Of a stretch of 52,771 nt of DNA, positions 1 to 52,771 are shown in pieces; position 1 is the first letter of the stretch; the number at the start of each line of letters is the position of its first letter. The notes under the pieces are model-generated. The model searched no databases. It had not been told where the DNA came from and was given only the letters and a program-made list of their open reading frames with translations. The translations under genes were made by a program, and so were the position numbers. Source of the stretch: an uncultured Bacillales bacterium (GTDB taxonomy: Bacteria; Bacillota_I; Bacilli_A; RF39; UBA660); assembly GCA_947089915.1 (NCBI GenBank), contig CAMUMB010000002.1, forward strand, positions 1 to 52,771, read 5' to 3'.

Positions 1-60
<60 letters not shown>

Positions 61-166
61 AAATATTTTTTTGTTCATTTGAATTGTTTTATCCTAACTT
101 TTGAATTGACTTTTTGCTCAGTTTTCAAAGATCATTTTCCTGCCTTCTTTTCGTGAAAGCACTACT

Positions 167-195
167 AATATATCATTTGCAATTCACTATGTCAA
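167..195 (-). promoter_or_regulatory. rRNA operon promoter, proximal copy
   Basis: Minus strand: TTGACA (190-195), 17-bp spacer, extended -10 TGaTATATT (hexamer 167-172). An A-rich UP-like tract AAAAAAGTGAAAAAAG lies just upstream. It sits about 100 nt upstream of the 16S 5' end. Confidence 0.75.
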
Positions 196-357
196 GAACT
201 TTTTTCACTTTTTTTCATTTTTCTTTCTTTTTCGATTTTATTCACGAAATATTGACAAACAGTTGTCTATCAAATGAGAGAAAAACGAAATTAGCTTAAA
301 AAAAGAAACGAGTTAATGTTTGCTTTTTTTGAGTTCTTTTTCCGTGAAAGCATTATT

Positions 358-386
358 AATATATCATTAGAAGATAAATGTGTCAA
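358..386 (-). promoter_or_regulatory. rRNA operon promoter, distal copy
   Basis: Same architecture as the proximal copy: TTGACA (381-386), 17 bp, TGaTATATT (hexamer 358-363), same A-rich upstream tract. The roughly 70-bp blocks around 140-215 and 330-405 are near-identical. Confidence 0.7.
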
Positions 387-455
387 GAACTTTTTTCACT
401 TTTTTAAAAATTTCTTGACTTCTCTTAAATATATGTAAAAATGGTGTAGATATTC

Positions 456-998
456 CTATTTATTTTCACTTTTTATTTTTTCATAAATTTCATGATACTG
501 TATATTTTGCTCTGCTTGAAATACCTTTGAACCATCTTTATATAAATGTATGAGTTCATCGAGTCCATTATGAATGGCAATGTCAAGTTGGTCTGAATAT
601 TGCATCAATTGTTTATGGTATTTATATTCCATGCGATCCAAAATGCGATAATCTCCAGATGGATAGATACGGACATCCAAATCATAATCAATATATTTAA
701 TAACGCCTTCTTCTATTATATAAGGAGACTCTACATTACAATAATAAGATATGCCGTCTTTTTTTAATTGTGCAATCACATTAAACCATTTGTTACGAAA
801 AAAATAGATAACGGCTGGTTCTTTGGTTCTCCATGTTCTACCATCTGCTTCTGTCACTAAGGTATGGTCATTTCCAAATACAATATAATCCTTTTTGATA
901 TCTAATACAATTGCTTCTTCCCAAGCACAATGAATTTTACCATCGTGCTTATAACAGTGGATTTGAAATTGGTCTCCAATACAAATTGGTTTCATCAT
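456..998 (-). CDS. DUF402-family protein (Ntdp/YgaC-like nucleoside tri/diphosphatase)
   Basis: ORF track 456-1022. I place the start at the ATGATG pair (998/995) just after GAAGGTGGGA. The HCYKHDGK...WRT...YFF..WFNV..YYCN..SP...DYDLD pattern is the DUF402 signature as I recall it. Confidence 0.7.
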   Translation of the reverse strand: MMKPICIGDQFQIHCYKHDGKIHCAWEEAIVLDIKKDYIVFGNDHTLVTEADGRTWRTKEPAVIYFFRNKWFNVIAQLKKDGISYYCNVESPYIIEEGVIKYIDYDLDVRIYPSGDYRILDRMEYKYHKQLMQYSDQLDIAIHNGLDELIHLYKDGSKVFQAEQNIQYHEIYEKIKSENK

Positions 999-1055
999 TC
1001 CCACCTTCTTCCTGTTACACATTATACAGGAATAAGTCGAAAAAGAAAAGAAGCA

Positions 1056-1097
1056 TATTTTTTACTCTGACAAGTATATTTTTTACTCTGACAAGTA
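1056..1097. repeat. perfect 21-bp tandem duplication covering the stop codon of the Ctp gene
   Basis: tattttttactctgacaagta occurs twice back to back (1056-1076, 1077-1097). On the minus strand each copy reads ...TACTTGTCAGAGTAA (YLSE-stop). Confidence 0.9.
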
Positions 1098-2285
1098 ACG
1101 AATTGCTTCTTGTAATTGATTATCAGTTTTATCATTTGGATTTACAAAATAATTGACATCTAACCTCACTTCAATATCAGGTGTGACTCCTATTTTATGT
1201 ATCCAATTACCATCTGGTGTTAACCATTTTTTAGTAGTAAATTTATATTCAATTCCATCTTTTCCATCAACAAGTTCCTGTACGGTTCCTTTTCCATAGC
1301 TCGTTTCTCCAATCACAGTTGCTCCATAAGACTCTTTTAGTGCTGTGCTTAACAGCTCTGATGCAGAAGCACTATTGCTATTTTGTAAAACAACGATTGG
1401 ATAGGATTTTGTTTCATTTCCCTTTGAATAGTATTTTGTGATTTCATCCTTCATTTCAATTTGGTATATCACTTTGGTTTGATCTAAAAACAAACTAACG
1501 ATATTAACGGCTGTAGTCAAGTGTCCACCAGAATTTTCTCTTACATCAATAATCAAAGAATCAATACCTTGTCCTTCTAAGGATTTCAGTTCATTTTGGA
1601 ATTGTCGATCTGTCGTATTGGAAAAGATACTGAAATAGATATAGCCAATCTTCTTTCCATTTTGTTCATACATTTTAGAACTTACAGATGGAATTTCCAC
1701 GACTGTTTTTTTTACAGTAACCTCGATTATTTCTTCATTGCGTAGAACAGTTAAAGTAAATTGATCTAGTTGTTTTTCTTTTACATATTTGGTTAATTCT
1801 GATTTATCTTTTCCAAGCATATCTGTTCCATCAATTGCAGTTACAATATCATTTACTTGTAATCCAGCTTGTGCTGCTGGAGAGGATGGAAATACGCCAA
1901 CAATTTGGATATTTCCATCAGTATTATTCGTGATTTCAATTCCAATTCCGCTATAGTTTCCATTTAAAGACATATTGAAGTTATCAGAATTCATTTCATC
2001 GATAAAGGTAGAATAAGGATCATCTAAAGCATCTATCATACCCGCAATTGCACCATTCAATAAAGTAGTATCATCGACTTCTTCATAATAGTTATCTTTA
2101 ATATATTGATAATGTTCTAGTATTTTAGAAACAAATTCATTTTCCTGCTTTGTTGCTGTTTTCGGTACAAAGCGAGATGATATCGTTATTCCCATAAAAA
2201 TACTAACAACACAAGTTATTATAATAAGAAAAACAACCTCAGAAGTATGAAATGTATTTTTAGATTTTCTTTTATTTCTTATCAT
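1083..2285 (-). CDS. S41 carboxy-terminal processing peptidase with PDZ domain
   Basis: N-terminal TM helix. PDZ-like GIGIEI...GVFPSSPAAQAGLQVNDIVTAIDG. S41 core DVRENSGGHL, NSNSASASE (Ser) and YGKGTVQ (Lys). RBS AAGGTGA upstream. Confidence 0.88.
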   Translation of the reverse strand: MIRNKRKSKNTFHTSEVVFLIIITCVVSIFMGITISSRFVPKTATKQENEFVSKILEHYQYIKDNYYEEVDDTTLLNGAIAGMIDALDDPYSTFIDEMNSDNFNMSLNGNYSGIGIEITNNTDGNIQIVGVFPSSPAAQAGLQVNDIVTAIDGTDMLGKDKSELTKYVKEKQLDQFTLTVLRNEEIIEVTVKKTVVEIPSVSSKMYEQNGKKIGYIYFSIFSNTTDRQFQNELKSLEGQGIDSLIIDVRENSGGHLTTAVNIVSLFLDQTKVIYQIEMKDEITKYYSKGNETKSYPIVVLQNSNSASASELLSTALKESYGATVIGETSYGKGTVQELVDGKDGIEYKFTTKKWLTPDGNWIHKIGVTPDIEVRLDVNYFVNPNDKTDNQLQEAIRYLSE

Positions 2286-2365
2286 AATATCACCTTCTTA
2301 ACTATAACATATTCTCATTTTTCTGTCTATGATTCTGGAAAAAGTGAATACACCTTTTTTACAAC

Positions 2366-2836
2366 TTATAATGTTTTTAAAAATTCTAAAATTGTTTCAC
2401 TCGTTTCATAATGTGCTACCATTGTTCCGTTTTGAATTTGGAATAATGTAGTTCCTGTTACTTTCAAGTTTTCTGTAAAGTCTGCTGTTTCCCCTATGAA
2501 TTTTTGATTTAATACAGAAGATAAATTTACTTTATAATAGGGTATTCCATTTTCTTTTTTACTCGCTTGCGTTAAAAGATTTTCAAAAAGAGAAATATAA
2601 GAATCATCTTTTTCTTCCACTAATACAAAATAATTCGTTTCTTTTTGATGGTATAATTCTCCCAAAAGAATCTCATCATATTGAATAATAGATGGTGTTG
2701 TAGATGGTTTTGTATAATCTCCTTTTTTACGGCCAGTGGATAGAGCTGTTATCAAATAAAATACGAAAAATATAACAACCACAACTATTATGATACGAAT
2801 AAAATTCTTTACTTCAATTGAATTTGTTTTTTCCAT
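2366..2836 (-). CDS. membrane-anchored hypothetical protein
   Basis: One N-terminal TM helix (IIIVVVVIFFVFYLITAL) followed by a soluble domain of about 110 aa. There is no Cys and no motif I can name. RBS AGGTGA. Confidence 0.6.
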   Translation of the reverse strand: MEKTNSIEVKNFIRIIIVVVVIFFVFYLITALSTGRKKGDYTKPSTTPSIIQYDEILLGELYHQKETNYFVLVEEKDDSYISLFENLLTQASKKENGIPYYKVNLSSVLNQKFIGETADFTENLKVTGTTLFQIQNGTMVAHYETSETILEFLKTL

Positions 2837-2892
2837 GTTATCACCTGTTTGTAATTATATCATAAATTAAAAAAAATAGATACATGAAATAT

Positions 2893-3885
2893 CTATTTTC
2901 CAATTGGAACAGAACTAATTGATTGCACCACTTTCAATAATTCCTCACCATCTAGGACATCCGATACTGCATAATATTCAATTCCATTGCTGATCCAATT
3001 TGCGGAATTACTTGTAATACTACCAACAGTATCCATCAGTATTTCAGGATCCCCATAAACGGGGATGACAACAAAATCTTCTTCTACACTAACGGTTTCT
3101 TCTACTAACATAAATGGAGATTCTCCACCAAAGGTTAATATAATACGCTCTCCATCAGTTTTCTTAACAACGTCTTGGCTCTCTAAATAAGTATTAACAG
3201 GCATATACATTGGATAAATGATATCATCAATCGTTTTAGAAGTTTCTTCGGTCACTTCTCCAGTTTTCATGTTTTCGCCCAGTTCAAAGTAATCTTTATC
3301 AAAAGTAGCACCACTATCTATTTTTTTGTAAGTCATTTTCATACGGACAATTCCTTCTTCGTTTAACACTTCGACTTTTTGAATATTTCCTTTTTTATCT
3401 AAATAAATTTTTTGACTTTTTAAATTTTTATTGTTGGCATAATTGACTGTTGTACTGATAATATATTGATCGCCTTTTTCTTCAACCTTTTTGGATTTGT
3501 CATTTTTAATATCTTTGACTAGTATTTGCATCAAATAACTTTGAGAATTGTTATATGGCCATTCACTTTGAAATTTAAAACTTTTGTTCAAACTTGGTGT
3601 TAATACATATACACCTTCTGTATTTTTTAAAATAATTTGTTCATGGTTATTGGTTTGATTTTTTAAACTCACACGAAATAAGTCATCCTTTTTATAGGAT
3701 ACTTCTACGTCATATCGATAACTATCTTCATTGTTAATAATTTCCAGTTCTCCCGTTACATGATAACTTTTTGCACTTTCTACTTTACTGGTCAATGTAC
3801 TTACAATATCTTGATTTTTCTTTCCAAAGCATCCTGTTACCAAGATACAACAAAGAATCGTTGTACATAAAATTTTTACTTTCAT
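2893..3885 (-). CDS. lipoprotein, possibly LolA-fold/DUF4367-like
   Basis: Signal peptide with lipobox LVTG|C. The remainder is beta-rich. The family assignment is from memory only. RBS GAGGTGA. Confidence 0.6.
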   Translation of the reverse strand: MKVKILCTTILCCILVTGCFGKKNQDIVSTLTSKVESAKSYHVTGELEIINNEDSYRYDVEVSYKKDDLFRVSLKNQTNNHEQIILKNTEGVYVLTPSLNKSFKFQSEWPYNNSQSYLMQILVKDIKNDKSKKVEEKGDQYIISTTVNYANNKNLKSQKIYLDKKGNIQKVEVLNEEGIVRMKMTYKKIDSGATFDKDYFELGENMKTGEVTEETSKTIDDIIYPMYMPVNTYLESQDVVKKTDGERIILTFGGESPFMLVEETVSVEEDFVVIPVYGDPEILMDTVGSITSNSANWISNGIEYYAVSDVLDGEELLKVVQSISSVPIGK

Positions 3886-3993
3886 TCTTTCACCTCATAT
3901 CATATTTCACTTAATTATATGGACCATAATAAAAAATATGAATAATTTCTAATTCTTAGGAAAAGATAATAGTAAGACAGAAAGGAGAATCAT

Positions 3994-4191
3994 ATGGAAA
4001 CGTTACAAAAAGTAGCTTTGGTCTTTACAATCATCGGTGCGATTGTATGGGGAATGATTGGATTATTCGATTTCAATATTATTGACACATTATTCAAGGA
4101 CATGTATATTATCGCAAGAATTATCTATATCATTGTTGGAATATGTGGACTTATTAATATAGGACTTCTTTTCAATCATATAGAAAAATAA
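3994..4191 (+). CDS. DUF378 small membrane protein
   Basis: 65 aa, two TM helices. VALVFTIIGAIVWGMIGLFDFNII matches the DUF378 pattern (IGAINWGLIG..F.fdlV). RBS AAAGGAGA. Confidence 0.8.
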   Translation: METLQKVALVFTIIGAIVWGMIGLFDFNIIDTLFKDMYIIARIIYIIVGICGLINIGLLFNHIEK

Positions 4192-4218
4192 AACCCTCAC
4201 ATATGTGAAGGTTTTTTC
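4192..4218. terminator. bidirectional rho-independent terminator (DUF378 gene / cdaR)
   Basis: aaccctcacatatgtgaaggtt hairpin flanked by an A-run on the left and a T-run on the right, between two convergent genes. Confidence 0.75.
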
Positions 4219-4219
4219 A

Positions 4220-5578
4220 TTAATTTCGTGTTAATGTAATTCGAACTCTTCTCGTCTTAGAAGTATATTGTACTTTCGGATCAGTTCCTTCTACCTGTAC
4301 TTCTACTTCATATTCCCCAGGTTCTGTGAAACCGGATAAATCAACAGAGGCAGTAATATCATTGGAACGAATCGCATCTATTACAGATTTAACACCTTTT
4401 AGATTAACAGTAACACTTGCAGCATTGCTATCTTTTGCATTGGCTCTTAATCCGTCAGCAACGTTTCTCATATTGACAGTTACATTCTCAATATCTCTAC
4501 TAGAAACATCGTCTAAAGTAACATTGACAGTTACATTGTTAACGGATAAAGAACGTACACCGATTGGTTTTGGAATTTCTAATTTATATTCTTTGTTTGC
4601 TTTTAAATCTGTTACATCAATTTCAATCGGAATATAATTTAATGCTTCTAATGTTTTCGCATCTCCATATACAGTAACATTCGTTACATTTGCATTTAAT
4701 GTACTAATTGCTTGACCAAAGCTTACTTCACCAACTGGTACAATACGTAGTGGAACTTCTTTACTTGGAGATGAAATCACAACATCTACATCCATCTTGC
4801 TGGGAACAATTTCTACATCCACTACATTTCCCTCAGAATCATAAGCTTTCAAAGGAACATCTCTTAATGTTGTTGTTCCCACTTCTGTAGAAACTAGATT
4901 TTTAATATCGACCAAAGCCTTTACTGATACAACTTGTTTCAGTTGATGTTCTGCGCCTTTGATTACAATTTTATCCGTATCATAATTTACATTATCAATT
5001 ACATATTTTGGATCTAAACTGTCTTGATTTAAAATGTCCACAGTTAATGTTCTTGTTTCTGAGACTTTTTGATAAATAACAACCGTTGCGACAGAAGGAT
5101 TCACCATGTAATCAATTTTACCAGCATTCTGTGTATATTCCATATTTACTCTATGTGTCCCAGGTTTTAATCCACTTAAATCAACTGTTACATTATGAGA
5201 AGAAGATTGTTTTGCGATATAAAGGTCTGTTTTACTTCCAATCAATGTAATATCGACTGTCTCTGGAAGGCCTTCAATTACATATGCTTCTTCATTATAT
5301 ATAACTTCAACTGGACGATTTTTCAAAACTTCAGCTGAATTATCTGTAAATAGAATAATTTTTTGATCAATTATAATAAAGATTACGATTGCCAAAAATA
5401 GCGAAATAAATAGTAAGGTATTACTCTTAGATAGCCAGTTTTCAAACTTTCTTCCTGAATGGTCAAATTTAGAAGAAATAAATACGACTAATTTTGTAAT
5501 AGGGACAATGATAAGTTTATCTACAATATAACCAATTTTGTGACTAACAATTCTAATTGTCCGAAGGAGTTTCTTCAT
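4220..5578 (-). CDS. cdaR: CdaR, YbbR-domain regulator of diadenylate cyclase
   Basis: N-terminal TM helix followed by repeated YbbR-like beta modules (V.V..V...V..G...). It overlaps the 3' end of cdaA by 26 nt, the conserved cdaA-cdaR arrangement. Confidence 0.85.
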   Translation of the reverse strand: MKKLLRTIRIVSHKIGYIVDKLIIVPITKLVVFISSKFDHSGRKFENWLSKSNTLLFISLFLAIVIFIIIDQKIILFTDNSAEVLKNRPVEVIYNEEAYVIEGLPETVDITLIGSKTDLYIAKQSSSHNVTVDLSGLKPGTHRVNMEYTQNAGKIDYMVNPSVATVVIYQKVSETRTLTVDILNQDSLDPKYVIDNVNYDTDKIVIKGAEHQLKQVVSVKALVDIKNLVSTEVGTTTLRDVPLKAYDSEGNVVDVEIVPSKMDVDVVISSPSKEVPLRIVPVGEVSFGQAISTLNANVTNVTVYGDAKTLEALNYIPIEIDVTDLKANKEYKLEIPKPIGVRSLSVNNVTVNVTLDDVSSRDIENVTVNMRNVADGLRANAKDSNAASVTVNLKGVKSVIDAIRSNDITASVDLSGFTEPGEYEVEVQVEGTDPKVQYTSKTRRVRITLTRN

Positions 5579-6383
5579 CTTCTTCTACCTCCTCTTCTTC
5601 ATCCATGATCAATGATTTTTTAGGTCTTAATTCCTCTAACAAGATCATTTTGACATCATCGATTGTTAAGTTGTAATTAAGCTCTCCATTCATTGCAATA
5701 GAAAGCCTTCCTGTTTCTTCTGAAACAACCAAAGCAATACAATCACCTGTTTCTGATATACCCAAAGCAGCACGATGACGTGTTCCTAGTCGCTTACTAA
5801 TTTTTAGGTTATCACTGGTTGGAAATACCGCACCTGCACTAGTAATTTTATCTCCTTGAATAATTACACCACCATCATGTAAAGGATTATTTGGAAAAAA
5901 GATAGAAATCAACAAATCGGATGAGATATCTGCATAAATTTTTTTTGATTTTTGAATATAATCATTTAAGCTGTTATCCCTTTCAATAACGATAAGAGCA
6001 CCAATTCTGTCTTTTTTTAAGGATTCCATTGCACCTGTAATCTCATAAACCATTTTTTCGCGTTCATCGACGGTTAATACCTTATGGCGACCTAACAATT
6101 GACTTCTTCCTAACTGTTCTAATACATTACGTATTTCAGGTTGAAATATTACAATTAAAGCAAGCGGCCCCCATGTAATTACATAATCAAGCAAATAACC
6201 AATGGTTACTAAATCTAATATATCACTGATAATCTTAATTACAACAATAATTAAGATTCCCTTAAATAAAAGTACCATTTTTACATTTTTTCTTAAATTT
6301 TTTAAAATATAATAAAGTGCAAGCCAAACCAACAAAACATCAATCAATTTTGTAATGAGTGACATGATATTATCAAAAGTCAT
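5553..6383 (-). CDS. cdaA: diadenylate cyclase CdaA (c-di-AMP synthase)
   Basis: Three N-terminal TM helices plus a DAC domain with HDGGVII and TRHRAALGISE...ALVVSEETG motifs. Confidence 0.92.
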   Translation of the reverse strand: MTFDNIMSLITKLIDVLLVWLALYYILKNLRKNVKMVLLFKGILIIVVIKIISDILDLVTIGYLLDYVITWGPLALIVIFQPEIRNVLEQLGRSQLLGRHKVLTVDEREKMVYEITGAMESLKKDRIGALIVIERDNSLNDYIQKSKKIYADISSDLLISIFFPNNPLHDGGVIIQGDKITSAGAVFPTSDNLKISKRLGTRHRAALGISETGDCIALVVSEETGRLSIAMNGELNYNLTIDDVKMILLEELRPKKSLIMDEEEEVEEDEETPSDN

Positions 6384-6439
6384 AATCTACCTCCAATATT
6401 TTTACATTTTAAATTATATCACATATATGATTTTTTGAA

Positions 6440-6462
6440 AACAAAAAAGACCAAATGGTCTT
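6440..6462 (-). terminator. rho-independent terminator
   Basis: Minus strand AAGACCATTTGGTCTT followed by TTTTTGTTTT. The stem overlaps the stop codon of the 6461-6940 gene. Confidence 0.7.
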
Positions 6463-6940
6463 AAAATCTCCAAATATCATCATCTGAGTTTGTATCATCA
6501 ATGTCTGTTTTTAAATCCTCAATATTTGGTAAATCCATATCTAGGTCTTCTGCTTCTTTTCCGATTTTATAAGTATTAGGTGTGCCATCCAGCCCAGCAT
6601 ATAACTCTTCTGGAATTTCTTCTTCGATTTCTTCCTTTTCCTCTGGTTCTTGAATTTCAATTGCATCCAAATCTTCCATAGGTTCTTCCTCTACCATTTC
6701 CACTTCGGCATCTTGTACAGGCATATCTTGTTCAAATAATAATTCTTCTGGTTGTTCTTGCACGGATGGAATTTTTACAGACTTAACTGGCGCCTTTTCT
6801 ACTATCTTTTCTTGTTTTTTACTTTTCTTTTTCCCAAATTGTGTTTTTTCTGCAAAATAACCAATCAAAGTCATCAATAGTACAATACCGCCTACTAAAA
6901 ACCAAACATAATTTTCTATCACAAAATCTAAATACTCCAT
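6461..6940 (-). CDS. membrane-anchored, extremely acidic hypothetical protein
   Basis: Start moved to MEYLDF (ATG 6940) behind RBS TAGGAGGA. One TM helix, then a tail rich in E/D with an EEEIPEE-type low-complexity stretch. Confidence 0.6.
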   Translation of the reverse strand: MEYLDFVIENYVWFLVGGIVLLMTLIGYFAEKTQFGKKKSKKQEKIVEKAPVKSVKIPSVQEQPEELLFEQDMPVQDAEVEMVEEEPMEDLDAIEIQEPEEKEEIEEEIPEELYAGLDGTPNTYKIGKEAEDLDMDLPNIEDLKTDIDDTNSDDDIWRF

Positions 6941-7000
6941 ACTTTTTATCCTCCTATTCTTAATCATCATAACATTAAATACAATATTTGACAATCATTT

Positions 7001-7507
7001 TTATTCCTCTAAATAATTTTCTCCTTTAAAAGGTTCTGTCATTAGTAACCCTGGATAGTTTTGTTGGCGTAATACTTCATAGAGCATAATCGCAACCGCA
7101 TTTGATAAATTAAGTGCACGTATATTGACATTCATTGGAATTCGCATGCAATGTTCTAAATCATGTTGTAATATTTCCTTCGGAATTCCTGTACTTTCTT
7201 TTCCAAAAATCAAGTAGATTGACTCTTTTGGATTAGAATAATCAAAACTAGTATGTGGCTTTTTCCCATAACGTGTTAAATAATAATAAGTTCCTGTATT
7301 TTGGGATTGAAACTCCTCAAAATTTTTGTATACAGTGTAATCACAGTATTCTAAATAATTCACTGCAGATCGTTTAATATATTTTTCATCTAAAGAAAAA
7401 CCCAAAGGTTCAATCAGATGTAACTTCGTACCTGTTCCCGCACAGGTTCGCATAATATTTCCTGTATTTTGTGGGATTTCAGGTTCAAATAATACAATAT
7501 GTATCAT
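7001..7507 (-). CDS. trmL: tRNA (cytidine/uridine-2'-O)-methyltransferase TrmL (SpoU family)
   Basis: MIHIVLFEPEIPQNTGNIMRTCAGTG...LHLIEPLGF and C-terminal IPM...RALNLSNAVAI, typical of the SPOUT TrmL family. Confidence 0.88.
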   Translation of the reverse strand: MIHIVLFEPEIPQNTGNIMRTCAGTGTKLHLIEPLGFSLDEKYIKRSAVNYLEYCDYTVYKNFEEFQSQNTGTYYYLTRYGKKPHTSFDYSNPKESIYLIFGKESTGIPKEILQHDLEHCMRIPMNVNIRALNLSNAVAIMLYEVLRQQNYPGLLMTEPFKGENYLEE

Positions 7508-7992
7508 TCTTTCTCCAAATAATTTTGAATATAATAAACAATTTCTTTTGGATTTTTTTCTTGATTTTCCTTATATAAAACCGATGTTCCCATTTCATCA
7601 GTTACAATTACTACATTGGGATAAATAAGTGTATCCAACTTTAAAATATTCTTTAGATTTTCTTCGGAACTTATTTTATAAACATCCATATAAACAACAT
7701 TTTTCGTCAAATTTTGATCTTTCATAAGACTTTTTAATTGTATTTCAAAATCAGAGAATGTATCATCTGTACTATCCGATAGATAAATAATCACGTCATG
7801 ATTATCTAATATATAATTTTGAATCTCATTTTCTTTGACTTCAGATAGAAACTGCATTCTGGTATGAATACTATTTTCATAATCCTTTTGTTTATTGTAA
7901 AAAGATACAAAATAATATAGCAATGCGAATGTTGCAAGTACAACAATTCCTAAAATAATATAATTTTTACCAGGTATGCTTCTTGTTTCCAT
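7504..7992 (-). CDS. membrane-anchored hypothetical protein
   Basis: N-terminal TM helix plus a soluble domain of about 120 aa without Cys. It overlaps trmL by 4 nt (ATGA). Confidence 0.6.
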   Translation of the reverse strand: METRSIPGKNYIILGIVVLATFALLYYFVSFYNKQKDYENSIHTRMQFLSEVKENEIQNYILDNHDVIIYLSDSTDDTFSDFEIQLKSLMKDQNLTKNVVYMDVYKISSEENLKNILKLDTLIYPNVVIVTDEMGTSVLYKENQEKNPKEIVYYIQNYLEKE

Positions 7993-8064
7993 ATATGCAC
8001 CGCCATTCTAATTCTATTTTAACATATGTATATGCAACAGACAATTGTTTTATGTAAAATGTGA

Positions 8065-9051
8065 CTAATATATTTCGTCATTTTTTTGAATTTGATTGAT
8101 TGTAATTACAGGAAAACTAATACCTTCTTGTTCTGCGAATTTGGCAAACTTTTCACGAAATGCATCCAATTCTTTCACAATACTATCTGGATAAATTCTC
8201 TTGCTCTCAAAAATAGCATTATAAACATCTAACATATCGACTTCTGTTTTATTGTGTAATAATGCTTGTGAAAAAGCACCTGTTAGTACGGAAAAAGCAA
8301 CATCAGGGTACATTGCAGATAATCCATACACACGTTTAAATTCTGAAGTTGCATTCACAATGGATTCCATCAATAGTTCATTCAAATATCCATTATATTT
8401 CATATGGATTCCCGTTTGTTTCTCAATTTTAGGAAGTGATCCTAATAAAATTTTGGTTGTGGTAGCTTCATCTGGCTCCGTTACATCAATACGTTCAAAA
8501 CGACGTAGAAAAGCACGATCGCGGATAATATAGGTATCATATTCCACAGTAGTGGTTGCTCCAATCATTTTAATATCACCACGATCTAATCCTGGTTTCA
8601 ATATATTTGCAAGATCCATTGGACCATCACCGCGTCCACCAATTAAAGTATGGATTTCATCAATAAACAAAATTGTTTTAGGTGCTTGTTTCATTTCATT
8701 GACCAAAAGTTGAATAATCAATTCTGATTTTCCTTGTACCTGAACTGTTCCAAGTAAAGATGTAGAATTGATTTTTATAACATGGTATTCTTTTAATGCG
8801 TCAGGAACTTGTTTTTGCCTAATTAAATAGGAAAGACCTTCTACAATTGCAGTTTTTCCAATACCTGGTTTTCCAATCAATAAAGCAGATTTTTCGGGTG
8901 TCATTAATACTAACATCAATCGTTTGATTTCTTCTTCACGTGCAATCGCGGGATTGGTTACATAGACTTTATCCGTTAAATCTTCCCCATACTGTTTTAA
9001 AACAGAAAAACCATCTAAACTCATTTCATTTTGATTCATATTCTCACCCAT
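8065..9051 (-). CDS. stand-alone AAA+ ATPase resembling the D1 module of ClpA/B/C
   Basis: YGEDLTDKV..NPAIAREEEIKRL..L....KSALLIGKPGIGKTAIVEGL (Walker A), ILFIDEIHTLIG (Walker B), ANILKPGLDRGDIKMIGATT, RRFERIDVTEP. It is colinear with Clp D1. There is no N-domain, no D2 and no ClpP loop. Confidence 0.8.
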   Translation of the reverse strand: MGENMNQNEMSLDGFSVLKQYGEDLTDKVYVTNPAIAREEEIKRLMLVLMTPEKSALLIGKPGIGKTAIVEGLSYLIRQKQVPDALKEYHVIKINSTSLLGTVQVQGKSELIIQLLVNEMKQAPKTILFIDEIHTLIGGRGDGPMDLANILKPGLDRGDIKMIGATTTVEYDTYIIRDRAFLRRFERIDVTEPDEATTTKILLGSLPKIEKQTGIHMKYNGYLNELLMESIVNATSEFKRVYGLSAMYPDVAFSVLTGAFSQALLHNKTEVDMLDVYNAIFESKRIYPDSIVKELDAFREKFAKFAEQEGISFPVITINQIQKNDEIY

Positions 9052-9457
9052 TTATATATCCTGCAACCTTTAATTTATCTACTAATACAGATTCCGATAC
9101 TGCACCCACTATTCTTGGAAACAGTTTAATATTTCCTTCTGATACAAACACAATGGTTGGTGTCCCAGTTAAATTAGATGTATTCCAAACATCATTATAT
9201 TGTGTACGATCTAATTTAGATAAATCAATGTAATAAATTTCTAAATCATAATTGGTAATTACTTTCTCCAAAATTGGTTTTAGATCTTGACAATGGTTGC
9301 ACGCTGCAGAACCAATATAAAGAGCAAACTTTTCTTTATTTTCTAATTTTTGTTGATATTCCGTATAATCAATTTCTATATAAGACTTTGTTTCTTTGTT
9401 AGATGTGCATCCTGTCAAAAGCAGAAAAATGGTCAAGCATAATAATATTCGTTTCAT
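9044..9457 (-). CDS. thioredoxin-family lipoprotein (CxxC = CNHC)
   Basis: Lipobox LLTG|C. Active-site-like AACNHC. Overlaps the AAA+ gene by 8 nt. Confidence 0.75.
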   Translation of the reverse strand: MKRILLCLTIFLLLTGCTSNKETKSYIEIDYTEYQQKLENKEKFALYIGSAACNHCQDLKPILEKVITNYDLEIYYIDLSKLDRTQYNDVWNTSNLTGTPTIVFVSEGNIKLFPRIVGAVSESVLVDKLKVAGYING

Positions 9458-9526
9458 AATTTCACCTCATATTATTCACATTATATAATAAATCAAAAAA
9501 AAATAAAAGATGCTTTTGTACATCTC

Positions 9527-9940
9527 TTATTCATTTCGAATACTATATTCGATATTTGTTGCATGAGAAAGGTCAATGGAACATTCTGTTACTACCTCTC
9601 TAGTCTCTCTTTTTGGAACAATATCACCGACATATCCTTGTAAAACAACAATAGTATTACCATCAATATCTTTTGCAATAATATCGAAATTTTCCACTTG
9701 AATGTCCTCGTCTGATTCATTGGTCACTAGAGTCGTTAATTTAGACGTATCATCATCAATTACCAAAGCCGTATTTGTAAATTTCAGTACTCCCAATTCT
9801 CGATCTTTAATAACACCCTCATTGGTATTACCATGAACTGTATTATCTTCCGATTTTACTTCTTCTTTTTTAGAACAACCACAGCCTGTCATTCCCAATA
9901 AAAATATTGTTATCAGAAATCCAATTCCAATTTTTTTCAT
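9527..9940 (-). CDS. lipoprotein, unknown function
   Basis: Lipobox GMTG|C. The remainder is beta-rich. A terminator-like hairpin with a T-run lies at about 9497-9522 on the minus strand. Confidence 0.6.
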   Translation of the reverse strand: MKKIGIGFLITIFLLGMTGCGCSKKEEVKSEDNTVHGNTNEGVIKDRELGVLKFTNTALVIDDDTSKLTTLVTNESDEDIQVENFDIIAKDIDGNTIVVLQGYVGDIVPKRETREVVTECSIDLSHATNIEYSIRNE

Positions 9941-10027
9941 TAAATCGCCTCTATTCTATTAATCTTATTATACCATACATTTTAAAAATTACTAGCCAAC
10001 TATAACAAAAAAGTCTACTGAATAGAC

Positions 10028-10474
10028 TTATTGATAAAATAAAATTTGATCTGGCATTAAAAATATATTTTTATTCTGTTTAGCAAGCTCTGCATAATCT
10101 GTATTTAAATTATTTGACACAGATTCTACCGTATCTCCATCTTTTACACGATACATTTTAACACCATTTTTTGGTATTAAAATTTCTTGCCCAGGATAAA
10201 TATAATCATCCGCATCTAAACCATTGAGTTCAAGTAACATGTCATAATCTACATTGTAAGTTCTAGCGAGTGCATACATATTATCTCCCTTTTGGACGAT
10301 ATAAGTATCAAATAAATTATCTTCTTCTACTGGAACAATCAAAAAACTTCCTGGTCTTAGCATCACACTACCTGTAATCCCATTTAGTCTTCGTATGGTA
10401 TCTGTATTGGTATGAAATAAGTCTGCAATTTTCTCAATTGTATCTCCACCTTGTACTTGATATACTTTATACAT
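10028..10474 (-). CDS. protein with three LysM domains
   Basis: Three repeats of Y.V..GD(T/N)...(I/L)A....(N/T).......N. The start is placed at ATG 10474 behind GAGGTGA. The track start is a GTG inside the RBS. Confidence 0.8.
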   Translation of the reverse strand: MYKVYQVQGGDTIEKIADLFHTNTDTIRRLNGITGSVMLRPGSFLIVPVEEDNLFDTYIVQKGDNMYALARTYNVDYDMLLELNGLDADDYIYPGQEILIPKNGVKMYRVKDGDTVESVSNNLNTDYAELAKQNKNIFLMPDQILFYQ

Positions 10475-10528
10475 ATCAATCACCTCAATATAATATATGA
10501 AAAAAAGAAACTTGGGTCACTGTTTCTT

Positions 10529-11779
10529 TTATATTTCATATACCCCGAATTGTAAGCCAGTATTGAAAGCAAATTCTGGATTTTGTAAAACTAAACGAAC
10601 TCCCGTTGTATCATGATAATAGTAAATACATCCATTATCCATAAAATATAGATAATCGGATAAATAAGTTACTTGGTTTCTATCTTTTATGGTTGTAATA
10701 TAATAACGAACAGTTGGCATTTGTTTAGAGATACGATAAACACCATACCCTCCATCTACCAATTGGTATCCATAATAATAATCATCTGTTACATCAATAT
10801 GTTCGTAACCCTGAATTTCTTTTGGTAAATCATAGGGTGTAAAATAGGTATTCTGTTTTAATGCGTCATACATCGTCATTGTTTCCCACTTAGAAGCATC
10901 GTAAATTTGTACTCCAGAGTCAACATCCCCTACTTTGGTAACTATTTTATTGGATAAATCAATTTTATATTGTTTTTTATTAGTACGATCCAGTAAATAA
11001 ATGGCATTATCTAAGATACCCTGCATATAAGAATCTAAAGAAATCGCTTGATTAGAAATAATTTTTGTTACCCTTTGATTACTTAAATTGATTACAGAAA
11101 ATTCATGAAATTCATATTTTTCATTGTAATCTGCAACAATGTAATAGTTATTGTAAAATAACGCTACACTTTTTTGATACACGTCATTTTGAAACAATTG
11201 TTTTTCACGTAATAAATCTTTAGAATCCAATAGATAAATACCTTTATAATTTTCGATTGCAATTCTATGATTCTGTATCAGATTGTCATAAATAGAAATA
11301 CCTTTCACCGATTTTAAAATACTCCTACGGTCCATAAACTGAGTTTTATCATATCCCACCGAATCCAAAGTCGCAACAAAGGAATCCACCTCTGAATCTA
11401 TTCCAACTATTGTTTGATAAGGATAAATTGTATTATCTTTTTGACATACTACATCTAACTTGGATAAATGACTACCAATAGGATAGATACATTTATACTG
11501 ATTGTTTTCAAAACCATAAACAGATTCTACAATTTTACTTCTTTCTTTTGAAGATAACAGTTGTATTGGAAAAATAGTATCACCCATTTGAATCTCAAGA
11601 TGATAACCAGCTGCCTGATTTCTTGTCTTTTTGTGATACACCTCTGTAATCTCAAATTTTTCATTTTGTGTATTTACAATATAAGAAATGGTATGTCCGT
11701 TTCCTAATTTATTTTTACAAAATAAAATTCCAAAATAAACAACACATAATAATAGAAATATATAAACCAATTTTTTCAT
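10529..11779 (-). CDS. membrane-anchored hypothetical protein (beta-rich, Tyr-rich)
   Basis: N-terminal TM helix and a 390-aa extracytoplasmic region with no motif I can name. It overlaps the patatin gene by 4 nt. A hairpin with a T-run follows at about 10503-10528. Confidence 0.55.
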   Translation of the reverse strand: MKKLVYIFLLLCVVYFGILFCKNKLGNGHTISYIVNTQNEKFEITEVYHKKTRNQAAGYHLEIQMGDTIFPIQLLSSKERSKIVESVYGFENNQYKCIYPIGSHLSKLDVVCQKDNTIYPYQTIVGIDSEVDSFVATLDSVGYDKTQFMDRRSILKSVKGISIYDNLIQNHRIAIENYKGIYLLDSKDLLREKQLFQNDVYQKSVALFYNNYYIVADYNEKYEFHEFSVINLSNQRVTKIISNQAISLDSYMQGILDNAIYLLDRTNKKQYKIDLSNKIVTKVGDVDSGVQIYDASKWETMTMYDALKQNTYFTPYDLPKEIQGYEHIDVTDDYYYGYQLVDGGYGVYRISKQMPTVRYYITTIKDRNQVTYLSDYLYFMDNGCIYYYHDTTGVRLVLQNPEFAFNTGLQFGVYEI

Positions 11780-13035
11780 ATCACATCACCACTTATCGTT
11801 CGAATATAAACCGCCTGTAAAAATTCATGAGGAAATAGCAAAGATAAACGATATAACTTCTTTCTATTTATTGTATCCTTTTTCATGAGTTCACACAAGT
11901 ATTCTATCATAGAAGCACTCGAAAATAATTTTTTAAATTGATTTTTTTTAATCTTGTTTTCAATTGTTTTGTCTTGTTCTAGTGACTGATAACGTTTTAA
12001 TATTTCATCATTCCATTTTTGCATACTATATATTTTGGTTTCCTCCATACCAAAACTTTTTCCAAGCCACTCGATTTCCCGATTCCAATCTTGATAAGTT
12101 ACCTTTGCATTTGGAGTAATTAAAAAATGTTTCAAAACGGATATTTTAATCAAATTATCTAAAATGATATTTTTAGAAGAACATAAATAACGATGAAAAT
12201 ATTTTAAAAAAGATGAAAAATAGAAATCATAATTTTTCTTTAGATGCCCTTTTTTAAACGTAAAAATATTCCCATCCAATTTTTGATATACTTTCATCGT
12301 ATCATTGTATCCAAATCGAATACATCTTCTCGCCATATGTTTGTCAAAAACAAGGAAAGATCCAATTTTATTATTGGGAGAAATTGTAACAATTGGGATT
12401 TCCTTATTCTTTACTTTTTTCTTAAAACCAATTTCCTCTAAATCAACCGCAATCACCTCTGTCGCACCCATTTGAATTGCAAGATTAATTGGTAAATTAT
12501 CATAAAGTCCGCCATCAATATAAGTAGCATCACCAATTTTTTTCTTTTGGAATGCAGGATAACAAGAGGCAGACGCAATTAAATAATCTTTGAGTTGTTC
12601 TTTTGGGATATCCTTCTTTTGTAATAGAATTGGCTTCAAACTAGGTACTTTAACAGTTACAATTCCTAAATCGATGGGAGACCTGTATATTTTTTTCACA
12701 TTCAAAGCTTTTTCTACTGTATGTTCTAATTTCCCAATGTGCATGCCACCACCTAATATGGCCTGAGCATAGGTATGCAATATTGTATTTTTACCTTCTT
12801 TGGTATTATAATCCGCATCTATTTTATCAGCAAAGATTCGATTAAAATCCATATTAAACCATAGCCATAAAGCTTTCATATAATCCTTCTGCACCATCAA
12901 AGCTGCATTCAAAGCCCCAACTGAAGTACCCGTTACAATATCATATGTTATATTTAATTTTCTAAGGGCTTTCCAAACACCAATTTGATAAGCACCCTTC
13001 GATCCACCACCAGATAGGACAATTGCTCTTTTCAT
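11776..13035 (-). CDS. patatin-like phospholipase with C-terminal extension
   Basis: GGGSKGAYQIG (oxyanion hole), GTSVGA (GxSxG), YIDGGLYDN (Asp dyad). Start at MKRAIV (ATG 13035) behind GAGGTG. Confidence 0.85.
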   Translation of the reverse strand: MKRAIVLSGGGSKGAYQIGVWKALRKLNITYDIVTGTSVGALNAALMVQKDYMKALWLWFNMDFNRIFADKIDADYNTKEGKNTILHTYAQAILGGGMHIGKLEHTVEKALNVKKIYRSPIDLGIVTVKVPSLKPILLQKKDIPKEQLKDYLIASASCYPAFQKKKIGDATYIDGGLYDNLPINLAIQMGATEVIAVDLEEIGFKKKVKNKEIPIVTISPNNKIGSFLVFDKHMARRCIRFGYNDTMKVYQKLDGNIFTFKKGHLKKNYDFYFSSFLKYFHRYLCSSKNIILDNLIKISVLKHFLITPNAKVTYQDWNREIEWLGKSFGMEETKIYSMQKWNDEILKRYQSLEQDKTIENKIKKNQFKKLFSSASMIEYLCELMKKDTINRKKLYRLSLLFPHEFLQAVYIRTISGDVI

Positions 13036-13188
13036 ATGACACCTCAACTATATTATACTTTAAAATACCCATTTTTACTATAGAAGATAAACTTTTGACG
13101 TATTTCATTCGTTTATAGGGCATTTGTGCGACACCATTTGAAAAAAGTGGAATATGCTATATTGAATATAAAAGAAGGGGTGGATTAT

Positions 13189-13641
13189 ATGTGTGAAAAC
13201 AATAACAACAATAACAATGACTGCAAATGCATCGCCGAAATATTAACTGTTATTTGCATTCTTCAACAAAATGCAAACTGTGCAGATGGATGTTGTCTAG
13301 ATACTTGTGATCGTGGATTCTTAGGATGCTCTACAACAAGCTTAAACTGCAATACAAGACCAATTATGTTATATACTTGCTGCGGAAACGGAACACCATG
13401 GTCAATGCCAACTACAAAAGAAGCAGTTGTATGTGGTGAAGCTGGAGCCGTTTGTTCAAACGTATTTAGAGTTGAAAAAATAGATGGATGCTGTGCTACT
13501 TTTAGAGTATTGGCACCAAATCCTGATGCTGCAGAAGCTGCTACAATTCCTTATGTAGCAACAAATTCATTCTTCACAATGAATCTAAATTGTGTTTGTG
13601 TAATCAAATGCTTACAAGATACATTTGTTGAATGCATATAA
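13189..13641 (+). CDS. CotY/CotZ (ExsY)-family cysteine-rich spore coat/exosporium protein
   Basis: Start at ATG 13189 behind AAGAAGGGGTGG. VFRVEKIDGCCATFRVL and NLNCVCVIKCL are colinear with B. subtilis CotZ VFFRVERVHGSCATLSLL and DLDCFCAINCL (from memory). About 20 Cys. N-terminal Asn run. Confidence 0.8.
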   Translation: MCENNNNNNNDCKCIAEILTVICILQQNANCADGCCLDTCDRGFLGCSTTSLNCNTRPIMLYTCCGNGTPWSMPTTKEAVVCGEAGAVCSNVFRVEKIDGCCATFRVLAPNPDAAEAATIPYVATNSFFTMNLNCVCVIKCLQDTFVECI

Positions 13642-13643
13642 AA

Positions 13644-13665
13644 ATAGGCTCAGCCTATTTTTTTT
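13644..13665 (+). terminator. rho-independent terminator
   Basis: ataggctcagcctat hairpin followed by TTTTTTTT. Confidence 0.75.
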
Positions 13666-13674
13666 GATATGAAT

Positions 13675-14514
13675 TTATGCTTCCTTTAATTGATTTAATT
13701 GTTCCAACGAAAGACCAATTGTTTCTGAAATAAGTTCCATACTTACACCCTTTTTTAAAAGAGCCTTCGCAACTTCTATATTTCTATCTTCTTTTCCTTG
13801 TTCAATGCCTTGGGCAACTCCTTGATCAAATGATATATGTTTTTCGGTATTGAGTATCATCTCTGCATCCTCTTCTGGTGTAATCCATGGAGTATAGGCA
13901 TCTCTATCATTTAATTCTTCTACTTTCTTCGTATATTCTTCCATGTATTTGTCTCCTTCCGCTAATGTATTTAATGAATCTCTATCCAATCCCAACATAA
14001 TGAGATATTTATATTCTTCTATCTTCTTCTTATCTCCATTATACCAATACTTTGTGATTCTATCCATATTGTATTCAATGATTTTCATATTTTTTATATA
14101 CAAATAGCCATCTTTATCCATTACATAATACTCTCTACATTCTTTTTCATCATGCATTCCGTAGGATAAATCGATGTGTAGATATTCACTTACCAAATCA
14201 TATGCATTTCCTTTTCGTGTATTTTTGGAATAAATATTGGTAAAAAAGCAAAAATTTCTAACATGTAAGTATTCTTTGTAATTTTGATTTAATTCTACAT
14301 GTATATATTTACTTTTGGTTTTTACTAGTAAATCAATTATTTTTCTTCTTTCATTTACGTCATTTACTTTCAGTTAATTCTGTAGAAACTCGATATTCGC
14401 TATTTTTTCCTTGATAATCGGTTCTAAAAAATACATTAACATATAGGGATTATTCTCATCACATAAAACTGTTTTGAATACAACATCATAACAACCATTA
14501 TAAAATTTTGACAT
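13675..14514 (-). pseudogene. PD-(D/E)XK nuclease family transposase-like (Rpn/PDDEXK_2) gene with one in-frame TAA
   Basis: ATG 14514 behind GAGGAGG. It reads MSKFYNGCYDVVFKTV...EFLQN-TAA(14374-14376)-LKVNDVNERRKIIDLLVKTKSKYIHVELNQ..., then continues in the same frame into the 13675-14196 ORF. The C-terminal KALLKKGVSMELISETIGLS is typical of the family. Confidence 0.7.
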
Positions 14515-14609
14515 ATTTTACCTCCTCACTATTAACATAGTAAAGAAGTTATCATTTTCCTTTTAAAAAGACAAAAAAGATTGTCTTATAAACAATCTAT
14601 AAACAAATG

Positions 14610-15152
14610 TTAACGTATCTTTTGTTTCGATTTTCCTAACCGATGCAAAGCAAGCCCATTATCCCCTAACTGGCGACTTAAAAAATAAAAATCAATTGGA
14701 CCATCACTATTTTCATAATAACAGTTTTCTATTCGGTAACACCACTCTTCGTAAGTAAATAAATCCTGTGGTAAATAATCAACATAATAGCTCTCTACAT
14801 GTAGCCGTTTAAAAATAGTGTATACCCCCCCTCGCTCCAAATTTTCAATGAATGGACTATAGCTACAATACAAAGACCCTTTTTTAATAATACCGCCTGA
14901 TAAACAGCATGTTAAATCAGTCATGGCATGTCTTTCCCTTACCTGCGGATAAAAAGATACGTATGTATTTGGAAAAAGGTAAGAACTTATATACTTCAAT
15001 TTTAAATTTTCCACTGTTTTATAAAAAGACTCTACGCTGTAAAATGTTTCTATTTTTAATCTATTAACAAGACGTATTGGTAAATCAATTTCCTCTAGCA
15101 AAGATGTAATATCAATCGGTTCTAAATTGGTAAATAAATCTACATCAAACAT
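14610..15152 (-). CDS. hypothetical protein
   Basis: 180-aa ORF with an RBS GGTGA. No recognisable motif. Confidence 0.5.
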   Translation of the reverse strand: MFDVDLFTNLEPIDITSLLEEIDLPIRLVNRLKIETFYSVESFYKTVENLKLKYISSYLFPNTYVSFYPQVRERHAMTDLTCCLSGGIIKKGSLYCSYSPFIENLERGGVYTIFKRLHVESYYVDYLPQDLFTYEEWCYRIENCYYENSDGPIDFYFLSRQLGDNGLALHRLGKSKQKIR

Positions 15153-15229
15153 AAAATCACCGCCTGAAATACGCTTATTATATCATACATTTTTTATTTA
15201 TAACAAAAAATACACGATATTTCGTGTAT

Positions 15230-15550
15230 CTAATCTATAAAAGCAATATCAACTATATCGGAAATTGGAAGCAATTCATTATCAATTGTAATCAAGTGGA
15301 TATTATTTTGACCAATAATTTTCTTTTTAAATGTTCCATTTTTGGTCACAATTTTTACATCGGCTTTATATACATATCTAGGAGAAGCAAAAATATCACG
15401 TATTTTTTGATTGATATTTTTACCTGTTATACCAACACTTCTATCCTCTTTTTCTACCTGTTTTTCCTTTGTACCATAAGCAACTTTTTCATTATTTCCA
15501 AGTGGTTTATCAATTTTATTGGCAAAAATTCCTGGTAATTTTTTATCCAT
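15230..15550 (-). CDS. small basic hypothetical protein
   Basis: Start at ATG 15550 behind GAGGTGA. A loose resemblance to the CotO C-terminal region is unverified memory. The + strand ORF 15224-15538 has no RBS and has low-complexity content. Confidence 0.45.
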   Translation of the reverse strand: MDKKLPGIFANKIDKPLGNNEKVAYGTKEKQVEKEDRSVGITGKNINQKIRDIFASPRYVYKADVKIVTKNGTFKKKIIGQNNIHLITIDNELLPISDIVDIAFID

Positions 15551-15594
15551 ACGATTCACCTCAATATAGTATATGTTTCTACTTTTATAAAATG

Positions 15595-16422
15595 TTAATC
15601 TCCCCCAAACTTGATAGAAAAACGATACCCAATCATTGCAAGAAAAATTCCAATCACCAAATCCAAAAGGGTATAACTAGAAGCAAATACCTTTTGTAGC
15701 AATACAATAATGGAAGAGATCGTGAATCCCATAATAAAGGCATATGTGATATTCTTATAGTTCTGAAAACAATAATACATCAGTTTTGATACAAAAATTA
15801 CACCTAACATAAGACCCAGTCCAAAAAAGATAAAATAAGGTAAGTTGGAATATATTTCTTGTAAATTAGAAAGACTCCCAAATAAATTTAAAGCAAAAGA
15901 ATAACAGCCCAATATCATAAAAATAGCCGTTCCACTGATACCTGGAATCACCATAGTAGCCGCGTCTAAAAAACCAATTCCTAATATTGTAATATAAGAT
16001 TCCATACTTTTCTGTGGATAAAAATTAGAATTACTAGAAAAATAATTCAAACATAATACCCCAAAAACAGCTAGAAAAAAGAAAGCGATTAACGTTTTAT
16101 CATGATTTTGAATTTTTTGATATAAACTTGGAAAAACACCTGCAATAAAGCCGATAAACAAAAGCATCGTTGGTACATAACAAAATTCAAGTAAATAAAT
16201 AACGATTTTACTTCCAAAAGCAATTGATAAGATAAGACCGAATGCTAATGTACCTAAAAAAACAATATTTTCTTTAATATTCTTAAAAAAGTGACTAATC
16301 GCATCAATCGCTCTTTCATATACCCCAAGACTCACCGCTATCAAACTGCCACTAATACCTGGTATTACTTTCCCTAGACCAATCAACATTCCCTTTAATA
16401 CTAAACTGCATTCCTTTTTCAC
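15595..16422 (-). CDS. DUF368 family polytopic membrane protein (polyprenyl-phosphate transporter-type)
   Basis: Two copies of the (V/M)IPG(I/V)SG(S/T) motif (KVIPGISGSL and MVIPGISGTA) in a protein of about 8 TM helices. GTG start behind AGGTGA. Confidence 0.8.
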   Translation of the reverse strand: MKKECSLVLKGMLIGLGKVIPGISGSLIAVSLGVYERAIDAISHFFKNIKENIVFLGTLAFGLILSIAFGSKIVIYLLEFCYVPTMLLFIGFIAGVFPSLYQKIQNHDKTLIAFFFLAVFGVLCLNYFSSNSNFYPQKSMESYITILGIGFLDAATMVIPGISGTAIFMILGCYSFALNLFGSLSNLQEIYSNLPYFIFFGLGLMLGVIFVSKLMYYCFQNYKNITYAFIMGFTISSIIVLLQKVFASSYTLLDLVIGIFLAMIGYRFSIKFGGD

Positions 16423-16534
16423 AAAATCACCTAATATACTATATGAATGTAAAGACCAAAAAAGAAGATAGAATTGCTTGTACTAAAAGACAATATTTGT
16501 TATAATATCCTATATGAACAGGAGGGTTCTATTT

Positions 16535-17617
16535 ATGAAATGGATACAAAAAATAGACGCAAAAAATAGGATATTTGTTTTTGGAGGAATTATTATTGTA
16601 TTTTTCATTTTAGTAATTGCGATTGCCAGTATGTTTACTAGCCGTAAAATGTCATTTTCAGCGCTTGAACAAAAAATGAAAAGTGCAGCGCAATCTTACT
16701 ATCAGGATAGAGAGGATAGTTTACCAAAACAAGATGGTGAAAAGGTGACTGTTTCCGTAGAAGAATTGGTTGAAACAAAAAATATGAAATCATTAGACCA
16801 ATTAAAGAACGATGCAACTTGTACAGGATCTGTTACAGTAATGAATAACAATGGTTTTTATCTATATTTACCTCATTTAAACTGTGGAGAGGATTATACG
16901 ACAACAACTCTCGTATCTAAAATTACAAATCCAGCTAACATTGTTACTTCTGGAAATGGATTATATCAAGTGGGAAATGAATATATTTTCCGTGGTGAAT
17001 ATGTAAATAACTATGTTACATTTGCAAATGAACCATGGAGAATTATCAAAGTAAATTCCGATAATTCAATTCGTTTACTACATGTTGCCAAAAATGAAGA
17101 TGTGGAATGGGACGACAGATACAATAGTGCAACAGAAGATTCTGATGGAATTAATAACTATTTAGTAAGTCGTATTCGCGATAGTGTAGTGGAACGTTAT
17201 AATGATGAAAAATTTTTCACAGATACAAATCGTTCTTATATAATTTCTCATAACGTATGCATTGGAAAAAGAACTCCAGAAGATGATAATTCTGTAGAAT
17301 GCTCTAACATATTAGAAAATCAACCTCTTGCGTTACCGCGTGCGAGTGAAATTATGTTAGCAAGTATTGATCCACAGTGTACCAATATTTCCAGTATGAA
17401 TTGTGTAAACTATAACTGGATGGCAGATTTACCACAAGATTTCTGGACTGTTACAGGAGATTCTACTCGAACAAACTATGCATACAAAATTAATGGAATT
17501 GCAGTTGAGACTAGAACCAATAGGACTTCTGCGCTTAGTGTTGTATTACATTTATCTGGTGATATTGCATATACAAGCGGTGATGGTAGCGAAGAAAATC
17601 CATATATCATAAAATAA
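16535..17617 (+). CDS. membrane-anchored hypothetical protein
   Basis: Start at MKWIQK (ATG 16535) behind AGGAGGG. One TM helix, then a Cys-containing extracellular domain. A hairpin aatggcgaaagccatt with a T-run follows at 17616-17640. Confidence 0.55.
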   Translation: MKWIQKIDAKNRIFVFGGIIIVFFILVIAIASMFTSRKMSFSALEQKMKSAAQSYYQDREDSLPKQDGEKVTVSVEELVETKNMKSLDQLKNDATCTGSVTVMNNNGFYLYLPHLNCGEDYTTTTLVSKITNPANIVTSGNGLYQVGNEYIFRGEYVNNYVTFANEPWRIIKVNSDNSIRLLHVAKNEDVEWDDRYNSATEDSDGINNYLVSRIRDSVVERYNDEKFFTDTNRSYIISHNVCIGKRTPEDDNSVECSNILENQPLALPRASEIMLASIDPQCTNISSMNCVNYNWMADLPQDFWTVTGDSTRTNYAYKINGIAVETRTNRTSALSVVLHLSGDIAYTSGDGSEENPYIIK

Positions 17618-17694
17618 TGGCGAAAGCCATTTTTATTTTGCAAAAAGGATATTAATTTTTTCACTTTTATAATATAATAAGTAAAGGTGATAAT

Positions 17695-18297
17695 ATGAAG
17701 AAAATATTGAATTATAGTTTAGTATTAATAATGTTAATCGGGAATACCTATTTACTCATTAGGGATCTTAGTGCAGGAGATCATACAAGAATCACGACTT
17801 ATATTGCACTATATCCACTACTTCTTGTACCAATAGGTTTTAAAAAACTAATCCAATTCAAAATCAGCGTAGAATTGGAAGTTGTATATTATATCTTTTT
17901 ATTCCTTGCCCAATTTTTAGGATCTGGGGTAAATCTGTATAAATATATTAGCTGGTTTGATACCTTTACACATTTCCTATCTGGTATCTTAACTTGTTTT
18001 GTTGCACTGATTTTATTATATTTATTTAAACAAAATCCAAAGAAAAAAATTATATTCAATGTTACTTATATTTTAGGAATTGTTTTCCTAGTAGCAGGTG
18101 TATGGGAATTTTTTGAATTTGGAATGGATCAATTGACTGGTTCTAATTTACAACACTGGATGGAAACCGGTGTAGAAGATACCATGTGTGATATGTTAGC
18201 AGCCTTTAGTGGTAGCATGTTATTTACAATTGCCTACTTATACGAAATGTTGACAAATAAAAGTGGATTCATTACAAAATTCATTGATTCTTTATAA
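17695..18297 (+). CDS. polytopic membrane protein (possibly YjdF/DUF2238-like)
   Basis: About 5-6 TM helices with FDTFTHFLSG and WEFFEFGMD motifs. The family name is from memory only. Confidence 0.55.
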   Translation: MKKILNYSLVLIMLIGNTYLLIRDLSAGDHTRITTYIALYPLLLVPIGFKKLIQFKISVELEVVYYIFLFLAQFLGSGVNLYKYISWFDTFTHFLSGILTCFVALILLYLFKQNPKKKIIFNVTYILGIVFLVAGVWEFFEFGMDQLTGSNLQHWMETGVEDTMCDMLAAFSGSMLFTIAYLYEMLTNKSGFITKFIDSL

Positions 18298-18414
18298 GTA
18301 ATCGTCGGTATAATTATATATTATAGAAAGTATATAATTAGAAAATCATTATTTACATGAATTGACAAAAAACACGTATAATAAACGTGTTTTAAAGTGA
18401 ATTACTTAACTTTT

Positions 18415-18635
18415 TTAAATCCTATATTGCTTTGGCTGAATTAAAAGCAAGTTCGCTTCCTCAATTCTAGCTAAATTTTTATATTCTTTATTTTCTATAA
18501 TATAGTATTTTTCTCCCTTTCCTCTAATTTTAGGAACAAAACTAAAATATCCTTGTTCAATCTCATCAAAGATATAATATAGTCAGATAAATTAGGTATT
18601 TTACTTACCAAAAATTTATTTTCTATTTCTAACAT
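18415..18635 (-). pseudogene. CYTH-domain gene remnant (frameshifted, truncated)
   Basis: Minus strand reads MLEIENKFLVSKIPNLSDY. After a frame change near 18575 it reads IFDEIEQGYFSFVPKIRGKGEKYYIIENKEYK... The (E)xExKFL...I.QGY opening is typical of CYTH. Only about 70 codons remain. Confidence 0.4.
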
Positions 18636-18783
18636 TATATACCCTCAAAAGATAATGAACCACCCCGCTACAGAGCAGAAGGGGTATCACAAGGTATACT
18701 ATTTTATAGTTCGCTGCAAGCAGCGGGGAATTAAACCCTTAACAATAACAGTTCACTGAACTGTTATTGCTCCGATTAAATTA

Positions 18784-19740
18784 TTAACGTCCACTTTTTT
18801 CATTTGGAATATAAATTAATCTTTTTGGAATATCTATTTTAGAATCCCCAACAATATCTACTTTTTCTCCAAACAAAACATCAAAAATATGATTATAATC
18901 TTCATTTGATAATTTTTGAATGTTATTATTTCTTTTATAAATTATAATACTAATTAATACTTTGGCAATATAAGAATCAAAAGGATGAATATTAAAATCT
19001 ATAACATCTTTTATGCCTTTTATTTTATATCCACCTGAAAAATTTAAACTTGAACGAATATTATTACTAAAAATTTGTTTTTGGTCTGATGTTTCAAAAG
19101 TCATATATTGATTATAACACTCATTATAATAATTTAATAAACCTGGCTTGTCAAAAATATGACCAGTTAAACATTCTATTCCTGCAAAATTACGATAATC
19201 TCTATCTGCTTCTATATTAATAATATTTCGACCTCTAGCATGTAAATAAATATTTAAATAAAGTTTATTGGAATTAACAAATTTGCCATTATATTCACTA
19301 TATGGCTCTAAAGTTTTATCATTCCCTATCATATAGTATAAATGTGGTTTAGATGAATATACTTGTCCACCATAAACTGGTTCTCCATCTAATTCTACTG
19401 CTCCTATTGTAAAAATACTGTATTCCTTACCTGTCCTAAACTGATAAAGATGCTTTATAATTTCAGCAAGCTCTTTGATATTTAAACTCCCATACTCATG
19501 TAGAGGAAATTTATTTGATATTCTAAATAAATAAGCTTCTAAAGCATCTAAACTTGGGAAATCATTATACAAGACAAATTCTTTATTCAATTTTCTAGTA
19601 TAAAAATCTTCATAAGCTTTAGCTATCTCACCATATTTTAAATCACATTGATGTTTTAAATTTTCAATCAACTTTTTTGCTTCAACTTTTTGTTTTTTCA
19701 AATATTCAATCTCTCTAGTAAGAGCATTAATTTTATCCAT
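18784..19740 (-). CDS. hypothetical protein, N-terminal coiled coil
   Basis: True start MDKINALTREIEYLKK at ATG 19740 behind CAGGAGG. The longer track ORF runs through the tRNA. No recognisable motif. Confidence 0.6.
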   Translation of the reverse strand: MDKINALTREIEYLKKQKVEAKKLIENLKHQCDLKYGEIAKAYEDFYTRKLNKEFVLYNDFPSLDALEAYLFRISNKFPLHEYGSLNIKELAEIIKHLYQFRTGKEYSIFTIGAVELDGEPVYGGQVYSSKPHLYYMIGNDKTLEPYSEYNGKFVNSNKLYLNIYLHARGRNIINIEADRDYRNFAGIECLTGHIFDKPGLLNYYNECYNQYMTFETSDQKQIFSNNIRSSLNFSGGYKIKGIKDVIDFNIHPFDSYIAKVLISIIIYKRNNNIQKLSNEDYNHIFDVLFGEKVDIVGDSKIDIPKRLIYIPNEKSGR

Positions 19741-19790
19741 AAAACCTCCTGAATTTATAAAAACTCCACTTTTTGGAGTGCATTTGCATT

Positions 19791-19866
19791 TGGCAGGGGT
19801 AGCAAGACTTGAACTCACGACATTCGGTTTTGGAGACCGACGTTCTACCGACTGAACTATACCCCT
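19791..19866 (-). tRNA. trnW: tRNA-Trp (anticodon CCA), CCA end encoded
   Basis: Minus strand AGGGGTATAGTTCAGTCGGTAGAACGTCGGTCTCCAAAACCGAATGTCGTGAGTTCAAGTCTCGCTACCCCTGCCA folds as a cloverleaf with anticodon loop CUCCAAA. A TTGATA-N18-TAAAAT promoter lies upstream. A hairpin ACTCCAaaaagTGGAGT with a T-run follows at about 19760-19785. Confidence 0.93.
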
Positions 19867-20115
19867 AAATAAAAATTTTACAGGCACATCTATTTTATCA
19901 AATTTTAACGGATTTTATCAATATTGTACAAAGTAAAAATTGATTAAAATTGATAAAAAATGACTGACTATAATTAAAAATAATTAAAACTTTTTTGACT
20001 ACTTGGTACAATTTTTCGTACAATTTAATGATTTTGGAGTTAAAATGCTAACACCATTTACCAAAAACTCCCACAAATTAAGGGTCTTATAGTTTTAGAA
20101 ATCAAACTCCCATTG

Positions 20116-20157
20116 TTCCTTTTGGAGACCGTCATTCTACCATTGAATTACACCTCT
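20116..20157 (-). pseudogene. diverged 5' half of a tRNA-Trp (acceptor 5' arm, D-arm, anticodon loop), no 3' half
   Basis: Minus strand AGAGGTGTAATTCAATGGTAGAATGACGGTCTCCAAAA aligns to the intact tRNA at 32 of 39 positions. The D-stem changes are compensatory (GTTC/GAAC becomes ATTC/GAAT). Similarity stops right after the anticodon loop. Confidence 0.7.
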
Positions 20158-20290
20158 AAGAACAAATTGATTATAACATAAAATATAAGTACACACAATA
20201 TTTTATGCTAAAAAATTAGAAATTGCTTTATATAACACCATTTTTAGACATTTCTACCTTGATATGCATATACTATATATAGGTGATTAT

Positions 20291-20719
20291 ATGTCAATTA
20301 TCAAACATACAACTTCTGAAAGAGACTTACTAGCAAGATTGATGCGAGCAGAAGCCGTTGGCGAAGGCGATTTAGGTATGTTAATGGTAGGGAATGTTGG
20401 AGTCAATCGTGTACTTGCCAATTGTCTTACTTTTAATGATGTTAGAACAATTCAACAAATGATTTATCAAACTCCAGGTGGCTTTAGTGGAAAAGATAGC
20501 CCATTATTCTTTAGTAAACCAACTGTCAAAGAACAAGAACTCGCAGATCGTGTCATTCGGGGACAATACTACCATCCTGCGACCAATGCTTTATGGTTTT
20601 ATGCGCCTAGCACAGGACAAAGTTGTAAAGCATTATGGTGGGACCAAGAGAATACAGGGAGATATAAAAATCATTGTTTCTACCAACCATACGCTGGAGA
20701 ATGTAAAGAACTGCATTAA
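20291..20719 (+). CDS. cwlJ: spore cortex-lytic enzyme CwlJ (SleB-type Hydrolase_2 domain)
   Basis: Start ATG 20291 behind AGGTGA. LLARLMRAEAVGEGDLGMLMVGNVGVNRV...VRTIQQMIYQ...HCFYQP is colinear with B. subtilis CwlJ (LMARLLRAEAEGEGKQGMLLVGNVGINRL...LRTIRQMIYQ...HCFYQP, from memory). Confidence 0.85.
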   Translation: MSIIKHTTSERDLLARLMRAEAVGEGDLGMLMVGNVGVNRVLANCLTFNDVRTIQQMIYQTPGGFSGKDSPLFFSKPTVKEQELADRVIRGQYYHPATNALWFYAPSTGQSCKALWWDQENTGRYKNHCFYQPYAGECKELH

Positions 20720-20745
20720 AAAACTTCATCCGAAGTTTTTTATAT
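20719..20745. terminator. bidirectional terminator between convergent cwlJ and the amidase gene
   Basis: AAAAAACTTCatccGAAGTTTTTT. Confidence 0.7.
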
Positions 20746-21705
20746 TGTAATAATATCTCCTGTTTGAACTTGTTTATTCTGTAAGTGATTCTTTTTGATA
20801 AGTTCTTTCACATCTGTACGATATGCACTAGCAATCTGATATAAATTCTCTCCCTTACGTACAGAATGTTCAACTGAATTCCGATTTGGAATCTGAATCA
20901 TATCACCCATCTGCACTAAATTACTCTTCTTATGATTATATTCCATTAATTCTTTTAAATCAATATGAAACTTTTGACAGATTTGATATAAGTTTTCTCC
21001 CTTGCCTACCACATATTGAATTACCTTTTCTTCCTTTTTTGTTTTAATTTTATCTCCAGTCCGTAATAAATTATCTGTAAAGCCATTTAGTACCTTTAAT
21101 TCATCTACACTTAAATGGAATTTCTTTGCAACATTCCACATTGTATCTCCCTTAGAAACTTGATACCAATCATTTTCCACTTTACCACCAATATATTCAT
21201 AAATTGTATCCACAATGGTATCTACACCTTTATCTAAATCACCACGATTTTGGACAAATGGATAGGAAATTCTTAATACCTGCATATTTGCCGTATTCCG
21301 ATGCATCAAATAATAATCCAAATGGGCATTACTTCCCAAACGTTTGGAATGGCAAATAACCTGTTCATGATGATACATTAGATTAGAAGCAATCCGATTC
21401 GACAATTGCGAAGATTGCTTGATTCCATAAACAATTTCATATTCCTTATTCAAGTAAACGTGATTGGAAATGACGATTACAAACTTGTGGTCACCATACA
21501 TTTCTGTTATTTTTTTGATACGGTCCGATGGAAAAATAGTATCATCCTTATCTCTCACTAACATAACAGGTACATTTAACGCTTCCAATTTTTGATACAT
21601 ATATTTTGATAACTCTAATGTAATATTTTTTTCAGGTATATTGGAAAGTAAGCAACCTGTATCATCCCCACCATGACTCGCATCTATTATTATTTTATAA
21701 TCCAT
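20740..21705 (-). CDS. Amidase_3-like domain followed by three LysM domains
   Basis: N-terminal IIIDASHGGDDTG, PEKNITLEL and ISNH resemble MurNAc-L-Ala amidase. The C-terminal half has three Y.V..G(D/E)....(I/V)A repeats. There is no signal peptide. Confidence 0.75.
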   Translation of the reverse strand: MDYKIIIDASHGGDDTGCLLSNIPEKNITLELSKYMYQKLEALNVPVMLVRDKDDTIFPSDRIKKITEMYGDHKFVIVISNHVYLNKEYEIVYGIKQSSQLSNRIASNLMYHHEQVICHSKRLGSNAHLDYYLMHRNTANMQVLRISYPFVQNRGDLDKGVDTIVDTIYEYIGGKVENDWYQVSKGDTMWNVAKKFHLSVDELKVLNGFTDNLLRTGDKIKTKKEEKVIQYVVGKGENLYQICQKFHIDLKELMEYNHKKSNLVQMGDMIQIPNRNSVEHSVRKGENLYQIASAYRTDVKELIKKNHLQNKQVQTGDIITI

Positions 21706-21773
21706 ACAAATGCCCCCTAAAATAGTTTATGTAATTCATCTATTTTGGAAACGAAAAAAGAAGATTTCTCTTC

Positions 21774-22454
21774 TTAACATTTACTATCACATACATCGCC
21801 TAATACTTCATGAATGAAATCTGTATAGATTTTTTTTAGTTCTTCTTTCTGCTCGATTGTTAAAGCAACGTAAGGATCTTTTTGTGAATCCAATGTACCT
21901 TCATGACTACCTACAATTGTTCCATTTTTTACAAAGACAACAGTTGGAAAATACAAACGTAAAATAGTGTCATCATTTAGTCCTTCATAAGGCCCCAAAA
22001 CAGAGCTTAATGCTTCAACTAATTGATAATAATCTTTCGTTCCTTCCTTTTCGGTTACAATAACACCATCTTTTAAACTTTTCGTATCACGCATAGATAA
22101 AGCATTGAAATAGTATATTTTCTCAATACTTGTCTCATCAGCAGCATCTAGCAATACAGAAATCATATTACGGCACCATGGACATTCTGGAAAACCAAAA
22201 TAAATAACGCCTGTTCCATGATCTAATAGATTCATAACTTCTTGATAAGTGGCATAATAAATTTTACTGTCGTCTTTTATATCAACAGATACATATTCTT
22301 TTCCATTTGCATTTTTTTGCCCATTTAATGACTCATATTCTTCCTTAAACTTTTTTGCATCATTTGAACTAGCATGGAATATTCCAATTACAAGTAAAGC
22401 AATCAATGCAAATATAATTACAACTATCATTGTAACAACATACTTTTTCTTCAT
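21774..22454 (-). CDS. membrane-anchored thioredoxin-like protein (CPWC)
   Basis: Start at MKKKYVV (ATG 22454). One TM helix. FGFPECPWCRN redox motif. Confidence 0.7.
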   Translation of the reverse strand: MKKKYVVTMIVVIIFALIALLVIGIFHASSNDAKKFKEEYESLNGQKNANGKEYVSVDIKDDSKIYYATYQEVMNLLDHGTGVIYFGFPECPWCRNMISVLLDAADETSIEKIYYFNALSMRDTKSLKDGVIVTEKEGTKDYYQLVEALSSVLGPYEGLNDDTILRLYFPTVVFVKNGTIVGSHEGTLDSQKDPYVALTIEQKEELKKIYTDFIHEVLGDVCDSKC

Positions 22455-22469
22455 AACAAACATCCTTTT

Positions 22470-23570
22470 CTATTGACCATAAAAATCAGTAAGTGTAACT
22501 TGAATCGACTGTTCTTTTTCATTTCGCACAACAGTCAATGTTATTGTATCACCAATATTATATTGATACAATATATATTTAAAATGAGTGGCCTCTGTAA
22601 TTTGTTTTCCTTCAATCATTGTAATAATATCTCCTTTTTGTAACCCTGCTCTAGCAGCATCACTATCATTTTCAACGGATACTACTACAACCCCATTTTT
22701 AATACCACTTGGAACACGTATTTGATAATTTCGTAATAAATAAGGATTGTCCAAAGTAGATAATTGAACTCCCAGTGTTGGTCTTACGATTGGTTTTCCG
22801 TTTTCTAGTTCATCAATGGATGCCATCGCAAGCTCAATTGGAATCGCAAAACCCATTCCTTCTACTTCATCTTGTACTAACTTTAATGAAGTAATTCCAA
22901 TTACCTCACCATTAATATTAAGTAATGGTCCCCCGCTATTTCCAGGATTAATTGCTGCATCTGTTTGCAATACATCCATAATAAAACTACCTGTTGATAA
23001 TTTCACTGTAACTTTTCTATTTTGACCGGATAAAATACCCTTAGTAACCGTTCCCATATACTTACTTCCAAGTGGAGATCCAACAGTAAATACCGTATCT
23101 CCGAGTTCCATAATACTACTATCCCCTATAGACGCTACCTGTAATACCTCTTCAGAAGCAATGGATAAAACAGCGATATCGGAATATTCATCGCTTCCCA
23201 ATATTTCTGCATCAATTTCACGCTCTTGTGACGTTAATACCCTAACAGTACTTGCATCTTCAATGACATGATGATTGGTTAAAATATAGCCCTTATGCTC
23301 ATCTTTTTTATAAACAAAACCTGTCCCTGTTCCTACCAAATTACCCCTTGCATCATATTCTTCGACAACCACAACAGCATCATAAATTTTATCAATTGCC
23401 GATTTAATCGTATTGGTTTCATGTATTGTTACATCTTGCACAGTTTTCGTAGTCTCTTGACCTTTATCCGCAACCGTCTGTGGATAATGTCTATATACAA
23501 CAATTGTTCCACAAATACCAACCATAATACAAATACATCCTACGACAAAATAAGTAAATTTCTGTTTCAT
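22470..23570 (-). CDS. HtrA/DegP-family serine protease with PDZ domain
   Basis: Start ATG 23570 behind GAGGAGGA. TM anchor. Triad contexts TNHHVIED, SDIAVL, GNSGGPLLN. C-terminal PDZ (AARAGLQKGDIITMIEG). Confidence 0.9.
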   Translation of the reverse strand: MKQKFTYFVVGCICIMVGICGTIVVYRHYPQTVADKGQETTKTVQDVTIHETNTIKSAIDKIYDAVVVVEEYDARGNLVGTGTGFVYKKDEHKGYILTNHHVIEDASTVRVLTSQEREIDAEILGSDEYSDIAVLSIASEEVLQVASIGDSSIMELGDTVFTVGSPLGSKYMGTVTKGILSGQNRKVTVKLSTGSFIMDVLQTDAAINPGNSGGPLLNINGEVIGITSLKLVQDEVEGMGFAIPIELAMASIDELENGKPIVRPTLGVQLSTLDNPYLLRNYQIRVPSGIKNGVVVVSVENDSDAARAGLQKGDIITMIEGKQITEATHFKYILYQYNIGDTITLTVVRNEKEQSIQVTLTDFYGQ

Positions 23571-23578
23571 AATCCTCC

Positions 23579-24511
23579 TCATAGTGTTTTAATTTCTCTC
23601 CAATTGTCTGGAAAACCTATCTTATTTAATATAAGATTCAGTGGAACCACATCTACTTTTCCATCTAATACATCAATTTCATACCCAATTTCGTTAATCA
23701 ACTGAACAAATTCTGGTTCACTCAGCATTTGTTTCATGATAATGATAATTGCATATAAATCATTTTTTCCATAATTGTATTCATCATCTGTCATATCAAT
23801 AGAAAGCAAATAATGATATTTTGAATCTGGAATGGAACGCTGTGTTCTATGGTCATATAAAATTTCCTCATGCGCACATAAATTTCTAAAATTTGATAAC
23901 AAATTCAAATAAATAGATAATGTCTCTGGGTCTACATTATAAAGTTCGGCAATTTCTATTTGATCTTCTGTCTTTAATATGTTATACAATTCTGAAATAA
24001 TTCCAAACGACAACACTTTCACCAAAATCCACATAGGAATATAACCATAATTACTGATATAATGCATTGTTGCAGTATGTTGTGCTCCATTAACACGTAT
24101 TTGACGTTTCATTTTATTGATTACATCGTGTACTTGTCTTGTTTTCATGTGATCTTGACAGAAGTTTTTAGGATTTAAATAGTCTTTCTCCTTAAATCCA
24201 TATTTTCTAGATAATTGGTAACTAATAATAGATTTCAAATTATTTTCAATGACTAAAATATATTGAAACATAATATTACGCATTCTACGGTCAAACATAA
24301 ACATGGCATACAGTTCTTCGAAAGTTGTTCCTTCTATAAACCTATTATCTTTCATAGAGTGCATAAATAAATGGCGGTATCCATTGATAAAGAAATAATT
24401 CTCACGAAATAAAATAGCCATTGCTTTTTGTTCATCTTCAATAACAAGACCTTTTGATTTTAATATTTCTATCTGTTCATCTAATGTTTTGAATATTTTA
24501 TTCTTCGCCAT
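23579..24511 (-). CDS. Abi-like protein (Abi_2 / AbiD-AbiF family)
   Basis: Start MAKNKIF (ATG 24511) behind AGGTGA. The opening F.TLDEQIEILKSKGL.I.D...A...L....YF.INGY and the later NLCAH pattern are typical of PF07751 as I recall it. Confidence 0.7.
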   Translation of the reverse strand: MAKNKIFKTLDEQIEILKSKGLVIEDEQKAMAILFRENYFFINGYRHLFMHSMKDNRFIEGTTFEELYAMFMFDRRMRNIMFQYILVIENNLKSIISYQLSRKYGFKEKDYLNPKNFCQDHMKTRQVHDVINKMKRQIRVNGAQHTATMHYISNYGYIPMWILVKVLSFGIISELYNILKTEDQIEIAELYNVDPETLSIYLNLLSNFRNLCAHEEILYDHRTQRSIPDSKYHYLLSIDMTDDEYNYGKNDLYAIIIIMKQMLSEPEFVQLINEIGYEIDVLDGKVDVVPLNLILNKIGFPDNWREIKTL

Positions 24512-24593
24512 CTCATCACCTACAGTCATTGTTATCATTATAACATAATTTAACAAAAAAATTGTGTTTTTTTCATGAAAAATCCAGTTATTA

Positions 24594-25144
24594 TCAACTG
24601 GACTTTTGCTTTATATATTCAAGTACTCCTTCTGTAATTGCTGTTGCGATTTTATTCTGATAGGTATCTTGTGTTAATAAATATCGGTCACTACTATTAC
24701 TTAAAAAGCCAGCTTCAATTAATACACCAGGTCTTTCGATTCTTTTTTGTAAATATAAATCATCTGTTTTCTTTACACTTCTTTTGCTTCCTAAGTACTT
24801 CTTCATCTGCTCTTGCATTATTTTAGCAATTGTTTCGTTTTCTTTATTAATATCATCATAATAGACTTCAGCACCTCTCCAAATTCCTGTTTCTTCTGCA
24901 TTTAAATGAATCGATAAAAATAAATCACAATCAGAACGATTGATAATATTTCCCCTTCTTGATAAATCACTTCTTTTTCGGTTAATGGTATTGTTTACGG
25001 ATAAATCATAATCCCCATAACGCGTCATATATACAATTGCCCCTAAAGAAGCCAGCTTTTCTTCTAATTTTTTACTTATTTTTAAATTAAGGTCTGCTTC
25101 ATGGATATTTTTATACATAGCGCCTGGGTCGCTCCCCCCGTGGC
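24594..25144 (-). CDS. cwlD: cwlD 3' segment (germination-specific N-acetylmuramoyl-L-alanine amidase, gene split by the mobile element)
   Basis: From codon H (25142-25140): HGGSDPGAMYKNIHEADLNLKIS...DLFLSIHLNA...PGVLIEAGFLSN, an Amidase_3 domain lacking its first strand and signal anchor. The seven codons upstream in the track ORF are element DNA. Confidence 0.85.
25140..25144. repeat. left copy of the 5-bp core GTGGC (attL/attR crossover region)
   Basis: The identical pentamer occurs at 34585-34589. The flanking bases differ on both sides. Confidence 0.75.
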
Positions 25145-25198
25145 TGGCACCTGTTATACCCAAAAACTATATTTCTTTTATTTTTTATAGGTTATATT

Positions 25199-26803
25199 TT
25201 ATAAATCAAGATTCCATTCAATCTTAATTTCTCTTGTCTTGGTATCTTTATCTAATGCACCAACATATATTTTTTCTATAAACTCATCCACAATTATTCT
25301 AGTCAGTTTATCAATTTTCTTATATTTTTTTAGTATGCTTTCTATATCTTTTGAGTTTTCTTTTCTAGTTTCAGTTTCGTCAAGTTGTTTTTCTATATCT
25401 TCAAGTCTTGTTTGATAAGATTCAACATCTTTTGTATATTCTTCTCGAAGCATTGAAAAATCTTCTTCTGATATAATACCTTTCATCTTATCCATATAAA
25501 GATTTTTAAAGTACAACTTGCTTTCATTTAACTTTTTTTCAAGATTAGCTTTCTCTTTATTTAAATTAGTAATTAATGTATCTTGTCTATTTTGTCTTTC
25601 TAATGTTTCATTAAATTCTTCTTTTAGTAATTTTTGGTTACATTTTTTTAATAAACCATTTATAGCATCAAGTACATATTGTTCTATAATATCATATCTT
25701 ATTGATTTATTATTATCACAAGTATGATACTTTTTATTTCCTTTGCATTGTAGATATGCTCTTTTTTCCATAACTCCACCAGCACATTTAATATTACATT
25801 GATTTCTCATAAATATTCTTCCACATTCAGCACAATAAACTTTACTACTTAAAATGTGTACTTTTCCATCTTTTGCTGGTCTATGATGATTTTTTAATCT
25901 TCTCTGAACTAAATACCATGTTTCATTATCAACAATAGGTTCATGAGCATTTTCAGTAACACTCCATTCTGATTTAGGAACACTTTTAGATTTATGATTT
26001 TTATAACTAATGTTTGTTCTTTTTCCTTGTACTAAATTCCCCATATAGGTTTCATTTCTAAGCATTGTTGCGATTGTGTCTGGTGTCCATATTCCAGTAG
26101 TATCATAATCAAAATTGCAACAAACAAAATTACTTCCAATAGACTTTTTATAAAGAGATGGACATAATATTTTTCTTTCATTTAAACTTGCACATATTCT
26201 ATGATAGCCAAGTCCATTTTTGTATTTTTCAAATATTTCTCTAACAATAGGTGCAACATTTTCATCAATAATAAGTTTATGTTTATCATTAGGATCTTTC
26301 ATATAACCATAAGGAGCAAAACTTCCCATAAATAAACCATCATCTCTTTTATTCTTTAATGACTTTTTAACATTGTTAGATAAATCTTCTAAATACCATT
26401 CATTAACAAGCCCATTGATTTGTCTTGATTTTTTGTTTGCTTCATTATTAGTATCAGCATTATCAACTATACTTACAAATCTAACTCCCCATTCAATAAA
26501 CTTATTATGTAAATATCTTTCTATTACTTCCATATCTCTTGAAAATCTACTTTGTGTTTTACATAGTACAATATTTATTCTTCCATTTTCACAATCATTA
26601 ATTAACCTATTAAAATCTGGTCTTTCAACTCCTGCTCCAGAATAATCGTCATCTGAATAAATATCTACAACTTCCCAATCTTGATCCAAAGCATATTTTA
26701 AAAGCATACTTTTTTGATTAGCAATTGATTCACTATCATCGTTTTTATTCTTCTTATATCTATCTTCATCAGATAGTCTACAATATACACCTACCTTTTC
26801 CAT
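25199..26803 (-). CDS. large serine recombinase
   Basis: N-terminal resolvase domain (VGVYCRLSDED..., CKTQSRFSRD), recombinase domain, Cys-rich zinc ribbon (CAECG...C...C) and a long C-terminal coiled coil. 534 aa. Confidence 0.92.
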   Translation of the reverse strand: MEKVGVYCRLSDEDRYKKNKNDDSESIANQKSMLLKYALDQDWEVVDIYSDDDYSGAGVERPDFNRLINDCENGRINIVLCKTQSRFSRDMEVIERYLHNKFIEWGVRFVSIVDNADTNNEANKKSRQINGLVNEWYLEDLSNNVKKSLKNKRDDGLFMGSFAPYGYMKDPNDKHKLIIDENVAPIVREIFEKYKNGLGYHRICASLNERKILCPSLYKKSIGSNFVCCNFDYDTTGIWTPDTIATMLRNETYMGNLVQGKRTNISYKNHKSKSVPKSEWSVTENAHEPIVDNETWYLVQRRLKNHHRPAKDGKVHILSSKVYCAECGRIFMRNQCNIKCAGGVMEKRAYLQCKGNKKYHTCDNNKSIRYDIIEQYVLDAINGLLKKCNQKLLKEEFNETLERQNRQDTLITNLNKEKANLEKKLNESKLYFKNLYMDKMKGIISEEDFSMLREEYTKDVESYQTRLEDIEKQLDETETRKENSKDIESILKKYKKIDKLTRIIVDEFIEKIYVGALDKDTKTREIKIEWNLDL

Positions 26804-27073
26804 CTACTACAACACCTCTAATCTTAAGAGTTGTAGCAAACTTAAATCTACAAAGATATTATATATCATTTTAAGAATTATTTAAAGCTACACTATCTTC
26901 TTCACTTGCTAATATAACTCGTAGTAATTTTTTTGCTATAATATCTTCTAAATCTTTTTCTTCAATAATTACATTATTTTTATTTACATATATTACATTA
27001 TAATTTACCTCCATTTTATCTGTACCCCCTTTTTTATTCTCTATAAAGAATATCCTCCTAATTTAATCATATA

Positions 27074-27562
27074 TCAATCCTCCTTATACTTACTTAATAA
27101 TTCTTCCATGTATGCTTGTTCTTCAGAACTTGCTTTTTCTGATTTACAAACTTCTGGATGCTCCATCCAATATGGAATTAAATTATTATTAATATTATTA
27201 TTTTTTCTTGTATATTCTTTTCTTTTATATTGGTAATTTTTTACTATGTTTTTATTCTCGTTTTTTTCTAAAACTTTAGAATTTTCATTACTTACGACTG
27301 TCTTATTTAAATAAATTTTTCTTTGTCTATTAACAAATTTAACATCTATGTACTTCTTCCTTTTTAAATTATTAATAGAATTTGATATTGTTTTTTCTTT
27401 AACACTTAACTGATTAGCAAAGTAACTATTACTAGCGTAGCAATACTCCTTATTATTTGATAATGAATTAATCATACCATAAACTAACTTATCTGTTTGG
27501 GAACAAGTTTGGTCATTTAATATTATTCTTGGTACAGCTATAAAATACCTTATAAAAGCCAT
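27074..27562 (-). CDS. RepA_N-like winged-helix protein (replication-initiator-like)
   Basis: Start at ATG 27562. FIAVPRIILND...DKLVYGMI...YCYASNSYFANQLSVKEKTISNSINNLKRKKYI matches the RepA_N/HTH pattern common on Firmicute ICEs and plasmids (from memory). Confidence 0.55.
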   Translation of the reverse strand: MAFIRYFIAVPRIILNDQTCSQTDKLVYGMINSLSNNKEYCYASNSYFANQLSVKEKTISNSINNLKRKKYIDVKFVNRQRKIYLNKTVVSNENSKVLEKNENKNIVKNYQYKRKEYTRKNNNINNNLIPYWMEHPEVCKSEKASSEEQAYMEELLSKYKED

Positions 27563-27754
27563 ATATCCCACTTTCAAAATATAGTTTCTAAGTATTGGTT
27601 AAGCCTATTTTGAGCGCAATATCCCTAGGAGGATTTTTTATATCTATCCCCCAAAGATATTGTTTTAATTCATTCTATAACTTATATAGAATAGGTACTA
27701 ACATAAGCCTTTAATCTTACTGTACCTCTTATAACTAACGTTCTGTAAACTTTT

Positions 27755-28012
27755 TTAGTTAAGTGTTATTGTGTACATTCCTGTATCATATTCTTGAAAT
27801 ACTAGGTATTTTAATTTTTCTAATAGTTCTAGATTTTTTCTTAAACCCTCATTTTTAATTTTGATGATTTGTTGTATTTCTCCTATATTTATATCTGTGA
27901 TAATTCGTTCATTACCTTTAGCATATATATAAGAGTAAATATATTTTGCTTCTTTTGGAATACTTTTATCTTTCCATATTGTTTTTGGTATCTGAAACTT
28001 TACAATCTTCAT
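27755..28012 (-). CDS. small winged-helix protein
   Basis: 85 aa with the same IPK.I..D..I...AKYIYSYI...I.....IGEI pattern as the N-terminus of the neighbouring RepA_N-like protein. Divergent from the XRE gene. Confidence 0.5.
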   Translation of the reverse strand: MKIVKFQIPKTIWKDKSIPKEAKYIYSYIYAKGNERIITDINIGEIQQIIKIKNEGLRKNLELLEKLKYLVFQEYDTGMYTITLN

Positions 28013-28175
28013 TCATATCTTTTCCTCCTTCCTTTTTTTGATGAGTTTTACATCAATTTCAAATTGAGTATATCATTATATATTGAGTTTGTCAACATAG
28101 TAATTACAATTTTGTTGATTTTTACAACAATGTGTGCTATAATTTATTTATCAAACGAAAAAGAGGTGTATTAAG

Positions 28176-28784
28176 ATGTTAAAGAAAAATACTACAGAAT
28201 TAGGTAAAACCATAAGTGAAGCAAGAGAAAAAATTGGAATTTCACAAAGAGAATTAGCAAGACAATCCAACATGGACTGTGCTGAGGTTTCTCGTATTGA
28301 AGCTGGAAAAAGGTTAAAACCTAATGTTTTATATTTAAAAGGGATTGCTGAAACATTAAATTTAAGTATGGTTGATTTAATGAAACTTGCTGGATATAAT
28401 GATATGAAAATAAATTGGGGACAAGATTTTTCTGATAGAAGAGCTACTGCTGACTATCAAAAACAAATAAAAAGTTATGAACAATTTTATTTTGACATTT
28501 TAGAAGAATTAGAAACAAGAAGAAAAACTGATTTTGCAATTAAAGGTGGCATTGCTGATTTAATTGATAAATTAGAACTTGCTAAAATAGAAAATAAGGA
28601 AATATCAAATGATGAAATATTAGATAGACTAAAAGAATTAATTCCTATGATTAGACCTAATTTAGAAAAATTTGATAAATCAAAATATCCATCTTTTGAT
28701 TCTGGTGTATTTCCTAAAATAGAAATACAATCTGATGTGAAGTATCCTACTGTACCAAAGAATTTATTAGATAAGAAAGATTAA
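28176..28784 (+). CDS. XRE-family HTH regulator with C-terminal helical domain
   Basis: ISQRELARQSNMDCAEVSRIEAGKR HTH. Upstream TTGATT-N17-TGcTATAAT promoter and an inverted repeat TCAACA...TGTTGA in the divergent intergenic region. Confidence 0.8.
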   Translation: MLKKNTTELGKTISEAREKIGISQRELARQSNMDCAEVSRIEAGKRLKPNVLYLKGIAETLNLSMVDLMKLAGYNDMKINWGQDFSDRRATADYQKQIKSYEQFYFDILEELETRRKTDFAIKGGIADLIDKLELAKIENKEISNDEILDRLKELIPMIRPNLEKFDKSKYPSFDSGVFPKIEIQSDVKYPTVPKNLLDKKD

Positions 28785-29086
28785 AATTACGAACACCTTT
28801 TATTTTTACAAGGTAAAAATGAAAGCAAGAAAAGTAATTTTATTCATCTTTACTTTTGCTATGCAAAAGAAAAAATAACCTTTTTGCTTTAGTCGCCAGA
28901 CTTTAGCATTAAGGTTATTTTCATATAAAGAATACGTGGCACGTTTTGTCAGCTATGCTGATGAAAGTGGCGATAGTATTCATTCTTTTTATTTAAACTT
29001 GATTTAAATAAAAAGGCAACAATATTACATTGTGAAACTTTGTAATATGTTGCTTAAATGGGGTTTCAAAAGGGAGCACCCTTTGC

Positions 29087-29125
29087 ACACATCGTTATTG
29101 GCTTTGCCAATATCGTAGTGTGTTA
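29087..29125 (+). other. oriT-like hairpin plus nick-core-like TAGTGTGTTA
   Basis: Imperfect hairpin ACACATCGTTATTGGC-ttt-GCCAATATCGTAGTGTGT. Its 3' arm runs into GTAGTGTGTTAC, which matches my recollection of the pMV158/MobV nick region (..TAGTGTG/TTA..). Confidence 0.4.
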
Positions 29126-29202
29126 CTAAAATGTCATTTTAGTCATTTACGAAAATCCATTAGTTGTAAAACTTCTTTTGAATTTTCATGATAAAATTTT
29201 AG

Positions 29203-29841
29203 TTATAATCTTATATAATTAGTATAAATTTTCATAAATTCTGAATGTGTTTCAATAACTATCTCATAAGTATTAGAACCAATTTGAATAATTAATCCAT
29301 CTTTTGCCTCTTGAATAGATGTAATCTTATCATGTGGTTTATCAAAGCTAACATTTTGTGATGAATAAATTAATCTCTTTGTTGTCAAATATAGAGTACC
29401 AAAATATTTAGTCCTTTGAGTTTCCCTAATAGCTTGACTACCACTAGCACCAGTTCTATATGAAATACCTTTTGCAATTCTTATGCTTATACCATTATTT
29501 TTTCCTGTATATCCAGTAGTAATAGTTTTATCTTTAAACGTATAACCTTTATCCATATAACAACAAAAATCATCACGTTCAAGGTTTAAATTTGGAGTAT
29601 TAATACAAGGTAAATCCCCATCATTAATTTGTTTAATAACATCATAACTCATCAATGAGCCAAATCCATTTATGTGAAATAAATTCTTTCCAGCAGTTAT
29701 AACATCTTTAAGCCATCCTATTAAAAATATTCCTCCAGTAAATAAATATAATATTCCCATACCAAATTCTCCATTAACAAACTTATGAACACCAAAAGGT
29801 CCTCCAAACAAAACAATAAAGAAATCTTTTATTTTTTTCAT
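29203..29841 (-). CDS. TM2-domain membrane protein with C-terminal PH-like (bPH/YokE-like) domain
   Basis: N-terminus FGGPFGVHKFVNGEFGMGILYLFTGGIFLIGWLKD is a TM2-type motif. C-terminal FGTLYLTTKRLIY...F..P..KI is a bacterial PH-like pattern (from memory). Confidence 0.55.
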   Translation of the reverse strand: MKKIKDFFIVLFGGPFGVHKFVNGEFGMGILYLFTGGIFLIGWLKDVITAGKNLFHINGFGSLMSYDVIKQINDGDLPCINTPNLNLERDDFCCYMDKGYTFKDKTITTGYTGKNNGISIRIAKGISYRTGASGSQAIRETQRTKYFGTLYLTTKRLIYSSQNVSFDKPHDKITSIQEAKDGLIIQIGSNTYEIVIETHSEFMKIYTNYIRL

Positions 29842-29851
29842 TAAATATACC

Positions 29852-30043
29852 TCACTTATTTTTTAATTTTAACTCACTTTTGACAAGATGAATAGGAATA
29901 AAAATGTCACGTTTACTTTCTGGTATGTAATAATTTTTTTCTTTAGCAATTTTTAATAAATGTTTCATTACTCGTTCACCATTTCTTCTTCCACATCCCA
30001 ATAGTTCAGTTAACTCTTTTTGATTAATATATGCTTTTTCCAT
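29852..30043 (-). CDS. small HTH protein, DUF3173-like (common next to IME integrases)
   Basis: 63 aa. INQKELTELLGCGRRNGERVMKHLLKIAKEKNYY....R...IPIHLV resembles the DUF3173 pattern (from memory). It could be an excision cofactor. Confidence 0.45.
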   Translation of the reverse strand: MEKAYINQKELTELLGCGRRNGERVMKHLLKIAKEKNYYIPESKRDIFIPIHLVKSELKLKNK

Positions 30044-30111
30044 TCATATCCCCCATTTTTGCTAGTCTTATGGTATTTCAATCTTATTTTTCGTGTGATA
30101 GCTTGGTATTT

Positions 30112-30489
30112 TTATAAAGTATAATTATCTACATTTCCATTATATTTATATTTTAATTTACTAAATTTTATTGCTTCAAAGGAAGTTCCCCAAAAAACAA
30201 TTTGCTTTTCAGAATTCTCATCAGAATTATAAATGATAACTAAATAATGTTTCTTATCGTTTGTTCCTAATGTATTATGATATTTTTGCATAAATTCATT
30301 ATCTCTTAAATAATCAATTTTGACTATTTTGTTTTTAGGTAATGTAACAGTCATTTCAGGTTTAATCTTTTTAATTTCAAATACATCCTCTTTTTCTTCT
30401 ATAGTACATGGATAGTCTTGATTGAATCCTTTTAATCCATCATAATGTACAACTCTAATTATGTTTTTGTTTTTCTTTTTAAATATCAT
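30112..30489 (-). CDS. hypothetical protein
   Basis: 125-aa ORF with RBS GAGGTGA. No recognisable motif. Confidence 0.5.
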   Translation of the reverse strand: MIFKKKNKNIIRVVHYDGLKGFNQDYPCTIEEKEDVFEIKKIKPEMTVTLPKNKIVKIDYLRDNEFMQKYHNTLGTNDKKHYLVIIYNSDENSEKQIVFWGTSFEAIKFSKLKYKYNGNVDNYTL

Positions 30490-30506
30490 ATATAGTCACC
30501 TCTAGT

Positions 30507-30818
30507 TTATTTATTTTTTTCTTTTAGTAAACTAATTAAATCTTTTTTCATACCATCAAAGTTATCAATAATTTTGTTTAGTTTATCTTCAATTCCATCA
30601 ATAAGTGTTAATTTTCCATTTTTATATGCAATTAGTCTTTCTGCAATAATATGATAGCTCCAACTACCACCATTGTTTTTAACAGCAAAGCCAATTGGGA
30701 GTTTATCTTGTCTCATACCAATAGATATAAACATTGGAGATACACCTAAATAATCACCTGCAATCTTACAAGTAACTTTTTTCATATTTCTTATATCTTC
30801 ATCTAAATATTTTTGCAT
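30507..30818 (-). CDS. hypothetical protein (possible HTH)
   Basis: 103-aa ORF with RBS AGGGTGA. KIAGDYLGVSPMFISIGMRQ could be an HTH. Confidence 0.5.
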   Translation of the reverse strand: MQKYLDEDIRNMKKVTCKIAGDYLGVSPMFISIGMRQDKLPIGFAVKNNGGSWSYHIIAERLIAYKNGKLTLIDGIEDKLNKIIDNFDGMKKDLISLLKEKNK

Positions 30819-30827
30819 ACAATCACC

Positions 30828-31955
30828 CTATAATTGTTTTAAGAAATCATCTTCGCTAATTATTTCAATATTTTTACCTTTTTCTTTTAATTCCATAGCT
30901 TTTTGAACTTTACCACCATAATTTCCAAATTTCCATGCATCGCTTCCAGAACCACCAACTATTAAATAATTGGTTTTTGAGGTAACACCTTTTCCACAAA
31001 TGCCACCTTTTTGATTAATCTTTTCTTCAATACTATCTTTAGAACCAGAATTAAATGTACCAGTTAAACAGAATATTTTATCTTGAAAATTCACACTATC
31101 ATTTATTTTTTCCTCTTTTATAGGATTTATAAAATCATTAAACACTTTCATCAATTCATCATATTCATTAGTAGATACTACGCCATCTTCTAATACATTT
31201 TTTACGATGGAATAAATTTTATCAAAAGGATAATTGCCAATTAATTGTGTATTACTATCTAGCCATTCATTCAATTCATTAATCTCATCTAATTCAATTT
31301 TATTATCATTCATTATAGATTCAATAATTCTTTTTAAATTTTGTAATCCCTTTGTATCGTCACTATAAACTATTTTCATTCCTGTAGAACGATTTCTACT
31401 TTCAATATAATTGTAATTTTCAATATCATTTTCATCCAAACCATATTTATCATTTATATATTCAAATATTTCAAGACTAGCTGTAGTATCGCATAAAGCA
31501 TTGTGATGGTATTCTAAATCTATATTGAGATAATCACATACTTGATCTAGTTTATAATGACTAATATCCAAATACTTTTGTGCTAATTTTTGTGTACATA
31601 CAACTTTTAAAGTAGGTAAAGCAATATTATATTTTATTAAGGTTTTAGAAATAACACTTAAATCATATTTAACAGCATGACCTATGATTATACTATTTTC
31701 TATAATATCTTTATTATCTTTCCAAAACACATCAAAAGTAATGGCATCTTTAACCATATTAGGTGTTATTTTATTTACTCTCATATTAATATCATCAAAC
31801 CTATCTTCTGGATTTATTAATATATATTTTTTATTTATAACGTTTCCATCTTTAACCTGTATAAATGCTATGGAACAAATGGAATCGGCTTTGGTATTTG
31901 GATTTTCAATATCCAATACTACATAATTATCTAATTTAATACTTGTTTTAACCAT
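30828..31955 (-). CDS. DEDDh (DnaQ-like) 3'-5' exonuclease fused to a C-terminal BRCT domain
   Basis: Exo I VVLDIEN, Exo II GHAVKYDLSV, Exo III HHNALCDTTA. C-terminal FCLTGTF...NYLIVGG...KA.ELKEKG..IEIISEDDF is BRCT-like. Start placed at ATG 31955. Confidence 0.75.
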   Translation of the reverse strand: MVKTSIKLDNYVVLDIENPNTKADSICSIAFIQVKDGNVINKKYILINPEDRFDDINMRVNKITPNMVKDAITFDVFWKDNKDIIENSIIIGHAVKYDLSVISKTLIKYNIALPTLKVVCTQKLAQKYLDISHYKLDQVCDYLNIDLEYHHNALCDTTASLEIFEYINDKYGLDENDIENYNYIESRNRSTGMKIVYSDDTKGLQNLKRIIESIMNDNKIELDEINELNEWLDSNTQLIGNYPFDKIYSIVKNVLEDGVVSTNEYDELMKVFNDFINPIKEEKINDSVNFQDKIFCLTGTFNSGSKDSIEEKINQKGGICGKGVTSKTNYLIVGGSGSDAWKFGNYGGKVQKAMELKEKGKNIEIISEDDFLKQL

Positions 31956-31979
31956 ACTGTAATTCACTCCTTTTAAATT

Positions 31980-32225
31980 TTATATAAAGGTATATCTTGG
32001 ATCTTTTTTCATTTTCTCTATTTCCTCATCTGTATAAAACCAATCTGAAGTATCAATTCCTCTTCTTTCACAATTTCTTGCTATTTCATTAATTGTGTCA
32101 TAAAGATTTGTTAAATTCTTTCTTAATTGAGTAACAGTCATTTCTGGAATTATTACTTCAACCTTTGTATTACCAAGATTAAACCTCTTTATTTCATGTT
32201 TAATAATTATATCATCATCTTTCAT
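31980..32225 (-). CDS. hypothetical protein
   Basis: Start at ATG 32225 behind GAGGAG. First gene of the tightly packed minus-strand operon 32225-29203. Confidence 0.5.
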   Translation of the reverse strand: MKDDDIIIKHEIKRFNLGNTKVEVIIPEMTVTQLRKNLTNLYDTINEIARNCERRGIDTSDWFYTDEEIEKMKKDPRYTFI

Positions 32226-32291
32226 AAAGATAACACTCCTCATATAAGATTATATCACAAAATATCACTCAATTATGGCTGAATACAAATA

Positions 32292-32588
32292 TTAATAATC
32301 TAAGCTTAAGAAATTACAAAAAGAATTAAATAATTTTATCCTTTTAAGCTCTTTAAATAGTAAAAAGAATACAACCATTTCTATAACTAACATAATAATG
32401 GCTACCTCTATCGCCATACCTGGACTAATAACAGTTAAAGCAAAATCTTTTGGTATATTCAACAATTCACAGTAACTAATCCCAATATTATAATTAAACT
32501 GCATTAGAAAAACTAATCCTGAAAAAATCAATGTTAATATAAATGCTTTTAAACAAACTAAACAAATATCTTTAAAACTTAAATACAT
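32292..32588 (-). CDS. small membrane protein
   Basis: 98 aa, about 3 TM helices, RBS GAGAGGAGA. Confidence 0.5.
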   Translation of the reverse strand: MYLSFKDICLVCLKAFILTLIFSGLVFLMQFNYNIGISYCELLNIPKDFALTVISPGMAIEVAIIMLVIEMVVFFLLFKELKRIKLFNSFCNFLSLDY

Positions 32589-32691
32589 AATCTTTCTCCT
32601 CTCAAAAAAATTATATCACTATTTTGGTACATATTCCATACTTTTGGTAACAATAACTATTTTAATGGGAAAATTAAAATGGTGATGTACT

Positions 32692-33129
32692 GTGCTAGAT
32701 AATAATTTGAAATATGCAAGGGAAGATTTAGAAATGACACAAGAAGAATTAGGTTATGTGTTTGGTGTTAAAAAAGCAACTATATCGAATTGGGAAAATG
32801 GCTACGATATAATTCCTTTGAATAAACTAATTAAATTCTGTAATCTTTATGACTATTCTTTAGATTTTATTATTGGATTTACTAGAGAAAATAAAATTTA
32901 TCCTAAACTTGATAAAGTCGATAAAGTTAAAATTGGCAAAAAACTTAAAGATCTAAGAAAGAATCTAGGATTAACACAAGAACAAATTGCTAATGAATGT
33001 TCTATATCCCGTGCTACTTATTGTCATTACGAATTAGGTATGAATCTAGTATCAACTCTAACTCTTTATACAATTTGTAAGAATCATAAAATATCAATGG
33101 ATTCATTTTTAAGGCAACAAAAAAAGTGA
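32692..33129 (+). CDS. XRE-family regulator with two HTH domains
   Basis: Two HTH_3-like repeats (MTQEELGYVFGVKKATISNWENG and LTQEQIANECSISRATYCHYELG). GTG start behind GGTGA. Confidence 0.75.
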   Translation: MLDNNLKYAREDLEMTQEELGYVFGVKKATISNWENGYDIIPLNKLIKFCNLYDYSLDFIIGFTRENKIYPKLDKVDKVKIGKKLKDLRKNLGLTQEQIANECSISRATYCHYELGMNLVSTLTLYTICKNHKISMDSFLRQQKK

Positions 33130-33162
33130 GAATATGCTAACTAAATAACATACCTCACTTTT

Positions 33163-34446
33163 TTACATACCAATTTCAAAGTCATCTTTTTCTTTATCGT
33201 TATAAGTTTCATCGCTTTTTAAATAACTGGGTACTCCTGCATAATCAAATAACTCATCTTCTTTAGTAGTACCTTTAGAAATATCATAAATATCATTTGT
33301 ATTAAAGTCTTGATTGTCATAATAGTCCTTTATTTCAGTTGTAGTAGCCTCTTTTGTAGGTTCATTACCAATTTGTAGTAATTCCCTAAAAAAGTGTTTT
33401 ATTGCCTCTAAAATGGCTTTTAAATAAGTTTTAAGGTTATTATTCTCTTTGGTCAAGTTTTGATTTCTTGTAGTAAGTGCTTTTACCTCGCGTTGTAGAT
33501 TATTATTTTCTTTTTCTAATGTTTGATGGCTTTTACTAAAAGTGTCTACTTCATTAAATAATTGTTCCATTTTAGGTTGAAATTCCATAATCTTTTTAGT
33601 TTCTTTTATTACATTTTGCATACTATCAAAAGTATCTTTTCTAACCTTTACATACTCTTTATCTATTAAGGTATTTTTAGTAGTTTGCATTTTTTCTTCA
33701 AAATCATTCATAGCATTATCAAGATTCTTATTGATGGTTTCAACTTTATTTTCATAATATTTTGTTGTTTTCTTAAATTCTTTTATTTTAATATGTTTTC
33801 TATCACTCCCCTTAATACCTCTTTCTAAATCGAATCCAGCTTCTCTTAATCTTAAATTATAAATATCTTGTAATTCTGATAAATGAATATTATCTTTTAT
33901 ATATTGTTTTTTTGAAATAGTAAATCTTTCTGTATTTGTTCTTTTATCTAATTTTTTAACAAGTGGTACAACTACGCAATGAATATGTGGTGTTAATTCA
34001 TCTAAATGAATTGTTGCGTGTAATACTTGTTCTTTTTTATAACCTAAATCATTATAAACAAAATCCATACAAGTATCAGCCCACTTCATTATTTCTTCTT
34101 TATTCATATTATCAAAAAACTTATGGGTTGCTGTAAACATTAACTCATCTGCAACAACACTTTTAGATTTATTTAACATTTCATTAAAAGTTCTTTTTCT
34201 ATCATCTCTTTCAGTTTTCATTCTTTCGTTATGTTCTTTTTCATAATCTTTTACAAGCAATTTAAAACCCTTAACATATTTCTCAGCTAAGGGTACTAGT
34301 TCTATATTGTTTTTCGTTAATTCTAATTTAATATTAGGATTACTTTTATAAGCCTTTTTTTCTCGCTTATTATGGGATCCTATTTGTGCTAAATCATTTA
34401 TAGTCATTATCTGCTGACTTCTAAATATTCCATAATTCAAATTCAT
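33163..34446 (-). CDS. MobV-family relaxase (Mob/Pre plasmid recombination enzyme)
   Basis: N-terminal HNKRE (HxxR-type motif) and HATIHLDELTPHIHCVVVPL (HxDE...PHxH metal site). Long coiled-coil C-terminus, as in MobM. Confidence 0.88.
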   Translation of the reverse strand: MNLNYGIFRSQQIMTINDLAQIGSHNKREKKAYKSNPNIKLELTKNNIELVPLAEKYVKGFKLLVKDYEKEHNERMKTERDDRKRTFNEMLNKSKSVVADELMFTATHKFFDNMNKEEIMKWADTCMDFVYNDLGYKKEQVLHATIHLDELTPHIHCVVVPLVKKLDKRTNTERFTISKKQYIKDNIHLSELQDIYNLRLREAGFDLERGIKGSDRKHIKIKEFKKTTKYYENKVETINKNLDNAMNDFEEKMQTTKNTLIDKEYVKVRKDTFDSMQNVIKETKKIMEFQPKMEQLFNEVDTFSKSHQTLEKENNNLQREVKALTTRNQNLTKENNNLKTYLKAILEAIKHFFRELLQIGNEPTKEATTTEIKDYYDNQDFNTNDIYDISKGTTKEDELFDYAGVPSYLKSDETYNDKEKDDFEIGM

Positions 34447-34483
34447 ATATCATCCTCTCTTTCTAAATTTTTGAAAAATAAAA

Positions 34484-34513
34484 ATACTTTCGTTAAAAAG
34501 TATCTTAGTGTAA
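34484..34513 (+). other. oriT-like inverted repeat immediately upstream of the relaxase gene
   Basis: ATACTTTcgttaaAAAGTAT followed by CTTAGTGTAA. It resembles my recollection of pMV158 oriT (..ATAAAGTATAGTGTG/TTA..). Confidence 0.4.
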
Positions 34514-34584
34514 TTATTATTAAATTATATAGATTATCATTTGCTACAACTCATACTTATTACATTGGGTTTATACAAACTCGG

Positions 34585-34589
34585 GTGGC
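34585..34589. repeat. right copy of the 5-bp core GTGGC
   Basis: Identical to 25140-25144. It lies exactly at the His codon of DPGH in the 5' cwlD fragment. Confidence 0.75.
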
Positions 34590-34710
34590 CAGGGTCTATG
34601 TAAATCACTTTCCCTAGTAATGGAAGTTCATTATCTTGAGCAGATGCAAAACTAAAACTAAATATTCCAATCATCAGTAAAAATAATGTGCCTAGTTTGT
34701 ATTTCAACAT
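34585..34710 (-). CDS. cwlD: cwlD 5' segment (signal/TM anchor through DPGH)
   Basis: Start ATG 34710 behind AGGTGA. MLKYKLGTLFLLMIGIFSFSFASAQDNELPLLGKVIYIDPGH, then 15 element-derived codons to a stop at 34537. B. subtilis CwlD has LPLSGKIIYLDPGHGG at the same position (from memory). Confidence 0.8.
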
Positions 34711-34762
34711 AATGTTCACCTATTAAACTATATGTAAAATAAGAAATATCATGAGTGTTTTC

Positions 34763-34795
34763 AAAAAAATATAAGTGCACTTTCTACACTTATAT
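34763..34795 (-). terminator. rho-independent terminator after the collagen-like gene
   Basis: Minus strand ATATAAGTG-9 nt-CACTTATAT followed by TTTTTTT. Confidence 0.75.
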
Positions 34796-34800
34796 TTTTC

Positions 34801-35517
34801 CTATTTATTAACGATTTCAGTTTTGCATAAAGATACAAAAGCAGGATTACTGTTATTTGGTCCTACAACAACAACCATTCCATACTCACTTCGTAAAATT
34901 GTTCCCTGAGAAACTGTTTTCCCACCTGCATTAATATCTACACTTGCAGTTCCCGCTGGTAAATAGGAACGAAGCGCTGCTTCACAATTTGCATCACATC
35001 CTGTTGGTAATGGTGTAGGTGCTGGTAAATAGGTGATTGCATTGTTATAAGTGCTACTGGTAACTGTGATAGATGCGATTCTACAAATAGAAACTGCTTC
35101 TTCTGGCACACCTTGATTATTTACTAATTGAAATAAACCAGAATTAGGGTTGTTATTAGGTCCAGGTAATAGAGAACCAGGCCTACCACTTGCATTATTT
35201 CCACTTTCCATTGCAACTGTCAAATTATCATTTGGATAAAGTGTAATAATTTGCTGGATGACATTGCGCATTTGGTCTACACAAAAGCAAGCTGCCGAAT
35301 TAGCATTACTACCTGCTGGCCCCGTTGGTCCTGTTGCTCCTGTTGCTTCTGTTGCTCCTGTTGCTCCTGTTGGTCCTGTTGGCCCTGTTGCTCCTGTTGC
35401 TCCTGTTGGTCCTCCAGCTGGCCCTGTTGGTCCAGTAGTTCCAATTATCCCAACACATTGTGGCTTACAACACGCATCTTGTTCAATTTTCTTTAATGCC
35501 TTATCATATAAATTCAT
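34801..35517 (-). CDS. BclA-like collagen-repeat exosporium protein
   Basis: Short N-terminal domain with CC..QC, about 14 G-X-T triplets (GPT/GAT) and a 165-aa C-terminal globular domain. RBS GAGGAGGA. Confidence 0.8.
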
Positions 35518-35608
35518 CTATAGTTCCTCCTCTCTGTATATTGTATACAAATGAAGATTCTCCGTATAATAAGGATATAACAATAATTTTAATAAATATT
35601 TCGCTTTA

Positions 35609-35651
35609 TTAGCACTCCAATATTGACATTGCTAATAGGTTGTGTTATAAT
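35609..35651 (+). promoter_or_regulatory. consensus sigma-A promoter overlapped by a CIRCE-like (HrcA operator-like) palindrome
   Basis: TTAGCACTC-N9-CATTGCTAA (35609-35635) versus CIRCE TTAGCACTC-N9-GAGTGCTAA, with the left half perfect and the right half 7 of 9. TTGACA (35623-35628), 17 bp, TGtTATAAT (35646-35651). Confidence 0.6.
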
Positions 35652-35731
35652 CAAAATGTAAGGGAAAGGTATCTTTTACATATAAATGGAGTTACAAAAA
35701 GTAACAAAATTAAGAAAGGAAGTCGATTTAT

Positions 35732-36145
35732 ATGATGTTGATACCAAGAAGAAGTGATTTTGATTTGTTAGATGATGTATTTGGAGAACCATTCTTCAAA
35801 AATCATGAAAGTAACTTAATGAAAACAGACATTAAGGAAAAAGAAGACAAATTTTTATTAGACATTGATTTGCCTGGATATGAAAAAGAAAACATTAAAA
35901 TGAGCATTGAAGATGGATATTTAACAATTAACGCTTGCACATCTCAGGAAAAGGAAGAAAAAGAAGAAAGATTTATTCGTAAAGAAAGATATTCAGGTTC
36001 TTGTTCTAGAAGTTTCTATGTAGGAGACGATATCAAAAGTGAAGACATCAAAGCAAAATTCGATAATGGGATTCTGCAAATCGAAATACCAAAGATAGAG
36101 AAGAAACAAGAAATACCAGAGAAAAAATATATTGATATTAACTAA
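35732..36145 (+). CDS. Hsp20/alpha-crystallin small heat-shock protein
   Basis: alpha-crystallin domain pattern: MKTDIKE.ED.F.L.IDLPGY.KE.I......GYL.I......E......RF.R.ER..G...R.F.....I....I.A.F.NGIL.I..PK. Confidence 0.9.
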   Translation: MMLIPRRSDFDLLDDVFGEPFFKNHESNLMKTDIKEKEDKFLLDIDLPGYEKENIKMSIEDGYLTINACTSQEKEEKEERFIRKERYSGSCSRSFYVGDDIKSEDIKAKFDNGILQIEIPKIEKKQEIPEKKYIDIN

Positions 36146-36164
36146 AAATAAATTATTATAAAGG

Positions 36165-36187
36165 AAGATAGGAAGCTATCTTTTTTT
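36165..36187 (+). terminator. rho-independent terminator after hsp20
   Basis: AAGATAGgaagCTATCTT followed by TTTTT. Confidence 0.75.
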
Positions 36188-36189
36188 AT

Positions 36190-36880
36190 AATCATAACCA
36201 CGCCTAAAAGATGTGGTTTGCACTAGCCCTATAAGGACAATTATATCAGCTAGCCATTTTAGAACGGCTGGCTTTCATTTTATTCAAGCCTCTTTGCGTT
36301 TTTCTCCTAGCTACCCTTTGAAAGGGTTTTTATATTCTTTCTTCGTCATCTTATCTTCTATTTGATCTTCTTTTTCTTGTTCTCTTATATACTTCTTTAT
36401 TGTTGCTTCATTTAATCCTACTGTACTTACATAATATCCTGTTGTCCAAAAGTTTCTATTCCCTAACTTATATTTTAGATTTGCATGCCTTTTAAATATC
36501 CCATGAAACTTGACACACTCATCTTTGGTGGTATTTGTAACAATAAATGTACATGATCTGGCATTAAGTTCCCTTCTATTATTTTTTATTCCTTTATACT
36601 GACAAAGTTTTCCTATGATTTCCGATAAGTCCTTTCTTAACTTATAATATAGCATTTTTCTTCTATACTTCGGTATGAATACAATATGGTATTTACACAT
36701 CCACTTTGTATGTGTTAAACTATTTGCCATAGAGCGCCACTCCTTTCTGTTATAATTGAGGCCTGAACACCTAAATTATAACAGACGTGTCGCTCTTTTC
36801 TATAAGCTTTTAACTCCCACACATTATATGTGTGGTTTTTTCTTCCTACGCTCCGCGTTGGAAGAACCCTTAAGGTTCAT
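36190..36880 (-). mobile_element. IS200-type element, decayed (approximate ends)
   Basis: A TnpA-like ORF is flanked by hairpin-rich non-coding ends. These are AGCTAGCC..GGCTGGCT around 36259-36286, CTGTTATAAT..ATTATAACAG around 36756-36793, and CCACACAT-tat-ATGTGTGG around 36817-36835. Confidence 0.5.
36311..36730 (-). pseudogene. tnpA: IS200/IS605 Y1 transposase TnpA, HUH motif out of frame
   Basis: The N-terminus HTKWMCKYHIVFIPKYRRK and C-terminus RHANLKYKLGNRNFWTTGYYVSTVG are canonical. The middle reads IIEGNLMPDHVHLLLQIPPKMSVSSFMGYLKG only in another frame. This follows an extra base in the T6 run 36582-36587, with an internal deletion near 36485 restoring the frame. Confidence 0.75.
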
Positions 36881-36910
36881 CAAAATAAAAAGGCATACGA
36901 ATCTCTAAAT

Positions 36911-37552
36911 TCATATTGCCCTTATTTGTTCAATTTTTCCACCATCTACTTCATAAACCACATCCGCAAGATTCTCTATATCTTCCTTAATATGGGAAGC
37001 AATAATAATAATTTTACCTTTCTTTTTTTCCTCTTTTAATATATTCCTAATTTTCTCAGCCGTTTCTTTTTCAATACCATTTAATGGTTCATCAAAAATC
37101 ATAATATCTGGATCTTCCATTAAAACTTGGGCAATTCCTAATTTTTGTTTTGTTCCTAAAGAGTACTTAGAATACCTTTTATTTGCTTCACTTGTTAAAT
37201 TAACTCTATCTAAAGTCTCTTCAATTTCCTTCCTCCCAATTTTATTTTGAACAGAAGCAAGCAATTCAAGATTTTCGTATCCAGTCATATCTGGTAAAAA
37301 CTTTGGCTTTTCGATAAGTGCTCTTGTATTTTCCGGAAACTCATTTGTACTCGTATAATCCTTTCCATTCAATAAAATTGCACCTGAAGTTGGTGAATAA
37401 AAACCACATATCATTTTTAACAGGACACTTTTTCCGCTACCATTTCTTCCAACAAAACCATATATTTTTCCTTCTTCAAATACTAAATTAATATTTTCCA
37501 AAACAGTATTATTTCCAAAAACTTTATTTAACTCTTTTACCTCTAATCTCAT
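36911..37552 (-). CDS. ABC transporter ATP-binding protein (ABC-2/immunity type)
   Basis: Start ATG 37552 behind AAGGAGG. Walker A GRNGSGKS, signature YSLGTKQKL, Walker B IMIFDEP. Confidence 0.88.
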   Translation of the reverse strand: MRLEVKELNKVFGNNTVLENINLVFEEGKIYGFVGRNGSGKSVLLKMICGFYSPTSGAILLNGKDYTSTNEFPENTRALIEKPKFLPDMTGYENLELLASVQNKIGRKEIEETLDRVNLTSEANKRYSKYSLGTKQKLGIAQVLMEDPDIMIFDEPLNGIEKETAEKIRNILKEEKKKGKIIIIASHIKEDIENLADVVYEVDGGKIEQIRAI

Positions 37553-37562
37553 AAATACCTCC

Positions 37563-38240
37563 TTATACATTCTCTAATATTTTTTTTGGATATTTGTAAA
37601 AAATTATATGAATCATAATTTGTACTAATATTGTAATTGCAATCATATATATAACATAGGGTTGAAGTCCCCATATACACTTTGGAACTAAAGTGATAAG
37701 TATGACGATTGTAGTTGATAAAAATATCACATTTTTTCGTAATAAAATAGAAAGCAAATAACTACAAAGAAACAAATATTGCAATAACAAAATATAAGTT
37801 ACATCTGTAATTGCCAATTGAATTATTTTTACATCAAAAGATTGCTTGCTTATAATCATAAACAAAGTAGTCACCATCAAATACTGAACTATTTTTATGA
37901 TTATAGTTGTTATTACAAAAAAGATATTTTTACTAATGATATACTTTTTAGGTTGCATTCTTAAAAATATATTTTCTAAATTTTCAGTCAAATCTTTTAA
38001 ATAGATATCTACGATTAAATAAATAAATCCAGCTATATGAAACAAATATGATAACAACTGAATAATATCTATACTTCGAATATTTAAGTTCGTTCCCATG
38101 CATCGATTTATTGTATACATCATGGTAGAATTATTTACACTCAAGAACAGAATAATTAATGGTACTATAATTAAAATTAACAGTATAAATCTTTTCTTAC
38201 GCAATAAATATGAAATGTCATTATATATTAAATACTTCAT
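37563..38240 (-). CDS. polytopic membrane protein (putative ABC-2-like permease/immunity component)
   Basis: About 6 TM helices. Overlaps the upstream gene by 4 nt. Confidence 0.6.
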   Translation of the reverse strand: MKYLIYNDISYLLRKKRFILLILIIVPLIILFLSVNNSTMMYTINRCMGTNLNIRSIDIIQLLSYLFHIAGFIYLIVDIYLKDLTENLENIFLRMQPKKYIISKNIFFVITTIIIKIVQYLMVTTLFMIISKQSFDVKIIQLAITDVTYILLLQYLFLCSYLLSILLRKNVIFLSTTIVILITLVPKCIWGLQPYVIYMIAITILVQIMIHIIFYKYPKKILENV

Positions 38241-39001
38241 GTAATTTCTATCCTTCTATTTTTTAATGATAATTTATAAATTACTATAACGATAACTTCC
38301 AATAAAAGTAACATAAATACGGATGATGCCACTTCTAAAGAAAAAGTATCATATATAGTTTGTGTATAATACGTCCATACGAGTAATGAAAAGGTATAAC
38401 GTAAAGAGACAATTGCACTAAAATAATACATAAGTACCAAAAAAATTCCTTCAAACACTATCGTTATTTTTGGAGTGAAATTTAGATAAACGAAGGTTAA
38501 CATTACCGTAATCAATAAACCAAACAATATATATCGTATACAATAAAAAATACAAAATGTTAAATTACTAATACCATAGCTTCCAAAATAGGTTTCATAT
38601 GGGTATATTTGGATGTCTTTAAATGTCGTTAAAAGTAAACACATCAATATAAATAAGAAAATAATCGCTATTTGTATAAAATACATAATTACAGAAATTT
38701 TGACTAAAGTCTTTATGTATTCACGTTTATTTTTGAGACGTATAATATAGAATGAAAAATCATTTTTAAAAATGGAACAAGCGTTTATATTATTCAGAAA
38801 AATAAAGGCAAAAAGTATAATATTAAATATATAAAATTGAATTGGTACTAAAATAGAATCCCAAAAATTATTCATTGTTGTTCCTAAAGCAAAACCACCA
38901 TATAATGCTAAAATAACGGATAAAAAGAATATTGCCTTATATCTATCTGTTGACATAATATAACTGATGATTTTCATTTCGTTATGATACTTGTTTTTCA
39001 T
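38237..39001 (-). CDS. polytopic membrane protein (putative permease/immunity component)
   Basis: About 6 TM helices. Overlaps the upstream gene by 20 nt. Confidence 0.6.
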   Translation of the reverse strand: MKNKYHNEMKIISYIMSTDRYKAIFFLSVILALYGGFALGTTMNNFWDSILVPIQFYIFNIILFAFIFLNNINACSIFKNDFSFYIIRLKNKREYIKTLVKISVIMYFIQIAIIFLFILMCLLLTTFKDIQIYPYETYFGSYGISNLTFCIFYCIRYILFGLLITVMLTFVYLNFTPKITIVFEGIFLVLMYYFSAIVSLRYTFSLLVWTYYTQTIYDTFSLEVASSVFMLLLLEVIVIVIYKLSLKNRRIEIT

Positions 39002-39932
39002 ATGAAAGAATCACCTTCTCCTTGTCTTTATAAGATAAGAATAATACAATAAATGATATTGCTTGTAAAATAAATGAGATGAGAACAATCAATAGTACAT
39101 GATTAGAAATATCATCAAAAAACCAATAACCTGCAATATTAAAATAATCTGACATACCACTCAAATGAAAGATATTACCTAATATTATACTATATAACAA
39201 TACATATATTGCAATATTAACAACCAAAAACATTATAAAAGCCATAATAATTGCAACCAACATATTCTTATTTTTTTTACAACAATAAAGTGCGAGATTG
39301 GAATAAAGCAAACTGATAAAATACTGTATTACACAAATCATGCAACCATATAAGATAAAATGATCATATTTCCATTCATTATAAACTGAAAGCCGTACAT
39401 CAATATTACTATAATCAAAATTAAAACCTGTCAATATAGATGATATAAAAAATATAATAAGCAATGCTATAGGTGTAATTAACGATACTTTGAGTGCTAA
39501 CTTATATGTGTTTTTTAGATACTTTTTATAATTTATTTTAAGTAAATAATTTTCAAACATTCCACTATTAAACATACTATGAACACTACCTAATATCATA
39601 ATGGCAATTAAAAGTGGGGAAAAATATTGTAATATATTAAATATGGTATTCTCAACAATTTCACAGGTTAATGTAATGGCATCATATCGTTTATATACCT
39701 TTTTAGGATCATTATTTTCAATATAATTTTCTAAATATTCATCTGTCGGATAGTACTTACAATATTCATGCTCTGGATTTTTCTTTTCATAACAATATTC
39801 TTTTACATCATAATACACTGACACATAAGAAAAGTTTTCTTTAAAAAATTGTCCAAATGATAGTAAAATAAGTAATGACATTAAACCAATCCCAAAGCTA
39901 ATATATTTATATTTTTTCATCATTTTCCACAT
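38982..39932 (-). CDS. polytopic membrane protein with a Cys/Tyr-rich extracytoplasmic loop
   Basis: TM1, then a loop of about 70 aa (EYCYEKKNPEHEYCKYYPTDEY), then about 5 TM helices. RBS AAGGAGA. Confidence 0.6.
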   Translation of the reverse strand: MWKMMKKYKYISFGIGLMSLLILLSFGQFFKENFSYVSVYYDVKEYCYEKKNPEHEYCKYYPTDEYLENYIENNDPKKVYKRYDAITLTCEIVENTIFNILQYFSPLLIAIMILGSVHSMFNSGMFENYLLKINYKKYLKNTYKLALKVSLITPIALLIIFFISSILTGFNFDYSNIDVRLSVYNEWKYDHFILYGCMICVIQYFISLLYSNLALYCCKKNKNMLVAIIMAFIMFLVVNIAIYVLLYSIILGNIFHLSGMSDYFNIAGYWFFDDISNHVLLIVLISFILQAISFIVLFLSYKDKEKVILSYEKQVS

Positions 39933-40026
39933 ATATTATTCTCCTTAAAAAAGTTTAGCAGAGTATATTCTGTTTATTTTACATACAACAGACAACATAC
40001 AACAAACCACTAAACTTTATACTTAT

Positions 40027-40470
40027 TTATTGTCCAACATATGGATAAGGACTAGAAGAAATTGAACCTAAATCCCAATTGAAATCTGCCTTAGCTGTAG
40101 TAGGCAATGATTTTTTAGATTTCACATGCAATTTCCATCCACCTTGTGCTTGCGTATCATTAAAAGTTACATTGATTCCATCAACTAAATCTTGCCAAGC
40201 TGTGGTCCCCATTCCAGCAAACATTCCTTGGATTTTGGCTCTCAGATTTCTCCCATCTCCAGTATTAAGGGAATCATGTGCCGATACTTTTTTTACTCTT
40301 TGATTATATTGCCAATCATCACCTTTATCGACTTGTTGACTAATCCAACTACCACCAAAAGATGGAATTGTAATGTTATAAAACTCAATATAATGCGTTG
40401 CACTAGCACCTAACAAACTTGCACATAATGTTACTGCAAATAAAGCCATTGTTACTTTTAAATACTTCAT
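40027..40470 (-). CDS. secreted 123-aa (mature) protein, candidate bacteriocin-like factor
   Basis: Sec signal peptide ...LLGASA|THY. The mature part has no Cys and is visibly richer in G+C than the flanking genes. TTGTAT-N17-TGaTATATT promoter and RBS AAGGAGGG upstream. Confidence 0.6.
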   Translation of the reverse strand: MKYLKVTMALFAVTLCASLLGASATHYIEFYNITIPSFGGSWISQQVDKGDDWQYNQRVKKVSAHDSLNTGDGRNLRAKIQGMFAGMGTTAWQDLVDGINVTFNDTQAQGGWKLHVKSKKSLPTTAKADFNWDLGSISSSPYPYVGQ

Positions 40471-40743
40471 TTCATAACCCTCCTTGCAAGAATATACTCT
40501 ACTGAGTTTAATATATCATACTGTATTGTAATATACAATCTTTTTCGACATATTTTTCATTTTTTTGTCTCATATATGTTTGCTATTTGCCAATAAATTA
40601 TGTAAAATGCATTCCCATAAAAAGTATATGGAAGACTTTTACGTATTCTTGCAATTCATCATTTCCTAATCTTACAAATATTTCTTATATAAAAAACATA
40701 ATGTCGACTTTTTTACATAATATGAATTAAGAGGAGGAAAATA

Positions 40744-41844
40744 ATGAAAAAAACAGGATACTATATTCTTTTATTGTTAGTCCTAATATTACCAATATCA
40801 GTATACGCTAGTGGAAACGAAATTAATGAAGTTGCAAGTGAACTAGCACTAGAAAATTGTTTACGTGATAAAGCCATCTGTAAACTAACTGACGATATTG
40901 CCATACGATATACAATGGGATCTCATGGGGATACTATACTAGATTTAAATGGGCACACAATTAGTCCAACCGCCGATATGAAAATCAATGGCGGATTTAT
41001 CGTAGTGGAAAGTGGTTCAAAACTTACGATCAATGATACATCAGGAAATGGTCTTATTACAACAGGTGCAAATAATCAAAATGTATGGGCAGCCATCCAA
41101 CTTCTAAAAGAAGAATCTACTGGAGAGAATGCAGAACTCACTATAAATGGTGGGACGATTGAAGGATATAAATATGGAATTGTGGGAAATGATAAAAGAC
41201 ACAATACCAAAATTATCGTTAATGACGGAATCATCAAAGGGTTAAATCAAAATGATAGTGCTGGAATCTATCAACCACAAATAGGAGAAATTACTGTAAA
41301 TGGTGGAACGATAAAAGGTGGGACTGGAATTGAAATACGTTCTGGGAGTTTAACAGTAAATAATGGTACTATTGAAGGAATTGCATCCTTTGCAAAAAAT
41401 GCCAACGAAAATGATATGACTACAGCTGGAGTAGGAATAACTGTCGCACAATACGTGACCAAAAATCCAATAAAAGTATCTATAAATGGTGGGGATATTA
41501 GTGGACAATATGCTTTCTATGAATGGAATCCACATAATAACAGCCAAACAGATTTAGACAAAATAGCCATTCATATTACAGATGGGAACTTTAAAACAAC
41601 ATTAAGTGGTGGGGTTTCCATATATAGTGAGGACTTTAAGAAATTTATCTCTGGAGGAAATTTTAACACTCCTGTAACAGAATATCTAGTAGAAAATACC
41701 GATTCCGTAGCAAAAATCACATTAGACAACCTAACCATCACAAAGGAAACATCAAATAGTAACACTTGGATATGGATATTAATCGGAGGAATTGCAGTTG
41801 TAGGAGCTTCTGGAGTAGTCCTATACAAAAGAAAAAACGTGTAA
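40744..41844 (+). CDS. surface protein with right-handed beta-helix-like repeats and a C-terminal TM anchor
   Basis: Signal peptide. Repeated (L/I)T(I/V)NGGTI(E/K)G units. C-terminal WIWILIGGIAVVGASGVVLYKRKN. Confidence 0.7.
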   Translation: MKKTGYYILLLLVLILPISVYASGNEINEVASELALENCLRDKAICKLTDDIAIRYTMGSHGDTILDLNGHTISPTADMKINGGFIVVESGSKLTINDTSGNGLITTGANNQNVWAAIQLLKEESTGENAELTINGGTIEGYKYGIVGNDKRHNTKIIVNDGIIKGLNQNDSAGIYQPQIGEITVNGGTIKGGTGIEIRSGSLTVNNGTIEGIASFAKNANENDMTTAGVGITVAQYVTKNPIKVSINGGDISGQYAFYEWNPHNNSQTDLDKIAIHITDGNFKTTLSGGVSIYSEDFKKFISGGNFNTPVTEYLVENTDSVAKITLDNLTITKETSNSNTWIWILIGGIAVVGASGVVLYKRKNV

Positions 41845-41854
41845 TTACGTTTTT

Positions 41855-42724
41855 TTAATTGCTTTCCCATCTACCATAGATACCGCAAGGCAAAATAAGA
41901 GAATTGGTTTCAATTGGAAGTCCTACTTCTCCTGCTTCTACTTGTCCATTCGGATACTTTTTTAACATTGTCGTTTTTAAAATATTTTCAAGTACAGTAG
42001 AAGAAATACCTGTCGTATAAGAATTGATTAGAAAAAACAAAGGTGCATCACTTAATATTTTCATACAAGCCTGAATGAGTTCAAAAATGCTACGTTCAAA
42101 TTTCCATACTTCTCCATTAGGACCACGCCCATAAGAAGGAGGATCCATAATAATTACATCATACTTGTTTCCTCTTCTTGCTTCCCTTTCTACAAACTTT
42201 AAACAGTCATCTACAATAAAACGAATTTTTTTATCTTCCAAATGAGACAATCTCATATTTTCTTTCGCCCATTCTGTCATACCCTTCGAAGCATCGACAT
42301 GCACGACTTCATTTGCTCCTGCAGAAGCACAAGCCATGGTTGCTCCACCAGTATAAGCAAACAAATTAAGGACCTTAATGGAACGATTACTATTTTGAAT
42401 TTTTTCTATCATATAATCCCAATTGACAGCCTGTTCTGGAAATAACCCTGTATGTTTAAAATTAGTGGGAGATACTTTAAAAGTTAAATTTTTATAATCA
42501 ACTGTCCAATATTCTGGTAGCTTTTTACGAAATTCCCACTCTCCACCACCTTTGGAACTACGATGATAAAAACCATCTGGGTGATTCCAATTTGCATTAT
42601 TTTCGATTGGCCAAATTGCTTGCGGATCTGGTCTTCTTAAAATAACCCCATTCCAACTTTCCAACTTTTCGCCATTTCCAGCATCTATAATTTTATAACA
42701 TTTCCACTCATTACTTAACCGCAT
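41855..42724 (-). CDS. class I SAM-dependent (RlmI-like, PF10672-type) methyltransferase
   Basis: Start MRLSNEW (ATG 42724) behind GGTGA. Motif I VLNLFAYTGGATMA, motif IV DVIIMDPPSYG. Confidence 0.8.
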   Translation of the reverse strand: MRLSNEWKCYKIIDAGNGEKLESWNGVILRRPDPQAIWPIENNANWNHPDGFYHRSSKGGGEWEFRKKLPEYWTVDYKNLTFKVSPTNFKHTGLFPEQAVNWDYMIEKIQNSNRSIKVLNLFAYTGGATMACASAGANEVVHVDASKGMTEWAKENMRLSHLEDKKIRFIVDDCLKFVEREARRGNKYDVIIMDPPSYGRGPNGEVWKFERSIFELIQACMKILSDAPLFFLINSYTTGISSTVLENILKTTMLKKYPNGQVEAGEVGLPIETNSLILPCGIYGRWESN

Positions 42725-42807
42725 ACGCTTCACCAATTCAATTATACAAAAAAAGCGAGAAGAATGCAAAAATAAAGACCAACTTTTTGTTGATCTAATA
42801 CATGAAA

Positions 42808-43074
42808 TTAATTTCTACTCCTAAATGGATGCCTTAACTTGTCTTTTATTTCCTTGATTATAATTTTGGTTGCAACATCATAAATCATTACTGCTTCTTC
42901 ATGGTTAATTTCTAATTTTTGAATCAATTCATCTATAATCTTGTCCCTATTTTTTTTGCTGAGAAAGAAATTGTCCTCTAGTATCTCATTGATAATAAGG
43001 CACTTATCTTCAGAGTAGGAAAGCGTATTTGATAATTCATTTATAAATTCTGTTTTATTCAAATTCATCACCAT
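42808..43074 (-). CDS. small hypothetical protein
   Basis: 88 aa. Overlaps the 3' end of the upstream XRE-DUF2975 gene by 20 nt. Confidence 0.45.
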   Translation of the reverse strand: MVMNLNKTEFINELSNTLSYSEDKCLIINEILEDNFFLSKKNRDKIIDELIQKLEINHEEAVMIYDVATKIIIKEIKDKLRHPFRSRN

Positions 43075-43972
43075 ACATTTTTCCCTTAGAATCTAACTGT
43101 ATTTCATACCCATATTGAAATATATAAGCAATGCTAAATAGAAATAGTATTTCAACCAAATCAAATAATTCAAATCCAATATCCAAATCCATTTTTAAAA
43201 GGATTTCAAATAGTGCTCCACCAATATTTGGCAATACTGTGACTACAATCATCAAATATGCTATTTTCTTTATATAGCCTACATTCTCAAGCGTAAAAGG
43301 GGTATCGCCACTATTGATATTGCGAAATAAGTTTTCTAAAGATTTGAGTATCATAATCATGAAAACCAAACATACAACTAAGAACAGAAATCCCATTTCT
43401 ACGTAACCAATTACCATAGCTTTTGGATGATTTTCTAAAATATCTTTCATTCTCATAATGTCATTTTGATTGGTGATATCTATCACTACCTCATTGTTTA
43501 CTGCTAAAGATACCTTATAATCTATTTCTGTAATAGAAATCATATCGTTCCCATTCCATGTTATTTCATTATCTTTGATATCCACTTTATGAATCACGAT
43601 ACCTGATATGATCATTGATGCAATTATAATTGGAAACGAAACCATACAAGCAATTCTACCAATTTTAGCAATAATAGATATTGCCTTACTTAAACCTTTC
43701 ATTTTACTTTGTTGTTCTCTTTTAAATTTCACTACACTCATTTTAATCTCTTCATCTAATGAATCCATATCAATTATACTATCATTTACAAGATCATTTA
43801 TATGGCAATGAAAAATTTTGCAAAGCTCTAATATGTTATTCATTTCAGGATAGGCATCACCCGTTTCCCATTTGCTAACGCTCTGCCTAGATACATTTAC
43901 CTTCTCAGCAAGATCTTCTTGTGATAGTTTTTTTGACTTTCGTAAACTTCTTAAATTATCTCCGAATTTCAT
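43055..43972 (-). CDS. membrane-tethered XRE-family regulator (HTH + DUF2975-like membrane domain)
   Basis: LSQEDLAEKVNVSRQSVSKWETG HTH followed by about 4 TM helices. Confidence 0.75.
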   Translation of the reverse strand: MKFGDNLRSLRKSKKLSQEDLAEKVNVSRQSVSKWETGDAYPEMNNILELCKIFHCHINDLVNDSIIDMDSLDEEIKMSVVKFKREQQSKMKGLSKAISIIAKIGRIACMVSFPIIIASMIISGIVIHKVDIKDNEITWNGNDMISITEIDYKVSLAVNNEVVIDITNQNDIMRMKDILENHPKAMVIGYVEMGFLFLVVCLVFMIMILKSLENLFRNINSGDTPFTLENVGYIKKIAYLMIVVTVLPNIGGALFEILLKMDLDIGFELFDLVEILFLFSIAYIFQYGYEIQLDSKGKMYGDEFE

Positions 43973-44126
43973 TAGATTTTCCTCCTTTCATGACCTATTA
44001 TATGTAGCAAAACTTCTGAATACTATCAACTTTCAGTTGCATTTTATCCTATATCATAAACTACTGTAACAAGCAGCAAGAATTTTACACTAGATGAATA
44101 GCCTAATACTACATTCAATTCTCATT

Positions 44127-44840
44127 TCACAATTTTTTATAATCAATATTAGATAATCTTGCTTGCCTCATTAAATCTTTTGTTTGTATTCTATATTGTT
44201 TTCCATCTTTTATAAAATAAGTTCCACATTGCCGAAATTCAAAATTGACATTTGCTCTTTTACATTGCTCTCTAATAGAGAGCACCCAAGCAAAGTCCAA
44301 TGGTCTCGCATTGATGTCCGATTCTCCACCAACTACGACAAGCTCGATTCCATCAAGATATTTTTCGATATCAATTTTTTCTAATAGAGGTTGTGCTGTG
44401 ATACATTTGTGCTTGATTGGTAAGTCTTTAAATATAGATAACTTATAATCTGCATTTTTTTGATTCTCAATGGTACAACATACAACAACATTATCATATC
44501 CATCGCCCCAGTCATCTGGAATACAGCGCATAAACCGATCAATCCTTTTTGTCAAAAATAGAAACGTACAATCTTGTCGCATCTTTATCATTTTCCAACA
44601 TTCTTCTCTCCAAATATCTGCATCTTCAATTAAAAAATCGGTAGAAAAACATAGATAGACGATTCCAGATTTCATTTTGAACGCACCATTTTTTAATTTT
44701 TCTATCGGTTTTTCAAAATCTTTTGTTTTTACTATTTCATTCGTATTAACATTTCTTTTTGCATCACCTTTATGGATATAGCAATGGAAACACCCATCAC
44801 TACATTTCTTACATCCTCGCCAAGGATTCCACATTGCCAT
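44127..44840 (-). CDS. DUF5131 (phage Gp37/Gp68 family) protein
   Basis: The opening WNPWRGCKKCSDGCFHCY is the family hallmark (WNP..GC...S.GC..CY). Confidence 0.75.
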   Translation of the reverse strand: MAMWNPWRGCKKCSDGCFHCYIHKGDAKRNVNTNEIVKTKDFEKPIEKLKNGAFKMKSGIVYLCFSTDFLIEDADIWREECWKMIKMRQDCTFLFLTKRIDRFMRCIPDDWGDGYDNVVVCCTIENQKNADYKLSIFKDLPIKHKCITAQPLLEKIDIEKYLDGIELVVVGGESDINARPLDFAWVLSIREQCKRANVNFEFRQCGTYFIKDGKQYRIQTKDLMRQARLSNIDYKKL

Positions 44841-45023
44841 ATAATTTCACTCCTAAACTATAAATATATAAATCTAAAAACTGCATAAACAACCCATATA
44901 AGCCAAGAAAATGTCCAAATATCAAGTATAAAACTTATTGATAAATAAACAAGGGCAACAAGAATTGCAATTATCCAATTTACTATTTTTTCTTTTCCAC
45001 AATACTTTATCTCACTTTTCAGG

Positions 45024-45347
45024 TTATACTTGCGTTTTATAATAGTCCCCAAATGAGGCCATAACTTCTAGCATTTTACTTAATTTTAGTCCTAAGTCTG
45101 TCATTCCATACTCAACCTTAGGGGGATTCGTCTTATAATCTTTCCTAAAAATGATTCCATCTCCTTCTAGTTGTCTTAAATTATCTGTTAATACTTTTTG
45201 AGATATACCATCTAATGATTTCAATAATTCATTAAACCTCCAAGTTCGATTCATCAAATTTCTTATAATTAATAACTTCCATTTGCTTCCTATTAAAGTT
45301 ACTGTAGTGGCAACTGGGCATTCTGGTAAATCCTTCATTTTTTTCAT
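45024..45347 (-). CDS. HxlR-family transcriptional regulator
   Basis: CPVATTVTLIGSKWKLLIIRNL....RFNEL...L.GISQKVLTDNLRQLE.DGI..R.........VEY..T.LG. Confidence 0.88.
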   Translation of the reverse strand: MKKMKDLPECPVATTVTLIGSKWKLLIIRNLMNRTWRFNELLKSLDGISQKVLTDNLRQLEGDGIIFRKDYKTNPPKVEYGMTDLGLKLSKMLEVMASFGDYYKTQV

Positions 45348-45474
45348 ACATTCATCTCCTCAATTTATTTCATTATACTACACATGATAAAATAAATACA
45401 CAGTTACTTTAAAGTGCGTACTTGTTTTACTAAAATACTATAGTAAAATATAAGTCAAGAAGGAGGAATTTAAA

Positions 45475-45828
45475 ATGACAAATTATAAGAAGGTAAGTGT
45501 TGAAAATGCCCCAAGGGTAGAATTACACGACCAACTAGAATTAACCGGAGCAGAGATTAGCTATAATACCATTGATGCTGGAGGATGTGTCCCTTTTATT
45601 CATTCTCATAAACAAAATGAGGAAATATATTATATCCTCTCTGGATCAGGTAAAGCAATTATTGATAATGATGAAATTGATTTAGTTGCTGGAGACTTTA
45701 TAAAAATATCGCCAAATGGTGCAAGACAATTCTTTGCTTCTAAAGAGAATTCTATTTCTTACATCTGTATTCAAGTAAAAGAGAATTCTCTTGAAGAATT
45801 TACTGCAAACGATGCAATCATAAAATAA
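45475..45828 (+). CDS. cupin-domain protein
   Basis: GGCVPFIHSHKQNEEIYYILSGSG ... GDFIKISPNGARQF are cupin motifs 1 and 2. A terminator hairpin follows at about 45833-45868. Confidence 0.8.
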   Translation: MTNYKKVSVENAPRVELHDQLELTGAEISYNTIDAGGCVPFIHSHKQNEEIYYILSGSGKAIIDNDEIDLVAGDFIKISPNGARQFFASKENSISYICIQVKENSLEEFTANDAIIK

Positions 45829-45880
45829 TAGAAAAACCTCTAATGGGAAAGCCTTAGAAGTTTTTTGTATTTTTAATTTA

Positions 45881-46324
45881 TTAATCTAACCTCATATATA
45901 AAGTTGGATAAGGATTTCCTTGTTCATCTAATTCACTTCTTTTATAAGTTTGAAATCCCATATGTTCATAGAATCCAAGTGCATACGGATTTTGCTCATT
46001 TACCGCTAACTCATTCACATTATACTTTTCTATACCATAGTTTAATAATTGTTTCCCCAATCCCTTTCTTCTTTCACTATTTTTGATAAATAACATTTCT
46101 AACTTTGTATCTTCTATCCCCATAAAAGCAATTGGTTTATGATTTTCATTTTCTATAATGATTAAATGCGATACTCCTTTTAATGCCTGAGGCACATATT
46201 CTTTTATATTTTTTATTTCTTCACTAGATAGGAATAAATGTGTTGCTTTTACGGAATTTTCCCATACTTCTAATAATTCATTTATAAGTAGTGTTGTTCT
46301 ATCCTTTACTTCGATTATTTTCAT
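45881..46324 (-). CDS. GNAT-family N-acetyltransferase
   Basis: Motif A region LFIKNSERRKGLGKQLLNYG and C-terminal A..FYE..GF. Confidence 0.85.
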   Translation of the reverse strand: MKIIEVKDRTTLLINELLEVWENSVKATHLFLSSEEIKNIKEYVPQALKGVSHLIIIENENHKPIAFMGIEDTKLEMLFIKNSERRKGLGKQLLNYGIEKYNVNELAVNEQNPYALGFYEHMGFQTYKRSELDEQGNPYPTLYMRLD

Positions 46325-46358
46325 TTTTCATATTCCCTTCAAAATATAATTTATAAAA

Positions 46359-46985
46359 TTAATAATCTTTCCAAAACTCATAAATTATATTGGAAAGTTC
46401 CTTTGGATTATCCCTATTCACTTCATGGGATGAATTCCATATGATTTTTAATTTACTGTTTTTTATACTTTTATTCAATAATTTAGCACTTTTCATATTG
46501 ACATTATCCTTAGCGCCACATACAATTAGACTTTTACATTTTATTTTATCCAAATAATCAGCAAAATCAAGTTTACCCATGGAATGGACAAGAGCAATAA
46601 ATTGCCTTTTCGAACAACCCATTTTTTCAAATGTTCTTTTTGGCATTATATGAAATATGAAACTTTGTATTTTAAAAAATGCTTTTGGTATTTTATATGG
46701 TGTACCGATTAAAATGATAGAGTTTACCTTTTCTGGATACTCTTTTACAAAATCTAACGCTAATATTCCACCTAAAGATAGACCACATAAATTGAGTTTT
46801 CCTTCTTGTCGATTACAAAAAGTGGAAAACGCATGATACATAGCTTCATAATTTCCTAAAGTAGTAGCAGTTATTTCAAATAAATTAGGACATATCGTAT
46901 CCATTCCATTCTTCTTTAAATAATTACTAGTTTCATGCCAACTCTCACTATTTTGTCCCAATCCATGTACTAAAATATTTTTCAT
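46359..46985 (-). CDS. alpha/beta hydrolase
   Basis: HGLGQN near the N-terminus, nucleophile elbow GLSLGG, C-terminal SSHEV (His). Confidence 0.8.
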   Translation of the reverse strand: MKNILVHGLGQNSESWHETSNYLKKNGMDTICPNLFEITATTLGNYEAMYHAFSTFCNRQEGKLNLCGLSLGGILALDFVKEYPEKVNSIILIGTPYKIPKAFFKIQSFIFHIMPKRTFEKMGCSKRQFIALVHSMGKLDFADYLDKIKCKSLIVCGAKDNVNMKSAKLLNKSIKNSKLKIIWNSSHEVNRDNPKELSNIIYEFWKDY

Positions 46986-47782
46986 ACGAATAGCCTCTTT
47001 TTACGAAAAAATTGTTTGCATGATAGATAGATTGCAATTACTATCATTACTGCAGCGCAGATAATATTTGGAATATTATTATCATTATTGGGAATATCTA
47101 ATACTTTTGCACACACTGGATTCGTAAATATGGTAATAAATGATACCATAAGCAAACAAATAGAAACTTTGTATAAAAGAGCAATTTTAGTAAATGTACA
47201 GATAAAAATAGAAATCCATAAAAATAGAAAAACAAATGAGGCAATTAGAAAACTCCCTAATAGCCAGTTTCCATTATATACATAATTTATCGTAAACAAT
47301 AACAAATACACCAAAAATGTAACAATAAGAGAAATTTTTGAAAACCTATACTTATTATTTTTTAGATAAAAGGGAACTGTGGTTAAAGTAAAGGAAATCA
47401 AAATTCCTAGCAATACAATTAAAAACCAAGACAATTTATGATCTATCACTAAATTACAAATAAAACAGGTAATCATTCCAATCAAATATCCAAAGTTTAT
47501 CATATAGAAGAACCATTTTTTAATCGTTCTATACTTTTTTACTTCCCTTTTTTCTTTGTTCATAGCTTCATCATCACAAGCAGTAAAGAATTCGTGCTCT
47601 GAAATATTTAATTCTTTACATAAATTGGTGATAACGGTTATATCAGGGTAAGTGATTCCTCGTTCCCATTTTGATATTGCGGTAGTATGACAATATAATT
47701 TATTTGCTAATTCCTCTTGTGTTAAATTGGCTTTTTTCCTCTTTTCGGCAATATATTTCCCAAAACTTTTTTTATCCTGCAT
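46982..47782 (-). CDS. membrane-tethered XRE-family regulator
   Basis: LTQEELANKLYCHTTAISKWERG HTH followed by about 6 TM helices. Overlaps the hydrolase gene by 4 nt. Confidence 0.75.
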   Translation of the reverse strand: MQDKKSFGKYIAEKRKKANLTQEELANKLYCHTTAISKWERGITYPDITVITNLCKELNISEHEFFTACDDEAMNKEKREVKKYRTIKKWFFYMINFGYLIGMITCFICNLVIDHKLSWFLIVLLGILISFTLTTVPFYLKNNKYRFSKISLIVTFLVYLLLFTINYVYNGNWLLGSFLIASFVFLFLWISIFICTFTKIALLYKVSICLLMVSFITIFTNPVCAKVLDIPNNDNNIPNIICAAVMIVIAIYLSCKQFFRKKRLFV

Positions 47783-47904
47783 AAAATAATTCTCCTTTCA
47801 AGAACTATTTTATTCTCTATAGCAATTTATTGCAATAGCTCGTTAAGCCACCTAAAAATTGGAAATTTACTTAATTTTCTCTTTCTTTTATAAAAATCTT
47901 TAGT

Positions 47905-48039
47905 TCAGGACCCAGCATAAATAATGTTGTTACAAGCTTTTTTTATCTTTTCTATAACTCCTTCAAACTTTCTCCACTCTACATATTCTAAAGCTTTTTG
48001 TAACTCTCTAGCAAACCAATACTCATTTCCATTGAACCA
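47905..48039 (-). pseudogene. fragment of a DinD/Bro-N-like gene
   Basis: WFNGNEYWFARELQKALEYVEWRKFEGVIEKIKKACNN resembles the N-terminal region of DNA-damage-inducible protein D (from memory). There is no start codon and the fragment is cut off after about 45 codons. Confidence 0.35.
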
Positions 48040-48318
48040 ATATGTTTTATATGTTCAAAAGTAATATTTTCTTTACAATTTTATTTAAGTTATTTTTCCC
48101 TTATATAAATATAATACTATAAATTCAAGCTAATTTCCTCTAAAAACATTTAAAAATTTTACAACAGGATATGAAAAAACGCCACGAAGCATTTCACACT
48201 TGCAAATGTATGTACAATTTTAACTTTTAGCTGAAAAAGATATATCTTTATCTGGAATTCTTATCTTACTTAAAAATTTTTTTCATAATATAAACTTTCC
48301 TCTACAAATTGGGATTTA

Positions 48319-48873
48319 CTAATATCTATCTTTATAAATTTCTTTAGCTTTATCAACGACTGCATTAATAAATTTGGTTTTACCATCTGTATATAAATCT
48401 CTGTTTGGTTTAAATTGATTATACAATTCTAATTTTAACTTTTCATATTCCTTAGATTTATCTAGATTATCATTAAGATAATCTCTAAAATATAACTCAT
48501 CACAATCCCCATAATTTTTTATATGTAGATGAAATACTTTGTCATCATACCCATTTATAGTATATCCTTTATTAAATGATATTTTGTTTATATTTTCATT
48601 CATTAGAAGATAATTATTATTAAGCAATATATCTTTTACAATATCCTTATTATCAAAATCTATTTCAATTAAAATATCAATAATAGGTTTTGTTTTTATA
48701 TTTTTAATTGAAGTACTACCTATATGACTTATTCTCTTAATATAATTACCTAGTAAGAATTTTAAATTGTGTTCTTCTTCTAAATAGACATTTTTAAAAT
48801 TAGTATTTGAATCAACAAAAGTGATAGGGAATAAATTCCATAGTTCCTCTAAAGTCATATCTTTTAAATTCAT
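48319..48873 (-). CDS. GrpB-family (UPF0157) protein
   Basis: ISHIGSTSIKNIKTKPIIDILIEI and HLHI motifs. Start placed at ATG 48873, because the track start is TTG. Confidence 0.7.
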   Translation of the reverse strand: MNLKDMTLEELWNLFPITFVDSNTNFKNVYLEEEHNLKFLLGNYIKRISHIGSTSIKNIKTKPIIDILIEIDFDNKDIVKDILLNNNYLLMNENINKISFNKGYTINGYDDKVFHLHIKNYGDCDELYFRDYLNDNLDKSKEYEKLKLELYNQFKPNRDLYTDGKTKFINAVVDKAKEIYKDRY

Positions 48874-48905
48874 AGCACATCTCACTTTCAAAGTGTAATT
48901 TACAA

Positions 48906-49325
48906 TTACTTAATATCAAAATTTTCTGTTTTCAGATCACTATAATATCTACCACTTGTTGCAGTAAATTTTAAAACACAATAATCTGGATCGGTTACAC
49001 CTTTTTTATAAAACATTGTATCTCCCTTTTCCCAAATCATATTTTTCGTTTCTTGATCTGTTAGAACTTCCATTTTTCCTTTTAGCATAACACCAACATA
49101 CTTAATTAATCCTTTGTGATAAAAGTAAATACTAGCATTTGAATTCTCCTTATAATGACTAACCCTCATAGATGAAGTATTAGTCGAAAAGTAAAATTCT
49201 TTTAGTGCAATTCTTTTTCTAGGTCTTAACATTGCTTTTACGTTAGGGTAATTTTCATCATCGATAGAACATATAAAACTAACTTTTTGTTTATCAATAA
49301 ATTTCTCAATTTTCTTTAAATCCAT
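48906..49325 (-). CDS. pyridoxamine 5'-phosphate oxidase-family (general stress protein 26-like) protein
   Basis: Split-barrel pattern SFICSIDDENYPNVKAM... and size of about 140 aa. Confidence 0.65.
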   Translation of the reverse strand: MDLKKIEKFIDKQKVSFICSIDDENYPNVKAMLRPRKRIALKEFYFSTNTSSMRVSHYKENSNASIYFYHKGLIKYVGVMLKGKMEVLTDQETKNMIWEKGDTMFYKKGVTDPDYCVLKFTATSGRYYSDLKTENFDIK

Positions 49326-49463
49326 AATTCTTCATCTCACTTTTAAATTACTATTTTTTGTTTTGTTTACATGGAACATTATAGCATAATAAAAGCAAAT
49401 CTACTATACTCTTTGATTTGCTTTCAAACTTATTAATAGAAATGAAGTATCTTTTGAAATTTT

Positions 49464-49973
49464 TTAACCCTTCTTTCGCGTCCATACAATTCCAATGATT
49501 GATAGAATAAGAATAATTGGCGCTAATCTAACGAATCCCCATTCAAACGCGTGAAAAGCAACCCCTAAAACAGCATTTTCAGGATTATTATAATCCCAAT
49601 TCAAATAAGGACTATTGAATAAGATTAACGAGATGAAAATTAGTATTGTAATTGCACATAATGAAATGAGTAACCAGTGAATCAATTTCCTTCTCGCATT
49701 CCTTCTTTGCAATAATTGAAAATTTATGATTTCTAATTTTTCAGAAATTGCTTTCAAATCATCTACTTTAGACTCTGAAATATTTTCCCTAAGCAAAGTG
49801 CTTACTGGTGTTTCAAGGGCTTCCGATATCGACACTAACATTTCAGAATCAGGAACTGAGAGTCCAGTCTCCCATTTCGAAATTGTTTGTCTTACAACAT
49901 TTAACTTGATAGCAAATTCCTCTTGTGAAAGTCCTTTTGATTTTCGAATTGTTTTAATATTTTGATTTAACAT
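49464..49973 (-). CDS. membrane-tethered XRE-family regulator
   Basis: Start ATG 49973 behind AAAGGAG. LSQEEFAIKLNVVRQTISKWETG HTH followed by 2 TM helices. Confidence 0.75.
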   Translation of the reverse strand: MLNQNIKTIRKSKGLSQEEFAIKLNVVRQTISKWETGLSVPDSEMLVSISEALETPVSTLLRENISESKVDDLKAISEKLEIINFQLLQRRNARRKLIHWLLISLCAITILIFISLILFNSPYLNWDYNNPENAVLGVAFHAFEWGFVRLAPIILILSIIGIVWTRKKG

Positions 49974-50075
49974 TTTGAACAACTCCTTTCTTTACAAATC
50001 ATTATATAAAGAATAGCCCGTTGCTACAAGCAATGTTTATTAACATCTGAGATTATAACATAACTATTTTGTAAA

Positions 50076-50526
50076 CTACTTAATCTTACAAATTGGATGT
50101 CTTATAACTGTCCTTAATTTACTTACATCACATTTTCTTGGATCACTTAAATATATTTCGTGATGTAATCTTATATCTGTTATATCTAATTCGTATCCAT
50201 TTTCTTTCATATATTCATGCATGGAATGAACCGTTGTAGGCTCATCATCATAACTGCCAATATGCATACATTGCACACAAACTCCCTCATCATAAGTAAA
50301 AAATTCAACTTTTGAAAAATCTTGTTTTTTCTTTTTCGTAGATAGCCCAGTCAAAATCTTCCTTTGATACAAAATCTGGTAATCGAATTACAGAAGTAAA
50401 ATGAAACTTATCCTTACTTTTATAATCTATTCCCAATTGATTTCCATCTTGCCACCAAAATCCTTCTAATGGTGGTACAACATATTCAGAATAACCATCT
50501 ATTTTATGTGTTCCTTTATAACTCAT
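50076..50526 (-). pseudogene. GyrI-like small-molecule-binding domain gene, frameshifted and 5'-truncated
   Basis: Two overlapping ORFs (50305-50526 and 50076-50372) are colinear with one GyrI-like protein (..VVPPLEGFWWQ..VIRLPDFV..DFDWAI | KKKKQDFSKVEF..DEG.CVQCMHIGSYDDEP..HHEIYLSD). The frame change is near 50350. A stop lies just upstream of the first Met, so the N-terminal 60 or so codons are missing. Confidence 0.7.
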
Positions 50527-50818
50527 TTTGATAGTAAAAGCAAATCATCTATTATCTCTAATTCACTATACCTCATATTTTGATTTGCAATGCATTTCCA
50601 ATCGCAAATGGTATAATTTCAATAACAACCAATAAATTTTTAACCAATCTTGCATAGGAGCAAGTGCAACAAGCAATATGTATGCAAACATAACGATAGA
50701 TACAATAACACCAATAAATATTTCCATTAATCGTAATTTATTTTTCCCTCATAACTATCATATAGTAAATGTAACTTTCGTTTTTGTTAGTTAATTCACA
50801 ATATTTTCTAAATAACAA

Positions 50819-51424
50819 TTAATTTAATGAATTAACAATAAAATCTACTACATCATCTTCGCTTACTTTTATCTTTTCTTTATCTTCGTCGGTCGCATCT
50901 GTTAGATATTTATCGATTATTTTTAGTTTTGTAATTGAATTTAATGGATAACCAGGATTCAATGTTTGAGAAACTTGATCCACCATATATATATTTGTCT
51001 TTTCCCAAGTGTATTCAAATTCTTCGCCATTTTCGTTTATAACAACCATCCCATAAACCCACTTAGCATTTAAAATTCCATTAACACCATATTCTTTTAC
51101 TAATTCTAAATAATGTTCTATCATTTCTTCATCATTTAACTCGCGACCATTAACCCTTCTTACATACAAACCTGGTTGTTTTTCTTCTGGAACACCTTCT
51201 AAATATAAAGTGTCATCCATTCCCATTGATGGTCTATTTGTAAGCTTAAATAGTTCTCGAGCTTTAATTCTTGCATTTTCAATTGCTGTAATTCCATTTT
51301 CTTCAACATCTAATTTTATGCCTATATCTTTTAAAGTAAGTGTTTTTATATCATGTTTTAAAAGTTCCTTTTCAAATCTTTTTCCTTTTGATATATTTCC
51401 TGTTGCAAATAGAATTTCTTTCAT
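50819..51424 (-). CDS. Ham1/RdgB-like non-canonical purine NTP pyrophosphatase
   Basis: Start MKEILFATGN (ATG 51424) behind AAAGGAGA. ILFATGN..K..E motif at the N-terminus. Confidence 0.65.
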   Translation of the reverse strand: MKEILFATGNISKGKRFEKELLKHDIKTLTLKDIGIKLDVEENGITAIENARIKARELFKLTNRPSMGMDDTLYLEGVPEEKQPGLYVRRVNGRELNDEEMIEHYLELVKEYGVNGILNAKWVYGMVVINENGEEFEYTWEKTNIYMVDQVSQTLNPGYPLNSITKLKIIDKYLTDATDEDKEKIKVSEDDVVDFIVNSLN

Positions 51425-51604
51425 AATCATTCTCCTTTATAACTTACTATTTGTATATAACTTCAATAATCTAATTATACACCTTTTTAAGTAATTTTAA
51501 AACATATAAACAAAAACAGCAGGATAAAAACTGAAAGCTCTCATAGTGGGCTACCTGTGGGCCACGAACCAAATTTAATGAGGTTTAGGTATATTCTTAC
51601 GCAA

Positions 51605-51629
51605 AGAAAAAACCCATAAACATTGGGTT
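51605..51629 (-). terminator. rho-independent terminator after rpsI
   Basis: Minus strand AACCCAatgtttatTGGGTT followed by TTTTTTC. Confidence 0.75.
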
Positions 51630-51654
51630 TATAAGGATTGAATATTGGTAAATC

Positions 51655-52065
51655 CTATCTCTTAGAGAATTGTGGAGCACGACGTGCAGCTTTTAATCCT
51701 GGTTTTTTACGTTCTTTACTTCTTGCATCTCTTGTAATAAATCCAGCTCTTTTTAACACACTTCTATAGCTTCCTTCGTTTTCAGCATTTGGTGCATCAT
51801 ACTCTAATAATGCTCTTGTGATACCTAAACGAATTGCGCCTGTTTGTCCAGTAAATCCACCACCAGATACTTTGACATCAATATCAAATGTTTCTTCATT
51901 ATTTGTAAGAGTCAGAGGTTGCATTAAATCCATAACATTGGTTTCATATGGAAAGAATTCTCTCACATCTCTACCATTTACAGTAATTTTACCTTTTCCT
52001 GGAGTCATCTTTACTTGCGCAACAGATGATTTTCTTCTACCAGTTCCAATATAAACTTTTGCCAT
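51655..52065 (-). CDS. rpsI: 30S ribosomal protein S9
   Basis: GTGRRK..VA.V...PG.G.I.VN...., C-terminal [21 protein letters not shown]. Confidence 0.97.
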
Positions 52066-52076
52066 TTACAAACCTC

Positions 52077-52508
52077 CTATTTCGTATACTCAACAGGTTG
52101 TTGAGCAGCATGTGGATGTTCAGCACCCTCATACACAAATAATTTTTTATACATTTGACGTCCAAGTCTTCCTTTTGGAAGCATACCTTTTACAGCTCTT
52201 TCAATCATTTCAACTGGATAATTTTCTTTCATTTCACGTGCAGTTCTCTCTCTAAGACCACCTGTATAACCACTATGGTTATAATAAATTTTGTCATCTA
52301 ACTTGTTTCCTGTTAGATTTACTTTTGAAGCATTTACAACAATTACATAGTCACCACAGTCCACATGAGGTGTAAAAGTTGGTTTATGCTTACCTCTTAA
52401 GATATGCGCTACTTTAGTAGCTACACGTCCAAGATTTTGACCTTCCGCATTGATGACATACCAATTACGTACTACGTCTTCTTTCTTTTGCATATATGTG
52501 TTTTTCAT
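52077..52508 (-). CDS. rplM: 50S ribosomal protein L13
   Basis: Start MKNTYM (ATG 52508) behind GAAAGGGA. W.VI.A.GQ.LGR.A..VA..LRGKHKP.FTPH.D.GD.V.V.NA.K. Conserved rplM-rpsI order. Confidence 0.97.
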
Positions 52509-52771
52509 AACTATTTCCCTTTCTAATATATAATATTTTGAAATAAGTGTTCCCAATACTTATTTCTTTGGGATAATAAAATGTACCAATTAAGATTGTA
52601 CTAAAAATTATATGAAAAGTCAACGAGAATTATGCGATTTCATATGTTTTTACACAAAAATATTAATACATTTCAAATACAAATATTTTTATAAATAACT
52701 TAAATTAACATAACCCCCGGAGTTTGGCAGTTACTTCTTTTTTAAATATAAAGTATACCCTTTTTACATAA

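Follow-up and report, generated by a model that had tools for sequence, protein, structure and literature searches.

Intervening elements of sporulation genes are known from sigK, spsM, spoVFB and gerE, to which yabG has been added (PMC10747680), and the corresponding elements, namely skin (sigK), SPbeta (spsM), vfbin (spoVFB), gin (gerE) and yin (yabG), interrupt their targets in frame, carry a serine recombinase near one end and leave an exactly reconstituted gene on excision. A second kind of system is represented by Tn4451, in which a serine recombinase is found together with a MobV relaxase; its crossover spans 2 bp and takes place without an RDF (PMC5704250). In addition, the DUF4368 domain marks a multi-targeting clade of large serine recombinases (LSRs) that includes TndX-like enzymes (Durrant et al., 2022, PMC10083194).

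The locus reported here lies in a window of 52,771 nt, the whole stretch of DNA that was analysed, and resembles the first group in that a cwlD gene is interrupted in frame by an element with a serine recombinase near one end, and in that its removal in silico reconstitutes the gene exactly; like gin, the element is not a prophage (PMC5595907, PMC10747680). However, this LSR type also targets non-sporulation amidases and the element is mobilizable with horizontal spread, and its excision is putative, whereas for skin, SPbeta, vfbin, gin and yin excision during sporulation has been shown, with the RDF or the recombinase under sporulation control. As the earlier note on this DNA had supposed, cwlD was not found among the known targets of such elements in the literature searched, and it is a new target gene relative to theirs.

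With Tn4451 and Tn4453 (TnpX plus TnpZ; Clostridium perfringens and C. difficile) the element shares the pairing of an LSR with a MobV (Mob_Pre) relaxase, a size below 10 kb, a 2-bp core and clostridial or Bacillota hosts (PMC5704250), a likeness of features rather than of sequence compared directly with TnpX. Although Tn4451 has low target specificity (PMC5704250), this element is aimed at one conserved protein-motif codon with a CA core. It further differs from Tn4451 in carrying no resistance cargo, in placing the LSR at one end reading outward, and in that state sensing, if real, would operate by RNA pairing. The core of Tn4451 is GA, and its tnpX promoter is formed at the joint of the circle.

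The LSR has the domain architecture of Tn5397 TndX, including DUF4368, and aligns with TndX along its whole length at 33.6% identity. One LSR cluster at 90% identity faces several target-gene clusters less than 50% identical, which is multi-targeting by the operational definition of PMC10083194; unlike in that clade, however, the targets here belong to one protein family and are hit at one codon, the enzyme being specific for a motif-encoded site and not relaxed. The word amidase is absent from the main text of that paper.

The interrupted amidase gene

Two minus-strand ORF fragments had been taken for the halves of one Amidase_3 gene, cwlD, and this was borne out. Joining window positions 24594-25144 and 34590-34710 (minus strand) in silico, with 9,445 bp removed, gave a 672-nt ORF of 223 codons with the DPGHGG motif intact, as foreseen, and the intact 223-aa proteins P0001-P0003 found by protein search are 100% identical to its product. 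The uninterrupted gene, that is the empty site, occurs on six syntenic contigs from related strains (L001-L003 and L084-L086), and therefore the split is an insertion and not two independent genes. In the protein search, empty alleles of this cwlD predominate, and the occupied state is rare in this species group.

Judged from the reading frames, cwlD is broken while the element is integrated: the 5′ fragment, which begins with the ATG at 34710 and encodes MLKYKLGTLFLLMIGIFSFSFASAQDNELPLLGKVIYIDPGH, continues past the His codon into 15 unrelated element-derived codons (PSLYKPNVISMSCSK) up to a stop at 34537-34539, and the 3′ fragment, which starts HGGSDPGAMYKNIHEADLNLKIS and has its stop at 24594, lacks the membrane anchor.

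The joined protein scored 167 bits against Pfam Amidase_3 and 198.9 bits against NCBIfam TIGR02883 (spore_cwlD), covering the full model (1-189/189); the curated cutoff of 221.55 is not reached, and TIGR02883 is its best family by more than 130 bits. Among solved structures, the joined protein comes closest to C. difficile CwlD (7RAG_B, E 6e-39; next match 82.6 bits), with which it is colinear across the joint and shares GHGG, the Glu after GHGG, SIHLNA and LIE(A/C)GFLSN, the zinc-ligand and catalytic residue roles in CwlD being taken from PMC8496864. The sequence of 223 aa has a hydrophobic N-terminus (LGTLFLLMIGIFSFSFASA), a putative membrane anchor, and apparently no extra wall-binding domains. 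The window also contains the spore genes CotZ (13126-13641) and a SleB/CwlJ-type Hydrolase_2 (20264-20719), as well as a second amidase of the host with the degenerate motif D-A-S-H-G-G-D-D-T-G. These comparisons support the assignment of the host gene, made in the earlier note, as a cwlD-type amidase of a spore former.

As CwlD makes the cortex modification recognised by germination enzymes, a reversible break of cwlD could switch spore germinability on and off.

The element and its attachment sites

By its predicted gene content (Table 1), the insert of 9,445 bp (25.6% G+C versus 30% in the flanks) is an intact integrative mobilizable element encoding a DUF4368-type LSR, a MobV relaxase and XRE-type regulators. 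The LSR gene ends 54 bp inside the junction, where it had been placed before, and its Ser11 lies within an invariant RLS motif. Neither a tyrosine recombinase nor a DDE transposase was found among the nine element ORFs scanned against Pfam, leaving the LSR as the sole integrase, and the Pfam scan of element ORFs yielded no T4SS-like domains (mating-pore genes). Relatives of MobV with 60-91% identity are present in L004-L006, L012, L014, L021 and L088-L090. The description of the insert as mobilizable, non-prophage and MobV-bearing thus stands. The feature upstream of mob that had been called oriT-like proves to be a conserved inverted repeat, a candidate oriT and possibly a transcript end. The cargo block gives no blastn alignment to the element of L088, which is otherwise similar. 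The 47-aa ORF has no Pfam match, and throughout the family it is conserved as the immediate upstream neighbour of the LSR.

The true crossover comprises just 2 bp, the CA with which the codon for the zinc-ligand His of D-[P/A]-G-H-G-G begins; in L088-L090 this CA is the sole contiguous identity between attL and attR, the bases on both sides being different. The pentamer GTGGC, noticed earlier at both breakpoints, is indeed present at 25140-25144 and 34585-34589, but it was rejected as the crossover, since related copies share CA alone between attL and attR, and it represents a chance extension. In L010 and L012 the dyad partner of the right arm turned up as a match in inverted orientation. The predicted attP junction is absent from the JGI metagenome and IMG/VR collections; the attP arm itself is absent there too, and this search is therefore uninformative.

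Table 1. Features of the split gene and the element, in window coordinates; WIN is the label of this window's element in comparisons with loci Lnnn.
Feature	Position	Strand	Description
cwlD 5′ part	34588..34710	-	Codons 1-41, membrane anchor to ...IYIDPG; colinear with C. difficile CwlD
cwlD 3′ part	24594..25142	-	His42 to stop; SIHLNA and LIEAGFLSN present
attL crossover CA	34586..34587	-	First two bases of His42 codon; attL/attR comparison of WIN, L004, L006, L088-L090
attR crossover CA	25141..25142	-	attL/attR comparison
attP-derived right arm CCCGAGTTTGTATAAACCCAA	34565..34585	-	Imperfect inverted repeat of left arm
attP-derived left arm TTTTTGGGTATAACAGGTGCCAGC	25143..25166	-	Identical in L004, L088-L097, L098
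Predicted circular attP junction			...GGTGCCAGCCACCCGAGTTTG..., sequence expected on circularisation
Predicted rebuilt attB			Strain-specific CACGGGGGG signature
Segment 1 GAGTTGTAGCAAA	34540..34552	-	Exact complement of hairpin 5′ arm; starts 35 nt inside attL
Inverted repeat AAGATACTTT-TTAACG-AAAGTAT	34484..34506	-	Upstream of mob; conserved in WIN, L088, L004, L006
MobV (Mob_Pre) relaxase, 427 aa	33163..34446	-	Pfam PF01076, 100.4 bits
Regulator, 145 aa	32692..33129	+	Two HTH_3 domains; Pfam scan
Variable cargo block	29203..32588	-	98- and 87-aa ORFs; DnaQ-like exonuclease; 103-, 125- and 63-aa ORFs; TM2-domain protein
DnaQ-like 3′-5′ exonuclease with BRCT domain	30828-31967	-	In cargo block
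TM2-domain protein	29203-29841	-	In cargo block
XRE/HTH_3 regulator, 202 aa	28176..28784	+	Divergent from LSR operon
LSR-operon upstream genes	26871..28012	-	85-aa ORF 27755-28012; HTH_36 protein 27074-27577; 47-aa ORF 26871-27014
-10-like TGATATATAAT	26858-26868	-	Upstream of LSR 5′UTR hairpin
LSR 5′UTR hairpin	26797..26846	-	Predicted, -17 kcal/mol, z -3.0
Segment 2 TTTGCTACAACTC	26828-26840	-	Pairs with segment 3 in LSR 5′UTR hairpin
Segment 3 GTTGTAGTAGATG	26801-26813	-	Spans SD-AUG spacer and part of start codon
LSR, 534 aa	25199..26803	-	Resolvase, Recombinase, Zn_ribbon_recom, DUF4368

Target range and spread of the recombinase

At least six further Amidase_3 genes, the majority of them not CwlD, carry at the same His codon an LSR 98-99% identical to that of the window, and all junctions seen for this LSR group are at the His codon of an Amidase_3 gene. 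The host genes of these copies differ, most lacking a signal peptide and some having LysM repeats, and the tested non-CwlD targets score 68-69 bits on TIGR02883, versus 187-211 for CwlD-like targets. P0121, an LSR with 99% identity, is present on contigs L088-L097, and related LSRs are on L004 (98%) and L087 (92%). Thus, of the skin-like reading put forward in the earlier note, the in-frame split of a spore former's cwlD by a serine-recombinase element holds, but a specificity dedicated to a sporulation gene does not, given the non-CwlD amidases (about 68 bits on the CwlD model) hit by near-identical enzymes.

Across GTDB species-representative genomes, an amidase 3′ half starting at His adjoins the LSR in 38 of 80 related LSR loci, at 17-1,382 nt from the LSR stop, and 22 of these 38 are CwlD-like, one carrier being the spore-forming type strain of Marasmitruncus massiliensis (isolate described in PMC9584879), with a 3.9-kb element. 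The insertion is not a one-off: in many gut Bacillota, a culturable spore former among them, members of this recombinase family have repeatedly struck one and the same catalytic codon, and this recurrence can serve directly in experiments on whether mobile elements gate the germination, and hence the transmission, of gut anaerobes. A widespread element group aimed at the zinc-ligand His codon of cell-wall amidase genes apparently has so far gone undescribed.

LSR identity is 94-97% where amidase identity is 48-72% (L042/44/45/51), and 98% versus 29% between WIN and L004; likewise the attP arm is identical in L098, another occupied allele of cwlD, whose host gene has diverged at dS 0.94. This uncoupling of LSR from host-gene divergence indicates horizontal movement of the elements. 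Near-identical LSR copies also occur in MAGs labelled Tenericutes or Mycoplasma, hosts that may be non-sporulating. An attachment site that is a codon block fixed by enzyme chemistry offers a route to broad host range, and a recombinase whose target is defined and encoded by a protein motif is of interest in practice as a tool for integration.

Proposed recombinase control and timing of excision

The intergenic region 28047-28143 has near-consensus sigma-A-type promoters in both, divergent, directions, the best promoter match for the LSR operon is sigma-A-like, and the operon appears to stand behind the element's own XRE-type switch and this promoter. A sigma-E/K/G pattern scan, crude and in a taxon without validated matrices, found no match in the window element, and such pattern counts upstream of the LSR are not higher in cwlD-targeting elements than in those with non-amidase targets.

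Segment 1 and the hairpin arm of the LSR 5′UTR show covarying, cognate-specific complementarity among relatives, and we infer that segment 1 can open the hairpin over the LSR ribosome-binding region as an RNA switch. Across elements the distance from the crossover to the start of segment 1 is only 26-38 nt, so a sense transcript of this segment must begin in host DNA when the element is integrated; on the gene strand, the element has no predicted intrinsic terminator. In Oscillospirales, the mini-elements that target cwlD are without this segment 1/UTR complementarity.

In hok mRNA of plasmid R1 (fbi/tac) and in the anti-antisense activation of rpoS by DsrA, the ribosome-binding region is hidden in a hairpin that a complementary segment some distance away can open. 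The predicted LSR hairpin is similar in design, but the putative activating segment lies at the opposite end of an integrative element beside the recombination site, so that the integration state would decide whether it is linked to the LSR message. If functional, the pairing would give an integrative element a new means of distinguishing its integrated from its circular state, and could also let the element sense transcription of the interrupted host gene.

Based on these findings, we propose, with confidence only slightly on the favourable side, that an intact and recently active mobilizable element of the Tn4451/Tn5397 kind resides in the amidase His codon and schedules its own excision, which would not be a programmed sporulation step. 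The DUF4368-type LSR would recombine at the CA opening the zinc-ligand His codon of D-[P/A]-G-H-G-G in Amidase_3 genes, so that the element would enter the best-matching amidase gene of a new host, in this host presumably cwlD, the second amidase being a poorer match. Recombination of attL with attR at CA would free a circle and restore cwlD exactly, and the MobV relaxase and an oriT would let a helper conjugative element move this circle. LSR production would be controlled by the element in two layers, the XRE-type switch with its sigma-A-like promoter and the 5′UTR hairpin; segment 1 would join the LSR transcript only after circularisation, and in the integrated state its only source would be transcription from the interrupted host gene. 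Wherever the element stays in, the host would pay with spores without muramic delta-lactam. Several points speak against this proposal. Neither a circular junction nor an excision product was seen, although the collections searched were uninformative, and the RNA switch is a prediction from sequence. The DUF4368 LSR Cp36 showed no attL x attR recombination in human cells (PMC10083194), so that excision by the LSR alone is not assured. In both B. subtilis and C. difficile, knockout of cwlD severely impairs germination (PMC8496864), yet 22 species-representative genomes carry cwlD insertions, which suggests that this cost is somehow mitigated.

Sporulation-coupled gene repair, with the element excising as skin and SPbeta do in the terminally differentiated mother cell to rebuild cwlD, is possible but in our view doubtful. 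Mother-cell transcription from the cwlD promoter would cross attL, RNA with segment 1 would open the hairpin, LSR translation would rise, and the rebuilt cwlD would supply amidase from the mother-cell side while the forespore genome retains the element. The cwlD of C. difficile is SigE-controlled and mother-cell specific (PMC6021603), and mother-cell-only repair would therefore suffice in a clostridial-type program. Repair is also consistent with a spore-forming host, the precise in-frame reconstitution in silico of a protein identical to wild-type alleles, the 22 CwlD-like genes split at the same codon (M. massiliensis among them), the origin in host DNA of any integrated-state segment 1 transcript, a gene strand free of predicted intrinsic terminators and a split gene without decay. 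However, near-identical LSRs sit in non-CwlD amidases and in possibly non-sporulating Tenericutes/Mycoplasma-labelled MAGs, the occupied state is rare, the insertions seem to be of recent and separate origin (so that absence of decay proves little), promoter patterns of the sporulation type show no enrichment near the LSR, the Oscillospirales mini-elements lack the complementarity, and circular-state sensing fully explains the RNA feature.

It is unlikely that these are a new class of "polite" gene-intervening elements of the amidase catalytic His codon (cwlD in at least 22 gut spore-former species), in which an RNA switch would couple LSR translation to transcription of the interrupted gene, such that cwlD activation in the mother cell would yield read-through RNA from the host promoter that opens the hairpin, excision would restore cortex delta-lactam synthesis and with it germinability, and the element would still be mobilizable between species.

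Least probable, and hardly to be expected, is a single dead-end integration without a useful excision rate, in which the LSR would be unidirectional for want of a missing factor, cwlD a fresh pseudogene, and the strain would survive by vegetative growth or thanks to a redundant amidase. In its favour, LSRs without an RDF usually integrate in one direction only and Cp36 lacks attL x attR activity (PMC10083194), the occupied allele is rare and the uninformative metagenome search gave no excision evidence. Against it, all element genes are intact, and TnpX-type enzymes excise without help (PMC5704250); the conserved small ORF found upstream of every LSR may act as an accessory or directionality factor; and copies in other hosts have a nearly identical LSR and attP-derived arms, which points to recent excision and transfer.

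A further observation, on the split gene, counts against the self-scheduled mobilizable element that we favour: its halves show no decay, with dN/dS of about 0.04 for both occupied and empty cwlD alleles.

Reconstruction of the split amidase gene and its target codon

The two same-strand fragments that the earlier note had taken as halves of one amidase gene do join, as removal of 9,445 bp yields a 672-nt ORF of 223 codons. The 5′ ORF encodes a hydrophobic anchor, reaches ...NELPLLGKVIYIDPGH and then runs into 15 unrelated codons and a stop, and the 3′ fragment begins HGGSDPGAMYKNIHEADLNLKIS.... The joined protein scored 167 bits on Pfam Amidase_3, and its top family by a wide margin was TIGR02883, the NCBIfam CwlD equivalog, matched over the whole model at 198.9 bits but short of the cutoff of 221.55. 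The closest solved structure is C. difficile CwlD (7RAG_B, E 6e-39), and this alignment crosses the joint colinearly, with GHGG, the next Glu, SIHLNA and LIExGFLSN conserved. Intact 223-residue proteins in public data (P0001-P0003) are identical to the in-silico join, and the empty site expected in relatives was found as an uninterrupted gene on six contigs, 91-98.5% identical in nucleotide sequence to the window flanks, the closest coming from a mouse gut metagenome. At the empty site two blastn alignments abut with a 4-nt overlap; therefore, the event was an insertion into one gene. The longer empty-site contigs keep the gene order of the window, namely a small heat-shock protein, a collagen-like protein, cwlD, Abi_2 and HtrA, continuing with a PedC-like protein, an amidase with LysM repeats and a SleB-type hydrolase. 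No second intact cwlD occurs within the window. The host, a Bacillota of 29% G+C, is a spore former, with CotZ and a Hydrolase_2 cortex-lytic-type gene in the window as markers.

The pentamer GTGGC noticed at both breakpoints is present, but it was ruled out as the core, since the attL and attR junctions (with the 5′ and 3′ parts of the target gene) of the related loci L088-L090 have only CA in common. The bases flanking CA differ between these junctions, and this settles the crossover on CA itself, positions one and two of the His codon; the other three bases of the pentamer are a chance match. The residue encoded there, which corresponds to His49 of C. difficile CwlD, binds the zinc (PMC8496864). 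The circle joint (attP) deduced for the window element is GGTGCCAGC-CA-CCCGAGTTTG. The distant clades L012 and L021-L024 have a longer common core (CATGG...), still within the H-G-G codons. The element targets one codon within a protein motif rather than the gene cwlD itself. The second amidase of the window, with Amidase_3 and LysM repeats but without signal peptide, lies beside the SleB-type hydrolase, and its degenerate motif (D-A-S-H-G-G-D-D-T-G) probably explains the choice of cwlD over this gene; with SNHVYLNKEYE in place of NHxNAGGG.GAE, the enzyme may be catalytically inactive.

Immediately 3′ of the crossover, the sequence of the occupied allele is CAC GGG GGG, which differs at 25137 and 25140 (minus strand; codon positions 126 and 129 in the joined ORF) from all six empty alleles, which read CAT GGA GGG even with up to 40 other differing sites. 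Both changes are synonymous, and their reading as an insertion by-product is unsupported, since CAT GGA is found both in L004 and in L098, another occupied allele.

Several observations concern the neighbourhood. The gene upstream of cwlD weakly matches a glycine-rich collagen-like adhesin model and varies in length, with 238 aa in the window, 220 in the relative L001 (9248-9910) and 256 in the relative L002 (9140-9910), where a faint Pfam Collagen match occurs; a BclA-like exosporium protein with a varying number of repeats is one possibility. An IS200/IS605-family transposase of 139 aa has a counterpart of only 93 aa in L001, and in L002 no such gene was called and the adjacent ABC-transporter block is also absent; therefore, the neighbourhood is variable between strains. 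An Abi_2 gene lies directly 3′ of cwlD, and downstream of the amidase targets in L088-L090 (12000-21600) occur differing sets of HamA, AAA_21, HipA_C, PIN and type I R-M subunits; variable defence islands seem to adjoin the amidase loci.

Coordinates of features in the window
Feature	Position	Strand	Remarks
cwlD 5′ ORF	start 34710	minus	34590-34710 used in the join
cwlD 3′ fragment	stop 24594	minus	24594-25144 used in the join
GTGGC	25140-25144; 34585-34589		
MobV relaxase	33163-34446		preceded in gene orientation by attL and a conserved inverted repeat at 34484-34506, a candidate oriT
Double-HTH regulator		opposite to mob	after MobV in gene orientation
Cargo block			between double-HTH and XRE-type regulators; DnaQ-like exonuclease/BRCT protein and TM2 protein
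XRE-type regulator	28176-28784		divergent from LSR operon
LSR operon (85-aa ORF, HTH_36 protein, 47-aa ORF, LSR)	LSR 25199-26803	minus	LSR 534 aa; then attR
47-aa ORF	26871-27014	minus	
Left-end segment	34552-34540	minus	
Complement in LSR leader	26840-26828	minus	
RNA feature, whole	34540-34552; 26797-26846	minus	
LysM-type amidase	20740-21705	minus	
Abi_2 gene	23579-24556	minus	
Collagen-like gene	34801-35517	minus	
IS200/IS605-family transposase	36311-36730	minus	

A family of elements in amidase genes

The insert has 25.6% G+C against about 30% in its flanks and, as the earlier note had judged, is not a prophage, being without phage structural genes. Its large serine recombinase (LSR) carries Resolvase, Recombinase, Zn_ribbon_recom and DUF4368 domains and is 33.6% identical over the full length to TndX of Tn5397. 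Elements of the family range from 2.6-3.9 kb up to 9-11 kb; the small ones (L024, L033, L038, L080) hold the LSR plus little else, and the mob module and the regulator-LSR module are conserved in the larger Bacilli-type elements and flank variable cargo. Most family members have an ORF of 41-50 aa, mostly 50-75 nt 5′ of the LSR, whose consensus (M.V.YNV...[ST]D.ELK.IINKKL..II..LE) is present also in clades with non-amidase targets and which gave no significant match in a Pfam search; it is a candidate accessory or directionality factor. The 3.9-kb cwlD element of Marasmitruncus massiliensis Marseille-P3646 (L033, 7748-11619) also has two ORFs of 262 and 294 aa (8023-9708), which by eye look like housekeeping-type ThiF/TcdA and TtcA genes and would then be an odd cargo for a mini-element.

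For the family survey, 29 LSR relatives were aligned, one genome per GTDB species was scanned, and the best 80 loci were used, with LSR identity of 42-98%. At 38 of these 80, the LSR stop is followed after 17 to 1,382 nt by an Amidase_3 3′ half whose first codon is exactly the His of H-G-G, and at none of the 38 do the four in-frame codons upstream encode D-[P/A]-G. CwlD-like targets, with the SxHxN motif and CwlD-like length, account for 22, and the joinable halves among them (L021, L033, L080) have a membrane anchor and reach 187-211 bits on TIGR02883. A second kind of target (15 of the 38) has the NHxNAGG motif, lacks a signal peptide where ends are visible and often carries several C-terminal LysM repeats, and the two scored, L004 and L012, reach 68-69 bits on the same model; one further locus is unclassified. 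An LSR 99% identical to that of the window (P0121) occurs on at least ten further contigs, and these, together with L004 (98%) and L087 (92%), carry what is essentially one element, inserted at the His codon in no fewer than six different amidase genes; L004 and L088-L097 have identical attP arms.

The recombinases are far more similar than the amidases that they interrupt, and ancient vertical inheritance failed this co-divergence test: in L042, L044, L045 and L051 the LSRs are 94-97% identical versus 48-72% for the adjoining CwlD-like halves, and between the window and L004 the LSR is 98% and the amidase only 29% identical. The second occupied allele of the cwlD lineage of the window, L098 (93% protein identity, host gene dS 0.94), has the same attP arm as the window, and nearly all of the protein clusters nearest to the joined sequence are intact (218-239 residues), with only those of the window and L098 truncated. 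These comparisons argue for insertions that are recent, repeated and horizontal, in contrast to a domesticated element that has become fixed. Contigs of about 9.4-10 kb bearing P0123, P0156 and P0166 had been considered as circles and are linear pieces with host flanks, as judged from the ends of L099 and L103, which are without terminal overlap, and from the gene map of L087. The attP junction, and likewise the attP arm searched alone, had zero matches in JGI metagenome contigs and IMG/VR, which is uninformative, as the element is absent from both. Metagenomes in which the element does occur include ERZ27288323, ERZ27287337 and ERR10856086.

In L088 (11661-11922), L089-L092, L096 and L097, the LysM-type amidase targeted by the same element is broken again directly after ...SNHINAGG(G). 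The DNA past this break is unrelated and varies by contig: L091 has a TnpV gene there, and L089 a second serine recombinase, of 411 aa (13515-14750); the second conserved Amidase_3 motif seems to be another insertion hotspot.

A putative RNA gate on the recombinase

Starting 35 nt inside attL, the window element carries a 13-nt segment, GAGTTGTAGCAAA, which is the exact complement of 13 nt starting 37 nt upstream of the LSR start codon. Analogous pairing, different in sequence in each, was found in other Bacilli-type elements, so that the feature is present in the window, L004, L006, L010, L012, L021, L022 and L088, with five different sequence codes across subfamilies and with pairing specific to cognate partners.

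Left-end segments and their leader partners in related elements
Locus	Left end	Leader	Remarks
L006	GTTGTAGCAAAA	TTTTGCTACAAC	
L010	GAGGTATAACAAT	ATTGTTATACCTC	
L012	GAATGACTACAAAT	ATTTGTAGTCATTC	
L022	GATAAATGGCTACT	AGTAGCCATTTATC	
L021			one U-G pair

When the longest exact complement of the first 110 nt was sought position-blind over the whole of eight elements, a match ranking first, joint first or second in length fell at -30 to -39 relative to the LSR ATG in seven; for L010 and L012, the attP dyad arm came next in length, as expected. Cognate duplexes have energies of -31 to -40 kcal/mol, non-cognate duplexes between different sequence groups about -11 to -31 kcal/mol (most weaker than -25), and shuffled sequences -18 to -20 kcal/mol (sd about 3.6). 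In per-sequence folds the leader segment forms the 5′ arm of a 10-14-bp hairpin, the 3′ arm of which covers the Shine-Dalgarno-to-AUG region. The same fold recurs in 22 distinct LSR leaders with differing stem sequences (z -1.7 to -4.4), that of the window having -17 kcal/mol and z -3.0 versus dinucleotide-preserving shuffles. In co-folds, pairing with the cognate left-end RNA is 10.6-17.4 kcal/mol more favourable than the hairpin, and the Shine-Dalgarno-AUG region stays unpaired. MAFFT with RNAalifold on the LSR 5′UTRs returned no consensus structure, the sequence alignment having failed to register the stems; no Rfam family matched the feature, and the Oscillospirales mini-elements lack it.

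Based on these folds, we propose that LSR translation may be auto-inhibited and that RNA from the opposite end of the element may relieve the block. Lying only 26-38 nt from the crossover, the left-end segment would become part of the LSR message only once a circle has formed, through transcription reading across attP, and an incoming or excised circle would thereby obtain the LSR burst needed for integration. In the integrated state, sense RNA of the segment would come only from the interrupted host gene. Use in the circular state alone would be enough to explain the feature; host-gene transcription of the segment would supply the coupling needed by the sporulation-linked repair that the earlier note had suggested. 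A DNA-level reading, with two sites for one protein, leaves unexplained the third complementary segment over the ribosome-binding region and the G-U pairs.

Excision and relation to known systems

We lean towards an autonomous integrative mobilizable element (IME) that disrupts cwlD reversibly. The likeness to skin and SPbeta-type elements first suggested holds for the geometry but not for specificity to a sporulation gene, since LSRs of this type also interrupt amidases other than CwlD and occur in MAGs labelled Tenericutes or Mycoplasma; timed excision is the defining behaviour of sporulation-gene intervening elements, which the window element resembles in geometry only. A skin-like repair of cwlD coupled to sporulation is less probable, though excision at CA would rebuild the gene exactly, cwlD of C. 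difficile is under SigE control and works on the mother-cell side (PMC6021603, PMC8496864), and 22 species representatives carry such insertions despite the severe germination defects caused by CwlD loss (PMC8496864), including the type strain of M. massiliensis, a culturable carrier described as spore forming (PMC9584879). The split halves are without decay, but their dN/dS of about 0.04 is alike in occupied and empty alleles, a similarity uninformative on selection if the insertions are recent, as they look to be, and intact halves accordingly prove little. As to regulation, divergent promoters of near-consensus sigma-A type precede the LSR operon beside the XRE regulator (a generic promoter scan was at chance level overall), and simple sigma-E/K/G pattern matches are not enriched 5′ of cwlD-targeting LSRs. 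A dead insertion is improbable.

Like the Tn4451 family, the IME favoured here encodes a serine recombinase together with a MobV relaxase and recombines at a 2-bp core (PMC5704250), and its LSR belongs to the DUF4368 clade, classed as multi-targeting by Durrant et al. (PMC10083194). It differs from Tn4451-type IMEs and from this clade in its strict specificity for one codon block of one enzyme family, in a terminal LSR reading outward, and in the putative RNA gate. No report of cwlD or any Amidase_3 gene as an attachment site was found in the literature searched.

Two further observations concern targets. Position 1 of contig L024 is the CA of the H-G-G codons in a CwlD-like gene, and the contig also carries a 2.6-kb LSR element in the neighbouring LysM-type amidase; if the sample contains both occupied and empty forms, or two copies, the assembly should break at the crossover. 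LSRs of sister clades (45-47% identity) adjoin other conserved coding motifs, such as the ABC-ATPase signature region, with an apparent ...RVALIRTLA..PDILLLDEPFSALD of ABC-transporter ATPases 3′ of the LSR stop in L026, L027, L031, L050, L057 and L074, and motif-codon targeting may be a general habit of the LSR family.
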